Shown here: in pieces, positions 1 to 33,888 of the stretch
Layout of the letters: the number at the start of each line of letters is the position of its first letter
Position numbering within the stretch: position 1 is the first letter of the stretch
Source of the DNA: a virus
Taxonomy: Duplodnaviria; Heunggongvirae; Uroviricota; Caudoviricetes
Virus record (IMG/VR): IMGVR_UViG_2718218355_000003
Coordinates: 1-33,888 of that record
DNA: 33,888 nt
Strand: one strand, 5' to 3'
Made by a program: the position numbers and the translations under genes
Notes under the pieces: model-generated
Databases searched by the model: none
Seen by the model: only the letters and a program-made list of their open reading frames with translations
Told to the model about the DNA's origin: nothing

Positions 1-141
1 TTACTGCTTACACTGTAAGAACGCCGCAAACTCCGCTCCCCAGAAGCTCATCCGTATTTCGCACAGCGAACCGTGCAGCATCCAGATGATGAGGATTGCC
101 GTCACGCAGAACGTGATGGCCGTAAGCGATTTTTGCGACAT
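1..141 (-). CDS. hok: Hok-family type I toxin (46-aa membrane peptide)
   Basis: Minus-strand ORF below the ORF-track size cutoff translates to MSQKSLTAITFCVTAILIIWMLHGSLCEIRMSFWGAEFAAFLQCKQ: N-terminal hydrophobic helix plus the SLCEIR...AAFL signature shared with Hok/Gef toxins. AAGGAG RBS about 8 nt upstream of the ATG. Window begins exactly at its stop codon. Confidence 0.6.
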   Translation of the reverse strand: MSQKSLTAITFCVTAILIIWMLHGSLCEIRMSFWGAEFAAFLQCKQ

Positions 142-331
142 AGCACTTGCTCCTTTTCCGGAGAGGCGCTAACCTTTCACTTGTCAAGGTAATGCGGTTA
201 GGGCCTCGGTTAAACAGAGATGTTTTCCGGGGCCTTTCCACATCTGGCCTTCGGGTATTCCCTCCGACCATCAGCCGAAAGGCACCCGCGCGTAATCTAT
301 CGCTTTTTTGTTGCTCCGGCAATTCTGCCTG
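142..331 (-). promoter_or_regulatory. putative hok mRNA leader (mok overlap and sok antisense target region)
   Basis: About 190 nt between the hok start and the ogr stop, with an overlapping out-of-frame reading frame (track ORF 8..322 minus) as expected for mok. By analogy with hok/sok loci an antisense sok RNA would be encoded on the plus strand here; its promoter was not identified with confidence. Confidence 0.3.
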
Positions 332-592
332 TTAATTCTGAGGTAAAGGTAAACTCATCTGATTGTTTCCCCTGTGTGAAGCTGGCAGCTCATGCCACGG
401 GATACCATCTGAAGAGTGAACGCCGGAGGCGTGTTTCGATGTGAATTTATGGAAAGCTTCCAGTGTTGAGAAGCATACGCCGCATTCTAGGTTGTTACAT
501 TGGTAATACTTTTGCCGGACGGTGTTTGAATCATTTTCCGGACGACTTGTGCGGATACGGGCAGATGCGCCACAAAGCGGACAACGGAACAT
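332..592 (-). CDS. ogr: Ogr/Delta-family zinc-finger late transcription activator
   Basis: MFRCPLCGASARIRTSR...YYQCNNLECGVCF matches the C2C2 zinc-finger N-terminus of P2 Ogr (MFHCPLC...YHQC.N..C); ATG start. At 86 aa it is longer than P2 Ogr (72 aa); the C-terminal ~30 aa is not Ogr-like and runs into the hok leader. Confidence 0.75.
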   Translation of the reverse strand: MFRCPLCGASARIRTSRPENDSNTVRQKYYQCNNLECGVCFSTLEAFHKFTSKHASGVHSSDGIPWHELPASHRGNNQMSLPLPQN

Positions 593-837
593 TGCTACCC
601 CTCCATTTAACGTGATGCTTCCGTTATTTTTAGTTGCACTATGCAGATTCTAGCTGACTGAATCTTTGATTAAAAGTTCTTCTATGCTCATAACTCGATC
701 TCGTAAGAATCTCAACTTGTATAAATTTATTAACATAAATATATACTAATAATTAAAATAGTTGCGTTTGCTGCCATAATATGCAGTTAGCCATTACAGA
801 AGATGAATATTTAACCATAGGTAAGATATAAACTGGA

Positions 838-900
838 TGGTATAAAATACCTAGGTGAGTAACTAATTATATTTAATTATTTTGGATATTAGTCACTCAC
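838..900 (-). terminator. hairpin terminator candidate downstream of the two-gene AT-rich cassette
   Basis: 14-bp inverted repeat GGTGAGTAACTAAT / ATTAGTCACTCACC (1 mismatch) around a 20-nt AT loop, directly after the stop of the 917..1321 gene; U-rich tract follows on the minus strand. Confidence 0.4.
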
Positions 901-916
901 CGTGGTATTAGGGAAA

Positions 917-1321
917 CTAAATACTCTCTTGGTTCTTTTTGATTGTTTTTAGAGTTTTCAGATAATGGTTTTTCCTGTCAAAACTTTGTTTTACTAATTC
1001 TTTATCGGTTGGTGATAAATTTTCTATGTCATCCAATGTAAACTCATCTTTTATTTTTTCTTGTAGCATTCTCTCAAGCTTTTTATATTTCCTGATGGCG
1101 ATTTTGTTGTAAAACCAATTAACCATAAGAGGAAGAAATAAAGATATAAATACAGTCGACTTACTATAGTTTTCTATTCCTATTATATCCTTCACCCGCT
1201 CAGAAAAAGGCAGGGTGAGTATAATGCTGGCAATAATTGAAGCCAGAAAACCGTATGCCAATCTACGGACATCGTGGTTAGCCTCCTGGATTGCGGGAAT
1301 TGTGTCATTAGTTTTTGACAT
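917..1321 (-). CDS. small inner-membrane protein, two predicted TM helices plus Lys/Glu-rich C-terminal tail (unknown function)
   Basis: 134-aa ORF, ATG start, strong RBS GGAGGAGAAGGGG. Hydrophobic segments LAYGFLASIIASIILTLPF and STVFISLFLPLMVNWFY, then a charged tail. AT-rich codon usage unlike the flanking phage genes. Overlaps the upstream gene by 14 nt. Confidence 0.6.
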   Translation of the reverse strand: MSKTNDTIPAIQEANHDVRRLAYGFLASIIASIILTLPFSERVKDIIGIENYSKSTVFISLFLPLMVNWFYNKIAIRKYKKLERMLQEKIKDEFTLDDIENLSPTDKELVKQSFDRKNHYLKTLKTIKKNQESI

Positions 1322-1868
1322 GCCCCTTCTCCTCCGCGTTTTGTTTATCTATCATCTTTATAGAACTTTCATCTATAAACATACTGGCTTCCAGGAGGGC
1401 AATTATCATGCTTCCCAAAATAGAGGACAGTCTAATTGATGCTTTTTTTGAATCATCATTTTTTCCATCGTATTTTGAATAACCAAAATAATCTTCGAAT
1501 AGAAGGCTTTCAATGTCATCAAAGAAGAAAAAGGATGTAGTTGTAACAATTATTGGTTTTTTGTCTATTATCTGAAACTTTACATTTGTTTTATTGAATT
1601 TAATTGATGTGTCATTAACTATCTTAACTAGCTCCATCATGTTATTTGCTACTGGGCGATTAACTATACTCATTGTGAGTGATGGAGAAAATCCTGAATC
1701 ATCAAAATTCAAATAATACTGAATTACAGGTGATTCATCTTTGTCTTCTTTATCTATGAAACTTTGTATTATTTTTTTATTTAAAGTCGAGCCATCACTT
1801 TCATTATATAATTCAATATTATCATCATGTCTAAGGGCTACACTATCGCGAATCAAATCAATTAACAT
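1308..1868 (-). CDS. acidic soluble hypothetical protein (186 aa), first gene of the AT-rich cassette
   Basis: Track ORF 1308..1874 begins with a TTG; first ATG is 2 codons in (MLIDLIRDS...), preceded by GAGG. AT-rich, Asp/Glu/Lys/Ile/Asn-rich; no motif I recognise. Co-oriented with and overlapping the membrane-protein gene. Confidence 0.55.
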   Translation of the reverse strand: MLIDLIRDSVALRHDDNIELYNESDGSTLNKKIIQSFIDKEDKDESPVIQYYLNFDDSGFSPSLTMSIVNRPVANNMMELVKIVNDTSIKFNKTNVKFQIIDKKPIIVTTTSFFFFDDIESLLFEDYFGYSKYDGKNDDSKKASIRLSSILGSMIIALLEASMFIDESSIKMIDKQNAEEKGHVKN

Positions 1869-1895
1869 TATCAAAAGACCTCAATTGTTATTTCA

Positions 1896-1935
1896 TGCGT
1901 AATTATACTAAAAGTATCTTAAAAACAGCAACATT
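1896..1935 (-). promoter_or_regulatory. candidate sigma70-type promoter of the AT-rich cassette
   Basis: On the minus strand TTGCTG-N18-TATAAT lies about 30-60 nt upstream of the 1868 start codon. Read by eye. Confidence 0.3.
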
Positions 1936-2092
1936 TTACATTGGTGATACCTATATGTTGATTGTCCCTCTGAAGAGGGGGGAGCTGCTTTTACAATAAT
2001 GAATGTAGGGCATTCTGGTGCAGAGCGGTCAGTCTGATAGGGTTGTGTCATAATCGTGTCAGTGCATGCCTGAACTAATACATCTAAGTTGC

Positions 2093-3193
2093 TCACTCTG
2101 TTTCTGCTATCCATTCCGGGATTTTTGCTTCAAGCTCAAGCTGTGTGGTAAAGCCACTGTTATCAATAGAATGCTCAACTTTTGCAATAATCCAGTCCTG
2201 ATTGTCGATGTCGCTTTTAAAGCCTGCCACCGTGCCATGCATTTCGGGGTAGAGTTCAGCGCGACCACGTGCCAGCGTGATGGAGAATGATGCGGCTCCG
2301 CGTTGTAGCTGTTGCCACTTTGCCGCCGCTGCGCGTCTTGCTGCCTGCTCGTTCTGATAAGTCTTGCGTAACACAAACACGTTGCCTTCCGCGCCTTCCA
2401 TATAGTCGCCTTCCCGGCTGCTGCTTTTCTCCTTTTTCGGTTTGCGGCGTTTCACGCTGACTTTTTTCTTTTTCCCGTAATTAAGATCAAGCCAGTAGGC
2501 GCGTACACCCGTATACGCCTCGCGGTCAGCAATGCGAAACTGATGGCGATCGCCGCTGCTGCGTGTGATGGCAAACGATGGCAATGGTTTTCCCTGCGCG
2601 TTCACGCCACCGCCTGGCATGATGAATAACAGATTACCGCTTTTTACCGTGGTGATTGCGCCCAGCATTTCCGCCATGCGCGTAAGAAAGGACATGTCGC
2701 TTTCTTCGGTCTGGTCGGCGTGGTCGATTTCGATATCCATCAGCATTTCGCTGATTTGCGGTTTCAGACCGTACCGATGAGCGATGGCGGATACCACACG
2801 CTCAACGGTCACATCATGCCAGGACACCTCACGTTTAACGTTAAATTCATCCCGAAAATCTGCGCTTCTGGCTGAAACAGTCAGCCTGTCCGGCGGTCCT
2901 TCGTGAGCGATTTCATCAACAATGTAAGTGCCTTTTTCTGTCAGCGGTTCTCCTTTCCAGCCAATGAGAACCGTCAGGCGCGCGCCCCGTGGCGGTAGCT
3001 GCAACTGACCATCCGCATCATCCAGCGTGATGGTGAGCTGGTCCGCCTCAAATCCCCGGTTGTCGGTCAGTGACAGGCTCATCAGGCGCTCTGCCACGCC
3101 TGACAGCGTTTTACCCTCCGCGAGAATATCAAAATCCGGCATTTTCACGGGGTCTGTGCCCTGACTGAGCAATTGCATGGTGGTGTCGGTCAT
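2093..3193 (-). CDS. D: tail protein D (late control gene D family)
   Basis: 366-aa ORF with P2 gpD-like size and composition. Start set at the ATG (MTDTTMQLL...) preceded by GGGAGGG; the track ORF extends upstream to 3325 without an RBS. Confidence 0.8.
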   Translation of the reverse strand: MTDTTMQLLSQGTDPVKMPDFDILAEGKTLSGVAERLMSLSLTDNRGFEADQLTITLDDADGQLQLPPRGARLTVLIGWKGEPLTEKGTYIVDEIAHEGPPDRLTVSARSADFRDEFNVKREVSWHDVTVERVVSAIAHRYGLKPQISEMLMDIEIDHADQTEESDMSFLTRMAEMLGAITTVKSGNLLFIMPGGGVNAQGKPLPSFAITRSSGDRHQFRIADREAYTGVRAYWLDLNYGKKKKVSVKRRKPKKEKSSSREGDYMEGAEGNVFVLRKTYQNEQAARRAAAAKWQQLQRGAASFSITLARGRAELYPEMHGTVAGFKSDIDNQDWIIAKVEHSIDNSGFTTQLELEAKIPEWIAETE

Positions 3194-3350
3194 CTGTTCC
3201 CTCCCTGTGCGGCATGGTCGCATGTGCGTGCGGAGGGGGTTACTGCTTTTTGTTGTCGCCGGGTCGGGAGAACGGCGCAGGGGTGAGATTACGCGCGTGG
3301 TGGGTGATGATTGTTGCCGAATCATTTAACGGATACAAGGGGCTGAAGCT
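3194..3350. promoter_or_regulatory. divergent intergenic region between D (minus) and FI (plus); presumed late promoters
   Basis: 157-bp gap between divergent starts. No canonical TGT-N12-ACA Ogr site could be confirmed by eye. Confidence 0.3.
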
Positions 3351-4535
3351 ATGAGTGAAACTCGTTTTCATGGTGCCCGTGTTACGGAAAATACCGACCT
3401 GGTAACAGCGATTAACGATGTTGATTCCAGCGTTATCGGTATCGTGGCAACGGCGGATGATGCGGACGCGAAGCTGTTCCCGCTGAACAAGCCCACACTG
3501 CTGACCCGCGTCAATGACGTGCTGGGAAAATGCGGGACAACGGGGACGCTTTATCGTGCACTTAAGGCCATCGCAGACCAGGTGAGCACAAAGGTGATCG
3601 TCGTTCGCGTGGCTGAACACAAAGAAGAAGACGGAAAGACGCAGGATCAACTGGTTATCGGTGGTTCTGAGGATGACGGCAGCTATACGGGGATGTATGC
3701 GCTGCTTGTTGCAGAGCAGGATGAAAGCATCGGATACCGTCCGCGTATTCTGGCCGCGCCGGAGCTGGACACGGAGGCTGTAACAAAATCCCTGTGCGTG
3801 ATTGCAGGTAAACTGCGCGCGTTTGTGTATGCCTCATGTTACGGCTGTAACACGATGGCTGAGGCGATTACCTACCGCCAGAAATTCAACGAACGTGAGG
3901 TGATGCTCTTATGGCCGGACTTCATCGCCTACAACCCGAAAAGTGGCAAAAACGAAACGTTCCCCGCGCCTGCCTATGCGTGCGGCCTTCGTGCGTACAT
4001 TGACCATGAGCAGGGCTGGCACAAATCATTGTCCAACGTTCCGGTTAAAAATGTGCTGGGGATGTCGAGGCATGTGTTCTGGTCGTTGCAGGCCGAAGAC
4101 AGCGATGCCAACAGCCTCAACAACAAAGAAATCACGACCATTATTCGTCGCAACGGGTTCCGCTTCTGGGGCAACCGCACACCGGAAACGAACGCCTACA
4201 TCTTTGAGGTGTATACCCGAACCGCACAGGTGCTGGCTGATTCAATTGCGGAAGCGCAGTTTGAAACCATCGACAGTCCACTGACGCCTGCGAATGTGAA
4301 GGATGTTATCAGTGCCATCAGGGCAAAACTGGATTCGCTGGTTACTGCCGGGAAACTGATTGGTGCGGAGTGCTGGTATGACGTGGTGGATAACGGCACC
4401 ACGAATTTACGTCAGGGGCGTGTGCGTATTCGCTACAAATATACGCCCGTTCCGCCACTGGAAGACATGGAGCTTTACCAGACGTTTACTGATGAATTCT
4501 TTGGTCCCGCATTTGCGGTGCTGGGAGGTGCCTGA
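3351..4535 (+). CDS. FI: contractile tail sheath protein FI
   Basis: 394 aa; contains GFRFWGNRT and the YTPVPPLE C-terminal motif matching P2 gpFI; ATG start. Confidence 0.9.
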   Translation: MSETRFHGARVTENTDLVTAINDVDSSVIGIVATADDADAKLFPLNKPTLLTRVNDVLGKCGTTGTLYRALKAIADQVSTKVIVVRVAEHKEEDGKTQDQLVIGGSEDDGSYTGMYALLVAEQDESIGYRPRILAAPELDTEAVTKSLCVIAGKLRAFVYASCYGCNTMAEAITYRQKFNEREVMLLWPDFIAYNPKSGKNETFPAPAYACGLRAYIDHEQGWHKSLSNVPVKNVLGMSRHVFWSLQAEDSDANSLNNKEITTIIRRNGFRFWGNRTPETNAYIFEVYTRTAQVLADSIAEAQFETIDSPLTPANVKDVISAIRAKLDSLVTAGKLIGAECWYDVVDNGTTNLRQGRVRIRYKYTPVPPLEDMELYQTFTDEFFGPAFAVLGGA

Positions 4536-5047
4536 TGGCTGTACCAAAACATCTTCGCTTTTTTACGTTGTTTGTGGATGGTGAAAACGAAGTGGGCAAA
4601 GTGACATCCGTCACGCCGCCCAAACTGACGCGCAAAACCGACAGCTATCGTGGTGGTGGCATGATGGGGGCGGTAAGTATTGATCTCGGTCTGGACGACT
4701 CCGCGCTTGATGCGAGTTTTGTCATGGGGGGAGCTGTTCGTGCGCTGTTCCTTAAATATGGCGGCACGATTGACGGCACGCTGCTGCGTTTTGCGGGTGA
4801 ATACTACACCGATGCAGAAAGCGATCTGTATGAAATCGAGATGCGCGGGCGTGTGACGGAAATTGATATGGGGGAAGCCAAACAGGGCGAAGCCACATCA
4901 CACACTTACGCTGTCAAAAACACCTACTACAAGCTGAGCGTTAACGATCGCCCGCTGTGGGAAATCGACCTGTTGAACCACATCTACCGGAAGGACGGCA
5001 AGGACATTGTGCCTGACCGTATCCGTTCCGCGCTTGGGCTTGGCTGA
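4535..5047 (+). CDS. FII: tail tube protein FII
   Basis: 170 aa, start ATG overlaps the FI stop (TGATG); size and position match P2 gpFII. Confidence 0.88.
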   Translation: MAVPKHLRFFTLFVDGENEVGKVTSVTPPKLTRKTDSYRGGGMMGAVSIDLGLDDSALDASFVMGGAVRALFLKYGGTIDGTLLRFAGEYYTDAESDLYEIEMRGRVTEIDMGEAKQGEATSHTYAVKNTYYKLSVNDRPLWEIDLLNHIYRKDGKDIVPDRIRSALGLG

Positions 5048-5102
5048 TAAGTAATATGCAGGCGGCGCAGTGCGTCGCCTCTGACTGAAAAGGAGACAAC
5101 TG

Positions 5103-5477
5103 ATGAAAGACATCGATACTGAAACCCGGAATAACACCGTGGCGGATGATGTGACGGCAGGTGAGGATATGGCTGTCGAACGTGGCGTAAAACTGACCCG
5201 ACCAATTGAGCGTGGTGGCGAAAAAATCACGTATGTGGAGATCACCGGGGCTATTGAGCAGGCTGGATCCCTGCGTGGTCTGTCGCTGTCTGATGTGCTG
5301 AATCTGAAAGCGGATACCATGTTTACGCTGTTGCCTCGCGTGACCTCGCCACGACTGGATGAAGTGATGATTAAAAAAATGTCGTCACGCGATTTTATTC
5401 AGTTGTGCGCTGTGGCTGTAAATTTTATGAGCGAGCCAGACTCTGGCGCGAAGAGCGTGCAGGAGACGGCAGCGTAA
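5103..5477 (+). CDS. E: tail assembly chaperone E
   Basis: 124-aa ORF with AAGGAG RBS, located between tube and tape-measure genes as in P2. Confidence 0.7.
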   Translation: MKDIDTETRNNTVADDVTAGEDMAVERGVKLTRPIERGGEKITYVEITGAIEQAGSLRGLSLSDVLNLKADTMFTLLPRVTSPRLDEVMIKKMSSRDFIQLCAVAVNFMSEPDSGAKSVQETAA

Positions 5478-5641
5478 TCACCCTGGTGTGCTTTGAGCAC
5501 ATCGAAGATCTGGTGGCGGATATTGCCGCCATTTTTAACTGGTCGCCCGCCGAAATCTTCATGATGACGCCCGGCGAAGTGGTTAGCTGGCGTGAGCGGG
5601 CGGCACTTCGTAGCGGGAATGCAGACAATGAAGACTCTTGA
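5103..5641 (+). CDS. tail assembly chaperone E+E' (predicted -1 programmed frameshift product)
   Basis: The -1 frame is open from about 5375 to 5641 and overlaps the 3' end of E; an A7 tract at about 5373-5379 lies where both frames are open. Mirrors the P2 E/E' and lambda G/GT arrangement. Confidence 0.5.
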
Positions 5642-8435
5642 TATCCGGGTCGCTTTCAGCGCCGTTGACAGGCTGACCCGGCCTGCCGAAAACGCCCGCC
5701 GCCTGATGGGGCAGTTTGGTGACTCCATCCAGCGAACGCAGGGGGCGATCAAAAATCTCGAGCGTCAGGCGCGATCATTTGAGCGCGCCCGTGACGCTGT
5801 CAGTAAAGCGGATGCGGGCATCGTGAAAGCACGACGCCAGCTTAACGCCCTTAATCAGTTACAACGCACGGGTACAGTGCTCAGCGAAAAACAACAAAAG
5901 CTGATGCAGCAGTTAAGCACCCGGCTTGAACGCCTGAATGAATCGCGCACACGGGAAATTCAGAAAATGCGGGAGCTTGGCGGAGAGCTGAAACGCCACG
6001 GCATTTCCCTGACAGGCAGCGATAACACCATCCAGCAGGCCATCAGACGCACCGAACAGTACAACAACCAGCTTGAACGCGAACGGCAGGCGCTTGCGCG
6101 TGTAACACGAGCGCGTGAGCGGTATTCGCGCGCGCAGGAAACAGCGGGAAAACTGAAAACAGGTGGTGCGCTGGCAATTGGTGCGGCAGCGGCGGGCGGC
6201 TATGCTGCCGGGCGTTTTTTGCAGCCTGCGATCGGGTTCGGCAAAGAGATGTCCCGCGTTCAGGCACTGACGCGAATCGACCAGAACAGCCCGCAGTTTA
6301 AGGCGCTGCGTGAGCAGGCGTTAAAACTTGGCTCTGAAACGCAGTTCACCGCAGGCGATGCCGCCAGTGGACAGGCATTTCTTGCAATGGCTGGCTTTAC
6401 ACCACAGGCCATTCAGGCTGCGCTCCCTGGCGTACTGAGCATGGCAACGGCTGGCGGTATGGACCTCGGTGAGACGGCGGATATTGGCTCAAATATTCTG
6501 ACGCAGTTCGGTCTTTCTGCTGACCAGATGGACCGGGTCGGCGACACACTCACCGCAGCGTTTACCCGTACCAACACTGACCTTCGCGCACTGGGTGAAA
6601 CCATGAAATATGCAGGTCCGGTGGCGGGTAAGCTGGGAATATCGCTGGAGCAGGCCGCAGCGATGGCGGGCGTACTGGCGAATATGGGTATCAGGGGGAG
6701 TGATGCTGGTACGGCAATGCGTGCCAGCCTGGCTCGTCTGGCATCACCGCCAAAGGCGGCAGCAGAGGCGCTGAAAGAGCTTGGCGTGTCTGTCTCGGAT
6801 GCCGGGGGCAAAATGCGCCCGATGGAGGATGTGCTGGCTGACCTTTATAAAGCTACCCGCAAATACGGGGAAGTTGACCGGGTATCGTTCTTTAAGGACA
6901 TTGCCGGAGAAGAGGCTTTCACATCATTTATGGCCCTCGTTGATGCGGCAGGTGACGGCTCCTTACCCAAACTGAGAAAAGAACTTGAAGGCGCGCGCGG
7001 TGAGGCTGAACGCACGGCAAAGGTTATGGCCAACAACCTTGACGGCGATCTGAAATCACTCAGCAGTGCATGGGAAGGGTTGCGCATCCGCATTGCAGAT
7101 CTGATTGACGGTCCGCTGCGTTCTGTCACGCAGTGGCTCACGCGTGTGGTATCAAAGGTGACGGCGCTGGCGCAGGCCCATCCCGCACTGACGCGCCAGC
7201 TACTGATTGCAGGCGGTGCACTGCTGGCAATGACTGCAACGGTTGGCTCGTTGTCGCTGGCTATTGGTGTGCTTGCTGGCCCGCTGGCAAAACTGCGTCT
7301 TGGTTTTTCCCTCCTGACCGGATCAATGAATGCTGTCAGGGTTCTGCCAGCACTATGGGGAATGGTGACGGGTTCCGTTTCTTTACTGGGAGGCGCTATC
7401 GGGGCGTTGTTCAGTCCGGTTGGTCTTATCGTGGCTGCGCTTGCCGGAGCTGCCGTTCTTATCTGGAAATACTGGGATCCCATCAGGGCATTTTTTGCCG
7501 GGGTGTTCAGCGGGATTATGGAAAGGCTGACCCCGTTGCGCGAAACCTTTGAACGGTTTGGTCCTGTTTTTGACGCAATCGGGAGTGGGATCAGCCAGGT
7601 GTTTAACTGGTTTAAATCGCTGCTGTCACCGATGGAGTCCAGCAAGGAAACTCTGGATAAATGTACCAGTGCTGGCGAGATATTCGGTAACGTTCTTGGC
7701 GGTGCGTTACAACTTGTTCTGACACCTGCAAAAATGTTGCTGGATACGCTGGCGTGGATACTTGAAAAGCTTGGTGTGCTTCCGGATGAAGCGGAAAGGG
7801 CGCGCAAGAAAATCGAAGACGCACAGCGTGCGGCCATTCTTCAGGACAAGGTTGCCTTGCTTCAGGGGGACCTGGCGAAAATCAATCCGCCGAAGCCTGT
7901 GGAAAATGGCAATGGCTCCGGAGGTGATAACCCCAAAGACAATAAACCGCTCACAGACAGCAATACCGGTACGCTGCGCAGACTCAGCAAAATTGCTGAT
8001 AACACAGGTAAGCTGGTTGAGGAGACGAAAAAACGCATTGGCCCCGGCGATATTGTCTTTAAAAACCTGCCCCGAGCACTTGCTGTTCGTGGGGAGTGGC
8101 AGGAGCGGAAGATTGCGCAGGTCAGTAAGCCTGCCCCCGCAATTAATATCACACCCGTGGTCCCGGCTCCGCTGCCTCCGGCGCTGGTCCCTGTTGTTGC
8201 GGCCAGCTCCCGCCCGGTGGCGGAGGCTATACGATCTCCAGTGGCATCAGTTCCTGTAACTTCCCGTAACCGGGAGCCTGTTGCCTCCGGATTTGGTGGT
8301 GAAATTCATGTTCATCTGCATAACGTTGTTACGCAGAATCCCCGCGAACTGGCGAAACTGGTCGGTGAAATGGTCAGGGCAGAAATGGAACGGCGCGCCC
8401 GTGCCGGGCGTGGCAGTTTTTACGATAAAGATTGA
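5619..8435 (+). CDS. T: tail tape measure protein T
   Basis: ~940-aa ORF with a long Ala/Gly-rich hydrophobic central region, after the E/E' chaperone pair. Track ORF begins at a GTG at 5592; first ATGs at 5619 and 5628, so the start is uncertain. Confidence 0.85.
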   Translation: MQTMKTLDIRVAFSAVDRLTRPAENARRLMGQFGDSIQRTQGAIKNLERQARSFERARDAVSKADAGIVKARRQLNALNQLQRTGTVLSEKQQKLMQQLSTRLERLNESRTREIQKMRELGGELKRHGISLTGSDNTIQQAIRRTEQYNNQLERERQALARVTRARERYSRAQETAGKLKTGGALAIGAAAAGGYAAGRFLQPAIGFGKEMSRVQALTRIDQNSPQFKALREQALKLGSETQFTAGDAASGQAFLAMAGFTPQAIQAALPGVLSMATAGGMDLGETADIGSNILTQFGLSADQMDRVGDTLTAAFTRTNTDLRALGETMKYAGPVAGKLGISLEQAAAMAGVLANMGIRGSDAGTAMRASLARLASPPKAAAEALKELGVSVSDAGGKMRPMEDVLADLYKATRKYGEVDRVSFFKDIAGEEAFTSFMALVDAAGDGSLPKLRKELEGARGEAERTAKVMANNLDGDLKSLSSAWEGLRIRIADLIDGPLRSVTQWLTRVVSKVTALAQAHPALTRQLLIAGGALLAMTATVGSLSLAIGVLAGPLAKLRLGFSLLTGSMNAVRVLPALWGMVTGSVSLLGGAIGALFSPVGLIVAALAGAAVLIWKYWDPIRAFFAGVFSGIMERLTPLRETFERFGPVFDAIGSGISQVFNWFKSLLSPMESSKETLDKCTSAGEIFGNVLGGALQLVLTPAKMLLDTLAWILEKLGVLPDEAERARKKIEDAQRAAILQDKVALLQGDLAKINPPKPVENGNGSGGDNPKDNKPLTDSNTGTLRRLSKIADNTGKLVEETKKRIGPGDIVFKNLPRALAVRGEWQERKIAQVSKPAPAINITPVVPAPLPPALVPVVAASSRPVAEAIRSPVASVPVTSRNREPVASGFGGEIHVHLHNVVTQNPRELAKLVGEMVRAEMERRARAGRGSFYDKD

Positions 8436-8447
8436 GGAGTCATGGCC

Positions 8448-8936
8448 ATGATGATGATCTACGGCATGTTTGTTTTTGAGCTGCGCACGCTGCCGCATCA
8501 GCAGTTACAGCAAAACAAAAGCTGGCGGCATGTGAAAAATGAACGCGTTAACCGTTCAGCAAGCTGGCAGTATATCGGTGCAGGTGATGATCGCATCGTT
8601 CTTTCTGGTGTGCTTTATCCTGAAATTACAGGTGGCGAAGTGTCGCTGTCGCTGCTGACCACGCAGGCGTATACAGGACGACCCTGGCCTTTGATTGATG
8701 GCGTCGGGCAGATTTACGGCATGTATGTCCTGACTGAAACGAATACGACCCGCTCCGAGTTTGATCGCTACGGTAAGGCGAAAAAGATAGAATTTTCACT
8801 GACTCTTGAACGCTGTGATGAGGATTTGCGGGAGCGCCTGCAATCCTCATCGTTCAGTGATATGCTGTCCGGCTTCAAAGATAAGGTGACATCATCTCTT
8901 AACAGCGCGGCCAGTTCAGTTAAAGGGCTGTTCTGA
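8448..8936 (+). CDS. U: tail protein U
   Basis: MMMIYGMFVFELRTLPHQQLQ...SWRH resembles P2 gpU (MMMVLGLFVF...). GAGGAG RBS; start taken at the second ATG. Confidence 0.85.
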   Translation: MMMIYGMFVFELRTLPHQQLQQNKSWRHVKNERVNRSASWQYIGAGDDRIVLSGVLYPEITGGEVSLSLLTTQAYTGRPWPLIDGVGQIYGMYVLTETNTTRSEFDRYGKAKKIEFSLTLERCDEDLRERLQSSSFSDMLSGFKDKVTSSLNSAASSVKGLF

Positions 8937-8944
8937 TTTAACAC

Positions 8945-8982
8945 AAAAAACCGCTAATGGTCAGATTAGCGGTTTTCATTTT
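8945..8982. terminator. bidirectional intrinsic terminator between convergent U and invertase genes
   Basis: A-run, 8-bp stem CCGCTAAT/ATTAGCGG with 6-nt loop, then T-run; overlaps the invertase stop codon. Confidence 0.5.
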
Positions 8983-9565
8983 CCTGAGTCTGCCCGGTTG
9001 TTTCTTCAGTCTGTATATCGCCTACAGGGTGATAACGATAAATCGTCGATGTGCCAATGCCGTAAATTATTGCCAGTTGTTTTCTGTCGTGCCCGTTTTT
9101 GATTAGCCTTGCTATTTGCTCATGCTGTTCTTTTGTCAGCTTCGGTCGACGTCCGCCTGTGCGCCCCCTTGCGCGCGCTGCCGCCAGCCCGGCCAGTGTA
9201 CGTTCAACAATTAATTCACGTTCCATTTCAGCCAGGGCACCCATCACGTGGAAGAAAAAACGCCCCATTGGAGAAGATGTGTCTATGCTGTCGGTCAGAC
9301 TGCGAAAATTAATCCCTCGCTCCCGTAGTTCCCCGACGAGAGAAATCAGATGTTTCATGCTTCGCCCGAGGCGATCCAGTTTCCAGACAACCAGCGTGTC
9401 ACCTTTTTGAAGGCGCTTTAAAGCGCGTTTTAATCCCGGTCGGTCTGTCTTTGTCCCGCTTAATTTATCTTCAAATATTTGTTCACATCCTGCACAAACA
9501 AGAGCGTTTCGTTGCAGGTCTGTATTCTGGTCATTTGTTGATACCCTTACATAGCCAATCAGCAC
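8966..9565 (-). CDS. serine DNA invertase (Hin/Gin/Cin/Pin family)
   Basis: LIGYVRVSTNDQNTDLQRNAL... N-terminal catalytic-serine motif and C-terminal HTH (GIGTSTIYRY). Likely GTG start at 9565; the track ORF starts at a TTG at 9583. Confidence 0.85.
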   Translation of the reverse strand: MLIGYVRVSTNDQNTDLQRNALVCAGCEQIFEDKLSGTKTDRPGLKRALKRLQKGDTLVVWKLDRLGRSMKHLISLVGELRERGINFRSLTDSIDTSSPMGRFFFHVMGALAEMERELIVERTLAGLAAARARGRTGGRRPKLTKEQHEQIARLIKNGHDRKQLAIIYGIGTSTIYRYHPVGDIQTEETTGQTQENENR

Positions 9566-9619
9566 ACTGAATCTCCCGTCCAAAAGCGCAAATCATGCCA
9601 TGCAGGCCAGAAACGGCCA

Positions 9620-9645
9620 TTATTTAAAACCTCGGTTTACGAGAA
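9620..9645. other. inversion crossover site (hix/gix-like 26-bp site), left
   Basis: TTATTTAAAACCTCGGTTTACGAGAA is an inverted copy (about 20/26 identical, shared 12-bp core ACCTCGGTTTAC) of the site inside gene H at 12298-12323, and resembles the remembered Mu gix site. Confidence 0.6.
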
Positions 9646-10341
9646 CTCGGCACAAGCGGGGAGAAAATACCGTTACTCAGTACAGCGAATACCTGGACCA
9701 ATCGACAAACATTCAGCGGTGGCCTTTCTGGGGAACTGTCCGGCAATGCCGCTACTGCAACAAAGCTGAAAACAGCACGAAAAATTGCTGGAGTTGGTTT
9801 TGATGGTTCTAGCGATATTTCAATTAGTGCCAAAAATGTCAATGCATTTGCACTCCGACAAACAGGTAATACTGTTAATGGTGATACATCCGTTGGATGG
9901 AATTGGGATAGTGGTGCATATAACGCCCTGATTGGTGGTGCATCTGCATTAATTCTTCACTTTAATATAAATGCTGGTAGCTGTCCTGCCGTACAATTCC
10001 GTGTGAATTATAAAAATGGTGGCATTTCCTACAGGTCGGCTCGTGATGGTTATGGGTTTGAATTAGGTTGGTCAGATTTCTATACCACGACACGAAAACC
10101 TTCAGCGGGAGATGTTGGTGCATATACGCGGGCAGAATGTAACTCAAGGTTTATTACAGGTATTCGCCTTGGCGGTCTGTCATCTGTTCAGACATGGAAT
10201 GGTCCCGGCTGGTCTGACAGGTCAGGTTATGTCGTTACGGGTTCAGTTAACGGAAACCGTGATGAATTAATTGATACAACACAGGCAAGGCCAATTCAGT
10301 ATTGCATTAATGGGACGTGGTATAACGCGGGGAGTATTTAA
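9631..10341 (+). CDS. alternative tail-fibre C-terminal cassette (start-less, silent in this orientation)
   Basis: Frame open from the crossover site with no start codon; begins NLGLRELG... (H has YLGLQET at the crossover) and ends ...RPIQYCINGTWYNAGSI, paralleling the H C-terminus ...RPIQKYINGTWYNVAQV. Confidence 0.7.
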   Translation, partial: LGLRELGTSGEKIPLLSTANTWTNRQTFSGGLSGELSGNAATATKLKTARKIAGVGFDGSSDISISAKNVNAFALRQTGNTVNGDTSVGWNWDSGAYNALIGGASALILHFNINAGSCPAVQFRVNYKNGGISYRSARDGYGFELGWSDFYTTTRKPSAGDVGAYTRAECNSRFITGIRLGGLSSVQTWNGPGWSDRSGYVVTGSVNGNRDELIDTTQARPIQYCINGTWYNAGSI

Positions 10342-10343
10342 CG

Positions 10344-10877
10344 ATGATGCACTTAAAAAACATTACTGCTGGCAACCCTAAAACAAAAGAGCAATACCAG
10401 CTAACAAAGCAATTTAACATCAAATGGCTTTATTCAGATGATGGAAAAAACTGGTATGAGGAACAAAAGAACTTTCAGCCTGATACGTTGAAAATGGTCT
10501 ATGACCACAACGACGTTATTATTTGTATTGAAAAGGATGTTTCAGCAATTAATCCAGAAGGCGCAAGCGTCGTTGAGGTTCCTGATATTACAGCAAATCG
10601 CCGGGCTGATATTTCGGGTAAATGGATGTTCAAAGATGGCGTAGTGATAAAGCGAACTTATACCGAGGAGGAACAGAGGCAGCAGGCAGAGAATGAAAAG
10701 CAAAGCCTGTTGCAACTTGTCAGGGATAAAACCCAGCTATGGGACTCACAGCTACGGCTGGGCATCATTTCCGACGAGAATAAACAAAAATTAACCGAGT
10801 GGATGCTCTACGCGCAGAAAGTCGAATCCACAGACACCTCCAGCCTGCCAGTAACATTTCCCGAACAACCTGAATGA
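10344..10877 (+). CDS. alternative tail-fibre assembly chaperone (Tfa, G-like)
   Basis: 177 aa; N-terminal ~110 aa nearly identical to the minus-strand Tfa at 10906..11433 ([22 protein letters not shown]...), C-terminus diverged. Confidence 0.8.
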   Translation: MMHLKNITAGNPKTKEQYQLTKQFNIKWLYSDDGKNWYEEQKNFQPDTLKMVYDHNDVIICIEKDVSAINPEGASVVEVPDITANRRADISGKWMFKDGVVIKRTYTEEEQRQQAENEKQSLLQLVRDKTQLWDSQLRLGIISDENKQKLTEWMLYAQKVESTDTSSLPVTFPEQPE

Positions 10878-10880
10878 GAC

Positions 10881-10910
10881 AAGGCCCTCTATCGGGCCTT
10901 AATTTTTATT
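10881..10910. terminator. hairpin between the two convergent tail-fibre assembly genes
   Basis: AGGCCC-TCTATC-GGGCCT stem-loop followed by TAATTTTTATT. Confidence 0.4.
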
Positions 10911-11433
10911 CAGGCTTTTGTGGCCATTCAGGATTTGCCGTATCCACACGGTTGACCAGAACACTGTAACGTTCCCATGCTTCCAGTCGTGTGCGTTCCT
11001 CGTCTGTTGCCATATTCAGCCTGACAGCGCGTTCCAGCGGCTGGATGACTGATTCAGCTTCGGAAAGCAATGCGGTCTTTTGTGATTCTGCCTGTTGTTG
11101 CTGCTCATCTGTCGTATAAATCCGTTTAACCACAGTTCCGTCCTTAAACATCCACTTCCCTGAATCATCGGCACGACGATTGGCTGTTATATCTGGAATC
11201 TCAACGACACTAAAGCCTTCGGGATTAAGCGTTGAGGCATCTCTGGTGATAGCGACAATAATATTATTTTCATCGTAAACAATCTTTATTGTGTCTGGCT
11301 GAAAGTTCTTCACTTCCTCATACCAGTTTTTTCCGTCTTCGGACCATAACCAGATAACATCAAAATTCTTTGTTAGCTGATATTGCTCTTTTGTTTTTGG
11401 ATTACCTGACTTAATGTTCTTTAAATGCTGCAT
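10906..11433 (-). CDS. G: tail-fibre assembly chaperone G (expressed orientation)
   Basis: 175 aa directly downstream of H on the same strand; Tfa-family N-terminal region. Confidence 0.85.
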
Positions 11434-11436
11434 AAC

Positions 11437-13587
11437 TTACACCTGCGCAACGTTATACCATGTGCCATTGATGTATTTTTGTATCGGCCTGAAGATGGCT
11501 TCATCATCGCCATCTACTTCACCAATGATTCTTAATCCGGTAATCGTGTGTCCGGCTTTTTCATAACGACCACCTCGCGCCATCAATTGAACAACTCGCG
11601 TACCCAGGCGAACATCTTTCACATAGCGGGAATCAAAATTTCCCCAGTTGCTGGGTTGCATCTGACCGTTAACAGCAAATATTACCGAGTTATCTGTATT
11701 TCGCTGGCTATAGAAATGCCATCCGGCCTCATCGCCTAACTCTGCAACCACTGGACGGGTGGAAGCACCCCATAAATTAAAGGTAATATTCTTCGTGGAT
11801 GTATTAGAGCTGGATAGCGAGAACTTTTTACTATCACCTGCCTGAATATTTTTAAAAGCAATAGCAACTCCATTCTGAAAGCGGAATACTCGCTGACTAT
11901 TAGCGTAAACATCCAGAATACCATCACCATTCTGTTTGAATCCGGTGTCATTATCACCAAGAACAATAGAGCTACCACCTAACGCATTCGTCGTACCAAC
12001 TCCAAGACTGCCATTAATGACGGCATTTACCAGAATATTTAGTGCATCCCATTTCAGCGTCATCAGGTCTTTTGTTGTGGTGCTCTGGCGGCTTCTCCAT
12101 TTGAAATATTCATTGCCGTTGTCGCCTGTTTCAAACCACATGTATGAATCAGTGTCACCATCAGCATCATTTTTAAATCCAATCTTCGCCCAGTCAGTAT
12201 TTCGAATCCAGGCAAGGATTGAGTCATTTTCAAAAGTAAGCCCACCGGACAAGGTATCGCCATTTTTTTGCACGGCGTTACCAGCCCTGTTTACCGTTTC
12301 CTGTAAACCGAGGTATTCGATAACGGCGGCAACGGTCGATTTCGCAAGAATATCCCGCCCGATTTTTGTCAGAGTTGCCAGGCTGGCGACATCATTCCCC
12401 GTAAAATACGGAAACCTGTCTGCCGCAGTAGCAAGCCCGGCCAGCGCCGTCAGGGTGGCATCTTTCGGTTGCTTACCCGCAAGCGCGTTAGTCATGGTGG
12501 TCGCAAAATTCGGGTCGTTGCCCAGCGCCGCAGCCAGCTCGTTCAGCGTGTTCAGTGCATCAGGTGACGAATCTACAAGGGCGGCAATTGCAGCCATAAC
12601 GAAAGCCGTGCTTGCGATTTGGGTATTATTCGTTCCCTGTCGCGCAGTTGGTGTTGTTGGCGTTCCGGTCAGCGCCGGGCTGTTTAATGGGGCTTTCTTA
12701 TTTGTTTCATCCATTACCGCCTTAACCGCTTTCGATGTCGCGGCCAGTGTTTCAGACGTGCTGTTGGTGGCACTACTGAGCTGGACAATCCCTTTTTGTG
12801 CTGTCGTGGCGTCCTGAGCGGTATATTTTGCGTTAGCAAGATCATACGCGGCCTTTACTGCTTTCGGCGTTGCAGCCTGCGTTTCAGACGTGCTGTTGGT
12901 GGCGCTACTGAGCTGGACAAGGCCTTTTCGCGTCGTGCTGGCATCCTGCGCAGTATATTTACCGTTAGCAAGATCATACGCGGCCTTAACCGCTTTCGGC
13001 GTTGCAGCCTGCGTTTCAGACACGCTGTTAGTGGCGCTACTGAGTTGAACAAAGCCTTTTGCGGTCAGCGAGGCGTCCGGGTGACGTCGTGACTGTTCAT
13101 GCTCTTTCAGTTTGTCATCCACGTAATCCACTGTGGCCATCACCATGGTGTTATTCACGGTAAGCGCCACGGTGGCCGTGCTGGATACGGTCAGAATGGT
13201 GCGAAATGTTTGTGCGCGTCCGGACCCTTCGGCAACGATTGGCTTGTAACTTTCGGCAGTATTGCCCACCGCGATCAAATCGCCGTGCTCATCAAACACA
13301 CCAATTTCCCGGATCCAGAATCCGCCCGTTTCAGGAGGAATAAGCAGCTCCGCAATAATGCGGTTCTGATGTGTTGCGTCCAGGATGACGCGATTAACAG
13401 TATGTCGCCACACCTCATGCACCAGACGGGTCTGCTTACTGTCTGGTGTGGGCAACGTGCCGCCACCGTCGCCCACGGCCATATGAGTCAGGCGAACAGG
13501 CTTACCATCTGGCGCGGCTGCCTGAGCTAATTTTTTGGCACCTGTATCGGTGATAACGGTTTTAAATTTTCGTGTTGTGGTACTCAT
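11437..13587 (-). CDS. H: tail fibre protein H (constant N-terminal part plus invertible C-terminal part)
   Basis: 716 aa in the P2 gpH position; internal tandem ~41-aa repeats; C-terminal third lies inside the invertible segment. Confidence 0.85.
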   Translation of the reverse strand: MSTTTRKFKTVITDTGAKKLAQAAAPDGKPVRLTHMAVGDGGGTLPTPDSKQTRLVHEVWRHTVNRVILDATHQNRIIAELLIPPETGGFWIREIGVFDEHGDLIAVGNTAESYKPIVAEGSGRAQTFRTILTVSSTATVALTVNNTMVMATVDYVDDKLKEHEQSRRHPDASLTAKGFVQLSSATNSVSETQAATPKAVKAAYDLANGKYTAQDASTTRKGLVQLSSATNSTSETQAATPKAVKAAYDLANAKYTAQDATTAQKGIVQLSSATNSTSETLAATSKAVKAVMDETNKKAPLNSPALTGTPTTPTARQGTNNTQIASTAFVMAAIAALVDSSPDALNTLNELAAALGNDPNFATTMTNALAGKQPKDATLTALAGLATAADRFPYFTGNDVASLATLTKIGRDILAKSTVAAVIEYLGLQETVNRAGNAVQKNGDTLSGGLTFENDSILAWIRNTDWAKIGFKNDADGDTDSYMWFETGDNGNEYFKWRSRQSTTTKDLMTLKWDALNILVNAVINGSLGVGTTNALGGSSIVLGDNDTGFKQNGDGILDVYANSQRVFRFQNGVAIAFKNIQAGDSKKFSLSSSNTSTKNITFNLWGASTRPVVAELGDEAGWHFYSQRNTDNSVIFAVNGQMQPSNWGNFDSRYVKDVRLGTRVVQLMARGGRYEKAGHTITGLRIIGEVDGDDEAIFRPIQKYINGTWYNVAQV
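12298..12323. other. inversion crossover site (hix/gix-like 26-bp site), right, inside H
   Basis: TTCCTGTAAACCGAGGTATTCGATAA closely resembles the remembered Mu gix site; encodes the conserved LGL tripeptide at about H residue 426. Confidence 0.6.
12700..13071 (-). repeat. three tandem ~123-bp coding repeats within H
   Basis: Protein repeats ...QLSSATNS(V/T)SETQAATPKAVKAAYDLAN(G/A)KYTAQDA... three times; the DNA repeats are nearly identical. Confidence 0.8.
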
Positions 13588-13589
13588 GC

Positions 13590-14120
13590 TTAATCGTCCG
13601 GATAAATGGTAATAACTTCACCGTCATAAGTTGCCGCCGCTGCGAAAATATCCCCCGGAATTTCCTGAATGATATTCAGCCCTGTCATGTGGCGGCTGAC
13701 CGGACGGGCATCAGCAATCAACCGCTCCATTTCCAGATACATTTCCTCCGTCACGCCACTGTCCAGTGTGCCCACTTCAACGGTAAATGTTCCCGGTTCT
13801 CCGCCGAACTCCCACCACTCAGACACGCGAATGAGGTATCCCAGCGGTTCAATGGCCCTGCGCAGTGCGCTGATGGTCCCTTTGTGTCGGTGTATCAGCC
13901 ATGCATCACGAATCACCTGTCGTTTTGTCTCTTCCGGCCAGTTGCGATCCCAGCGGTCAACGGAAAACGCCCAGGCGAGATAAGGCAGCAGATGCACCGG
14001 GCAGGTATCCGGCGACCACAGCGTGTTGAGGTCTACCGGGATGTCTGTAATGCGCGTTCCGACAGCTTCGGCACAACGCATGAAACTGCTGGCTGATGGT
14101 GGTAACAGTGAATTACTCAT
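13590..14120 (-). CDS. I: baseplate protein I
   Basis: MSNSLLP...LWSPDTCPVHLLPYLAWAFSVDRWD matches P2 gpI; start set at this ATG, overlapping the J stop. Confidence 0.85.
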   Translation of the reverse strand: MSNSLLPPSASSFMRCAEAVGTRITDIPVDLNTLWSPDTCPVHLLPYLAWAFSVDRWDRNWPEETKRQVIRDAWLIHRHKGTISALRRAIEPLGYLIRVSEWWEFGGEPGTFTVEVGTLDSGVTEEMYLEMERLIADARPVSRHMTGLNIIQEIPGDIFAAAATYDGEVITIYPDD

Positions 14121-15009
14121 TGCGCCCACCTTCGCTGATGGTGAACGACTCACAGCGCGCCGCCTGTATGTCGCTGATGGCCATATTCTGTGTGGGTTCG
14201 ATTATCTCCACGCGTTGCACACCGTGCACATGCAGTGCGGCAGCAATGGCGGACAACGCCACGTCCTGACCGATAAGCCCCTGCTCAGCCAGCCACTTCC
14301 TGAACGACGATTCCGCCGCAGCCAGAATAGGTTCGGATTCCGGGCCGGGGTAAAAGTACAGTTTTGCATTCAGCCGCCATGTCACGATTCTGGCGCTCTG
14401 TACGGTCAGGCGGTCGGCCACCGGGCGGGTGTCCTCTGCATTCAGAACGGCGCGAACGGTATTAAGCAACGCCTCCGTTGCTGTGCCGTCGCCTTCAGTG
14501 GACAGAATGGAAACCGTCACATTTGCCGGAGACGGACTGATAGCCCGCGCATCACGCACCAGACCGCTGGCGCTGCGTGCAAAATACTCGTATGCACCTG
14601 ACGGGCCAGCAACACTCAGGCCGTCGTACGCCCGCTGCGCCCGCAGTCTCAGCGAGGTGTCGCTCTCCATCACCGCGTCGGTGGTATCCGTTGCCGGAGT
14701 GATAACCAGGCGTTTTGTGTTCATATTGCCCGCGAGGTTGTCCAGGTCTGTCCCGGCGCTGTGGCTTAACATGCAGGCGCGTGCCCCCTCGTTAACCCGC
14801 TGGCGTAACAGCATTTCACGAAACGACATGGTTTGAGCGATAACGTTAAGGGGTTCCGATTCCAGCTCCAGCGCGGCGGAAACGGCTTCACGCTGTTCGG
14901 CGGGATAAGCCGCAATCATCATGGCCTTTGTGTCAGCCAGAATTGCCTCAAAGTCAGGCTCCGCGATGATGGCGGGGTCCGGTAACTGTGAAAGGTCAAC
15001 GGCGGGCAT
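14113..15009 (-). CDS. J: baseplate wedge protein J
   Basis: MPAVDLSQLPDP... resembles P2 gpJ (MPIIDLNQLP...); 298 aa. Confidence 0.88.
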   Translation of the reverse strand: MPAVDLSQLPDPAIIAEPDFEAILADTKAMMIAAYPAEQREAVSAALELESEPLNVIAQTMSFREMLLRQRVNEGARACMLSHSAGTDLDNLAGNMNTKRLVITPATDTTDAVMESDTSLRLRAQRAYDGLSVAGPSGAYEYFARSASGLVRDARAISPSPANVTVSILSTEGDGTATEALLNTVRAVLNAEDTRPVADRLTVQSARIVTWRLNAKLYFYPGPESEPILAAAESSFRKWLAEQGLIGQDVALSAIAAALHVHGVQRVEIIEPTQNMAISDIQAARCESFTISEGGRNE

Positions 15010-15012
15010 GAT

Positions 15013-15363
15013 TTACTCCCTCAGCGTGATGGTTAATTCAACATTCTGCATGGTCTGCATGACAGTGCCCGACAGCGTCACCCCGGCGCGGCCTCCCGCT
15101 TTCCAGACAACGTCGATGGCATCCAGGGCAATGCGGGGTTCCCATCGTGTCAGCGCAATCACGGCAGCACTCATGCATTGCAGACGCGTGGTGTTATTCA
15201 TGGGTTCGTCAATCAAATCAGGCACAAGGCTGCCATATTCCCGTCGCATAACCCGGCTTGCCAGTGGGGTGGTCAGGATGTCCCTGACTGACTGTTTCAG
15301 GTGCTCCATATCGTTCAGGTTTCCCGTTCCGTCTGGGTTCATTCCTGTGTAGCGGGTTGTCAC
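15013..15363 (-). CDS. W: baseplate protein W (gp25-like)
   Basis: (V/M)TTRYTGMN...SRVMRREYGSL matches P2 gpW. GTG start overlapping the V stop (GTGA). Confidence 0.85.
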   Translation of the reverse strand: MTTRYTGMNPDGTGNLNDMEHLKQSVRDILTTPLASRVMRREYGSLVPDLIDEPMNNTTRLQCMSAAVIALTRWEPRIALDAIDVVWKAGGRAGVTLSGTVMQTMQNVELTITLRE

Positions 15364-15941
15364 TGCGGGCCTCCTGTCGAATCGCTGCCACCTTTCACGC
15401 CACCGTGTTTATGTGTATGCACGGTAATGCCGTTTGAGGTGAAATCGCCGCCGCTGTGCGTGATATTGCCGCTCATCTTTCCCCCTTTTGTGACGTCAAG
15501 CGTCGCCGTTCTCAGAAGGTTTGTGCATTCCACGACGGGCGTGTCCAGTGTCACGCTGACGGATGCCTGTAAAGTGGCCGTTTTCATGCCGCTGGCGCTC
15601 AGTGCGCCTGCGTCCGCGTCGTAGCGGAACACCGCGCCGTCCGGCGCGCTGATCACGATTTCTTTCAGGCTTTTGCCGGGGGCCGGACTGGCATCACTCC
15701 ACAGGCTGCCAATTATCATGGCGGTTTCCGGGTTGCCGCCAATGCAGGCAATTACCACCTGTTCGCCTGGTGATGGCGGCAGCCACACATTGAAGGCTCC
15801 CGCGCGCGTGGTGTTCCAGCGCAACCAGCCTGTCTCCAGTTCGCCGCTGCGAACGCGCACGCGCCAGGACTTCTCATCAACTTCAGAGATGATCCCGGTG
15901 CGGATGATATTGCTCAGCAGTCGCATGAGTTCTGCGCTCAC
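15360..15941 (-). CDS. V: baseplate spike/assembly protein V
   Basis: IRTGIISEVD...VHTHKHGGV motifs as in P2 gpV. Start GTG at 15941 (coupled to the S stop) or ATG at 15926. Confidence 0.85.
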   Translation of the reverse strand: MSAELMRLLSNIIRTGIISEVDEKSWRVRVRSGELETGWLRWNTTRAGAFNVWLPPSPGEQVVIACIGGNPETAMIIGSLWSDASPAPGKSLKEIVISAPDGAVFRYDADAGALSASGMKTATLQASVSVTLDTPVVECTNLLRTATLDVTKGGKMSGNITHSGGDFTSNGITVHTHKHGGVKGGSDSTGGPQ

Positions 15942-16582
15942 CGTACAGCCTCCGCAATCCGGCCCAGCACCGTGTTATAAATCAGGCGTTCATCTGCCTG
16001 ACTGATGCCCAACAGCTCACGTACCGGGTAATCGGTGAAAATGCCCGGCGCAACCTGATCGCGCTCACCGAACTGATGAACGCGTGCAATACGTGCAGCC
16101 ACGCCGCTGTAACCCACCGTCACCCCGGAAGTATCCGCACGGGCTTTCAGGTAGCGGGCGGTGCGCAGTTTTACGAACATGGGGACGCGCTTTGTGCTGT
16201 CCTGGTTGATGCGCCGGGTGCGTATTTCCAGAAAGCGGTCGATGTCATCCCGGTAAAACGTGCGGATATTGTTTTTATCCTCATCCCACCCGGTGATGGT
16301 TCGCCCGTATTTCCCCGTGTCGTGATGCCAGTTTTTCAGCGTGCGTGCTTCGTTATTCCAGATAAAGCGAATGCGTTCCTGTATCCGGGTTACGCGGCGT
16401 CTGCGTGGTGTCCATGCGGTCCCGTCCGGCGCTTTCTGTGACCGGATACGTGCCTGCTGGGCGCGACGTAAATCCTGTGCCAGCTTTCTGGCGATGTTAT
16501 TGATGGCCTGCTGATTCAGGCTGTCGCGGATGGCCTCAAAGGTTTCATCCACGCGGGTGAATGCCTTATCCATCGCTTTCAC
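15938..16582 (-). CDS. S: tail completion / virion morphogenesis protein S
   Basis: Position between R and V; PDGTAW motif similar to P2 gpS, but at 214 aa it is longer than P2 S. Start ambiguous (GTG 16582 or ATG 16573). Confidence 0.7.
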   Translation of the reverse strand: MKAMDKAFTRVDETFEAIRDSLNQQAINNIARKLAQDLRRAQQARIRSQKAPDGTAWTPRRRRVTRIQERIRFIWNNEARTLKNWHHDTGKYGRTITGWDEDKNNIRTFYRDDIDRFLEIRTRRINQDSTKRVPMFVKLRTARYLKARADTSGVTVGYSGVAARIARVHQFGERDQVAPGIFTDYPVRELLGISQADERLIYNTVLGRIAEAVR

Positions 16583-17033
16583 CCCACGTCACATCCTGGA
16601 ATACATGCGACCAGTCGCCTTCGGAAGATGGCAGGCGGGGTTTTGGCTCCGGCAGGTGTTCTGCCTGCGGTGTGCCCTGACTGCTGCGCGTGATGCGAAC
16701 GCGTTCCCGCAAGGGGAGCGTAAACAGGAGATCGGCGCTGTCATCGTCATTGATAACGGCGGAGAATTTGATGTCCTGATTACGCTCAGGGTTGAGCAAC
16801 AACTGTGGCTGATTTTGGGATAACCACGCCAGCAGCGGCAGCGTGAGGTCATCCAGCTCCCCGGCGTAATCCATGACAAACATCACCATCTGATAGCGGT
16901 AAACAAACGATGGGGTTTCTCCGGTCGTTTCAATGTTGCCGCTCTCCACGAAAATGGTGAATTTTTCCGGGTTGGCCTGACACCATCGGCATGAACGGGT
17001 CATGGCTTCACGCAGGGAATCAGTTTTCAGCAT
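16566..17033 (-). CDS. R: tail completion protein R
   Basis: MLKTDSLREAM... resembles P2 gpR (MLKPDSLRRAL...); 155 aa; ATG start. Confidence 0.88.
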   Translation of the reverse strand: MLKTDSLREAMTRSCRWCQANPEKFTIFVESGNIETTGETPSFVYRYQMVMFVMDYAGELDDLTLPLLAWLSQNQPQLLLNPERNQDIKFSAVINDDDSADLLFTLPLRERVRITRSSQGTPQAEHLPEPKPRLPSSEGDWSHVFQDVTWGESDG

Positions 17034-17310
17034 GGTTGTTATCCTCGTTGTTCAGTCGTTGCAGCCTGCGCTGTTCCAGTAATTCAATGGCCCGTTTATC
17101 CGCGTTACAGGTTTCCAGTGCATCCAGAAGGCGGTCGCCCCATATACCGAGATTTCCCCATGTGGGAGTATCAGGGAAGGGGGGAGGCGTTACCGGTATG
17201 GTCAGCGTCTGCGGTATAAGCCGGACTGACGGCGCTGGCCGTGGCGCGTTCTGCGTGCCTGCGCAGCCTGTCAGTAAAACGAGCGTCAGGCAAAGCGTGG
17301 GCGCATTCAT
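17020..17310 (-). CDS. o-spanin (outer-membrane lipoprotein, LysC/Rz1-like)
   Basis: MNAPTLCLTLVLLTGCAG: signal peptide with lipobox LTGC, Pro-rich body. Lies in a different frame overlapping the 3' end of the i-spanin gene. Confidence 0.7.
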   Translation of the reverse strand: MNAPTLCLTLVLLTGCAGTQNAPRPAPSVRLIPQTLTIPVTPPPFPDTPTWGNLGIWGDRLLDALETCNADKRAIELLEQRRLQRLNNEDNNHAEN

Positions 17311-17578
17311 CTTTTGCAATATCGTTGCGTAGCTGTTCACGTCTTACCTCTCCGTCCTGATTGCGTTGCTGATTTTCCACGCGGAGTTGCGCCAGCACCT
17401 GCTGCATATCCTGTACCCCGGCGCTGATAATATTCAGGGTGTCGGCGGTACTTTTCAGGGTGCTGGCCTGCGCTTCGTTTCTGGCGTTCTCCCGGCCCAG
17501 CGACCACGACAGACGCATGGATGTTCCCCATCCAGCAATCAGAAGGAAAGCGACGCCCAGCGTGGGCCAGAGCTTCAT
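17171..17578 (-). CDS. i-spanin (LysB/Rz-like)
   Basis: MKLWPTLGVAFLLIAGWG N-terminal TM anchor followed by coiled-coil-like periplasmic domain. ATG overlaps the endolysin stop (ATGA). Confidence 0.7.
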   Translation of the reverse strand: MKLWPTLGVAFLLIAGWGTSMRLSWSLGRENARNEAQASTLKSTADTLNIISAGVQDMQQVLAQLRVENQQRNQDGEVRREQLRNDIAKDECAHALPDARFTDRLRRHAERATASAVSPAYTADADHTGNASPLP

Positions 17579-17967
17579 GCCGGATAGGCTCCGTGTGGTA
17601 ACTGAAAATGCGGTCCGTCTTTCAGGGTCTTCCAGTCGCCGCCCCATTCCACCGGAATATTCAGTTCCCGGCTGGCCTGTCTGAATGCTGCTGCGATTTT
17701 TTCGTACAGCGGCCATTCCCATGACACCTGGCTACCGATATAAGCCACAACATCCACGGCATGTCCCGTAAGGTGGCGGCTGTTCATGGTCTGGCTCTTA
17801 CCTGTGGCCACAAGTTGCTTCTGGCGGTAACGGCTGCGCAACCCTTCTGTGATACCAAAATCCACTTCCGAAATTTCCAGTGCCCGTCGGGTCACTTTCA
17901 CCAGATCAGGATTTACGCCCTGCAAATTCTTTTCGCTCCGGCTGCTGAATTTAAATGTGTTGCTCAT
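17575..17967 (-). CDS. endolysin, peptidase M15 family (L-alanyl-D-glutamate endopeptidase type)
   Basis: SRHLTGHAVDV and DGPHF motifs typical of zinc M15 peptidases; 130 aa. A different fold from the P2 K lysozyme. Confidence 0.8.
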   Translation of the reverse strand: MSNTFKFSSRSEKNLQGVNPDLVKVTRRALEISEVDFGITEGLRSRYRQKQLVATGKSQTMNSRHLTGHAVDVVAYIGSQVSWEWPLYEKIAAAFRQASRELNIPVEWGGDWKTLKDGPHFQLPHGAYPA

Positions 17968-18287
17968 TCGTCCTTCTCCTTCACCCTGCGATTAAAGGCC
18001 GCAATAACCTTGTCGCGTGCTTTCTCTGCGCCCATAAAACCGATTGATGCGCCGATAAACGTCACGGCATCTTCAGGAAACCCGAAGAAGCGCAACGACC
18101 CGGCCACGGCCATGGCAAGAACGCCGCACGCCAGCGATCCCGTTACGGTCTGAACCAGTGTTCGTCCGTCATAAAGACTCATCAGCGCGGAAATGCTGAC
18201 TGCCGCGCCTACTGCATACACCGTTGGCAGGTGGTCAAAGAGCCACGCAATAACCTGCTCTGTGATCCCTGTTTGAATGGTGCTCAC
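17964..18287 (-). CDS. holin (predicted)
   Basis: ~107 aa with three hydrophobic segments, immediately upstream of the endolysin. GTG start preceded by GGGGGGAG; stop overlaps the endolysin start. Confidence 0.55.
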   Translation of the reverse strand: MSTIQTGITEQVIAWLFDHLPTVYAVGAAVSISALMSLYDGRTLVQTVTGSLACGVLAMAVAGSLRFFGFPEDAVTFIGASIGFMGAEKARDKVIAAFNRRVKEKDE

Positions 18288-18289
18288 TG

Positions 18290-18490
18290 CTACTCCCCCC
18301 ACAACTGAATCATTTCTCGTTTCTTCTTCTCCGGCTCCGGCATCTCCACGTCCTGCCCGGCGTCCAGAAATACCTGCTGACAGAGTCCGGGGTTGGCATC
18401 CAGCACCTTTTCGGTGACGCCCTGCGTCGTGCCGTAGTACCGGAAACAGAGCGAATCCACGGTGTCGCCTTCCAGTGCCTTCACTTTCAT
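18290..18490 (-). CDS. X: tail protein X
   Basis: MKVKALEGDTVDSLCFRYYG...NPGL resembles P2 gpX (MKTFALQGDTLDAICVRYYG...); ATG overlaps the L stop. Confidence 0.85.
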   Translation of the reverse strand: MKVKALEGDTVDSLCFRYYGTTQGVTEKVLDANPGLCQQVFLDAGQDVEMPEPEKKKREMIQLWGE

Positions 18491-18984
18491 CAGCACAGCT
18501 CCGCAAAAATTCGCGGGCGGCGCAGAATGTCAGAGATGGCCCAGCTCACATCGCGCCACAAATCCGATGTCTGTATATCCAGTGCGTCCGCCCGGCGGTC
18601 GCCCTTATCCGTTGTGTCCGCATCGCGGTAACGCTCCAGAATCAGGGCGCGTGTGGCGGTATAAACGGCATTGCGCCAGTGCCAGAGATTGACGCTTTCT
18701 CCGTTAATTATGGGTGCCGGAACATCGGCCAGCGTCTGATGGCCAGCCGCCTGCTGTTCCTGCTGCCACGCTTCCAGCTCGCGGGTAACGTGTGCCACGG
18801 CCCCGGTGGCGGTATGCAGCAGGCGGGAGGTGGTCACACGGCCCGGCAGTCGTATCGCCAGACGCAGCTCACGCAGCACAATATCCGGCCAGAATGCGCC
18901 CGCTGAAATACGGGTATCACCATCATCGGTATCGGTGATGTCGTCCTCTGCGGGGCCGGGGTTGGTTCTGGCAACCATACTCAT
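18490..18984 (-). CDS. L: capsid completion protein L
   Basis: C-terminal ...DLWRDVSWAI... as in P2 gpL. Start at the ATG with AGGAG RBS; the track ORF starts at a GTG at 18993. Confidence 0.85.
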   Translation of the reverse strand: MSMVARTNPGPAEDDITDTDDGDTRISAGAFWPDIVLRELRLAIRLPGRVTTSRLLHTATGAVAHVTRELEAWQQEQQAAGHQTLADVPAPIINGESVNLWHWRNAVYTATRALILERYRDADTTDKGDRRADALDIQTSDLWRDVSWAISDILRRPRIFAELC

Positions 18985-19085
18985 GGGGTTCACTCCTGAA
19001 AAAATCGGGCGGTGGGTGCGCGGTGTAAACGGTCACGGAGTCAAACCGGAACACCGCGCACGCCGCCCGCTGACGGGGTCAGTCG

Positions 19086-19886
19086 TTAACCGCGCTTCGC
19101 CTTCTGCGTCGCGGTGGTTTTTCGTGTTGCAGGCTTCCGCGTTGTCTTTTTACTTTTGCTGCTTTCGTCCTGCGCCTGCGGTGTGCTGGCATCTTCTGGT
19201 GCGGCTGCGGAATCGGCTTTTTTCAGGGCGCGGGAAAGGGTTGCAATCTCGCGTTTCACACCTGCGTTCGGGTTCAGGTGCATCGCTTCGCGCAGCAGCT
19301 TCAGTGATGAGGCCATGCTGTCCGCATCGGTCAGGCCACGACGGGCAAAGGCGCACGCCTTGCATAATTTGGCGCGCACTTCGTCCGGCATGTCCTGGTC
19401 GGTGACAATCTCCCGGAGGGTGTCCAGTGGTTCGATAAAGGCGGACAAATCCGCGTCGGCATCCGTCCCGGCCTGCGTCAGTACCGGATTACAGATTTCT
19501 TCGGTCAGTACCGTGGCGGCAGTACGTCCAAAGTTATCCGGCATGATGAGGTTGTGACGGACCACATACGTACCAATACGCAGCGCCAGCGGAAGATCGC
19601 CGCAGTCAATTGCCCACACCATCAGCGTGGCAATCACTTCATCCTGCTGCCCGCCGTCAGCCTCCAGCGTTCCCTCAATCCAGCCGGAAAAGTCCGGCAA
19701 CAACTCTTTTTTGATGGCGGCTTTCGCGCTTCTGGCCTGTACGCCCTTAAGCCGGGCCTGTGCCAGACGCAGACGATACAGCACCTCTTCATGCGCGGTA
19801 CGCGCGGCGTGGTCCACGCCTTCATTCGCCCGGCCTGCGCGCTGTGCCATCACGTTCTGCCAGTGTTGCTGTGCAGGAGTAATCAT
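19086..19886 (-). CDS. M: terminase small (endonuclease) subunit M
   Basis: MITPAQQHW... and DMPDEVRAKL motifs match P2 gpM; basic Lys/Arg/Thr-rich C-terminus. Confidence 0.88.
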   Translation of the reverse strand: MITPAQQHWQNVMAQRAGRANEGVDHAARTAHEEVLYRLRLAQARLKGVQARSAKAAIKKELLPDFSGWIEGTLEADGGQQDEVIATLMVWAIDCGDLPLALRIGTYVVRHNLIMPDNFGRTAATVLTEEICNPVLTQAGTDADADLSAFIEPLDTLREIVTDQDMPDEVRAKLCKACAFARRGLTDADSMASSLKLLREAMHLNPNAGVKREIATLSRALKKADSAAAPEDASTPQAQDESSKSKKTTRKPATRKTTATQKAKRG

Positions 19887-19931
19887 TTTTTCTCTCCGTT
19901 ACAGGCGGGCATGATTCCCGCCGTGAGTTGA

Positions 19932-20984
19932 TTAGCTGTCGGCGAACTTCAGGCCAGTGACCATCGCGCACTTGCCATAGTCTTCAACGACATAAGCGTC
20001 ATTGATGGACTGGTAGGTGGCGATGCGGTTGTATTCCGGTTCGTCTTTCATCAGACGACGCATTGAACCTTTCTGCCAGTAAATCGACAGGTTGTTGAAC
20101 GAGGTGATCAGCATCGTTGCATCCGGGAAGAATGGCGCAAGGAACACGCCCAGCCCGCCAATGGTGCGCGATGACAGGATGAGCTGCCCGGCAAGTAATT
20201 CCGCATTGGGATTCTGGCCGCTGATGCTGTTCAGCACGGGCAGACGCAGCGAGTTAAACAGATTGCGCCCCATAATCACCACGAGGTCGTCAGCTTCCTT
20301 GTGCCATTCATCCAGCAGGGATGAACGCGCGTCCTGTACCAGTGCATCAGCGTTCGCATACTTACCCGCGTGCGCCACGGTGTTGTCCATGTTGCGGGAG
20401 GTCAGCGTCACGTCATTCATAACGCGTTCGCTGGCGTCGGTTCTGATGTGCTCCAGCCATCCCACGTTAACGTCCTGAAGCAGCTTGTTGGTGCTGAAGT
20501 TGGACTCATCCGCGTGAGACGTGCCGTTGAAACCGATCATGATGCGGTCAAGCGCCACCTGTCGGGCAATCTGTGCGCTGATGCGGGACTGAAAATCAGG
20601 GTGTGCCGACCAGGCATCAAGCTGCGGATACGAAATAAACGTGTCGTAGTTCACCTGTTCGCACTGGTATTTGCGGTTTTTCAGATCAACCACGTTATTC
20701 GGGTTACGGCGTTTTGTTCCGTCATAACTGGTATTCGTGCGCGCAATCGGTCCTGTGGTATCCAGGAGGATTTTTTCGCCTTTCTGGTCGGTCACGCCGA
20801 TCACGTTAATTCTTTTTGTAAATTCGGTGCTTTCCTTTGAGGCGTTTTCAAAACGCTGCTGTACCGAGGGTTCCACGGTAAATCGCGATACCAGTGCGGA
20901 AACCGGGATATTGTTAAGCGACGCCTGCTGCGCCATATAGCAACCCAGCTTGTTGCGGGTAATATCTGACATCACCAGATTCAT
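19932..20984 (-). CDS. N: major capsid protein N
   Basis: FTVEPSV, GEKI, MLITSFNNLSIY and YVVEDY motifs in common with P2 gpN; AAGGAG RBS. Confidence 0.9.
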   Translation of the reverse strand: MNLVMSDITRNKLGCYMAQQASLNNIPVSALVSRFTVEPSVQQRFENASKESTEFTKRINVIGVTDQKGEKILLDTTGPIARTNTSYDGTKRRNPNNVVDLKNRKYQCEQVNYDTFISYPQLDAWSAHPDFQSRISAQIARQVALDRIMIGFNGTSHADESNFSTNKLLQDVNVGWLEHIRTDASERVMNDVTLTSRNMDNTVAHAGKYANADALVQDARSSLLDEWHKEADDLVVIMGRNLFNSLRLPVLNSISGQNPNAELLAGQLILSSRTIGGLGVFLAPFFPDATMLITSFNNLSIYWQKGSMRRLMKDEPEYNRIATYQSINDAYVVEDYGKCAMVTGLKFADS

Positions 20985-21007
20985 AAAAAATTTGCTCCTT
21001 TGTCTTA

Positions 21008-21844
21008 TCAGAAGTCAGCCAGCTGGTCGGAGGCTGCGCCCGTTGCGGTGAACCGGTTCTGCGGATCGCCGTCCTGCGTGCGCAGTTTTTCCTTCAGTGC
21101 TGCCAGCTCTGTGGTCAGTGAAGTGATTTTCTGGCTGTCCTGCTGATGGCGGGTTTCCAGTGCATTAAAACGGTCGATAATGTCGGCCTGTGACGTTGCG
21201 ACGCCTTCCACCGCTTCCTGAATGCGGGAGAAACTGGCGTCATCCGCTTTGCGGCCACGGCCAATAATCCCCATTACGCGGTTAAACCACTGGGTGCCTT
21301 CTTCCTGGCGTTGTTCTGCCATTTCGATGATTTCAGACTCGATGGCTTCGGAGATAAGCGGTGCTTCACCCTGGACACTGTTGAACGTCATCACCGCCTG
21401 ACGTTGCTGTGCCGTGAATTTCAGGCGCTCAGTGCCCAGGCTTGCCGGGGTGTCGGTCATCGCCAGCCCGACCAGATAGGCGCGCCCGTTAACGGAGAAC
21501 TGCGGGTGCAGTTCGATACTGGAATAGATTTTCTTGCCGTCAGCGACAAGCTGCTTCATGCGCTCGGTCGGTTCGATTTCTGCATACAGCGCAGTACGTC
21601 CGGCCAGCGGGCCTTCCGTAATATCTTCCGTACTCAGCGCGGTGACATCGCCCATTGCGGAAAATTCGCTTGACGGGCATGGCGAGAGATAGTGCTCAAC
21701 GTTCACGCGGGCAGCGTAAACATCCGGGTTGAAGTTCTCGGCGGCTTCACGCAGATGTACCGGACTGATTTCGCGGCCATCAACAGTTGATCCGGAGACA
21801 GCCACGCGAAACTTTTTGCGGGATGTCTTTTTTTCATTAGCCAT
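21008..21844 (-). CDS. O: capsid scaffolding protein O
   Basis: MANEKKTSRKKFRVAVSGSTVDGREIS resembles the P2 gpO N-terminus (MAKKVSKFFRIGVEGDT...). Start set at this ATG, 11 codons inside the track ORF. Confidence 0.88.
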   Translation of the reverse strand: MANEKKTSRKKFRVAVSGSTVDGREISPVHLREAAENFNPDVYAARVNVEHYLSPCPSSEFSAMGDVTALSTEDITEGPLAGRTALYAEIEPTERMKQLVADGKKIYSSIELHPQFSVNGRAYLVGLAMTDTPASLGTERLKFTAQQRQAVMTFNSVQGEAPLISEAIESEIIEMAEQRQEEGTQWFNRVMGIIGRGRKADDASFSRIQEAVEGVATSQADIIDRFNALETRHQQDSQKITSLTTELAALKEKLRTQDGDPQNRFTATGAASDQLADF

Positions 21845-21998
21845 AGTTTTTGCCCCTCTGACTGGTTCTTCAGTCATGATGGCAAAGCGTAACAGGCTGA
21901 TACAAAGGGCTTTTGTTGTAAGAAAACGGCCAGAACAGGGGGTTAAGGAGAACGGTTTCGCGCGCGGGTAATCTTCCTGTAATTACTCAGGGGGAGCA
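21845..21998. promoter_or_regulatory. divergent late promoter region between O and P
   Basis: Intergenic gap between divergent head operon (O-N-M-L, minus) and packaging operon (P-Q, plus), the position of PO/PP in P2. Specific activator sites not confidently identified. Confidence 0.35.
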
Positions 21999-23750
21999 AT
22001 GATTCAGGACGCTTTTGTGCGCCAGCGTGCGCGGCAACTTTACTGGCAGGGTTATCCGCCCGCAGAAATATCACGTCTGATGGGAATAAACCCGAACACG
22101 ATTTATGCGTGGAAAAAACGCGACCAGTGGGATGAAACGCCACCCGTGCAGCGTGTCACGCAGTCCATTGATGCGCGCCTCATCCAGCTTACTGAAAAAC
22201 AGAATAAAACAGGCGGTGACTTTAAGGAAATAGACCTGCTGACCCGGCAGCTTAAAAAGCTGCATGATGGCCAGCCGGATGTGATGGCCGCAGGAAAGAA
22301 AGGCCGGGCGAAAAAACTCAAAAATCATTTCACGCCGGAACAGATTGCCGCACTGCGGGAAAAAATCATCAGCAGGCTGGAGTGGCATCAGCGGGGCTGG
22401 TTTGACTCCCTGACCCTTTGCAGGGAAGCCGGGATACGTAACAGGATGATCCTGAAATCCCGACAGATTGGGGCGACCTGGTATTTTGCACAGGAAGCGC
22501 TGCTGATGGCGCTGCGTGACGATGTGGCGCAACCTTACCAGCGTAACCAGATTTTTTTGTCTGCGTCGCGTCGTCAGGCGTTCCAGTTTAAAAGCATTAT
22601 TCAGAAGGCCGCGGCTGAAGTTGATGTGGAGCTGAAAGGGGGCGATAAAATCATCCTCTCCAACGGCGCAGAGCTGCATTTTCTCGGCACTTCTGCTGCG
22701 TCGGCACAGTCCTATACGGGCAATTTTTATTTTGATGAATTTTTCTGGGTCAGTCGCTTTGCTGAACTGCGCAAGGTGGCTGGCGCTATGGCAACCCTCA
22801 GCGGACTGCGGCGCACCTACTTCTCCACGCCATCCACCGAAACGCACGAGGCATACGCCTACTGGAACGGCGACCGCTGGAACGAGAAAAAGGCCTCGCA
22901 TAAACGCCAGCGTTTTTCTGTGGACTGGAAAACGCTGCATAACGGACTTATCTGCCCTGACCGGACATGGCGGCAGATTGTCACGCTGGAAGATGTGGTT
23001 AATCACGGCTGGAAACACACCGATATTGACGAAATCCGCGATGAAAACACCGAAGACGAGTTCCTCAATCTCTACATGTGTGAGTTTGTCCGCGAAGGGG
23101 AATCGGCATTTAACCTGAATATCCTGATTGGCTGCGGCGTTGACGGATACGACGACTGGAAAGACTGGAAACCTTTTGCTCCCCGCCCGATGGGAAATCG
23201 TCCGGTATGGATTGGGTATGACGCAAACGGCAGCAGTGGCAACGGCGACAGCGGCGCGGTGTCCGTGGTGGTTCCTCCGGCTGTTCCTGGTGGCCGTTTT
23301 CGAACGGTGGAGACGCGACGCGTTCAGGGGCTGGAGTTTGAAGAACAGGCCAGAGTCATTGAAGAGTTCACGTGTCGCTACAACGTGGAACACATCGGCA
23401 TTGATGTGACGGGCGGGAACGGGGAGGCTGTTTATCAGATAGTGAAACGGTTTTTCCCTGCTGCTATTCCGTACACCTTCACGCTGTCATCAAAACGGTC
23501 GCTGGTACTGAAAATGCTGCAAATAATGCGTGCCGGGCGGTGGGAATACGATCGCGCCGAACGCGAACTGGTCGCGGCCTTTAACGCCGTGCGTAAGGTG
23601 AAAACACCGGGCGGCTTTATCACTTACGAAACGGACCGCGCGAGGGGGATCAGCCACGGCGACCTTGCGTGGGCGACCATGCTTGCTGTCATTAACGAAC
23701 CGATTGGCGGCGAAGGAGAAAACGAGCATTTCACGGTTATGGAGTTCTGA
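21999..23750 (+). CDS. P: terminase large (ATPase) subunit P
   Basis: 583-aa ORF immediately upstream of and coupled to the portal gene; size and position match P2 gpP. Confidence 0.88.
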   Translation: MIQDAFVRQRARQLYWQGYPPAEISRLMGINPNTIYAWKKRDQWDETPPVQRVTQSIDARLIQLTEKQNKTGGDFKEIDLLTRQLKKLHDGQPDVMAAGKKGRAKKLKNHFTPEQIAALREKIISRLEWHQRGWFDSLTLCREAGIRNRMILKSRQIGATWYFAQEALLMALRDDVAQPYQRNQIFLSASRRQAFQFKSIIQKAAAEVDVELKGGDKIILSNGAELHFLGTSAASAQSYTGNFYFDEFFWVSRFAELRKVAGAMATLSGLRRTYFSTPSTETHEAYAYWNGDRWNEKKASHKRQRFSVDWKTLHNGLICPDRTWRQIVTLEDVVNHGWKHTDIDEIRDENTEDEFLNLYMCEFVREGESAFNLNILIGCGVDGYDDWKDWKPFAPRPMGNRPVWIGYDANGSSGNGDSGAVSVVVPPAVPGGRFRTVETRRVQGLEFEEQARVIEEFTCRYNVEHIGIDVTGGNGEAVYQIVKRFFPAAIPYTFTLSSKRSLVLKMLQIMRAGRWEYDRAERELVAAFNAVRKVKTPGGFITYETDRARGISHGDLAWATMLAVINEPIGGEGENEHFTVMEF

Positions 23751-24796
23751 TGAGCAGAAAAAATAAAAAAGTGCGCATGAGTTCACGCATTGATCTCGCT
23801 GATGCGCTCAGGAAAGAATCATCGCTCAGTGCATTCACATTTGATGGTCCTTATCGCCTGACCGGGCATGACCTGCTGGACAATATGTACTGTGCTGATA
23901 ACGGGTGGTGGTATGAAACCCCGGTGGACTGGTACGGTCTGGCAAGAGCTGCCCGGCAAACGTCCTGGCATCAGTCTGCGCTTTACTTTAAGCGCAATGT
24001 ATTGCTCGGTTGCTATATTCCGCACCCGCTGCTTTCCCGGCAGGATTTCTCGGCGCTGGCGCTGGACTGGTTTGTGTTCGGTAACGCGTTCCTTGAGCTT
24101 CGAAGCAATATGCTCGGTGAACCGCTTAAATTACGGCACGCCCTGGCGAAATACATGCGACGCGGAAGCGATCTTGAATCATGGTGGTATGTGCAGGATG
24201 GCAAGGACGCGTTCCAGTTTCGCCCTGGCAAAGTGTGCCACCTGATGAATCCGGATATTAACCAGGAAATCTACGGCATGCCGGAATATCTTGGCGCATT
24301 ACTCTCGGCCAGCCTGTCTCATTCGGCGGACATGTTCAGAAAACTGTATTACGACAACGGATCCCACGCCGGGTGCATCATCTACATCGGTGCAGCGCAG
24401 GTAAACCGCGAAAGCATGGACTCCCTGAAAGAAACGCTACAGGGGGCACGTGGTGGTGGTGCGTTTAAAAACGTGCTCATTCATGCGCCCAACGGGGGCA
24501 AAGAGGGGGTGCAAATTTTGCCGTTCCAGCAGATCACCGCAAAGGATGAGTTCATGAATGTTAAGGCGGCATCCCGTGATGATGTGCTGGCTGCGCACCG
24601 CGTTCCGCCGCAACTGATGGGGGCAATGCCGGGCGAAAAAAGTGCGTTTGGTGATGTGGAGAAGGCCGCGCGGGTTTACGCAATTAACGAGCTGATGCCC
24701 GTCATGGAGGCCATGAAGCACATCAATGACTGGCTTGGCGAAGAGGTGATCCGCTTTAACCCTTACGCACTGTTAGACACCCAGCCCACATCCTGA
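23750..24796 (+). CDS. Q: portal protein Q
   Basis: 348 aa, MSRKNKKV...; ATG overlaps the P stop; last gene before the presumed cos region, as in P2. Confidence 0.88.
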   Translation: MSRKNKKVRMSSRIDLADALRKESSLSAFTFDGPYRLTGHDLLDNMYCADNGWWYETPVDWYGLARAARQTSWHQSALYFKRNVLLGCYIPHPLLSRQDFSALALDWFVFGNAFLELRSNMLGEPLKLRHALAKYMRRGSDLESWWYVQDGKDAFQFRPGKVCHLMNPDINQEIYGMPEYLGALLSASLSHSADMFRKLYYDNGSHAGCIIYIGAAQVNRESMDSLKETLQGARGGGAFKNVLIHAPNGGKEGVQILPFQQITAKDEFMNVKAASRDDVLAAHRVPPQLMGAMPGEKSAFGDVEKAARVYAINELMPVMEAMKHINDWLGEEVIRFNPYALLDTQPTS

Positions 24797-24823
24797 CGCG
24801 CTTCGCTTGTCTGCTGCTTCGCC

Positions 24824-24846
24824 GGGGCATAAAAAATTTATGCCCC
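24824..24846. other. perfect 10-bp-arm palindrome just after the portal gene (cos-proximal)
   Basis: GGGGCATAAA-AAA-TTTATGCCCC; no U-tract follows, so it is not a typical intrinsic terminator. Confidence 0.4.
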
Positions 24847-25220
24847 GACTCTCCAGCTCCTGTATCAATCAGATAATTTCACGACGCTTTCCTGCTGATT
24901 GCCATCATCGACAGTCAGACTCTTACGCAATCCCACCGCGTTGACTGCATGTTCTCGCCGTCTCAGTGCGATTTTGACGGCCTTACCTTTCACCCCATCA
25001 AATCAAAAGCTCTCACGTCTTTTTCATGCTCAGCGTGAGAAATATGGCCATTCTGTTGTGTCGCTGCGACATCGTTCAGGGAATGCTATTTACCCCCTGA
25101 AACGCGGGCTGTTCCCCCGTCACCTGCGCGCAGAAAAAGCGCGTTTTTTTGTGCACGCACGGATCCTTGACGGATCCAGCCGCCATGCGGGCCGGAAGGG
25201 TAAAAAGTCGTTCAAAAAAA

Positions 25221-25250
25221 TTGTGCAAATTTGTGCACTATTGTGCAGAA
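25221..25250. repeat. three TTGTGCA iterons phased at exactly 10 bp (a fourth copy near 25149)
   Basis: TTGTGCAAAT TTGTGCACTA TTGTGCAGAA in the non-coding cos-proximal region, with palindromes GGATCCTTGACGGATCC (about 25161-25177) and GGGCGAT...ATCGCCC nearby. Confidence 0.5.
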
Positions 25251-25286
25251 GGGCGATGCGCGATTATCGCCCTGGTTTGAGGGGGA

Positions 25287-25877
25287 TCAGGTGTTATTTT
25301 TATCTGTCGTCAGTGGGCTAAACCATCCACGATTCACATCGCAGGACTGATGCGTTCTGTCCTCGTGTTTCTCCTGCCACAATGCTTTTCCGCCAGCCTT
25401 TATGATGGCTCTTTCAACATCCCGCTCGTATCGCAAGGGCTGAAATACGTCATTAATGAAATATTCGCTTATGTCCGGAAGCGATACTGCAAAATTATTT
25501 GTTTGTTGCGCCGTCCTGCTATGCAGCCAAGCGGCATACTTTAATGCGTCCTGTGCTTTCTGGAATTTAAGTGCATAGTCAGTGGCGATTTTTTCCAGTT
25601 CAGCGATTCGGTTGTCTTTGGTTTCCAGCCAATCAAGTAGCGCCAATACTTCAGGATCCCCGACATCCAACACTGTTACGCGTGATTTTTCATAATGTTC
25701 GTCAGCAAGAGTTCGGCCAATTTTGAAATCTCCATCATCACCATAACCGGAGCAGGCATAAACAACCTGTGCTCCAGATATTCGCTGAATTGACATTTCC
25801 TCGCCGCAAATAGGGCATTTCGGTACTGGCACAGGTGAATAACGTTCACGTAATGCCTGATAGTTGATTTCGCTCAT
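25287..25877 (-). CDS. hypothetical protein with N-terminal Cys-rich (zinc-ribbon-like) motif, 196 aa
   Basis: ATG with AAGGAGAA RBS; CPICGEEM...YACSGYG motif; no confident family assignment. Third gene of the accessory block downstream of A. Confidence 0.6.
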   Translation of the reverse strand: MSEINYQALRERYSPVPVPKCPICGEEMSIQRISGAQVVYACSGYGDDGDFKIGRTLADEHYEKSRVTVLDVGDPEVLALLDWLETKDNRIAELEKIATDYALKFQKAQDALKYAAWLHSRTAQQTNNFAVSLPDISEYFINDVFQPLRYERDVERAIIKAGGKALWQEKHEDRTHQSCDVNRGWFSPLTTDKNNT

Positions 25878-25940
25878 TAAGTCGTTCTCCTTGTTTATGT
25901 TCTGAGGTGGAGAGCAGGGCGAACTCGCCCTGATGTTGTG

Positions 25941-26252
25941 TTATTCAGGAAATAACGCCCGGATATTTCCGGCCATCTGACTGGTTATCTGTGCGGTTGA
26001 TACTGGCTGTGATGCGGGGCGTTCTGTCCTGGTTTGTGTCACTGATAACGCTTCATCACCAGCCCATGCAGCCAGTCGATAAGCCTCTGCCGGATTCATT
26101 TTCAGAAGTGCCAGCCCGGCCAGAAAAGCCACGCGTTGGCCGCTTTTGCGGGCTTCTGGTGTAAGGCTGTCCAGCCAGGCGCATGCTTCTCCTTCGTTCT
26201 TGACGGCGGTGGGCTTCAGATAGAAACTTATCCGTCTGGTCGGAGTCGTCAT
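25941..26252 (-). CDS. parR: ParR/StbB-like partition adaptor protein
   Basis: 103 aa starting MTTPTRRISFYLKP, 4 nt downstream of parM; weak resemblance to R1 ParR; GGAG RBS. Confidence 0.55.
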   Translation of the reverse strand: MTTPTRRISFYLKPTAVKNEGEACAWLDSLTPEARKSGQRVAFLAGLALLKMNPAEAYRLAAWAGDEALSVTQTRTERPASQPVSTAQITSQMAGNIRALFPE

Positions 26253-26256
26253 TGGT

Positions 26257-27216
26257 TTACTCCTTGTCCATTGCGTACAGCCCATTAACCAGAGCAAACT
26301 GTGGCACCCCGTCCGCGATGAAAGTCGCATTAACTCCGCAGGCTTCGCGGATAGCGGGTGCCACAATCTCCGCCCCGCCACCGACAACCATCACCCGCCC
26401 GTAACCCGAAAAACCCGCCAGCGCGCGGATCACGCGTTGTTTCAGTGTTTCTTCCTTTTCACGAATAACCGCCATCAGGCTGGCGTAATGCGCGTCATTG
26501 TGGATGTGCTGGCGCAGCCAGGCTTCATCATGGCGATGTTCAATAATGGTATTGGCGATGTGGTGACTGGTGCGCATACCGTTAGTGGCCATCACCGATA
26601 GCACGGCATCGGCCATCAGTGAAACACCTACGTGTGGATCGCAAAACACCTGGCTGATACCTGCCAGTTGTCCCTGAACCTTTGCCACATCCAGCGTGGT
26701 TCCGCCCAAATCCACAATCAGCAGGGATTCAAACGGACTCATGTCAGCCAGTGCCTTAAAGCCTGCCGGAATGGATTCAGGCATAACCCGCACGTTACGG
26801 ATAGTGAATGCCTCACCGTTCTGGTACTCCACCGGGCGCATAACGTTCGCTTTTTTGCGGTTGATGTTGGTCATATCCGGCTGTGCGTTTGTGTCGAAAT
26901 ACTCGCTCAGTGGCAGGGTGACAACCACATCCACTTCCTGTGGCGTAATACCTGATTTGACCAGCGCATGATGAATGGCAATGACATTCACATCGCTGTA
27001 CTGGTATTGAGTGTCGGTCGTCTGGACAAAGCGATCGCTGACCGGATCAAAACCATAGCGTACGCCATCAAGCATGTAGTTCGCGGGCTGCGTGCCACCG
27101 AACGGCGCAGACCATTCCGACTTGAAGCTGTTCGGGCTGATGGCGTTGCGGCGTTCGCCGTTCTCAGTCCATGCCAGCTTGATGTTGGTGGAGCCGTCGT
27201 CGATACAAATTTTCAT
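26257..27216 (-). CDS. parM: ParM/StbA-like actin-type partition ATPase
   Basis: MKICIDDGSTNIKLAW...YSDVNVIAIHHAL...LIVDLGGTTLDV matches the ASKHA phosphate-1/2 motifs and overall pattern of plasmid R1 ParM. Confidence 0.8.
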   Translation of the reverse strand: MKICIDDGSTNIKLAWTENGERRNAISPNSFKSEWSAPFGGTQPANYMLDGVRYGFDPVSDRFVQTTDTQYQYSDVNVIAIHHALVKSGITPQEVDVVVTLPLSEYFDTNAQPDMTNINRKKANVMRPVEYQNGEAFTIRNVRVMPESIPAGFKALADMSPFESLLIVDLGGTTLDVAKVQGQLAGISQVFCDPHVGVSLMADAVLSVMATNGMRTSHHIANTIIEHRHDEAWLRQHIHNDAHYASLMAVIREKEETLKQRVIRALAGFSGYGRVMVVGGGAEIVAPAIREACGVNATFIADGVPQFALVNGLYAMDKE

Positions 27217-27249
27217 GTCGCTTTTCCTTATGTTGATTAATTAATCGTT

Positions 27250-27345
27250 AACGGGATTCTGAAATCCCGCTTTTGCCTGTTTTGTGCGCGATTCATATAT
27301 CGCGGCGCGTTTTTTGCTCATTTACGGGATTTGTGAATCCCGTTT
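27250..27345. repeat. two ~38-bp repeats each containing the palindrome CGGGATT-N4-AATCCCG followed by a T-rich tract
   Basis: Copy 1 (CGGGATTCTGAAATCCCG) lies between the A stop and the parM start; copy 2 (CGGGATTTGTGAATCCCG) lies inside the last codons of A. Coordinates approximate (my reading is 1 nt out of register with the track here). Confidence 0.45.
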
Positions 27346-30115
27346 CTGTCTGTTTTTTGTTTCCACTGGTCAGGCTACCCCGCAGCAGGTCTGCTTTGCT
27401 GTGGGCGCGTTCAGTGGTTTCACTGATTCTCTGTGCGTGCTCTGCGTCACGGATGGCGCGCAGCATGTCAGAAAGCACGGTAACGGGAGTTTTCATGGTG
27501 TTCTGGTCCTGCTGAATTGTGGATGCCAGGCGTGCAGCGGCTTCTGGGTCTGATGCCCCGAGCTGTTTCAGATAGCTGGAAACCGGGTTATGGCGGATTT
27601 CCGTGCTGTTTACGCCGTGATTACGGCTCAGGTGCTGCCAGAGCTGCGTGATTCGACTGTCCGGGCGGGTATCTGGTTTGCGTACAATTTCAAATCCCTG
27701 CGGTGCAATGATGCTGCCGTCAACGTACAGGCTGCCGCCCCGTAACAGGTGCTGCATCCGCTGTTCACCGATATGCAGGCCGAGAGATTCGGCAGATTCC
27801 CGCCATTCTTTAGCGAGTAATTCGTGGTTATCAGGCAAAGGCCGCTGCTGTTTGCGGCTCTGTGTCCAGCTCTGCATTTCATCACTGCTGTTTTTTGCCT
27901 GTTTGTCACGCAGCGAACGCATCAGCGCCCGGCGTTCGTGCCGTTTCAGTGAGCGCATCCATTCGTTCACTTCAACGCCGTCAGGGAGCTGCGGCCACGG
28001 TGCTGGCCGTTCTTCCGGCTGTTCTGTCCCGTTGTTGTCCGTTTCCTGTACACGGGGACAGTTATTGCCACGAGTCCAAGGGGCGGCAGGGCCGCCCTGA
28101 AGGTCAAAACCATTTTCGCGGGCGCTGTCTTCCGCTTCCGGTTTACGTCTTACCAGCTTCCAGTTATCCGGATGCGTGCACACACGGGAGGATTCCCCGA
28201 TGAATGGCGACCAGATCCCGTAAATCTGTACACTCTGTTCGCCGTAATCGTTCAGCTCATCTGCGAGGTCGTAGGCTGTGCGAATCAGGTAGTCCTTGCG
28301 CGGAACAAGTACGCCACCCTGTTTTTCAATGTAGGTGGCAAAACATCCGGCATCAGCGGCAGCGAGTACCGCATCCATTGCGTCATCCTTCAGCCGTTGC
28401 GGGCCTTCTGGGTTGCGTGCCATCTGGCTGGCAAGGCGGCGGAGTTCACGCCACACCTGACGGGAGGGGATGCCAAAGAACTGGAACTGGCGGACCCGGT
28501 GAAGGCGCGCCCAGCCGATGGCGCGCTCCACGCTCTCGGCCATTGATTTACCTGTTTCGTGGTCAACGCGTGGCTTGCCCGTTTTCGGGTCGATGCCATC
28601 CACGGCGCGGCTGTCCAGGTTCTTTCCGATGTAGGTGGCGATGTAGCTGGTTGGCGTGCCTTTTGAGCCGTCGACGTACTCCGCCTTAAAGCGTGGGGTA
28701 ATATCATCACCCAGCTCGTGACGATCTTCCTGAATGGCAATATCGCGGGTGTGGGACACAATGGTGTCGATTTCTTCCGGATGAGCAAAGACCATCATAT
28801 GCCAGTGCACGGTGCCGTCATGGTGAGGCTCCACCGTGCGGATGCCATACCAGCGCAGGCCGTCGCGGTTCAGTTTCTTGCGGACCGCTGCAAAAAACGT
28901 GTTAACCAGGTAATCGCTGGAGTCGCGCATGGTGGCCCCGTTCCATTTGGGATTCGGATGACCGTTCTCTGTTGTGGCGTGGTATTTTGACGGGCAGGTG
29001 ACAGTCAGAAACACCGCTTTGTCGCCACGGGCTTCGGCCAGAAGTTCCAGCCCCTTCATGGTGGCCATCATTTCTGCCTTACGGTGAACCGGGTTACTTA
29101 CTCCCGCGTAATACACTGTCTCGAGATCAATCGTGAACCCGTCTTCGTTTTCCAGCATGAAACTTTTCAGGAAATCGCGTGTTTTCTCGCGCTGTGCGCG
29201 AAACTCGCTTAACGCGTCCTGGCTCAGATAGGGTGATGTTTTTCTGGAAACCAGACAGGCGGCGCGGAGTTGTTCTTCTCTCCACTCGCAACGTAACAGC
29301 CACAGTTTGCGTTTCCACCATTCCGCACAGGTCAGGCGAAGGATTGCGCCCGGCAGCAGCTCCGTGTCCGGTTCGTTCCTCCGGTCTTTATCTGTTGTCA
29401 GTGCGTCATAATGTGGAGGCATGATGTGCAGGTGTAACGCCATGCGGGCCAGCATCTGATACGCCTTCAGCGTTACATCCATGGTCAGTTCGCCATCGGT
29501 CGCGCCAAAGCCATCGCAGAGTTTTTCGAAGGTGCTGCTGAACATCGCCGCCGTCATGGTGGCCAGCGTCTGTATCTGGTGTTTGTTGAGCTGCGGCAGG
29601 TAAAGCAAATCGTCCAGGCGTTCGCGTCCGGCAAGGGAGCGATAACCCGGTGTCAGCCAGTGTCCGTCAGTGCGATCCAGACGTTCGAATATTTTGCGCA
29701 GGGTTCCGCGTGCATAGCGTTCCGCCTGCCAGCTCTTTTGGCCTTTCCGGCGATCGGCTTCCTGTTTTTTGCGCAGGAAGGAGAGGTGGCGAATAAGCGG
29801 ATCGCGCAGATAGGACGGCAGCAGGCGCAGCGAGGCCATGGCTTCATCCACCGCGCCGCGTGCCTGTTTTCTGGCGTCTCCTGCCAGTGTGATGGTTTTG
29901 TCCTGTTTTTCCTGTGCGTCCAGGCTTTTATTAATCAAGTTGCCCAGTGGCGTGGCGGAGAACGCCGCATCAGCGATTTCCTGGCGGCGCTCGTTCTCTA
30001 CCCGGTAGGCATCCAGCCAGGAGGAAAGCGCGGATTCAGGAGCGGGGATCCCCGTTCCTTCACGCCCCACTGCGTGGCGCGGTTGTTGCCAGTCCCTGAT
30101 GTACTCTGCCGTCAT
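27293..30115 (-). CDS. A: replication initiation endonuclease A (rolling-circle, P2 gpA family)
   Basis: VEPHHDGTVHWHMMVF...YIATYIGKN and ...GIPSRQVWRELRRL match the P2 A catalytic region (VEPHHDGTPHWHMMLF...). At 940 aa it is longer than P2 A. Confidence 0.9.
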   Translation of the reverse strand: MTAEYIRDWQQPRHAVGREGTGIPAPESALSSWLDAYRVENERRQEIADAAFSATPLGNLINKSLDAQEKQDKTITLAGDARKQARGAVDEAMASLRLLPSYLRDPLIRHLSFLRKKQEADRRKGQKSWQAERYARGTLRKIFERLDRTDGHWLTPGYRSLAGRERLDDLLYLPQLNKHQIQTLATMTAAMFSSTFEKLCDGFGATDGELTMDVTLKAYQMLARMALHLHIMPPHYDALTTDKDRRNEPDTELLPGAILRLTCAEWWKRKLWLLRCEWREEQLRAACLVSRKTSPYLSQDALSEFRAQREKTRDFLKSFMLENEDGFTIDLETVYYAGVSNPVHRKAEMMATMKGLELLAEARGDKAVFLTVTCPSKYHATTENGHPNPKWNGATMRDSSDYLVNTFFAAVRKKLNRDGLRWYGIRTVEPHHDGTVHWHMMVFAHPEEIDTIVSHTRDIAIQEDRHELGDDITPRFKAEYVDGSKGTPTSYIATYIGKNLDSRAVDGIDPKTGKPRVDHETGKSMAESVERAIGWARLHRVRQFQFFGIPSRQVWRELRRLASQMARNPEGPQRLKDDAMDAVLAAADAGCFATYIEKQGGVLVPRKDYLIRTAYDLADELNDYGEQSVQIYGIWSPFIGESSRVCTHPDNWKLVRRKPEAEDSARENGFDLQGGPAAPWTRGNNCPRVQETDNNGTEQPEERPAPWPQLPDGVEVNEWMRSLKRHERRALMRSLRDKQAKNSSDEMQSWTQSRKQQRPLPDNHELLAKEWRESAESLGLHIGEQRMQHLLRGGSLYVDGSIIAPQGFEIVRKPDTRPDSRITQLWQHLSRNHGVNSTEIRHNPVSSYLKQLGASDPEAAARLASTIQQDQNTMKTPVTVLSDMLRAIRDAEHAQRISETTERAHSKADLLRGSLTSGNKKQTETGFTNPVNEQKTRRDI

Positions 30116-30121
30116 AGTGAT

Positions 30122-30487
30122 TTACTTCGTCATGCCATTCAGGGTGTCGCGGCAGACTGTAGCCAGCCGCTGAATTTCCAGCACGGTGTCTTCTGTGTCG
30201 GCATGGCGATGTGTGATGCGGATGCTGTCGGCAATCACATCGACGATTGCAGAGGATGGGCGCTGGTAAATGCCAATAACGGACGGGGTGCCACCTTCAA
30301 TGCGGTAAAGCCTGTAATTTCCCTCGTGGCTGTCAATCATGTAGCGACCATCAATAACAATCTTTCCGTCAGCGAGCTGCGGTACAGGCAGGGATTTCAG
30401 GTACATGTCATAACGATCACGCACGCGAGCGGCAAGATCACGCTCTGTGTTGAGCAGGTATTCAAGAAAGTCGTTGGCGAGAATCAT
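30122..30487 (-). CDS. early-operon hypothetical protein (121 aa)
   Basis: ATG with AAGAGGA RBS, ends 6 nt before the A start; no recognised motif. Confidence 0.5.
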   Translation of the reverse strand: MILANDFLEYLLNTERDLAARVRDRYDMYLKSLPVPQLADGKIVIDGRYMIDSHEGNYRLYRIEGGTPSVIGIYQRPSSAIVDVIADSIRITHRHADTEDTVLEIQRLATVCRDTLNGMTK

Positions 30488-30628
30488 TGCGGCAATCCTC
30501 TTGTTACAGATGTGCGAAGGCCTCCCGCCGCAAGGTGCAGGAAAGGCCCAGAACAGGAATTAATGGAGTTTGTTTTGCTGCCGGATGAGCTGCTGAAGCC
30601 CGAAGTGGTTTCCGGCAGTTGGAGGTGC

Positions 30629-30874
30629 TCATGCTCTGATTTCCCTCAGTAGCTGGTTGAACATCTGGGTTAGTGGGTTGCTACACCCAAACGGCATCAG
30701 GTTTACCTGATAAGAAAAGCGACTGCCTGTTTTGCGCTCTTTTCTTGTGACTAAACCGCTGCGCCAGAGACGGCGTAGCTCCGCATTAATGGTTGTGGTT
30801 GGTGTATTCAGTGCTGCGGCGATTTCTCCACTGCTACAACCCGGATTGGCAGCGATGTAGTCCAGAATGGTCAT
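30629..30874 (-). CDS. small winged-helix-like DNA-binding protein (81 aa)
   Basis: MTILDYIAANPGCSSGEIAAALNTPTTTINAELRRLWRSGLV has an HTH/winged-helix pattern; start overlaps the upstream stop (ATGA). Confidence 0.5.
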   Translation of the reverse strand: MTILDYIAANPGCSSGEIAAALNTPTTTINAELRRLWRSGLVTRKERKTGSRFSYQVNLMPFGCSNPLTQMFNQLLREIRA

Positions 30875-31074
30875 CTGCGTGACTCCTGTACCTGTCTGAT
30901 AAGATTCACCTGCACCACGTTGGTGGCGCAGAAGTAAGTGCCGTCAGTGAGATAGATGTGATGTGCATCCTTTTCTGAACGGTGTTTGTCGATTGTGGTA
31001 ATCAGGCGTTCGTCAACTTCGTATTCACGTCCTCTGGAGGTGAAACGAACGACAGGAAAATGCTTAATTGCCAT
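30871..31074 (-). CDS. early-operon hypothetical protein (67 aa)
   Basis: ATG (MAIKHFPVVRF...) with AAGGAGG RBS; the track ORF extends further upstream from a GTG. Confidence 0.45.
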   Translation of the reverse strand: MAIKHFPVVRFTSRGREYEVDERLITTIDKHRSEKDAHHIYLTDGTYFCATNVVQVNLIRQVQESRR

Positions 31075-31160
31075 TACGCCTCCTTGGCGTGTGCGAATAC
31101 CTCCGCGAATGCGGATTGTTTTCACATTTTCTTATTTAACCTGGGGTCTTATTTGCGCGG

Positions 31161-31274
31161 TTATTCTTCAGTGAAAAAGCGTTCAATCTTTTTTACTGAA
31201 TTAATAATTCGCATAATCCCAATGGCGCAGACCACCGAAATAATCAGAACAAGCCATGAAATAAATATACTCAT
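31161..31274 (-). CDS. small hydrophobic peptide (37 aa, single predicted TM helix)
   Basis: MSIFISWLVLIISVVCAIGIMRIINSVKKIERFFTEE; ATG overlaps the upstream stop (ATGA); below the ORF-track size cutoff. Confidence 0.4.
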   Translation of the reverse strand: MSIFISWLVLIISVVCAIGIMRIINSVKKIERFFTEE

Positions 31275-31513
31275 GCGATATTTCCCAGCTTATACGGTTC
31301 AATATGTTCCCCGCATTCTGCGGCACAGATCAGCTCGGAAAGTTCGTTAAGTGCATCCAGATCATCAGCGTAAAAAGCCACGTCATACAGACTTCGGATT
31401 GCTCTGGTCAATGAGTCACGGGCCGCACGTTCAGCATGAGCGCCTGATGCACTTAAGCGAAAATAAAAACGCTCAAGTGCTTTGTTAATGAGAGTTTTAT
31501 ATTCTTTGCCCAT
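31271..31513 (-). CDS. early-operon hypothetical protein (~80 aa)
   Basis: ORF in the early lytic operon; ATG at 31513 (the track ORF starts at a GTG one codon upstream). Confidence 0.45.
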   Translation of the reverse strand: MGKEYKTLINKALERFYFRLSASGAHAERAARDSLTRAIRSLYDVAFYADDLDALNELSELICAAECGEHIEPYKLGNIA

Positions 31514-31524
31514 CACAACGCCCT

Positions 31525-31812
31525 TTAATCTGCTTTCTGTATTTCAGCTTCTGAATCCATACAAATAATTTCGATATAGGGTTCATCGCCATTAACCTGG
31601 CGTGCCTTTTCAGCTTCGCTGATGATTTCTCGTACGGTCTGGTACGGAAGTTCCACAAGCAGTCGCGTGCCGTTCAGATAAACGTAAGTGGCTTCGTCGG
31701 CTCCGTTTTTACCCGCCGGAGTCACTCCGTCAATAGCGGATGCACGTAATAACAGTTCACCGCGAAAATCAATAAAACGGATAAAAACACCTTGTGCATG
31801 GTCTTTGGTCAT
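31525..31812 (-). CDS. early-operon hypothetical protein (95 aa)
   Basis: ATG (MTKDHAQGVFIRF...) with GGTG RBS; the track ORF extends upstream, overlapping the previous gene. Confidence 0.45.
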   Translation of the reverse strand: MTKDHAQGVFIRFIDFRGELLLRASAIDGVTPAGKNGADEATYVYLNGTRLLVELPYQTVREIISEAEKARQVNGDEPYIEIICMDSEAEIQKAD

Positions 31813-31822
31813 AAAGCACCTG

Positions 31823-32161
31823 TTATAAATCAGCCTGTTTAATAAAACTTTGCCCGCGAAGCAGACGATCAACCGTGCGAAGTGCTTCGTATAATGTGAA
31901 ATCCTGCCCGAACTGATTGTCGCCACAGCTCAGTGCAAAAATGCGGTTTCCGGTAAACGGATTGCGTGGGCATTTGTGGATCACGATTCCAGCTTTCTCA
32001 ATCAGCCAGGCGTGCTCGCCGATTTGTTTTACTGGGTAGCCATCCGGCGTTGCGTGTGTATCACTCAGGCTGTAGCGGATGTTGCTGCGTGATGCACTGG
32101 TAGTGAAACGGTTAGCGTGGCGTTCTGTTCCGGTACAAAAATTACGGCGTTGCTTCAGCAT
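31823..32161 (-). CDS. early-operon hypothetical protein (112 aa)
   Basis: ATG with GAGGTG RBS, second gene of the early operon; no recognised family. Confidence 0.5.
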   Translation of the reverse strand: MLKQRRNFCTGTERHANRFTTSASRSNIRYSLSDTHATPDGYPVKQIGEHAWLIEKAGIVIHKCPRNPFTGNRIFALSCGDNQFGQDFTLYEALRTVDRLLRGQSFIKQADL

Positions 32162-32175
32162 AAAATGACACCTCG

Positions 32176-32454
32176 TTATTTTGTCATCTGCACGTATTTC
32201 TCTGCGTTTCTGATGGTTTTCAGGAAAATTGCGAAGAGATTTACTTTGCGTTTTGTGTTTCTTCCTTCTTGAGTAACGGGAATTACCGATCTATCAGCCT
32301 GCCTTCTTACAGCGAGAATGCTTTGATTTGTGCGTTTCGCATAATCCTCTAGGCTTTCTTCAAGTACCGGTAGCCCATGTTCATTACGGTATGGGTAGAA
32401 CGCCGCCAAACGCTCAAAATCCGCTTGTTCGTATGTGTTAAGGACTTTTGCCAT
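32176..32454 (-). CDS. cox: Cox-like excisionase/regulatory protein (first gene of the early lytic operon)
   Basis: 92 aa, divergent from the repressor; SILAVRRQADRSVIPV resembles the P2 Cox segment GAVRRMIDKGKLPVI; position identical to P2 cox. Confidence 0.6.
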   Translation of the reverse strand: MAKVLNTYEQADFERLAAFYPYRNEHGLPVLEESLEDYAKRTNQSILAVRRQADRSVIPVTQEGRNTKRKVNLFAIFLKTIRNAEKYVQMTK

Positions 32455-32549
32455 GGTGTGATAACCTATTCAATCTGGTGCTATTTGTGGCTCTTTGTAG
32501 CGTCAAGTGGTACTCAACTGATAACCAATATAGTATTCAGGTGCACACC
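32455..32549. promoter_or_regulatory. immunity switch region (presumed face-to-face early and repressor promoters and operators)
   Basis: 95-bp gap between divergent cox and C starts; two ATAACC-containing direct repeats about 60 bp apart. Confidence 0.45.
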
Positions 32550-32861
32550 ATGTCAATAGAGATATCAAAGAAGCTAAAAGCAATTCGAGAATCTGAGGGG
32601 CTTAGTCAGGCAAAGTTCGCGGATTCAATAGGTATTGCGGTTGGTACGGTTAAGCAATACGAGACTGGTATTCGAGGTGTGGGAACGGAGGTTTTACTGA
32701 AAATCACAATGCACCCGGAATTTAAAAAATACACTACGTGGTTGATGAGTAACGAAACAAATGAGGCTGCTGGGCAGATCAGTCCTTCTCTCTCCCCTGA
32801 TGGGCCAGAAAACACATCGTCTTCTCAAAAGCCCCGCAAGACTGGTACACAGCCCGGCTAA
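32550..32861 (+). CDS. C: immunity repressor C (HTH, P2 C family)
   Basis: MSIEISKKLKAIRESEGLSQAKFADSIGIAVGTVKQYETG HTH, and EFKKYTTWLMSNETNEAAGQISPSL matching the P2 C tail (QFTKYTLWFMTNQIAPESGQIAPAL). Confidence 0.85.
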   Translation: MSIEISKKLKAIRESEGLSQAKFADSIGIAVGTVKQYETGIRGVGTEVLLKITMHPEFKKYTTWLMSNETNEAAGQISPSLSPDGPENTSSSQKPRKTGTQPG

Positions 32862-32910
32862 TCATGGAACGCTGGGGGCATGGTGGTCTTGTAACGCTGG
32901 GGTTTCACGA

Positions 32911-33888
32911 ATGAGCATAAAATCAATTCCGGGAGGGTATCTTCTTGACATGCGCCCGGAGGGGCGTAAAGGCAAACGCATTCGTAAAAAATTTAAAACG
33001 AAATCGGATGCAGTTTTATATGAGCGGTGGGTGCTGGCGCAACAGCATAACAATGAGTGGAAAGGAAACTCTATTGATCGCCGTCCGCTGTCAGTGCTTA
33101 TTGACTTGTGGTGGAAATACCACGGCCAGCTAATGAAGTCAGGGCATAACACGCGCCTTAAATTGCTGCGCTTGAGTGAGGCAATGGATGACCCGTGCGT
33201 GCATAAACTTAATACAACGATGCTCACCGAGCTACGTGTGTCCAGAATAGAGCAGGGGATACAGCCCAGCACCATAAATCGAGAGATTGGGGCGTTAAGC
33301 GCGATGTTTACCGCACTCATCTCATCCGGCCATTTTCTTAACGATAACCCCGTTCAAGGCCTTAAAGGAATGAAGGTTAACGAGCGCGAAATGGGATATC
33401 TGAGTAAGTCTGAATGTGTTCAGTTGATGGATGCACTGGCTGAAAATCCCGATGAGCGGCTGGCTGTCGAAATCCTTCTGTCGACCGGGGCGCGATGGGG
33501 CGAGGTAGCGGCACTGGAGCAACGCCGCGTTCTGCATTGTCGAATCACTTTTTCAAAAACGAAGAACAGCAAAAACCGTACCGTTCCTATTTCTGAAAGC
33601 CTGTTTGAAAAGATCAAAAAACGGGGCGGGAAACTGGTGTTTCCGACGCTGGATTATTCATTGGTTCGCGATGTCATCAAAACGGTCGCACCTGATGTTC
33701 CTGACGGCCAGGCTGTTCATGCGCTGCGCCACACCTTCGCCAGTCATTTCATGATGAACGGCGGCAATATTCTGACGCTCCAGAAAATTCTGGGGCACGC
33801 AAAGATTCAGACAACGATGATTTATGCCCATCTTGCGCCGGATTACCTGCAGGATGCGGTGAGGTTTAATCCACTAGGAGGTGCTTAA
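32911..33888 (+). CDS. int: tyrosine integrase (P2 Int family)
   Basis: MSIKSIPGGYLLDMRPEGRKGKRIRKKF...LSTGARWGE...HALRHTFASHFMMNGGNILTLQKILGH...MIYAHLAPDYLQDAV matches P2 Int along its length. Start at the ATG 50 codons inside the track ORF; stop is the last codon of the window. Confidence 0.9.
   Translation: MSIKSIPGGYLLDMRPEGRKGKRIRKKFKTKSDAVLYERWVLAQQHNNEWKGNSIDRRPLSVLIDLWWKYHGQLMKSGHNTRLKLLRLSEAMDDPCVHKLNTTMLTELRVSRIEQGIQPSTINREIGALSAMFTALISSGHFLNDNPVQGLKGMKVNEREMGYLSKSECVQLMDALAENPDERLAVEILLSTGARWGEVAALEQRRVLHCRITFSKTKNSKNRTVPISESLFEKIKKRGGKLVFPTLDYSLVRDVIKTVAPDVPDGQAVHALRHTFASHFMMNGGNILTLQKILGHAKIQTTMIYAHLAPDYLQDAVRFNPLGGA

Follow-up and report, generated by a model that had tools for sequence, protein, structure and literature searches.

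The described systems closest to the locus examined here are the RexA/RexB pair of phage lambda and the SieB exclusion proteins of lambda and P22. The lambda rexA and rexB genes are located in the immunity region downstream of cI and constitute a two-gene prophage module, composed of one cytoplasmic protein (RexA, 279 aa, without a chaperone-like fold assignment) and one small inner-membrane protein (RexB, with four transmembrane (TM) helices). SieB, by contrast, is the product of a single gene. It is ~185–200 aa in length and contains an N-terminal two-helix hairpin, a basic stretch, a charged region and a C-terminal domain, while its inhibitor, Esc, is made from an internal start. Two other proteins, P22 SieA and T4 Imm, block the DNA ejection or translocation of incoming phages. 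SieB halts macromolecular synthesis midway through infection by a mechanism that is still poorly understood (PMC10883804). In P2-like phages, the known cargo slots include old/tin between A and Q, Z/fun, and orf30 between S and V, and the slots in two P2 hotspot papers are A|Q, int|att, int|A and a tail-gene slot (PMC9122126, PMC13586616).

The DNA that we analysed, hereafter the window, is 33,888 nucleotides long and is a complete P2-like prophage of E. coli, showing 100% identity to strain M10 (NZ_CP010200). The same prophage is integrated at three or more chromosomal sites, namely ihfA, greA and ytfP/yidD. Between its ogr gene and gene D, which encodes the gpD tail protein, is a cassette of two genes, here called g1 and g2 (Table 1). 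The first-pass annotation of this DNA took as its premise that P2 has no genes between D and ogr. This premise is correct, as the D–ogr gap in P2 itself is 81 bp and has the ogr promoter as its sole content. Also borne out was the observation that the block is far more AT-rich than its flanks; its GC content is 0.26–0.31 over positions ~600–2000 versus 0.52–0.58 for ogr, D and the tail genes. However, the extent assigned to the block, 838–1935 (~1.1 kb), proved too small. To set the limits of the insert we used blastn against an empty site from Salmonella (L025) and against two loci with alternative cargo (L024 and L026). The empty-site alignment puts the foreign DNA at ~638–2082 (1.45 kb), with GCAACT(T/A)A microhomology at its edges. 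The cassette is a foreign, self-contained two-gene unit, as had been proposed. It has the deviant base composition and the terminator of a prophage moron, along with a promoter that is plausible only, and it is present in or absent from otherwise collinear phages at a site that can hold alternative cargo.

Table 1. Positions of the cassette, its parts and the prophage landmarks in the window.
Feature	Positions	Strand	Remarks
hok/gef toxin gene	1–141		Left prophage end
ogr (late-gene activator)	332–592	–	PF04606; hotspot flank
AT-rich non-coding spacer	638–852		215 bp, from the hairpin to the ogr upstream region
Whole AT-rich insert (cargo between ogr and gpD)	638–2082	–	From blastn and GC profile
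Terminator-like hairpin	853–904	–	14-bp stem, 20-nt loop, then U-rich tract
g2	917–1321	–	134 aa
g1	1308–1868	–	186 aa from ATG; in-frame TTG upstream at 1874
Candidate sigma-70 promoter	1902–1931	–	TTGCTG (–35, 1931–1926), 18-nt spacer, TATAAT (–10, 1907–1902)
D-proximal non-coding leader	1941–2082	–	GC-rich hairpin at 1965–1983
gpD (tail protein)	2093–3193	–	PF05954; hotspot flank
Integrase	32761–33888		Right prophage end

Judged from their sequences, g1 and g2 are a real coding operon that is translationally coupled. The two overlapping genes of 186 and 134 codons that had been read from the DNA were confirmed; the last 14 nt of g1 are shared with the start of g2, and a GGAGG sequence stands ahead of the g2 ATG. 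Comparisons with the variants L002, L004 and L022 gave dN/dS values of 0.16–0.19 for g1 and 0.35–0.38 for g2, indicating that both genes are under purifying selection and that g2 evolves faster than g1.

The hairpin that follows g2 was taken by the first-pass annotation to be a terminator with a 14-bp stem, and the stem is indeed real. It has a dG of –25 kcal/mol (z = –6.6; 0 of 200 shuffled sequences were equally stable), is followed by UAGGUAUUUUAU, and is kept at 98% in the 93%-identical variant L002, although at 20 nt its loop is atypical. The TTGCTG-N18-TATAAT motif is likewise present as read, and its TATAAT –10 is invariant among variants of 93–96% identity, while the –35 drifts. The –35 matches the consensus at only 3 of 6 bases, the site was missed by a consensus promoter scan, and the AT-rich stretch has promoter-like sites at background frequency (9 found versus 7.7 expected from shuffles), with no enrichment. 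The motif is therefore a plausible candidate promoter rather than a demonstrated one. The upstream regions of the homologous cassettes could not be aligned with one another, and hence no promoter common to them emerges. Of the remaining non-coding DNA, the D-proximal leader contains a hairpin with a T-run on the plus strand alone, and the leader is in part common to the L026 cargo locus, with homology reaching window position 2051. The spacer on the ogr side lacks ORFs of ≥40 aa but has promoter-like sites on the plus strand at 730–780. Rfam gave no match anywhere in the window, and so no known RNA is found in this spacer.

The g1–g2 family is extremely rare, comprising about five clusters among 5.8 billion proteins. 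A search of this collection with g1 returned one full-length cluster, and an exhaustive HMMER search of g1 against 1.8 billion representatives produced 6 matches, adding P0007 (truncated, 49% identity to g1) and P0009 (full-length, 31%). A profile search added P0012, with 53% identity to g1, and a g2 homologue, P0006, shows 50% identity. Two of the 6 HMMER matches, P0008 and P0011, were rejected as repeat-protein artefacts. Scans of viral and metagenome contigs revealed no new contexts, none of the deposited phage genomes carries the cassette, and among complete E. coli genomes it is found in 2 of 5426.

The two genes are conserved as a pair. Apart from those truncated at the edge of a contig, all g1 homologues have a g2 counterpart downstream that shares the TM-helix pair and the charged tail, even though the paired homologues are only about 30–53% identical to g1 and g2. 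In L019, P0012 is paired with a 138-aa 2-TM protein and the same 14-nt overlap is kept; in L015–17, P0009 is paired with a 122-aa 2-TM protein (30% identity); and in L003 the C-terminal tail of a g1 homologue precedes P0006. The expectation that homologues would sit at variable positions in other prophages was upheld by these searches, which place the pairs in four different phage contexts. The first is the E. coli prophage itself, with the order D, g1, g2, ogr. In the second (L003), g1 and g2 are in convergent orientation with a GC-rich gpD gene, facing its 3′ end. The third (L015–17) is the gpS|gpV gap of a P2-like phage of the Klebsiella/Erwinia type, which is the position of the non-essential orf30 in P2, and the fourth (L018/L019) is in an unrelated prophage, where the tape measure and integrase genes flank the pair. 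All of these cassettes are AT-rich islands, with GC contents of 0.22–0.33 in DNA of 0.5–0.6, and each is ended by its own hairpin. Because the pair recurs in such differing contexts, as an AT-rich island with its own hairpin, the cassette is, by the sequence criteria available, a horizontally acquired mobile moron.

The junction that harbours the cassette is itself variable. It is empty (41–45 bp) in Salmonella and Symbiopectobacterium relatives, and the prophage lineage, queried with the empty site (L025:1000–5590), is found in 1642 of 5426 complete E. coli genomes (~30%). Among 38 evenly spaced full-length matches, 19 were uninterrupted and 19 had an extra 0.9–2.8 kb within the query span. 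Inspection of four of the 19 occupied loci placed the insert between gpD and ogr in all four. Cargo thus occupies the D|ogr junction, a hotspot, in about half of the sampled sister prophages. The four inspected inserts encode, respectively, a GmrSD_N+HNH protein, a PIN_4 protein, a KAP-type NTPase that is PifA-like (PADLOC PifA, E = 1e-64) and a 340-aa protein encoded on the opposite strand (L033). At two further loci the slot holds a 340-aa protein with a weak HEPN_RiboL-PSP match (E = 1e-4; L026) and a 386-aa orphan (L024). Other inserts, known by RefSeq name with their positions unchecked, include DUF2971, YecA/SEC-C and ParA proteins and IS elements. With IS elements and the ParA and YecA/SEC-C names among the inserts, and positions established for four of the 19, guilt by association at this junction is a weak argument. 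In its variable occupancy, AT-richness, non-essential nature and location at an operon boundary, and in carrying defence genes in sister phages, the D|ogr junction resembles the known P2 hotspots. By contrast with those hotspots, it is not named in the two papers that treat them (PMC9122126, PMC13586616), and it appears not to have been explicitly described before.

As sister prophages carry known anti-phage genes in this same slot, the cassette is a credible candidate for an exclusion module. We tentatively put first the reading that it is a phage-exclusion module of the abortive-infection type, expressed from the prophage and located at the gpD|ogr operon boundary. This reading draws on context and architecture, that is, on the hotspot setting, the mobility and conservation of the pair, the translational coupling, the complementary charge of the two proteins and the predicted topology of g2. 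Weighing against it, a broadly useful defence would not usually be confined to so extremely rare a family.

An exclusion or defence function had been suggested before on grounds of architecture and remains plausible by context; the accompanying comparison with RexAB holds in a loose sense only. In hhalign comparisons the g1 alignment (A4) matched lambda RexA with a probability of 0.4% and the g2 alignment (A2) matched lambda RexB with a probability of 0.1%, so that neither comparison shows sequence or profile similarity. The two modules share the pairing of a cytoplasmic protein with a small inner-membrane one, and membrane damage on infection, as proposed below for g1/g2, would be analogous to that of RexA/RexB. 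However, g2 has two TM helices rather than four, g1 has a predicted chaperone-like fold that RexA lacks, and rexA and rexB are located in the immunity region of lambda, leaving an architectural analogy only. The further statement that the proteins resemble no named system agrees with all our searches. For g1, g2 and their distant homologues, Pfam, PADLOC, PHROGs and NCBIfam gave nothing significant; among the 5027 models of PADLOC-DB 2.0, no family reached E ≤ 1 for g1 or g2; and neither the g1 nor the g2 family profile retrieved any PDB sequence. A literature search by protein accession retrieved no paper.

The g2 protein is basic (pI 9.4). Its hydrophobic helices, at residues ~21–38 and ~55–72, and the 62-residue charged tail that follows match what the first reading of the sequence had described, and both helices are conserved in all g2 homologues. 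TM1 has a Kyte-Doolittle value of 2.2 over 17 residues. Because the 16-residue loop between the helices has zero net charge and the first 15 residues of the tail have a net charge of +5, hydropathy and charge predict an N-in/C-in topology with a cytoplasmic helical tail. Three regions of g2 concentrate its invariant residues, namely the tail, TM2 and a juxtamembrane N-H-x-[VL]-[RY]-[RK]-L motif. Every member of the family is 122–138 aa long.

These features recall SieB. Both proteins are prophage-encoded and have an N-terminal two-helix hairpin with a basic juxtamembrane stretch and a charged region. The Pfam SieB family (PF14163) scored about 12.8–18 bits against three family members, below its cutoff of 26, so that the curated profile threshold is not reached by the g2 family. 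The PHROG SieB family (phrog_6399) gave an E value of 0.0048 with one family member only, and hhalign probabilities between g2 and SieB were 4.7% for lambda SieB alone and 8.7% for a lambda/P22/673R7 profile, both profiles being very shallow. The alignments are nevertheless co-linear in four independent comparisons, pairing g2 residues 14–122 with SieB residues 16–125; in the hhalign alignments the co-linearity covers the 2-TM hairpin. The full-length SieB architecture is not present, as g2 is without the ~60 C-terminal residues of SieB and has no counterpart of its C-terminal domain or internal Esc start; the partner of g2 would instead be the product of a separate upstream gene, g1. We regard the resemblance between g2 and SieB, which is sub-threshold, as a recurring lead and not as a demonstrated relationship.

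The small size, inner-membrane location and prophage origin of g2 would also suit superinfection exclusion at the entry step, in which g2 would block DNA ejection or translocation, g1 would be an assembly or stability factor and no cell death would ensue. The hotspot context is identical for this explanation, yet we consider it unlikely. Known entry blockers are single genes, whereas a dedicated, coupled cytoplasmic partner suggests control of a potentially harmful protein. In addition, hhalign against P22 SieA found nothing, and the periplasmic loop predicted for g2, of ~16 residues, offers little surface to contact an ejection conduit.

Another alternative is a toxin-antitoxin or addiction pair that stabilises the prophage, with g2 as a membrane toxin, g1 as a labile antitoxin or chaperone and no primary anti-phage role. 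The overlapping genes, the gene for an acidic soluble protein preceding that for a small basic membrane one, the faster evolution of g2 and the hok/gef toxin gene already present at the same prophage end are all in keeping with such a pair. Against this, neither Pfam, NCBIfam nor PADLOC returned a toxin-antitoxin family match, type II systems typically differ in gene order and sizes, and an integrated prophage has little need of addiction. This alternative likewise appears improbable. Many toxin-antitoxin pairs in hotspots of this kind prove to be defence systems, and in that respect the explanation overlaps with the exclusion reading.

The g1 protein, by contrast with basic g2, is acidic (pI 4.75). 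AlphaFold2 gave a pLDDT of 35 from the single sequence, and with a 5-sequence alignment the pLDDT was 81 and the pTM 0.79, two of the five models being confident. In the resulting model, residues ~1–131 adopt an alpha/beta fold characteristic of the peptide-binding type III secretion system (T3SS) class I chaperones and YbjN-like proteins, together the TY-chaperone superfamily, and a single long amphipathic helix (138–181) makes up the last 45 residues. The structures compared were AmyR (5fr7), ExsC (3kxy), SycN (1xkp) and SicP (1jyo), with which g1 shares 7–11% sequence identity and no profile match. Foldseek did not rank these structures at the top for g1, and its searches of the PDB and BFVD gave no convincing match (TM-score <0.4). 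Since Foldseek did not reproduce the ranking and its matches were low-TM, our confidence in the fold assignment is moderate. The low-TM matches themselves, to histidine-kinase catalytic domains and biotin ligases, were not trusted. The possibility that a hydrophobic stretch of g1 (residues 147–165) is a third TM helix or a tail anchor was rejected, because P0009 and P0012 are not hydrophobic at these positions. Proteins with the TY-chaperone fold have been computationally predicted to be parts of other conflict systems (PMC9503650). A role for g1 as a partner or regulator of g2 would fit the predicted fold at least as well as the role of sensor given to it in the first-pass annotation.

The same fold could indicate lysogenic conversion unconnected with phages, either with g1 as a class I secretion chaperone for a type III-exported g2, or with the two proteins as a YbjN-like stress or envelope regulator pair. 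We judge this very unlikely. Pfam and NCBIfam returned no match for g1, P0009 or P0012, including to CesT or YbjN; g1 differs from the T3SS chaperone and YbjN structures in its extra 45-residue C-terminal helix; and no secretion system is present in the context. Moreover, the strongly hydrophobic TM1 of g2 favours insertion into the bacterial membrane over export, unrelated phages also carry homologues, and the slot is populated by defence genes. Class II holins have two TM helices in an N-in/C-in arrangement and a charged C-terminal tail. An accessory function in the phage's own cycle, for example in the timing of lysis, with g1 and g2 as a holin/antiholin-like pair, or as a membrane factor expressed late, would accommodate this layout in g2 and the position of the cassette downstream of late gene D on the same strand, but is highly improbable, given that g2 (134 aa) is larger than class II holins, the g1–g2 unit lies apart from the lysis cassette and carries a –10 and a terminator of its own, and its absence from >99% of otherwise near-identical prophages indicates that it is dispensable.

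Returning to the reading of the cassette as a phage-exclusion module, a possible mechanism can be outlined. The g2 protein would form an N-in/C-in helical hairpin in the inner membrane, with its basic charged tail facing the cytoplasm. There g1, made in coupled stoichiometry, would bind a cytoplasmic segment of g2, either its conserved N-terminal NH-x-V-R-R-L motif or its tail, and this binding would hold g2 inactive. A product of an infecting foreign phage would displace, titrate or be captured by g1, and the freed or activated g2 would oligomerise and compromise the membrane in a holin-like or SieB-like manner, such that the infection stops. Expression in the lysogen, binding of g1 to g2, toxicity, membrane damage and the anti-phage effect are all steps that we infer. 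A more far-reaching form of this proposal is a new anti-phage system, in which the chaperone-fold g1 would act as a peptide-recognising sensor or guard of infection that gates a minimal SieB- or holin-like g2. We consider this form possible but rather doubtful.

P2 hotspots have already yielded many candidate systems and, because the family is extremely rare, the ecological weight of the cassette is small. However, if the cassette does exclude phages, its parts would be new to defence, combining a protein of the T3SS-chaperone/YbjN fold with a 2-TM effector, and, with two genes in 1.45 kb, it is small enough for rapid genetics. Should the sensor-or-guard form of the proposal hold, SieB-type exclusion would gain a tractable two-component relative and the gpD|ogr junction would constitute a further defence hotspot of P2-like phages. 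With PifA-like, GmrSD, PIN and HEPN-like genes and several unannotated ones among its occupants, the junction is also a place in which other systems could be sought.

The AT-rich spacer that lies between the cassette hairpin and ogr contains no ORF and gives no Rfam match, and it carries two promoter-like sites on the + strand, one at 730-759 that matches 10 of 12 consensus bases and a second at 753-780 with a TG extension. Judged from their sequence, transcription from these sites would run antisense into g2, the smaller of the two cassette genes. For the hok/gef-family gene beyond ogr, no Sok-like RNA was found at the Rfam gathering threshold. On the other side of the cassette (window 2093-3325; L001 9494-10338), the 366-aa gpD frame is intact and is called by other gene callers; in the RefSeq annotation, gpD appears as a "VgrG/Pvc8 family" protein of reduced length (263-266 aa) accompanied by a small pseudo-ORF.

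Features of the window prophage and of alternative cargo at the gpD-ogr junction (D|ogr)
Feature	Position	Strand	Remarks
hok/gef-family toxin gene	1-141		PF01848, E = 4e-7; outermost prophage end, past ogr
AT-rich spacer, 215 bp	638-852		separates cassette hairpin from ogr
FI-FII-E-T-U tail block	3351-8936	+	orientation opposite to gpD
Gin/Cin-type invertase	8966-9583	-	Resolvase+HTH_7
Duplicated tail-fibre and assembly ORFs	10003-10877 vs 10906-13587	+ vs -	
Ead/Ea22-like protein	25287-25877		A|Q hotspot
Plasmid_stab_B protein	25941-26387		A|Q hotspot
ParM/StbA actin-like partition ATPase	26257-27216		A|Q hotspot
Single-gene cargo, 386-aa protein	L024 3639-4799	opposite	D|ogr
Single-gene cargo, 340-aa protein	L026 568-1590	opposite	D|ogr

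Within the classical A|Q hotspot (24899-27240), PADLOC detected no recognised defence system. In P2 the FI-FII-E-T-U block is not inverted relative to gpD, whereas in the window prophage it is. The invertase and the duplicated tail-fibre/assembly ORFs adjoin the inverted block, and over 1100 E. coli genomes share this arrangement.

P0007, the truncated g1 homologue (L018 10001-10348), ends at its contig end in the residues LLYTSPSPRD, which we take to be a translated Nextera adapter; because of this apparently adapter-derived end, P0007 is an assembly-truncated artefact and was rejected as a short g1 variant. In the Klebsiella/Erwinia-type contig L015, where the cassette lies between gpS and gpV, the upstream ORF (22-354) matches the Phage_tail_S C-terminus and starts ...IPNNDIPRLL, nearly identical to the N-terminus of the downstream gpV (1559-2200), IPKNDIPRLL. 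From the sequences, this repeat around the cassette may be an insertion-derived duplication scar.

The D|ogr slot also holds other cargo. The contigs of L024 and L026 bear the labels "Vagococcus sp. WN89Y" and "Planococcaceae bacterium UBA3378". Both contain the end of an E. coli-type P2 prophage; protein identity is 91-98% for gpD, and for Ogr it is 99% in L024 and 72% in L026. The labels probably reflect contamination or mis-binning of those assemblies. The 386-aa protein of L024 has no family match at all, and the 340-aa protein of L026 shows a weak HEPN_RiboL-PSP match; the latter's D|ogr slot corresponds to 4074-5096 in the sister prophage L033. Both are orphan cargo proteins and candidates for defence genes.

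Follow-up and report, generated by a model that had tools for sequence, protein, structure and literature searches.

A probable Gin-type two-state inversion switch of the tail-fibre tip in a P88-like E. coli prophage

We analysed a 33,888-nucleotide stretch of viral DNA (hereafter the window), which is a P88-like (Xuanwuvirus, P2-family) E. coli prophage. It very probably carries a two-state, Gin-type site-specific inversion switch that swaps the tip of the tail fibre together with its chaperone. The same locus is present in E. coli UTI89 and in the phages P88, P88_4B11 and Citrobacter phiSM. These relatives share the type of prophage, the order of genes and the invertase protein, and the window is about 97–98 per cent identical to them, short of 100 per cent. 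The prophage of AH21B060 is 99.9 per cent identical to the window over 8442–13650 and 97.9 per cent identical, with eighteen gaps, over the tape-measure region; its gpD is truncated and its left-end cargo is unlike that of the window. A truncated gpD was found in several relatives (including UTI89, NU14, and AH21B060), so the switch in those genomes may sit in a defective prophage. A scan of the entire window against Rfam at the gathering threshold gave zero matches.

The invertase gene lies on the minus strand at 8966..9565 and encodes 199 aa, where about 190–200 aa is the size taken to define the class. The mechanical open reading frame runs from 8966 to 9583 (minus strand) and opens at a TTG at 9583, but the true start is likely the GTG at 9565, since this agrees with RefSeq annotations and with the start of Gin. 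Pfam identified a Resolvase catalytic domain (E = 1.5e-50) followed by a C-terminal helix-turn-helix (HTH_7, E = 4.4e-13), and the protein matches solved structures of Gin in the PDB (4m6f and 3uj3) at E = 1e-100. Identity to Mu Gin is 80 per cent overall, with a single difference (K39R) across residues 1–119. Ser9, the nucleophilic serine of Gin (PMC3575834), is kept in the alignment. Two sets of residues described as unique to enhancer-dependent invertases, in Hin the basic K47/R48/K51 of helix B and the Fis-contact triad Q151/R154/L155 (PMC3798978), are present here as K46/R47/K50 and Q150/R153/L154 (our numbering is that of Hin minus one), all invariant with Gin. The DNA-binding domain has diverged to about 50 per cent identity with Gin, and its recognition helix is nearer to that of Hin when aligned with the solved Hin DNA-binding domain (1hcr). 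The original prediction had placed a serine invertase gene beside the segment; the gene is there, and its 80 per cent identity and Resolvase domain mark it as Gin-type. An inverted-repeat search also found a hairpin with a 12-bp stem at 8947..8976, between the convergent gpU and invertase genes, which is likely a bidirectional terminator.

Two gix-like crossover sites bracket the segment. The left site (site L) is at 9620..9645 on the plus strand (TTATTTAAAACC-TC-GGTTTACGAGAA, central dinucleotide 9632–9633). The right site (site R) lies within the H coding sequence at 12298..12323 on the minus strand (TTATCGAATACC-TC-GGTTTACAGGAA, central dinucleotide 12310–12311), where it codes for ...I-E-Y-L-G-L-Q-E. 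Sites of this class are 26 bp long, with two imperfectly symmetric 12-bp half-sites flanking a 2-bp core (PMC3798978), and the two inverted 26-bp sites here have an identical core, TC. Both had been predicted at about these positions with a shared core; exact alignment confirmed them to the base, and the 12-nt core ACCTCGGTTTAC is present in each. They are identical to one another at 21/26 positions, and the inverted-repeat search recovered them as arms of 30 nt (9616–9645 and 12298–12327) that are 80 per cent complementary. Compared with Mu gix, a check that the original prediction had proposed, site L has 4/26 mismatches and site R has 2/26, and both agree with the annotated boundaries of the Mu G segment. 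When the 33.9-kb window was scanned with a degenerate gix pattern allowing up to three mismatches, these two sites were the only matches, and 100 shuffles gave none. A third site, as in a multi-state shufflon, was absent from the whole window at that threshold and from 8000–14000 at up to seven mismatches to Mu gix. The segment itself had been put at about 2.7 kb; it exists, with the small correction that it spans 2,680 bp from cut to cut, or 2,704 bp when both sites are counted.

The constant N-terminal part of H (425 aa; 12312..13587, minus strand; Pfam Phage_tail_fib and Phage_fiber_2), including the start codon, falls outside the segment and closes a V-W-J-I-H late operon. It aligns collinearly with the prophages of UTI89 and NU14, whichever way the segment lies. 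Joined to it in the window is a P2 H-like tip, a variable C-terminus of about 291 aa (11437..12311, minus strand). The chaperone gene for this expressed tip (175 aa; 10906..11433, minus strand; Pfam Caudo_TAP) has a product 94 per cent identical to Mu U and 93 per cent identical to P2 G. The opposite strand holds a silent alternative H C-terminus of 237 codons with a gp37_C domain (9628..10341, plus strand). This arm has no start codon, is preceded by an in-frame TAA, and stays open to 10341; RefSeq labels it a tail protein, N-terminally incomplete, and its C-terminal 165 aa are 88 per cent identical to Mu Sv'. Its own chaperone (177 aa; 10344..10877, plus strand; Pfam Caudo_TAP) is 98 per cent identical to Mu U' by blastp. 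Between the two convergent chaperone genes is a GC-rich hairpin with a T-run on the plus strand (10881..10900) that looks like a terminator. The two tips are 32 per cent identical to each other, and only over 117 aa. The open reading frame map and the Caudo_TAP matches agree with the predicted arrangement, in which one strand holds an H C-terminus with Tfa and the other a start-less alternative with its own Tfa.

At site L the plus strand frame reads TAA AAC CTC GGT TTA ..., and at site R the minus strand of H reads ...GAA TAC CTC GGT TTA CAG... (E-Y-L-G-L-Q). The crossover TC forms bases 2–3 of the first Leu codon in the LGL tripeptide, so a flip yields an in-frame H, as had been predicted: H, which is 716 aa long in the window, becomes 661 aa long when the segment is flipped in silico at the central TC. 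The crossover lies inside coding sequence and both orientations are in frame, with the start outside the segment and the opposite-strand C-termini each accompanied by a chaperone. Both forms occur as intact annotated CDSs, the 716-aa form in NU14 and 33E and the 661-aa form in 33F4 and UTI89, where the annotated fibre matches our in-silico flipped H. A sigma-70 scan of 8800–13800 returned four weak matches against 7.7 expected from shuffles, and no strong match upstream of the silent arm. Because these matches were fewer than in the shuffles, we make no promoter claims. We infer that transcription enters solely from outside the segment.

Both orientations are common in nature. Of the 283 complete E. 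coli genomes with the region, 138 have the segment in the orientation of the window and the other 145 have it flipped. The clonal pairs UTI89/NU14 and 33F4/33E differ solely by the inversion: flanks of 21,189 and 21,339 bp (42.5 kb) are 100 per cent identical, the 2,680-bp segment of one partner is exactly the reverse complement of that in the other, and the half-sites are swapped as predicted in the flipped partners. Flipping has therefore taken place recently within clones. The inner half-site of site L is likewise traded with that of site R in flipped relatives; over 11.6 kb, UTI89 lines up collinearly with the flipped window, and it contains the predicted hybrid sites. The half-sites of UTI89, NU14, P88_4B11, and phiSM are the same as those of the window. 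A three-primer PCR validated a 'phage inversion at 0.9 Mb' in UTI89 cultures (Russell et al. 2019, mSphere, PMC6458436), and these primers fall on the tape-measure gene, the segment interior, and the I/J genes; they match the window with zero, zero, and one mismatches. That study named the gene pin and did not analyse the tail-fibre fusion (PMC6458436). The original prediction had looked to detection of both orientations as a test, and reversible inversion between the sites is seen in the 138 and 145 genomes, in the clonal pairs, and in the UTI89 PCR. The invertase described here is the probable catalyst of these inversions.

A heuristic motif scan also identified a candidate recombinational enhancer, sis-like, at 9470..9533 on the minus strand, within the 5' end of the invertase gene. 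It consists of two Fis-like 15-mers, GACCAGAATACAGAC and GAACAAATATTTGAA, with a spacing of 48 bp, whose centres lie about 108 and 156 bp away from that of site L; the scan is crude and returned many other weak candidates. The candidate pair is 100 per cent identical to the corresponding sequence in Mu gin, and the 5' 265 nt of the invertase gene are about 98 per cent identical to it. Enhancers of this family are about 65 bp long, with a Fis site at each end, and natively lie about 100 bp from one crossover site (PMC3798978), a description that the candidate fits in both position and size. Inversion would probably depend on Fis.

In the mechanism that we propose, invertase dimers would bind the two 26-bp gix-like sites, probably assisted by host Fis at the enhancer in the 5' end of the invertase gene, and would cut both sites at the central TC/GA dinucleotide. 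One half-site pair would then be turned 180 degrees and religated, which would invert the 2,680-bp segment. The start codon and first 425 codons of H lie outside the segment, as its promoter would, so that each orientation fuses the constant part in frame to one tip, and the matching chaperone gene lands directly downstream of the joined tip. The window state expresses the 716-aa P2-H-like fibre with a U-type chaperone, and the flipped state would pair a 661-aa fibre, Mu-S'-like at its tip, with a U'-type chaperone. A lysogen population would release phage of two receptor specificities.

Orientation probably switches host range or receptor specificity, because the silent arm is 88–98 per cent identical to Mu Sv'/U' and the expressed arm 84–93 per cent identical to P2 H/G. 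The flip could instead mainly benefit the lysogenic bacterium, through receptor blocking or a switch of tailocin spectrum. PinQ/StfE2 provides a precedent, in which PinQ-driven inversion of the e14 P segment gives alternative fibre proteins that block the receptors of other phages (PMC12529663). The prophage is widespread in E. coli, and copies with a truncated gpD, which are probably defective, retain an intact flipping switch; if the UTI89, NU14, and AH21B060 prophages are defective, the host range of the phage may be moot there. However, H belongs to a late operon that should be silent under repression, the sequence gives no sign of expression in lysogens, and P88 and phiSM, the nearest relatives of the window, are active, inducible phages (PMC6456863). 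We consider a mainly bacterial benefit quite unlikely; it concerns benefit and not mechanism, and is compatible with the two-state switch.

We give very little credence to a switch that works in relatives yet is frozen in the window by an inactive invertase or inactive sites, with the 716-aa fibre as its only product. Frozen derivatives do exist, as P2 keeps a relic site and one arm, but the invertase protein of the window is 100 per cent identical to that of UTI89, where PCR showed flipping. Moreover, NU14 and 33E, which share the orientation of the window and whose clonal partners are flipped, have exactly its two 26-bp sites, base for base, and both the 237-codon frame of the silent arm and its chaperone gene are intact.

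That the inversions come from RecA-dependent homologous recombination at short repeats, without the adjacent invertase, is barely credible: the enzyme cannot be read from sequence alone, and the hybrid half-sites place the crossover in the shared 12-nt core and nothing further, but perfect identity spans only those 12 nt (21/26 overall), far short of the minimum of roughly 25 bp that efficient RecA recombination needs; the 347-nt inverted repeat formed by the chaperone genes, which is 71 per cent identical, bears no sign of breakpoint use; the breakpoints fall on a site matching Mu gix that an intact Gin homologue adjoins; and the near 1:1 ratio of orientations, with repeated flips in clones, points to a high rate, typical of invertases.

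Beyond the Gin-type switch itself, a joint reading would make the conserved gix-like site in H genes, which even the invertase-less P2 has, a portable fibre-tip junction and add exploitation of the flip by the host; we regard this combination as unlikely. Under it, a resident Gin-type invertase may act in trans on co-resident Mu-like, e14-like, and P2-like prophages, tip and chaperone cassettes may be captured or exchanged between unrelated phages, and the host may use the flip in defective copies for receptor masking or tailocin spectrum. The cassette in the window is a mosaic: one arm is that of Mu G(-) and the other that of P2 H/G, and the catalytic domain of Gin is coupled to a recognition helix that is more Hin-like. 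This chimeric make-up may have been left by exchanges of this kind.

Tail-fibre segments that Gin, Hin, Cin, or Pin invertases flip have been textbook material since the 1980s. The locus has already been seen flipping in UTI89, and the prophage genus is already classified, with records that annotate a 'DNA invertase', so there is little new here in terms of discovery. A study of P88 tail fibres and host range makes no mention of an invertase or inversion, and a paper on C. rodentium prophages lists only a 'predicted DNA invertase' and does not describe inversion. Annotation pipelines call the silent arm a pseudogene or 'hypothetical protein' and the two fibre forms different proteins. Two assemblies of one clone can therefore disagree over a 2.7-kb inversion, which reflects biology and not error. 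Host-range work with P88-like phages should control for segment orientation, and the near 1:1 split in 283 genomes, together with the clonal pairs, offers a natural dataset for flipping rates.

Among known systems, the Mu G segment has the same layout (invertase, site, silent tip, chaperone / chaperone, expressed tip, site, constant fibre), and the annotated Mu record supports the original comparison to the Mu G-segment / P1 C-segment design. The catalytic domain of the Mu invertase is about 99 per cent identical to that of the window, and about half of the region in the window matches Mu at 90–91 per cent nucleotide identity. Mu is a transposable phage, whereas the host phage of the window is a P2-family Xuanwuvirus. 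The constant part is 169 aa in Mu Sc and 425 aa in the P2-type H of the window, and the segment is about 3.06 kb in the Mu record compared with 2.68 kb here. Most of the expressed tip differs from its Mu counterpart, the P2-H-like sequence being only 46 per cent identical to Mu Sv. The silent tip falls 83 aa short of that in Mu and has a different first 70 aa. Unlike Mu, the window has no com/mom genes beside the invertase.

Closer to the window, the UTI89 record is in the flipped state, and in P88 the segment is longer, at about 3.07 kb, with a left site one base off Mu gix. The Pin-type e14 P segment and the prophages of EPEC E2348/69 share the serine invertase class and the logic of alternative fibre C-termini, and both orientations of Pin-type segments coexist in single-colony cultures (Goldberg et al. 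2014, PMC4272514). Their crossover sites are of a different sequence (AAACCTTGGTTTGGGAGAA type) and their segments are 1.6–2.0 kb; one EPEC locus, a shufflon, has three sites and four states, whereas the window has two sites only. We considered whether the invertible loci that sequencing detected in the P2-like prophages of EPEC E2348/69 (PMC4272514) are the locus of the window and rejected this on the basis of their pin-type repeats and segment lengths. In P2, H is 84 per cent and G 93 per cent identical to the expressed fibre and chaperone of the window, and Z/fun follows G. The window also differs from P2 in that its tail sheath-to-U block is oriented oppositely with respect to H. The original prediction that P2 itself lacks such a switch holds for the invertase and the alternative arm, and P2 has no second site either, but its H gene keeps a relic of site R: TTATCGAATATCTCGGTTTACAGGAA, one base different, at the same EYLGLQE position.

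The window carries two gix-type crossover sites, an intact Gin-type invertase and a tail-fibre gene, H, that is fused in frame in both states of the segment between the sites. A repeat finder run on the window returned an inverted repeat with 30-nt arms at 9616–9645 and 12298–12327 (80 per cent complementary). Read directly, the left site is TTATTTAAAACC-TC-GGTTTACGAGAA (26 bp, 9620–9645, plus strand) and the right site is TTATCGAATACC-TC-GGTTTACAGGAA (26 bp, 12323–12298, minus strand). The two are identical at 21 of 26 positions and have the 12-nt core ACCTCGGTTTAC in common, which bears out the original prediction of two inverted 26-bp sites at this locus. A degenerate gix pattern with up to three mismatches matched the 33.9-kb window exactly twice, at these sites, and had no match in 100 dinucleotide-preserving shuffles. 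As the prediction had also suggested, we aligned the sites to gix, using the annotated record of phage Mu. The Mu G-segment boundaries lie within TTATCCAAAACCTCGGTTTACAGGAA, from which the left site differs by four bases and the right site by two, and the central 14 bp of both sites are identical to the Mu boundary sequence.

H (11437–13587, minus strand, 716 aa) reads ...I-E-Y-L-G-L-Q-E... across the right site. The plus strand holds a start-less silent tip of 237 codons, which follows an in-frame TAA, reads AAC CTC GGT TTA... and ends at 10341. Each tip has its own chaperone gene on its 3' side (Pfam Caudo_TAP), at 10906–11433 (minus strand) for the expressed tip and at 10344–10877 (plus strand) for the silent one, so that ORFs and Pfam domains agree with the coding layout predicted earlier. 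When the segment was inverted in silico between the central dinucleotides (9632–12311 reverse-complemented), an in-frame H of 661 aa resulted, again as predicted. The expressed fibre shares 84 per cent identity with P2 H, and the chaperone that goes with it is 94 per cent identical to Mu U and 93 per cent to P2 G. The silent tip is 88 per cent identical to Mu Sv' over its C-terminal 165 aa, and the silent chaperone is 98 per cent identical to Mu U'. Annotation pipelines label the silent arm a pseudogene or hypothetical protein. The constant part of H includes a tandem repeat at 12719–13114 (3 × 132 nt, or 44 aa, Pfam Phage_fiber_2 repeats); the other two copies are 83 and 61 per cent identical to the first one. 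Relatives depart from this by one unit exactly (H is 2019 nt in Citrobacter phage phiSM and 2151 nt here; several E. coli matches cover 5076 rather than 5208 nt), and the length of the fibre shaft therefore varies with repeat copy number.

The invertase gene was also placed correctly by the prediction: a serine invertase ORF with Pfam Resolvase and HTH_7 domains (8966–9583, minus strand) adjoins the segment. Its likely start is a GTG at 9565 (199 aa), which agrees with how RefSeq annotates relatives and with where Gin begins. The protein is 80 per cent identical to Gin overall, keeps the catalytic Ser9, and is matched by solved Gin structures at E 1e-100. Its catalytic domain is about 99 per cent identical to that of Gin, with K39R the sole difference in residues 1–119. 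The helix-B basic residues and Fis-contact triad, conserved uniquely in Fis/enhancer-dependent invertases (McLean et al., PMC3798978), are all present. The DNA-binding domain is more diverged: residues ~120–199 share only about 50 per cent identity with each of Gin and Hin, and the recognition helix (GIGTSTIYRY) is nearer that of Hin (GIGVSTLYRY) than that of Gin (DVALSTLYKK). At the nucleotide level, the gene is about 98 per cent identical to gin over its first 265 nt, and the match to Mu ends near 9177, within the gene. The invertase thus looks chimeric, with a Gin-like catalytic domain and a diverged DNA-binding domain. A heuristic scan picked out a pair of Fis-like 15-mers (centres near 9525 and 9477) in a stretch 100 per cent identical to Mu gin; they are spaced 48 bp from each other and lie some 108 and 156 bp away from the left site. 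The family enhancer is 65 bp long and lies about 100 bp from one site (PMC3798978); given the heuristic nature of the scan, we regard the candidate Fis-site pair as only consistent with that size and position. Some E. coli genomes (matches H62, H74 and H122) have IS5, IS3-family or ISVsa5 insertions in the invertase/fibre region, by which the switch has been knocked out or disrupted in nature.

The segment does flip, on four lines of evidence: junction counts, the arrangement in UTI89, clonal pairs and a published experiment. With a left-junction query running from gpU through the invertase gene into 400 nt of the other arm, the predicted flipped junction was found in 104 complete E. coli genomes (identity up to 99.9 per cent), and the window's form of the junction in 264. 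Across the full 5.2-kb region, 138 genomes have the window orientation and 145 the flipped one. Across 11.6 kb, E. coli UTI89 runs collinear with the flipped window; against the unflipped window its alignment falls into three pieces, with breakpoints inside both sites. Both of its sites are hybrids that combine the half-sites just as predicted, and its fibre CDS is annotated at 661 aa. In the clonal pairs UTI89/NU14 (an ST95 group) and 33F4/33E (farm isolates), flanks of 21,189 bp and 21,339 bp are 100 per cent identical and the 2,680-bp segment is the exact reverse complement between partners. Equal bit scores between matches to the two orientations suggest further candidate pairs in other strains, among them O145:H28 (RM strains) and O111. 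Last, in cultures of UTI89 an inversion at 0.9 Mb, adjoining a Gin-homologous invertase, was detected by sequencing, confirmed by PCR, and seen in control cells too (Russell et al. 2019, PMC6458436). Three primers from that study can be placed on the window with 0, 0 and 1 mismatches, in the tape-measure gene (7309–7328), inside the segment (10744–10763) and in the I/J genes (14116–14135); the strand that the inner one matches differs between UTI89 and NU14. Both orientations, which the original prediction had proposed to look for, are therefore documented in the genome counts, in two clonal pairs and by the published UTI89 PCR, and inversion is shown to be recent, repeated and exactly at the central dinucleotide.

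By the biochemistry of the family (PMC3575834, PMC3798978), invertase dimers on each site would synapse at a Fis-bound enhancer, Ser9 would make staggered double-strand breaks at the 2-bp core, and one subunit pair would turn 180 degrees before the ends are religated. From the anatomy of the locus, translation should be confined to the arm fused to the 425 constant residues of H and to the chaperone gene that follows it. Homology to Mu G(+)/G(-) and to P2 H suggests that the two states would yield virions differing in receptor specificity. One possibility is that the switch benefits the host, through receptor masking, as reported for PinQ and e14 (PMC12529663), or by switching a tailocin spectrum; this would bear on the advantage of the switch and leave its mechanism aside. 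RecA-mediated recombination is an unlikely source of the inversions, as the sites have just 12 nt of common identity, the breakpoints fall on the gix-type site, and a much longer inverted repeat (347 nt) between the chaperone genes is unused as a breakpoint. Nor is the window's own copy likely to be frozen, because its invertase protein is identical to that of UTI89 and its sites to those of NU14, both flipping relatives.

By its nucleotide matches, the window belongs to the P88-like prophages (genus Xuanwuvirus, family Peduoviridae). Phages P88_4B11 and phiSM are 97 per cent identical to it in the fibre region, the remaining 20 kb is 97 per cent identical to P88 over 88 per cent of its length, and an integrase gene lies at the window end. 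About half of the switch region also matches Mu gin and the G segment (90–91 per cent nucleotide identity). The sheath–tube–E–tape measure–U block (3351–8936, plus strand) converges on the V-W-J-I-H-G block on the minus strand (2093–8936 against 11437–16582), with the invertase exactly at the convergence point and gpD at 2093–3325 on the minus strand. This arrangement, which differs from the P2 gene order, is common to P88, the UTI89 prophage and AH21B060 and is therefore a genus trait. The gpD ORF is 1233 nt in the window and 1110 nt in 33F4/33E. A truncated gpD of 801 nt (annotated VgrG/Pvc8 family) is found in UTI89 and NU14 (13643–14443) and AH21B060 (3942–4742), so the UTI89-type prophage may be defective; all the same, its segment flips in culture. 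A ParM (StbA_N/ParM_N) gene and Plasmid_stab_B form a partition module (25941–27216, minus strand) next to the replication endonuclease gene of this integrating P2-family prophage, and the module is kept in P88, phiSM and the UTI89 prophage. The left end (1–1874) is variable cargo. Its ORFs at 8–322, 917–1321 and 1308–1874 (all minus strand) had no Pfam match, and P88-like phages leave it uncovered, reaching only 57 per cent of 1–3400. Partial matches to 1–3400, at 80–90 per cent identity, come from about 175 records of Stx-converting and other phages. AH21B060 has com/mom-like genes, a TM2-domain gene and hok there instead.

The invertible fibre design is textbook, as in the Mu G, P1 C and e14 P segments. 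Fibre inversions driven by Gin/Hin homologues in E. coli P2-like prophages flip in culture (PMC4272514), phage tail fibres are among the known targets in systematic surveys of programmed inversion (PMC9881135), and the P88, P88_4B11 and phiSM records annotate the invertase. The locus itself has already been seen flipping in UTI89. P88 has the same two-site switch (P88 locus 2215–5311); its invertible segment measures about 3.07 kb, and its left site departs from Mu gix by a single base. The words invertase and inversion are absent from a host-range study of the P88 tail fibre (PMC5285337), in which segment orientation may be an uncontrolled variable. P2 is without invertase and second arm, in line with the original prediction that it lacks the switch, though a gix-like site, TTATCGAATATCTCGGTTTACAGGAA, survives almost intact at the corresponding EYLGLQE of its H gene (NC_001895, minus strand, starting at position 2893 of the P2 locus). 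This relic is one base from the window's right site (12298–12323) and three from Mu gix, and P2 looks like either a frozen one-orientation derivative or a donor of the fibre cassette.

Follow-up and report, generated by a model that had tools for sequence, protein, structure and literature searches.

We find that a P2-like prophage carries, directly behind the gene for its replication initiator A, a plasmid-type parM-parR pair which, judged by sequence comparison, is a conserved boundary module outside the variable part of the region and not cargo of the adjoining hotspot. The two proteins are an R1-type actin-like ATPase and its adaptor. They are conserved and under purifying selection, two palindromes lie in cis upstream of parM, and the pair is located almost exclusively on chromosomes. 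We consider it about an even call that these parts make up a complete type II DNA-moving module (ParM, ParR and centromere), fixed in the early or replication operon throughout a single large lineage of temperate P2-like phages. A putative partition system in P2-like coliphages is already in print; what we add is its fixed position, the selection on it, the point at which the hotspot starts and a candidate centromere. Our search of the literature returned annotation-level mentions of P88-type ParMR and no functional study.

Identification of ParM and ParR

The window, that is the whole stretch of 33,888 nucleotides analysed here, is a P88-type (Xuanwuvirus) P2-like prophage, and it is 100% identical to the chromosome of E. 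coli M10 across the compared stretch. Gene A (27293-30115, minus strand) encodes a rolling-circle replication initiator (Pfam Phage_GPA, E 5.6e-132; PHROG 91), and its 3' end overlaps the predicted parC. The cassette lies in the interval between A and cos/portal Q, the slot in which P2 carries old and tin (PMC9122126). A first-pass annotation of this DNA had described three genes there, co-oriented with A, and all three open reading frames are confirmed at their coordinates on the minus strand. Rfam and tRNA scans were empty.

The first-pass annotation had also named an actin-like ParM ATPase with a ParR-like adaptor 4 nt downstream, and had asked for profile confirmation of both; the profiles bear it out. 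The product of parM (26257-27216, minus strand; 319 aa) matches Pfam StbA_N (E 2.9e-82) and the ParM C-terminal domain (E 1.3e-68). With phmmer it aligns to R1 ParM (PDB 1mwk) over residues 2-316 (315 residues, E 8.9e-93), and its phosphate-1, phosphate-2 and adenosine motifs (DDGST, DLGGTTLD and GGGA) are invariant among 18 homologues. Profile, sequence and fold agree on an actin-fold ATPase whose nucleotide-binding motifs are intact. The gene is under purifying selection, with a pN/pS of 0.055 over 66 alleles.

The adaptor gene parR (25941-26252, minus strand; 103 aa) starts with an ATG at 26252, separated from the parM stop codon by the four nucleotides ACCA. Its product matches Pfam Plasmid_stab_B (E 3.1e-23) and PHROG 2515, 'partition protein' (E 1.7e-57). 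A sequence search of ParR against the PDB gave nothing useful and a fold search was needed instead, in which ParR of pB171 was the best match. The protein begins with a strand (RRISFYLKP) and helices arranged as in ribbon-helix-helix proteins, continues through a disordered linker and closes with a C-terminal helix ending NIRALFPE. ParR is thus a small adaptor directly downstream of ParM with an N-terminal ribbon-helix-helix DNA-binding domain, and it too is under purifying selection (pN/pS 0.225, 33 alleles). All phage ParRs retain the motif (K/G)-N-(I/A)-x-x-(L/F)-F-P at their extreme C terminus; it is predicted to be helical, follows the disordered linker and aligns with the R1 tail KKNAMKLIN. 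We regard it as a putative ParM-binding tail. A tblastn search of ParR against plasmids matched only P88-type prophages inside plasmids, and NCBIfam gave sub-threshold matches only for the three proteins of the cassette.

The third gene is an occupant of the defence hotspot

The remaining gene (25287-25877, minus strand; 196 aa) had been described as encoding a zinc-ribbon protein next to the partition cassette; the zinc ribbon is not supported, and the gene does not belong to that cassette. The protein belongs to the Ead/Ea22-like family (PF13935, E 2.2e-31, 109.7 bits against a cut-off of 27, residues 2-140). It has 507 homologues and, among the 120 listed, all that bear a family name are ead/Ea22-like; modular alignment resolves N-terminal, coiled-coil and C-terminal modules in the mosaic pattern typical of the family. 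It contains three cysteines only, a CxxC at 21-24 and C42, to which His61 could add a fourth ligand. Zinc-ribbon Pfam models all stayed below threshold on it (E 0.014-0.12), and relatives sharing its C-terminal part carry alternative, Cys-free N-terminal modules. A sequence search of this protein against the PDB returned nothing useful. The earlier remark that no LexA box accompanies the gene stands: our scan found no CTGT-N8-ACAG within or beside 25287-25940, and no Tum family match appeared among the profile searches.

Comparison of related loci separates this gene from parMR. Among loci whose ParM is at least 99% identical, parMR is constant, while the stretch between the stop codons of parR and Q measures 988 to 4167 bp and carries genes of dozens of families. 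An Ead-like gene is present in 19 of 54 related loci and different cargo fills the others; across relatives the cargo includes IetAS, AbiL, RmrA-like genes, toxin-antitoxin pairs and Ead. The Ead-like gene thus behaves as variable hotspot cargo and parMR does not: the former is a hotspot occupant outside the partition module. For annotation, this means that the defence hotspot of these phages begins after parR and not after A.

Distribution and conservation of parMR

The pair is common: 1307 of 5426 complete E. coli genomes (~24%) have it, O157:H7, O104:H4 and ST131 strains among them, and of its 1455 places in these genomes 1453 are chromosomal and two are on plasmids. About a quarter of P2-like coliphages were previously reported to carry a putative plasmid partitioning system in the gpA-gpQ hotspot (Rousset et al. 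2022, PMC9122126). The same cassette is carried or annotated in phages P88, P884B11, Chuche and phiSM, and its proteins are represented in RefSeq by WP_000686539.1 and WP_000211289.1.

Beyond E. coli, the gene order A-parM-parR-portal is retained in P2-like prophages of Plesiomonas, Hafnia, Serratia and Enterobacter. A contig search with a single ParM had returned only three near-identical loci, and in two IMG/VR scans P88-type contigs predominated and few divergent lineages were gained. Among the five lineages (P88-type and those of the four genera) ParM is 52-74% identical, and in nine of the ten lineage pairs its identity exceeds that of A (29-55%), of the portal (31-49%) and of the terminase (36-53%). 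Only the close pair Serratia-Enterobacter departs from this, with portals 86% and terminases 80% identical. The first-pass annotation had placed parMR in the accessory position that holds tin and old in P2; instead of being accessory in that sense, it is fixed beside A in highly divergent P2-like phages.

Transcription signals

A near-consensus promoter, TTGACA-18-TATATT (32527-32556, minus strand), was found by consensus scan and is the likely early promoter for A-parM-parR-ead. Between A and parM, a simple consensus scan, which could miss a weak or ParR-regulated promoter, found no sigma-70-like site. Nor is there a sense-strand terminator from A up to 25238-25213. The first good one after A (25213-25250, minus strand) combines a hairpin and a T7 run with TGCACAA repeated three times in 10-bp phase. 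In 41 of the 54 loci it lies ~451 nt away from the stop codon of Q, regardless of cargo, and it is the conserved right boundary of the variable slot. This anatomy is consistent with early expression, and parMR is probably co-transcribed with the early operon.

A candidate centromere across the end of A

Upstream of parM we identified two perfect palindromes of the form ACGGGATT-N4-AATCCCGT, which occur nowhere else in the window and lie 73 bp apart on either side of the end of A. P3 (GCGGGATTTCAGAATCCCGT on the gene strand; 27251-27270) is intergenic, 54 nt upstream of the parM ATG, and P1 (ACGGGATTCACAAATCCCGT on the gene strand; 27324-27343) lies within the last codons of A; we take them as candidate ParR sites, forming the proximal and distal halves of a predicted parC. 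They stand at -54 and -127 from the parM ATG in each of the 78 P88-type loci compared; their arms are conserved, the 4-nt spacer varies, and in two single loci an identical arm substitution is found in both palindromes.

The upstream regions contain indels and were compared by MAFFT alignment. The two-site layout recurs in the Plesiomonas and Hafnia phages at a spacing of 72-73 bp, and their upstream site encodes different amino acids or sits in a different ORF. Because the layout is kept in different coding contexts, the constraint acts on the nucleotide sequence and not on the protein. Such a constraint does not by itself distinguish DNA from RNA. A related parMR in a non-P2 element also shows a repeat period of 72-73 bp upstream, plasmid relatives have arrays of 11-bp iterons, and in the Serratia and Enterobacter phages inverted repeats are laid out differently. 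Between the palindromes and parM lie a conserved ATTAATCAA box (27233-27241) and an AAGGA ribosome-binding site (27225-27229), both read from the minus strand (27225-27241); the box is found in the Plesiomonas and Hafnia loci as well.

A middle palindrome, CGCGATTCATATATCGCG (27287-27304), spans the A stop codon and was considered as a third site. It reaches 7 of 9 pairs in this window only, other variants having 2-6 of 9 and the commonest 6 of 9, and it is probably no functional unit.

R1-type parC consists of iterated ParR sites flanking an autoregulated promoter; here there are two conserved palindromes, no iteron array and no promoter-like site between or after them. We speak of P1 and P3 as a candidate non-canonical centromere, to which ParR may bind. 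On the plus strand both palindromes precede T-rich runs and score as terminator-like. It is accordingly conceivable, at perhaps one chance in five, that they act at the RNA level, as hairpins or terminators which keep antisense transcripts out of A or serve in processing of the early mRNA, with ParR binding elsewhere or the centromere lost, a view that also draws on the iteron arrays canonical for parC in plasmid relatives. However, the Plesiomonas and Hafnia versions have no T-rich run and still keep two sites at the same spacing; exact helical phasing is unexpected for RNA hairpins; no further repeat family was found near parMR; and the two loci with matched arm substitutions point the same way.

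A proposed role in the lytic cycle

We favour the reading in which the module moves excised or replicating phage circles. On infection or induction, the early promoter near 32540 would be derepressed and transcription would run from cox through A into parM, parR and the hotspot gene. ParR dimers would occupy the two palindromes, whose 73 bp correspond to seven helical turns across the end of A, and the conserved C-terminal helix of ParR would capture the ends of ParM filaments. ATP-driven filament growth would then separate the circular progeny genomes, made by A-dependent rolling-circle replication, from one another and move them off the replication focus. The result may be a better yield of replication, of packaging or of both, as with AlpAC in CGP3, and in the repressed, integrated state the module would be silent. 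P2 and 186 lack parMR, as do about three in four P2-like coliphages (PMC9122126), so the presumed benefit in the lytic phase cannot be essential.

Further observations count against this favoured reading: the predicted centromere has two sites only, the layout in Serratia and Enterobacter differs, and the palindromes are terminator-like on the opposite strand.

The first-pass annotation had offered three possibilities. Of these, positioning of replicating DNA fits the anatomy best, a stable episome is disfavoured by the chromosomal location and exclusion finds no support. The comparative data also suggest something close to a standard phage replication accessory, an outcome which that annotation had held against its own view; the failure of ParM and ParR profiles, which it had likewise named, was not seen.

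Put at its most specific, and more tentatively, our proposal is that an R1-type ParM/ParR may have been domesticated as a cytoskeletal device of the lytic cycle, with a minimal two-palindrome centromere in the end of A, that spreads rolling-circle progeny for replication and packaging in roughly one in four P2-like prophages of E. coli and in relatives in at least four other enterobacterial genera. If true, it would give tailed phages of Gram-negative bacteria their first system of this kind.

Alternative roles

A rather less probable role is short-lived insurance of inheritance, in which parMR partitions the few circles present between infection and integration, or after non-lytic excision, so that both daughters receive a copy and more lysogens result. 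The srpMRC system of integrating SXT/R391 ICEs is a precedent (PMC4489591), parMR is likewise predicted to be tied to an operon active only outside stable lysogeny, and near-total chromosomal location is compatible with such a role. However, P2-like genomes are not known to persist through divisions before integration, the effect of srpMRC is modest (PMC4489591), and linkage to the replication initiator together with conservation above that of morphogenetic genes fits a replication role at least equally.

We think it improbable that the cassette allows a stable, low-copy extrachromosomal state instead of or besides integration, as suggested in passing by Rousset et al. 2022 (PMC9122126). The homology of parMR to a true plasmid stability system speaks for this idea, and one complete P88-type genome is deposited as a circular 34,461-bp 'plasmid' (NZ_CP148288.1). 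However, pENTAS02, a P2-like phage without parMR, is likewise deposited as a plasmid, so such records are not specific to parMR; with the 1453:2 ratio of chromosomal to plasmid places, this led us to reject the 34-kb record as specific evidence for an episome. In the remaining plasmid records that we looked at, the prophage is integrated in an IncC or IncHI2 megaplasmid. The window, the Plesiomonas locus and the circular record itself each contain an integrase (the other three divergent loci end before that side), and we detected no promoter belonging to parMR. P2 replicates by a cis-acting rolling-circle initiator expressed from the repressed early operon and is not known to control its copy number; both count against plasmid maintenance.

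Very unlikely is an exclusion or interference role, in which ParMR would act from the hotspot as a weapon of defence or incompatibility, for instance by disturbing the segregation of incoming plasmids or phages with related centromeres. parMR does lie within the gpA-gpQ interval, a documented defence hotspot (PMC9122126), beside slots that in relatives hold the defence and toxin-antitoxin genes listed above. However, PADLOC found no match among the three proteins; parMR, unlike hotspot cargo, keeps its position and sequence, whereas what follows it varies; it has conserved cis sites of its own; and cross-reaction with plasmid centromeres is unlikely because tblastn detected no plasmid counterpart for ParR of the present type.

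Comparison with known systems

One of the closest known systems is ParMRC (StbA/StbB) of plasmids R1 and NR1. The phage module shares with it a full-length ParM alignment with intact ATPase motifs, the order parM-parR, the N-terminal fold of ParR, the type of its C-terminal tail motif (K-x-N-A/I-x-x-L/F) and cis repeats directly upstream of parM. On the other hand, phage and R1 ParR are 31% identical over 67 residues, and the middle segment of R1 ParR is missing from the phage protein. R1 parC consists of ten 11-bp direct iterons in two clusters of five around a promoter, whereas the candidate phage centromere consists of two 20-bp palindromes overlapping the end of A, and a separate promoter was not detected. 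R1 is a low-copy plasmid, whereas here the replicon is a P2-like phage that integrates. In ~24% of complete E. coli genomes, a canonical motor of plasmid segregation resides inside an integrating phage. The same cassette was treated by Rousset et al. 2022 (PMC9122126) as hotspot content, with plasmid maintenance as the suggested role.

The first-pass annotation saw no obvious need for type II partition in an integrating phage, yet two integrated elements provide precedents. The srpMRC module of SXT/R391 ICEs is a type II partition system on a normally integrated element, acts on its transient circular form, is expressed only with the excision and transfer regulon and helps to reduce loss of the excised element (PMC4489591). 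It differs in that SrpM is only a distant relative of R1 ParM, no domain is recognisable in SrpR and the element is conjugative, not viral. If parMR only buffers transient circles, it would parallel this case.

The AlpA/AlpC pair of the C. glutamicum prophage CGP3 is induced early, binds circular phage DNA and is required for efficient replication (PMC4446434). There too an integrated prophage encodes an actin-like filament protein and a DNA-binding adaptor, and in CGP3 the adaptor binds sites beside its operon; our favoured reading is modelled on this system. Unlike ParM, AlpC is a distant actin-like protein and not of the R1 type, homology between the adaptors is not expected, and phage type and host phylum differ. 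Should parMR prove to arrange phage DNA in the lytic cycle, actin-based positioning of genomes, described for a single Corynebacterium prophage, would reach a very common family of coliphages, in a model that is genetically easy.

Organization of the prophage and identity of the encoded proteins

The whole window consists of one complete prophage, P2-like and of the P88 / Xuanwuvirus type. Positions 24797-27292 are 100% identical to the chromosome of E. coli M10, where the prophage adjoins btuC, and phages P88, P884B11, Chuche, PhiR44_2 and phiSM (Citrobacter) are 93–98% identical to the prophage region. Gene calls, profiles and sequence agree with the coordinates and gene order of the first-pass annotation: gene A (27293-30115, minus strand; Phage_GPA, E 5.6e-132) is followed after 76 bp by parM (26257-27216, minus), after 4 nt by parR (25941-26252, minus) and after 63 bp by a 196-aa gene (25287-25877, minus), then by a cos-containing stretch of ~490 bp and the convergent portal gene Q (plus).

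The gene A product has 940 aa here, against 785–907 aa in other parMR-bearing lineages, and its Phage_GPA domain spans just residues 179–503. Two further regions were noted. A low-GC (0.32–0.35) insert at 917-1874 separates ogr (332-592) from gene D (2093-3325) and probably serves as a second cargo slot; its two proteins (134 and 188 aa) have no match in Pfam or PADLOC. At ~8966-13587, where GC dips, the RefSeq annotation of the identical M10 region places a truncated tail-fibre gene and two tail-fibre-assembly genes in opposite orientations alongside a Hin-like 'recombinase family protein'; the arrangement looks like an invertible host-range segment.

The proposed ParM and ParR assignments are borne out by profile searches. 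ParM hits the two ParM domains in Pfam (E 2.9e-82 and 1.3e-68), and its residues 2–316 align with R1 ParM (PDB 1mwk, E 8.9e-93); the phosphate-1 (DDGST), phosphate-2 (DLGGTTLD) and adenosine (GGGA) motifs are invariant among 18 aligned homologues. ParR matches Plasmid_stab_B (E 3.1e-23) and is 31% identical to R1 ParR over the first 67 residues (E 1e-8; R1 query confirmed against more than 1000 plasmid records). Its AlphaFold model (mean pLDDT 70) starts with an extended N terminus and three helices, which a disordered linker (residues 62–85) joins to a C-terminal helix (86–100). The C-terminal tail of R1 ParR is the part that binds ParM, and in a multiple alignment all phage ParRs end in a segment (...K/G-N-I/A-x-x-L/F-F-P-x) that lines up with this tail, KKNAMKLIN. 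Two ParR allele groups, only ~52% identical to each other, share the same palindromes and follow parM genes that are nearly identical (L006, L020, L023, L053 and other compared loci). Many E. coli matches end at query positions 167 or 258, within parR, which suggests recombination breakpoints inside the gene.

The 196-aa product, in contrast to its earlier description as a zinc-ribbon protein, is Ead/Ea22-like (PF13935, E 2.2e-31). Every Pfam zinc-ribbon model falls below threshold, the protein has three cysteines rather than four, and homologues sharing its coiled-coil and C-terminal modules carry alternative Cys-free N-terminal modules. Lambda Ea22 reportedly favours lysogeny (PMC7093339, PMC10834534).

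A conserved module beside a variable slot

The main correction to the first reading, which placed all three genes in an accessory position, is that the Ead-like gene occupies a variable slot while parMR is constant and abuts A. We compared 54 related loci, nearly all of which have a ParM of at least 99% identity. In these, the distance between the parR and Q stop codons ranges between 988 and 4167 bp, a stretch filled by dozens of unrelated gene families. This hypervariable interval is the gpA-gpQ defence hotspot of Rousset et al. 2022 (PMC9122126). The Ead-like gene, sole occupant of the slot in the window (25213-25940), is present in 19 loci, and a ClpX-zinc-finger protein in 11; other cargo includes IetAS, AbiL, an RmrA-like protease, PDC-M04A, Fic/Doc, a Gp49-type toxin and DUF4760.

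Unlike this interval, parMR is constant, always with gene A as its direct neighbour. P2-like prophages in Plesiomonas, Hafnia, Serratia and Enterobacter show the same order A, parM, parR, portal; their ParM proteins are 54–63% identical to that of the window. Among the five lineages (these four and the P88 type) ParM is 52–74% identical, and in nine of the ten lineage pairs it exceeds A (29–55%), portal (31–49%) and large terminase (36–53%); the exception is the close Serratia-Enterobacter pair (portal 86%, terminase 80%). ParM relatives below ~52% identity lie, in the contexts examined, on plasmids or plasmid-like elements. Within the P88 group, pN/pS is 0.055 for parM and 0.225 for parR. Constant position, conserved order, sequence conservation and low pN/pS therefore identify parMR as a selected, long-standing partner of the P2-type replication gene, and we rejected a recent moron.

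A consensus scan of 24700-27600 found no sigma-70-like site, nor any good sense-strand terminator between A and 25238-25213, where a hairpin and T7 follow the Ead-like gene. A near-consensus promoter, TTGACA-18-TATATT, occurs at 32556-32527, ahead of the cox-like gene. The simplest reading is that cox...A-parM-parR-cargo would form one early operon which, by analogy with P2, would be kept off by repression in the lysogen.

Overlapping this hairpin are three TGCACAA repeats (25213-25250) set in 10-bp phase. In 41 of the 54 loci they are conserved at ~451 nt from the stop codon of Q, regardless of cargo; they could terminate the early operon, mark a recombination boundary of the hotspot or bind a protein near cos.

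A candidate centromere overlapping gene A

Only one repeat family adjoins parMR, a 42-nt direct repeat at 27245-27286 and 27318-27359, and both copies contain the perfect palindrome CGGGATT-N4-AATCCCG. Measured from the parM ATG, the proximal palindrome lies 54 nt upstream and the distal one 127 nt upstream, where it falls within the final codons of A; they are 73 bp apart. Both occupy the same positions in 78/78 P88-type loci, with conserved arms and varying 4-nt spacers. In the Plesiomonas phage, two copies of CGGGAC-N8-CCCG are spaced 72 bp apart, and the first also falls in the end of A yet codes for different amino acids; in the Hafnia phage, GGGATT-N4-AAACCC and GGGTT-N5-AATCCC are separated by 73 bp, and the first lies within a different ORF. 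Because the coding context of the upstream site differs, the constraint is on nucleotide sequence rather than protein, and a phasing of seven helical turns is preserved. A related parMR of a non-P2 element has three repeats with a period of 72–73 bp.

From this conserved layout and phasing we predict that 27245-27359 is a non-canonical parC, the candidate ParR-binding region. That the palindromes are not the centromere, whatever the module does, seems unlikely to us. Read on the opposite strand, their hairpins also resemble terminators. Phages of Serratia and Enterobacter carry a different long inverted repeat sharing the CGGGAA half-site, and true plasmid relatives have R1-like 11-bp iteron arrays.

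The distal palindrome sits in the variable C-terminal tail of A. A third, middle palindrome in the window was rejected as a site, being unconserved among P88-type loci. In one of the loci L015-L094 both palindromes carry the same G-to-A arm change (ACAGGATT in each copy), and in another the T at one arm position is replaced in both copies, by A in one (AATCCC to AAACCC) and by C in its partner (AATCCC to AACCCC); these patterns, each seen once, hint that the two palindromes change in concert. A ATTAATCAA box (27233-27241), just ahead of the parM ribosome-binding site, is conserved across P88-type, Plesiomonas and Hafnia phages (L009, L010) and does not fit a sigma-70 -10 element.

Role of the parMR module

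Our favoured explanation, to which we give about even odds, is that parMR acts on extrachromosomal phage circles while the early operon is expressed, aiding replication or packaging. Once the operon is on, ParR bound to the two palindromes would couple phage DNA to growing ParM filaments; these would separate the progeny circles of rolling-circle replication, with a gain in replication or packaging.

A close rival, though we consider it improbable, is transient partition before integration or after excision, which srpMRC of SXT/R391 has been shown to perform (PMC4489591). Stable plasmid maintenance via the partition system, suggested by Rousset et al. (PMC9122126) and, as persistence in episomal form, by the first-pass annotation, has little support and is more doubtful still. 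Queried alone, parMR is found in 1307 of 5426 complete E. coli genomes, with 1453 of the places on chromosomes and 2 on plasmids. Close PLSDB matches whose context was examined are prophages integrated in IncC and IncHI2 megaplasmids, and one match is a complete 34,461-bp circle retaining its integrase. As a control, pENTAS02 (L095, NC_015969.1) of Enterobacter soli, also deposited as a circular plasmid, is a P2-like phage complete at 32.6 kb that encodes an integrase and lacks parMR, so a plasmid record is not peculiar to phages with parMR. Persisting stably as a plasmid is therefore not how these elements usually exist. Exclusion has little support and is the least probable role.

The A-to-Q slot of pENTAS02 holds an ImmA/IrrE peptidase pair. 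A P88-type prophage with 98% identical ParM in L007 (NZ_JBQPOM010000071.1), labelled Vagococcus sp. WN89Y, most likely reflects contamination or a mislabelled assembly.

As an observation the cassette is already known, since the sequence is in RefSeq under the same annotation, PHROGs includes families for both ParM and ParR, and Rousset et al. describe it; the literature searched yielded no functional study of the module. New here are the core-versus-cargo distinction, the conservation of parMR across genera, a predicted centromere made of two palindromes and overlapping gene A, the conserved tail of ParR, and the chromosome-versus-plasmid count, which argues against the published plasmid-maintenance suggestion. 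The module is common and open to clean testing, but no new kind of system. The closest functional precedent for the favoured role, in replication or packaging, is AlpAC of prophage CGP3 (PMC4446434).
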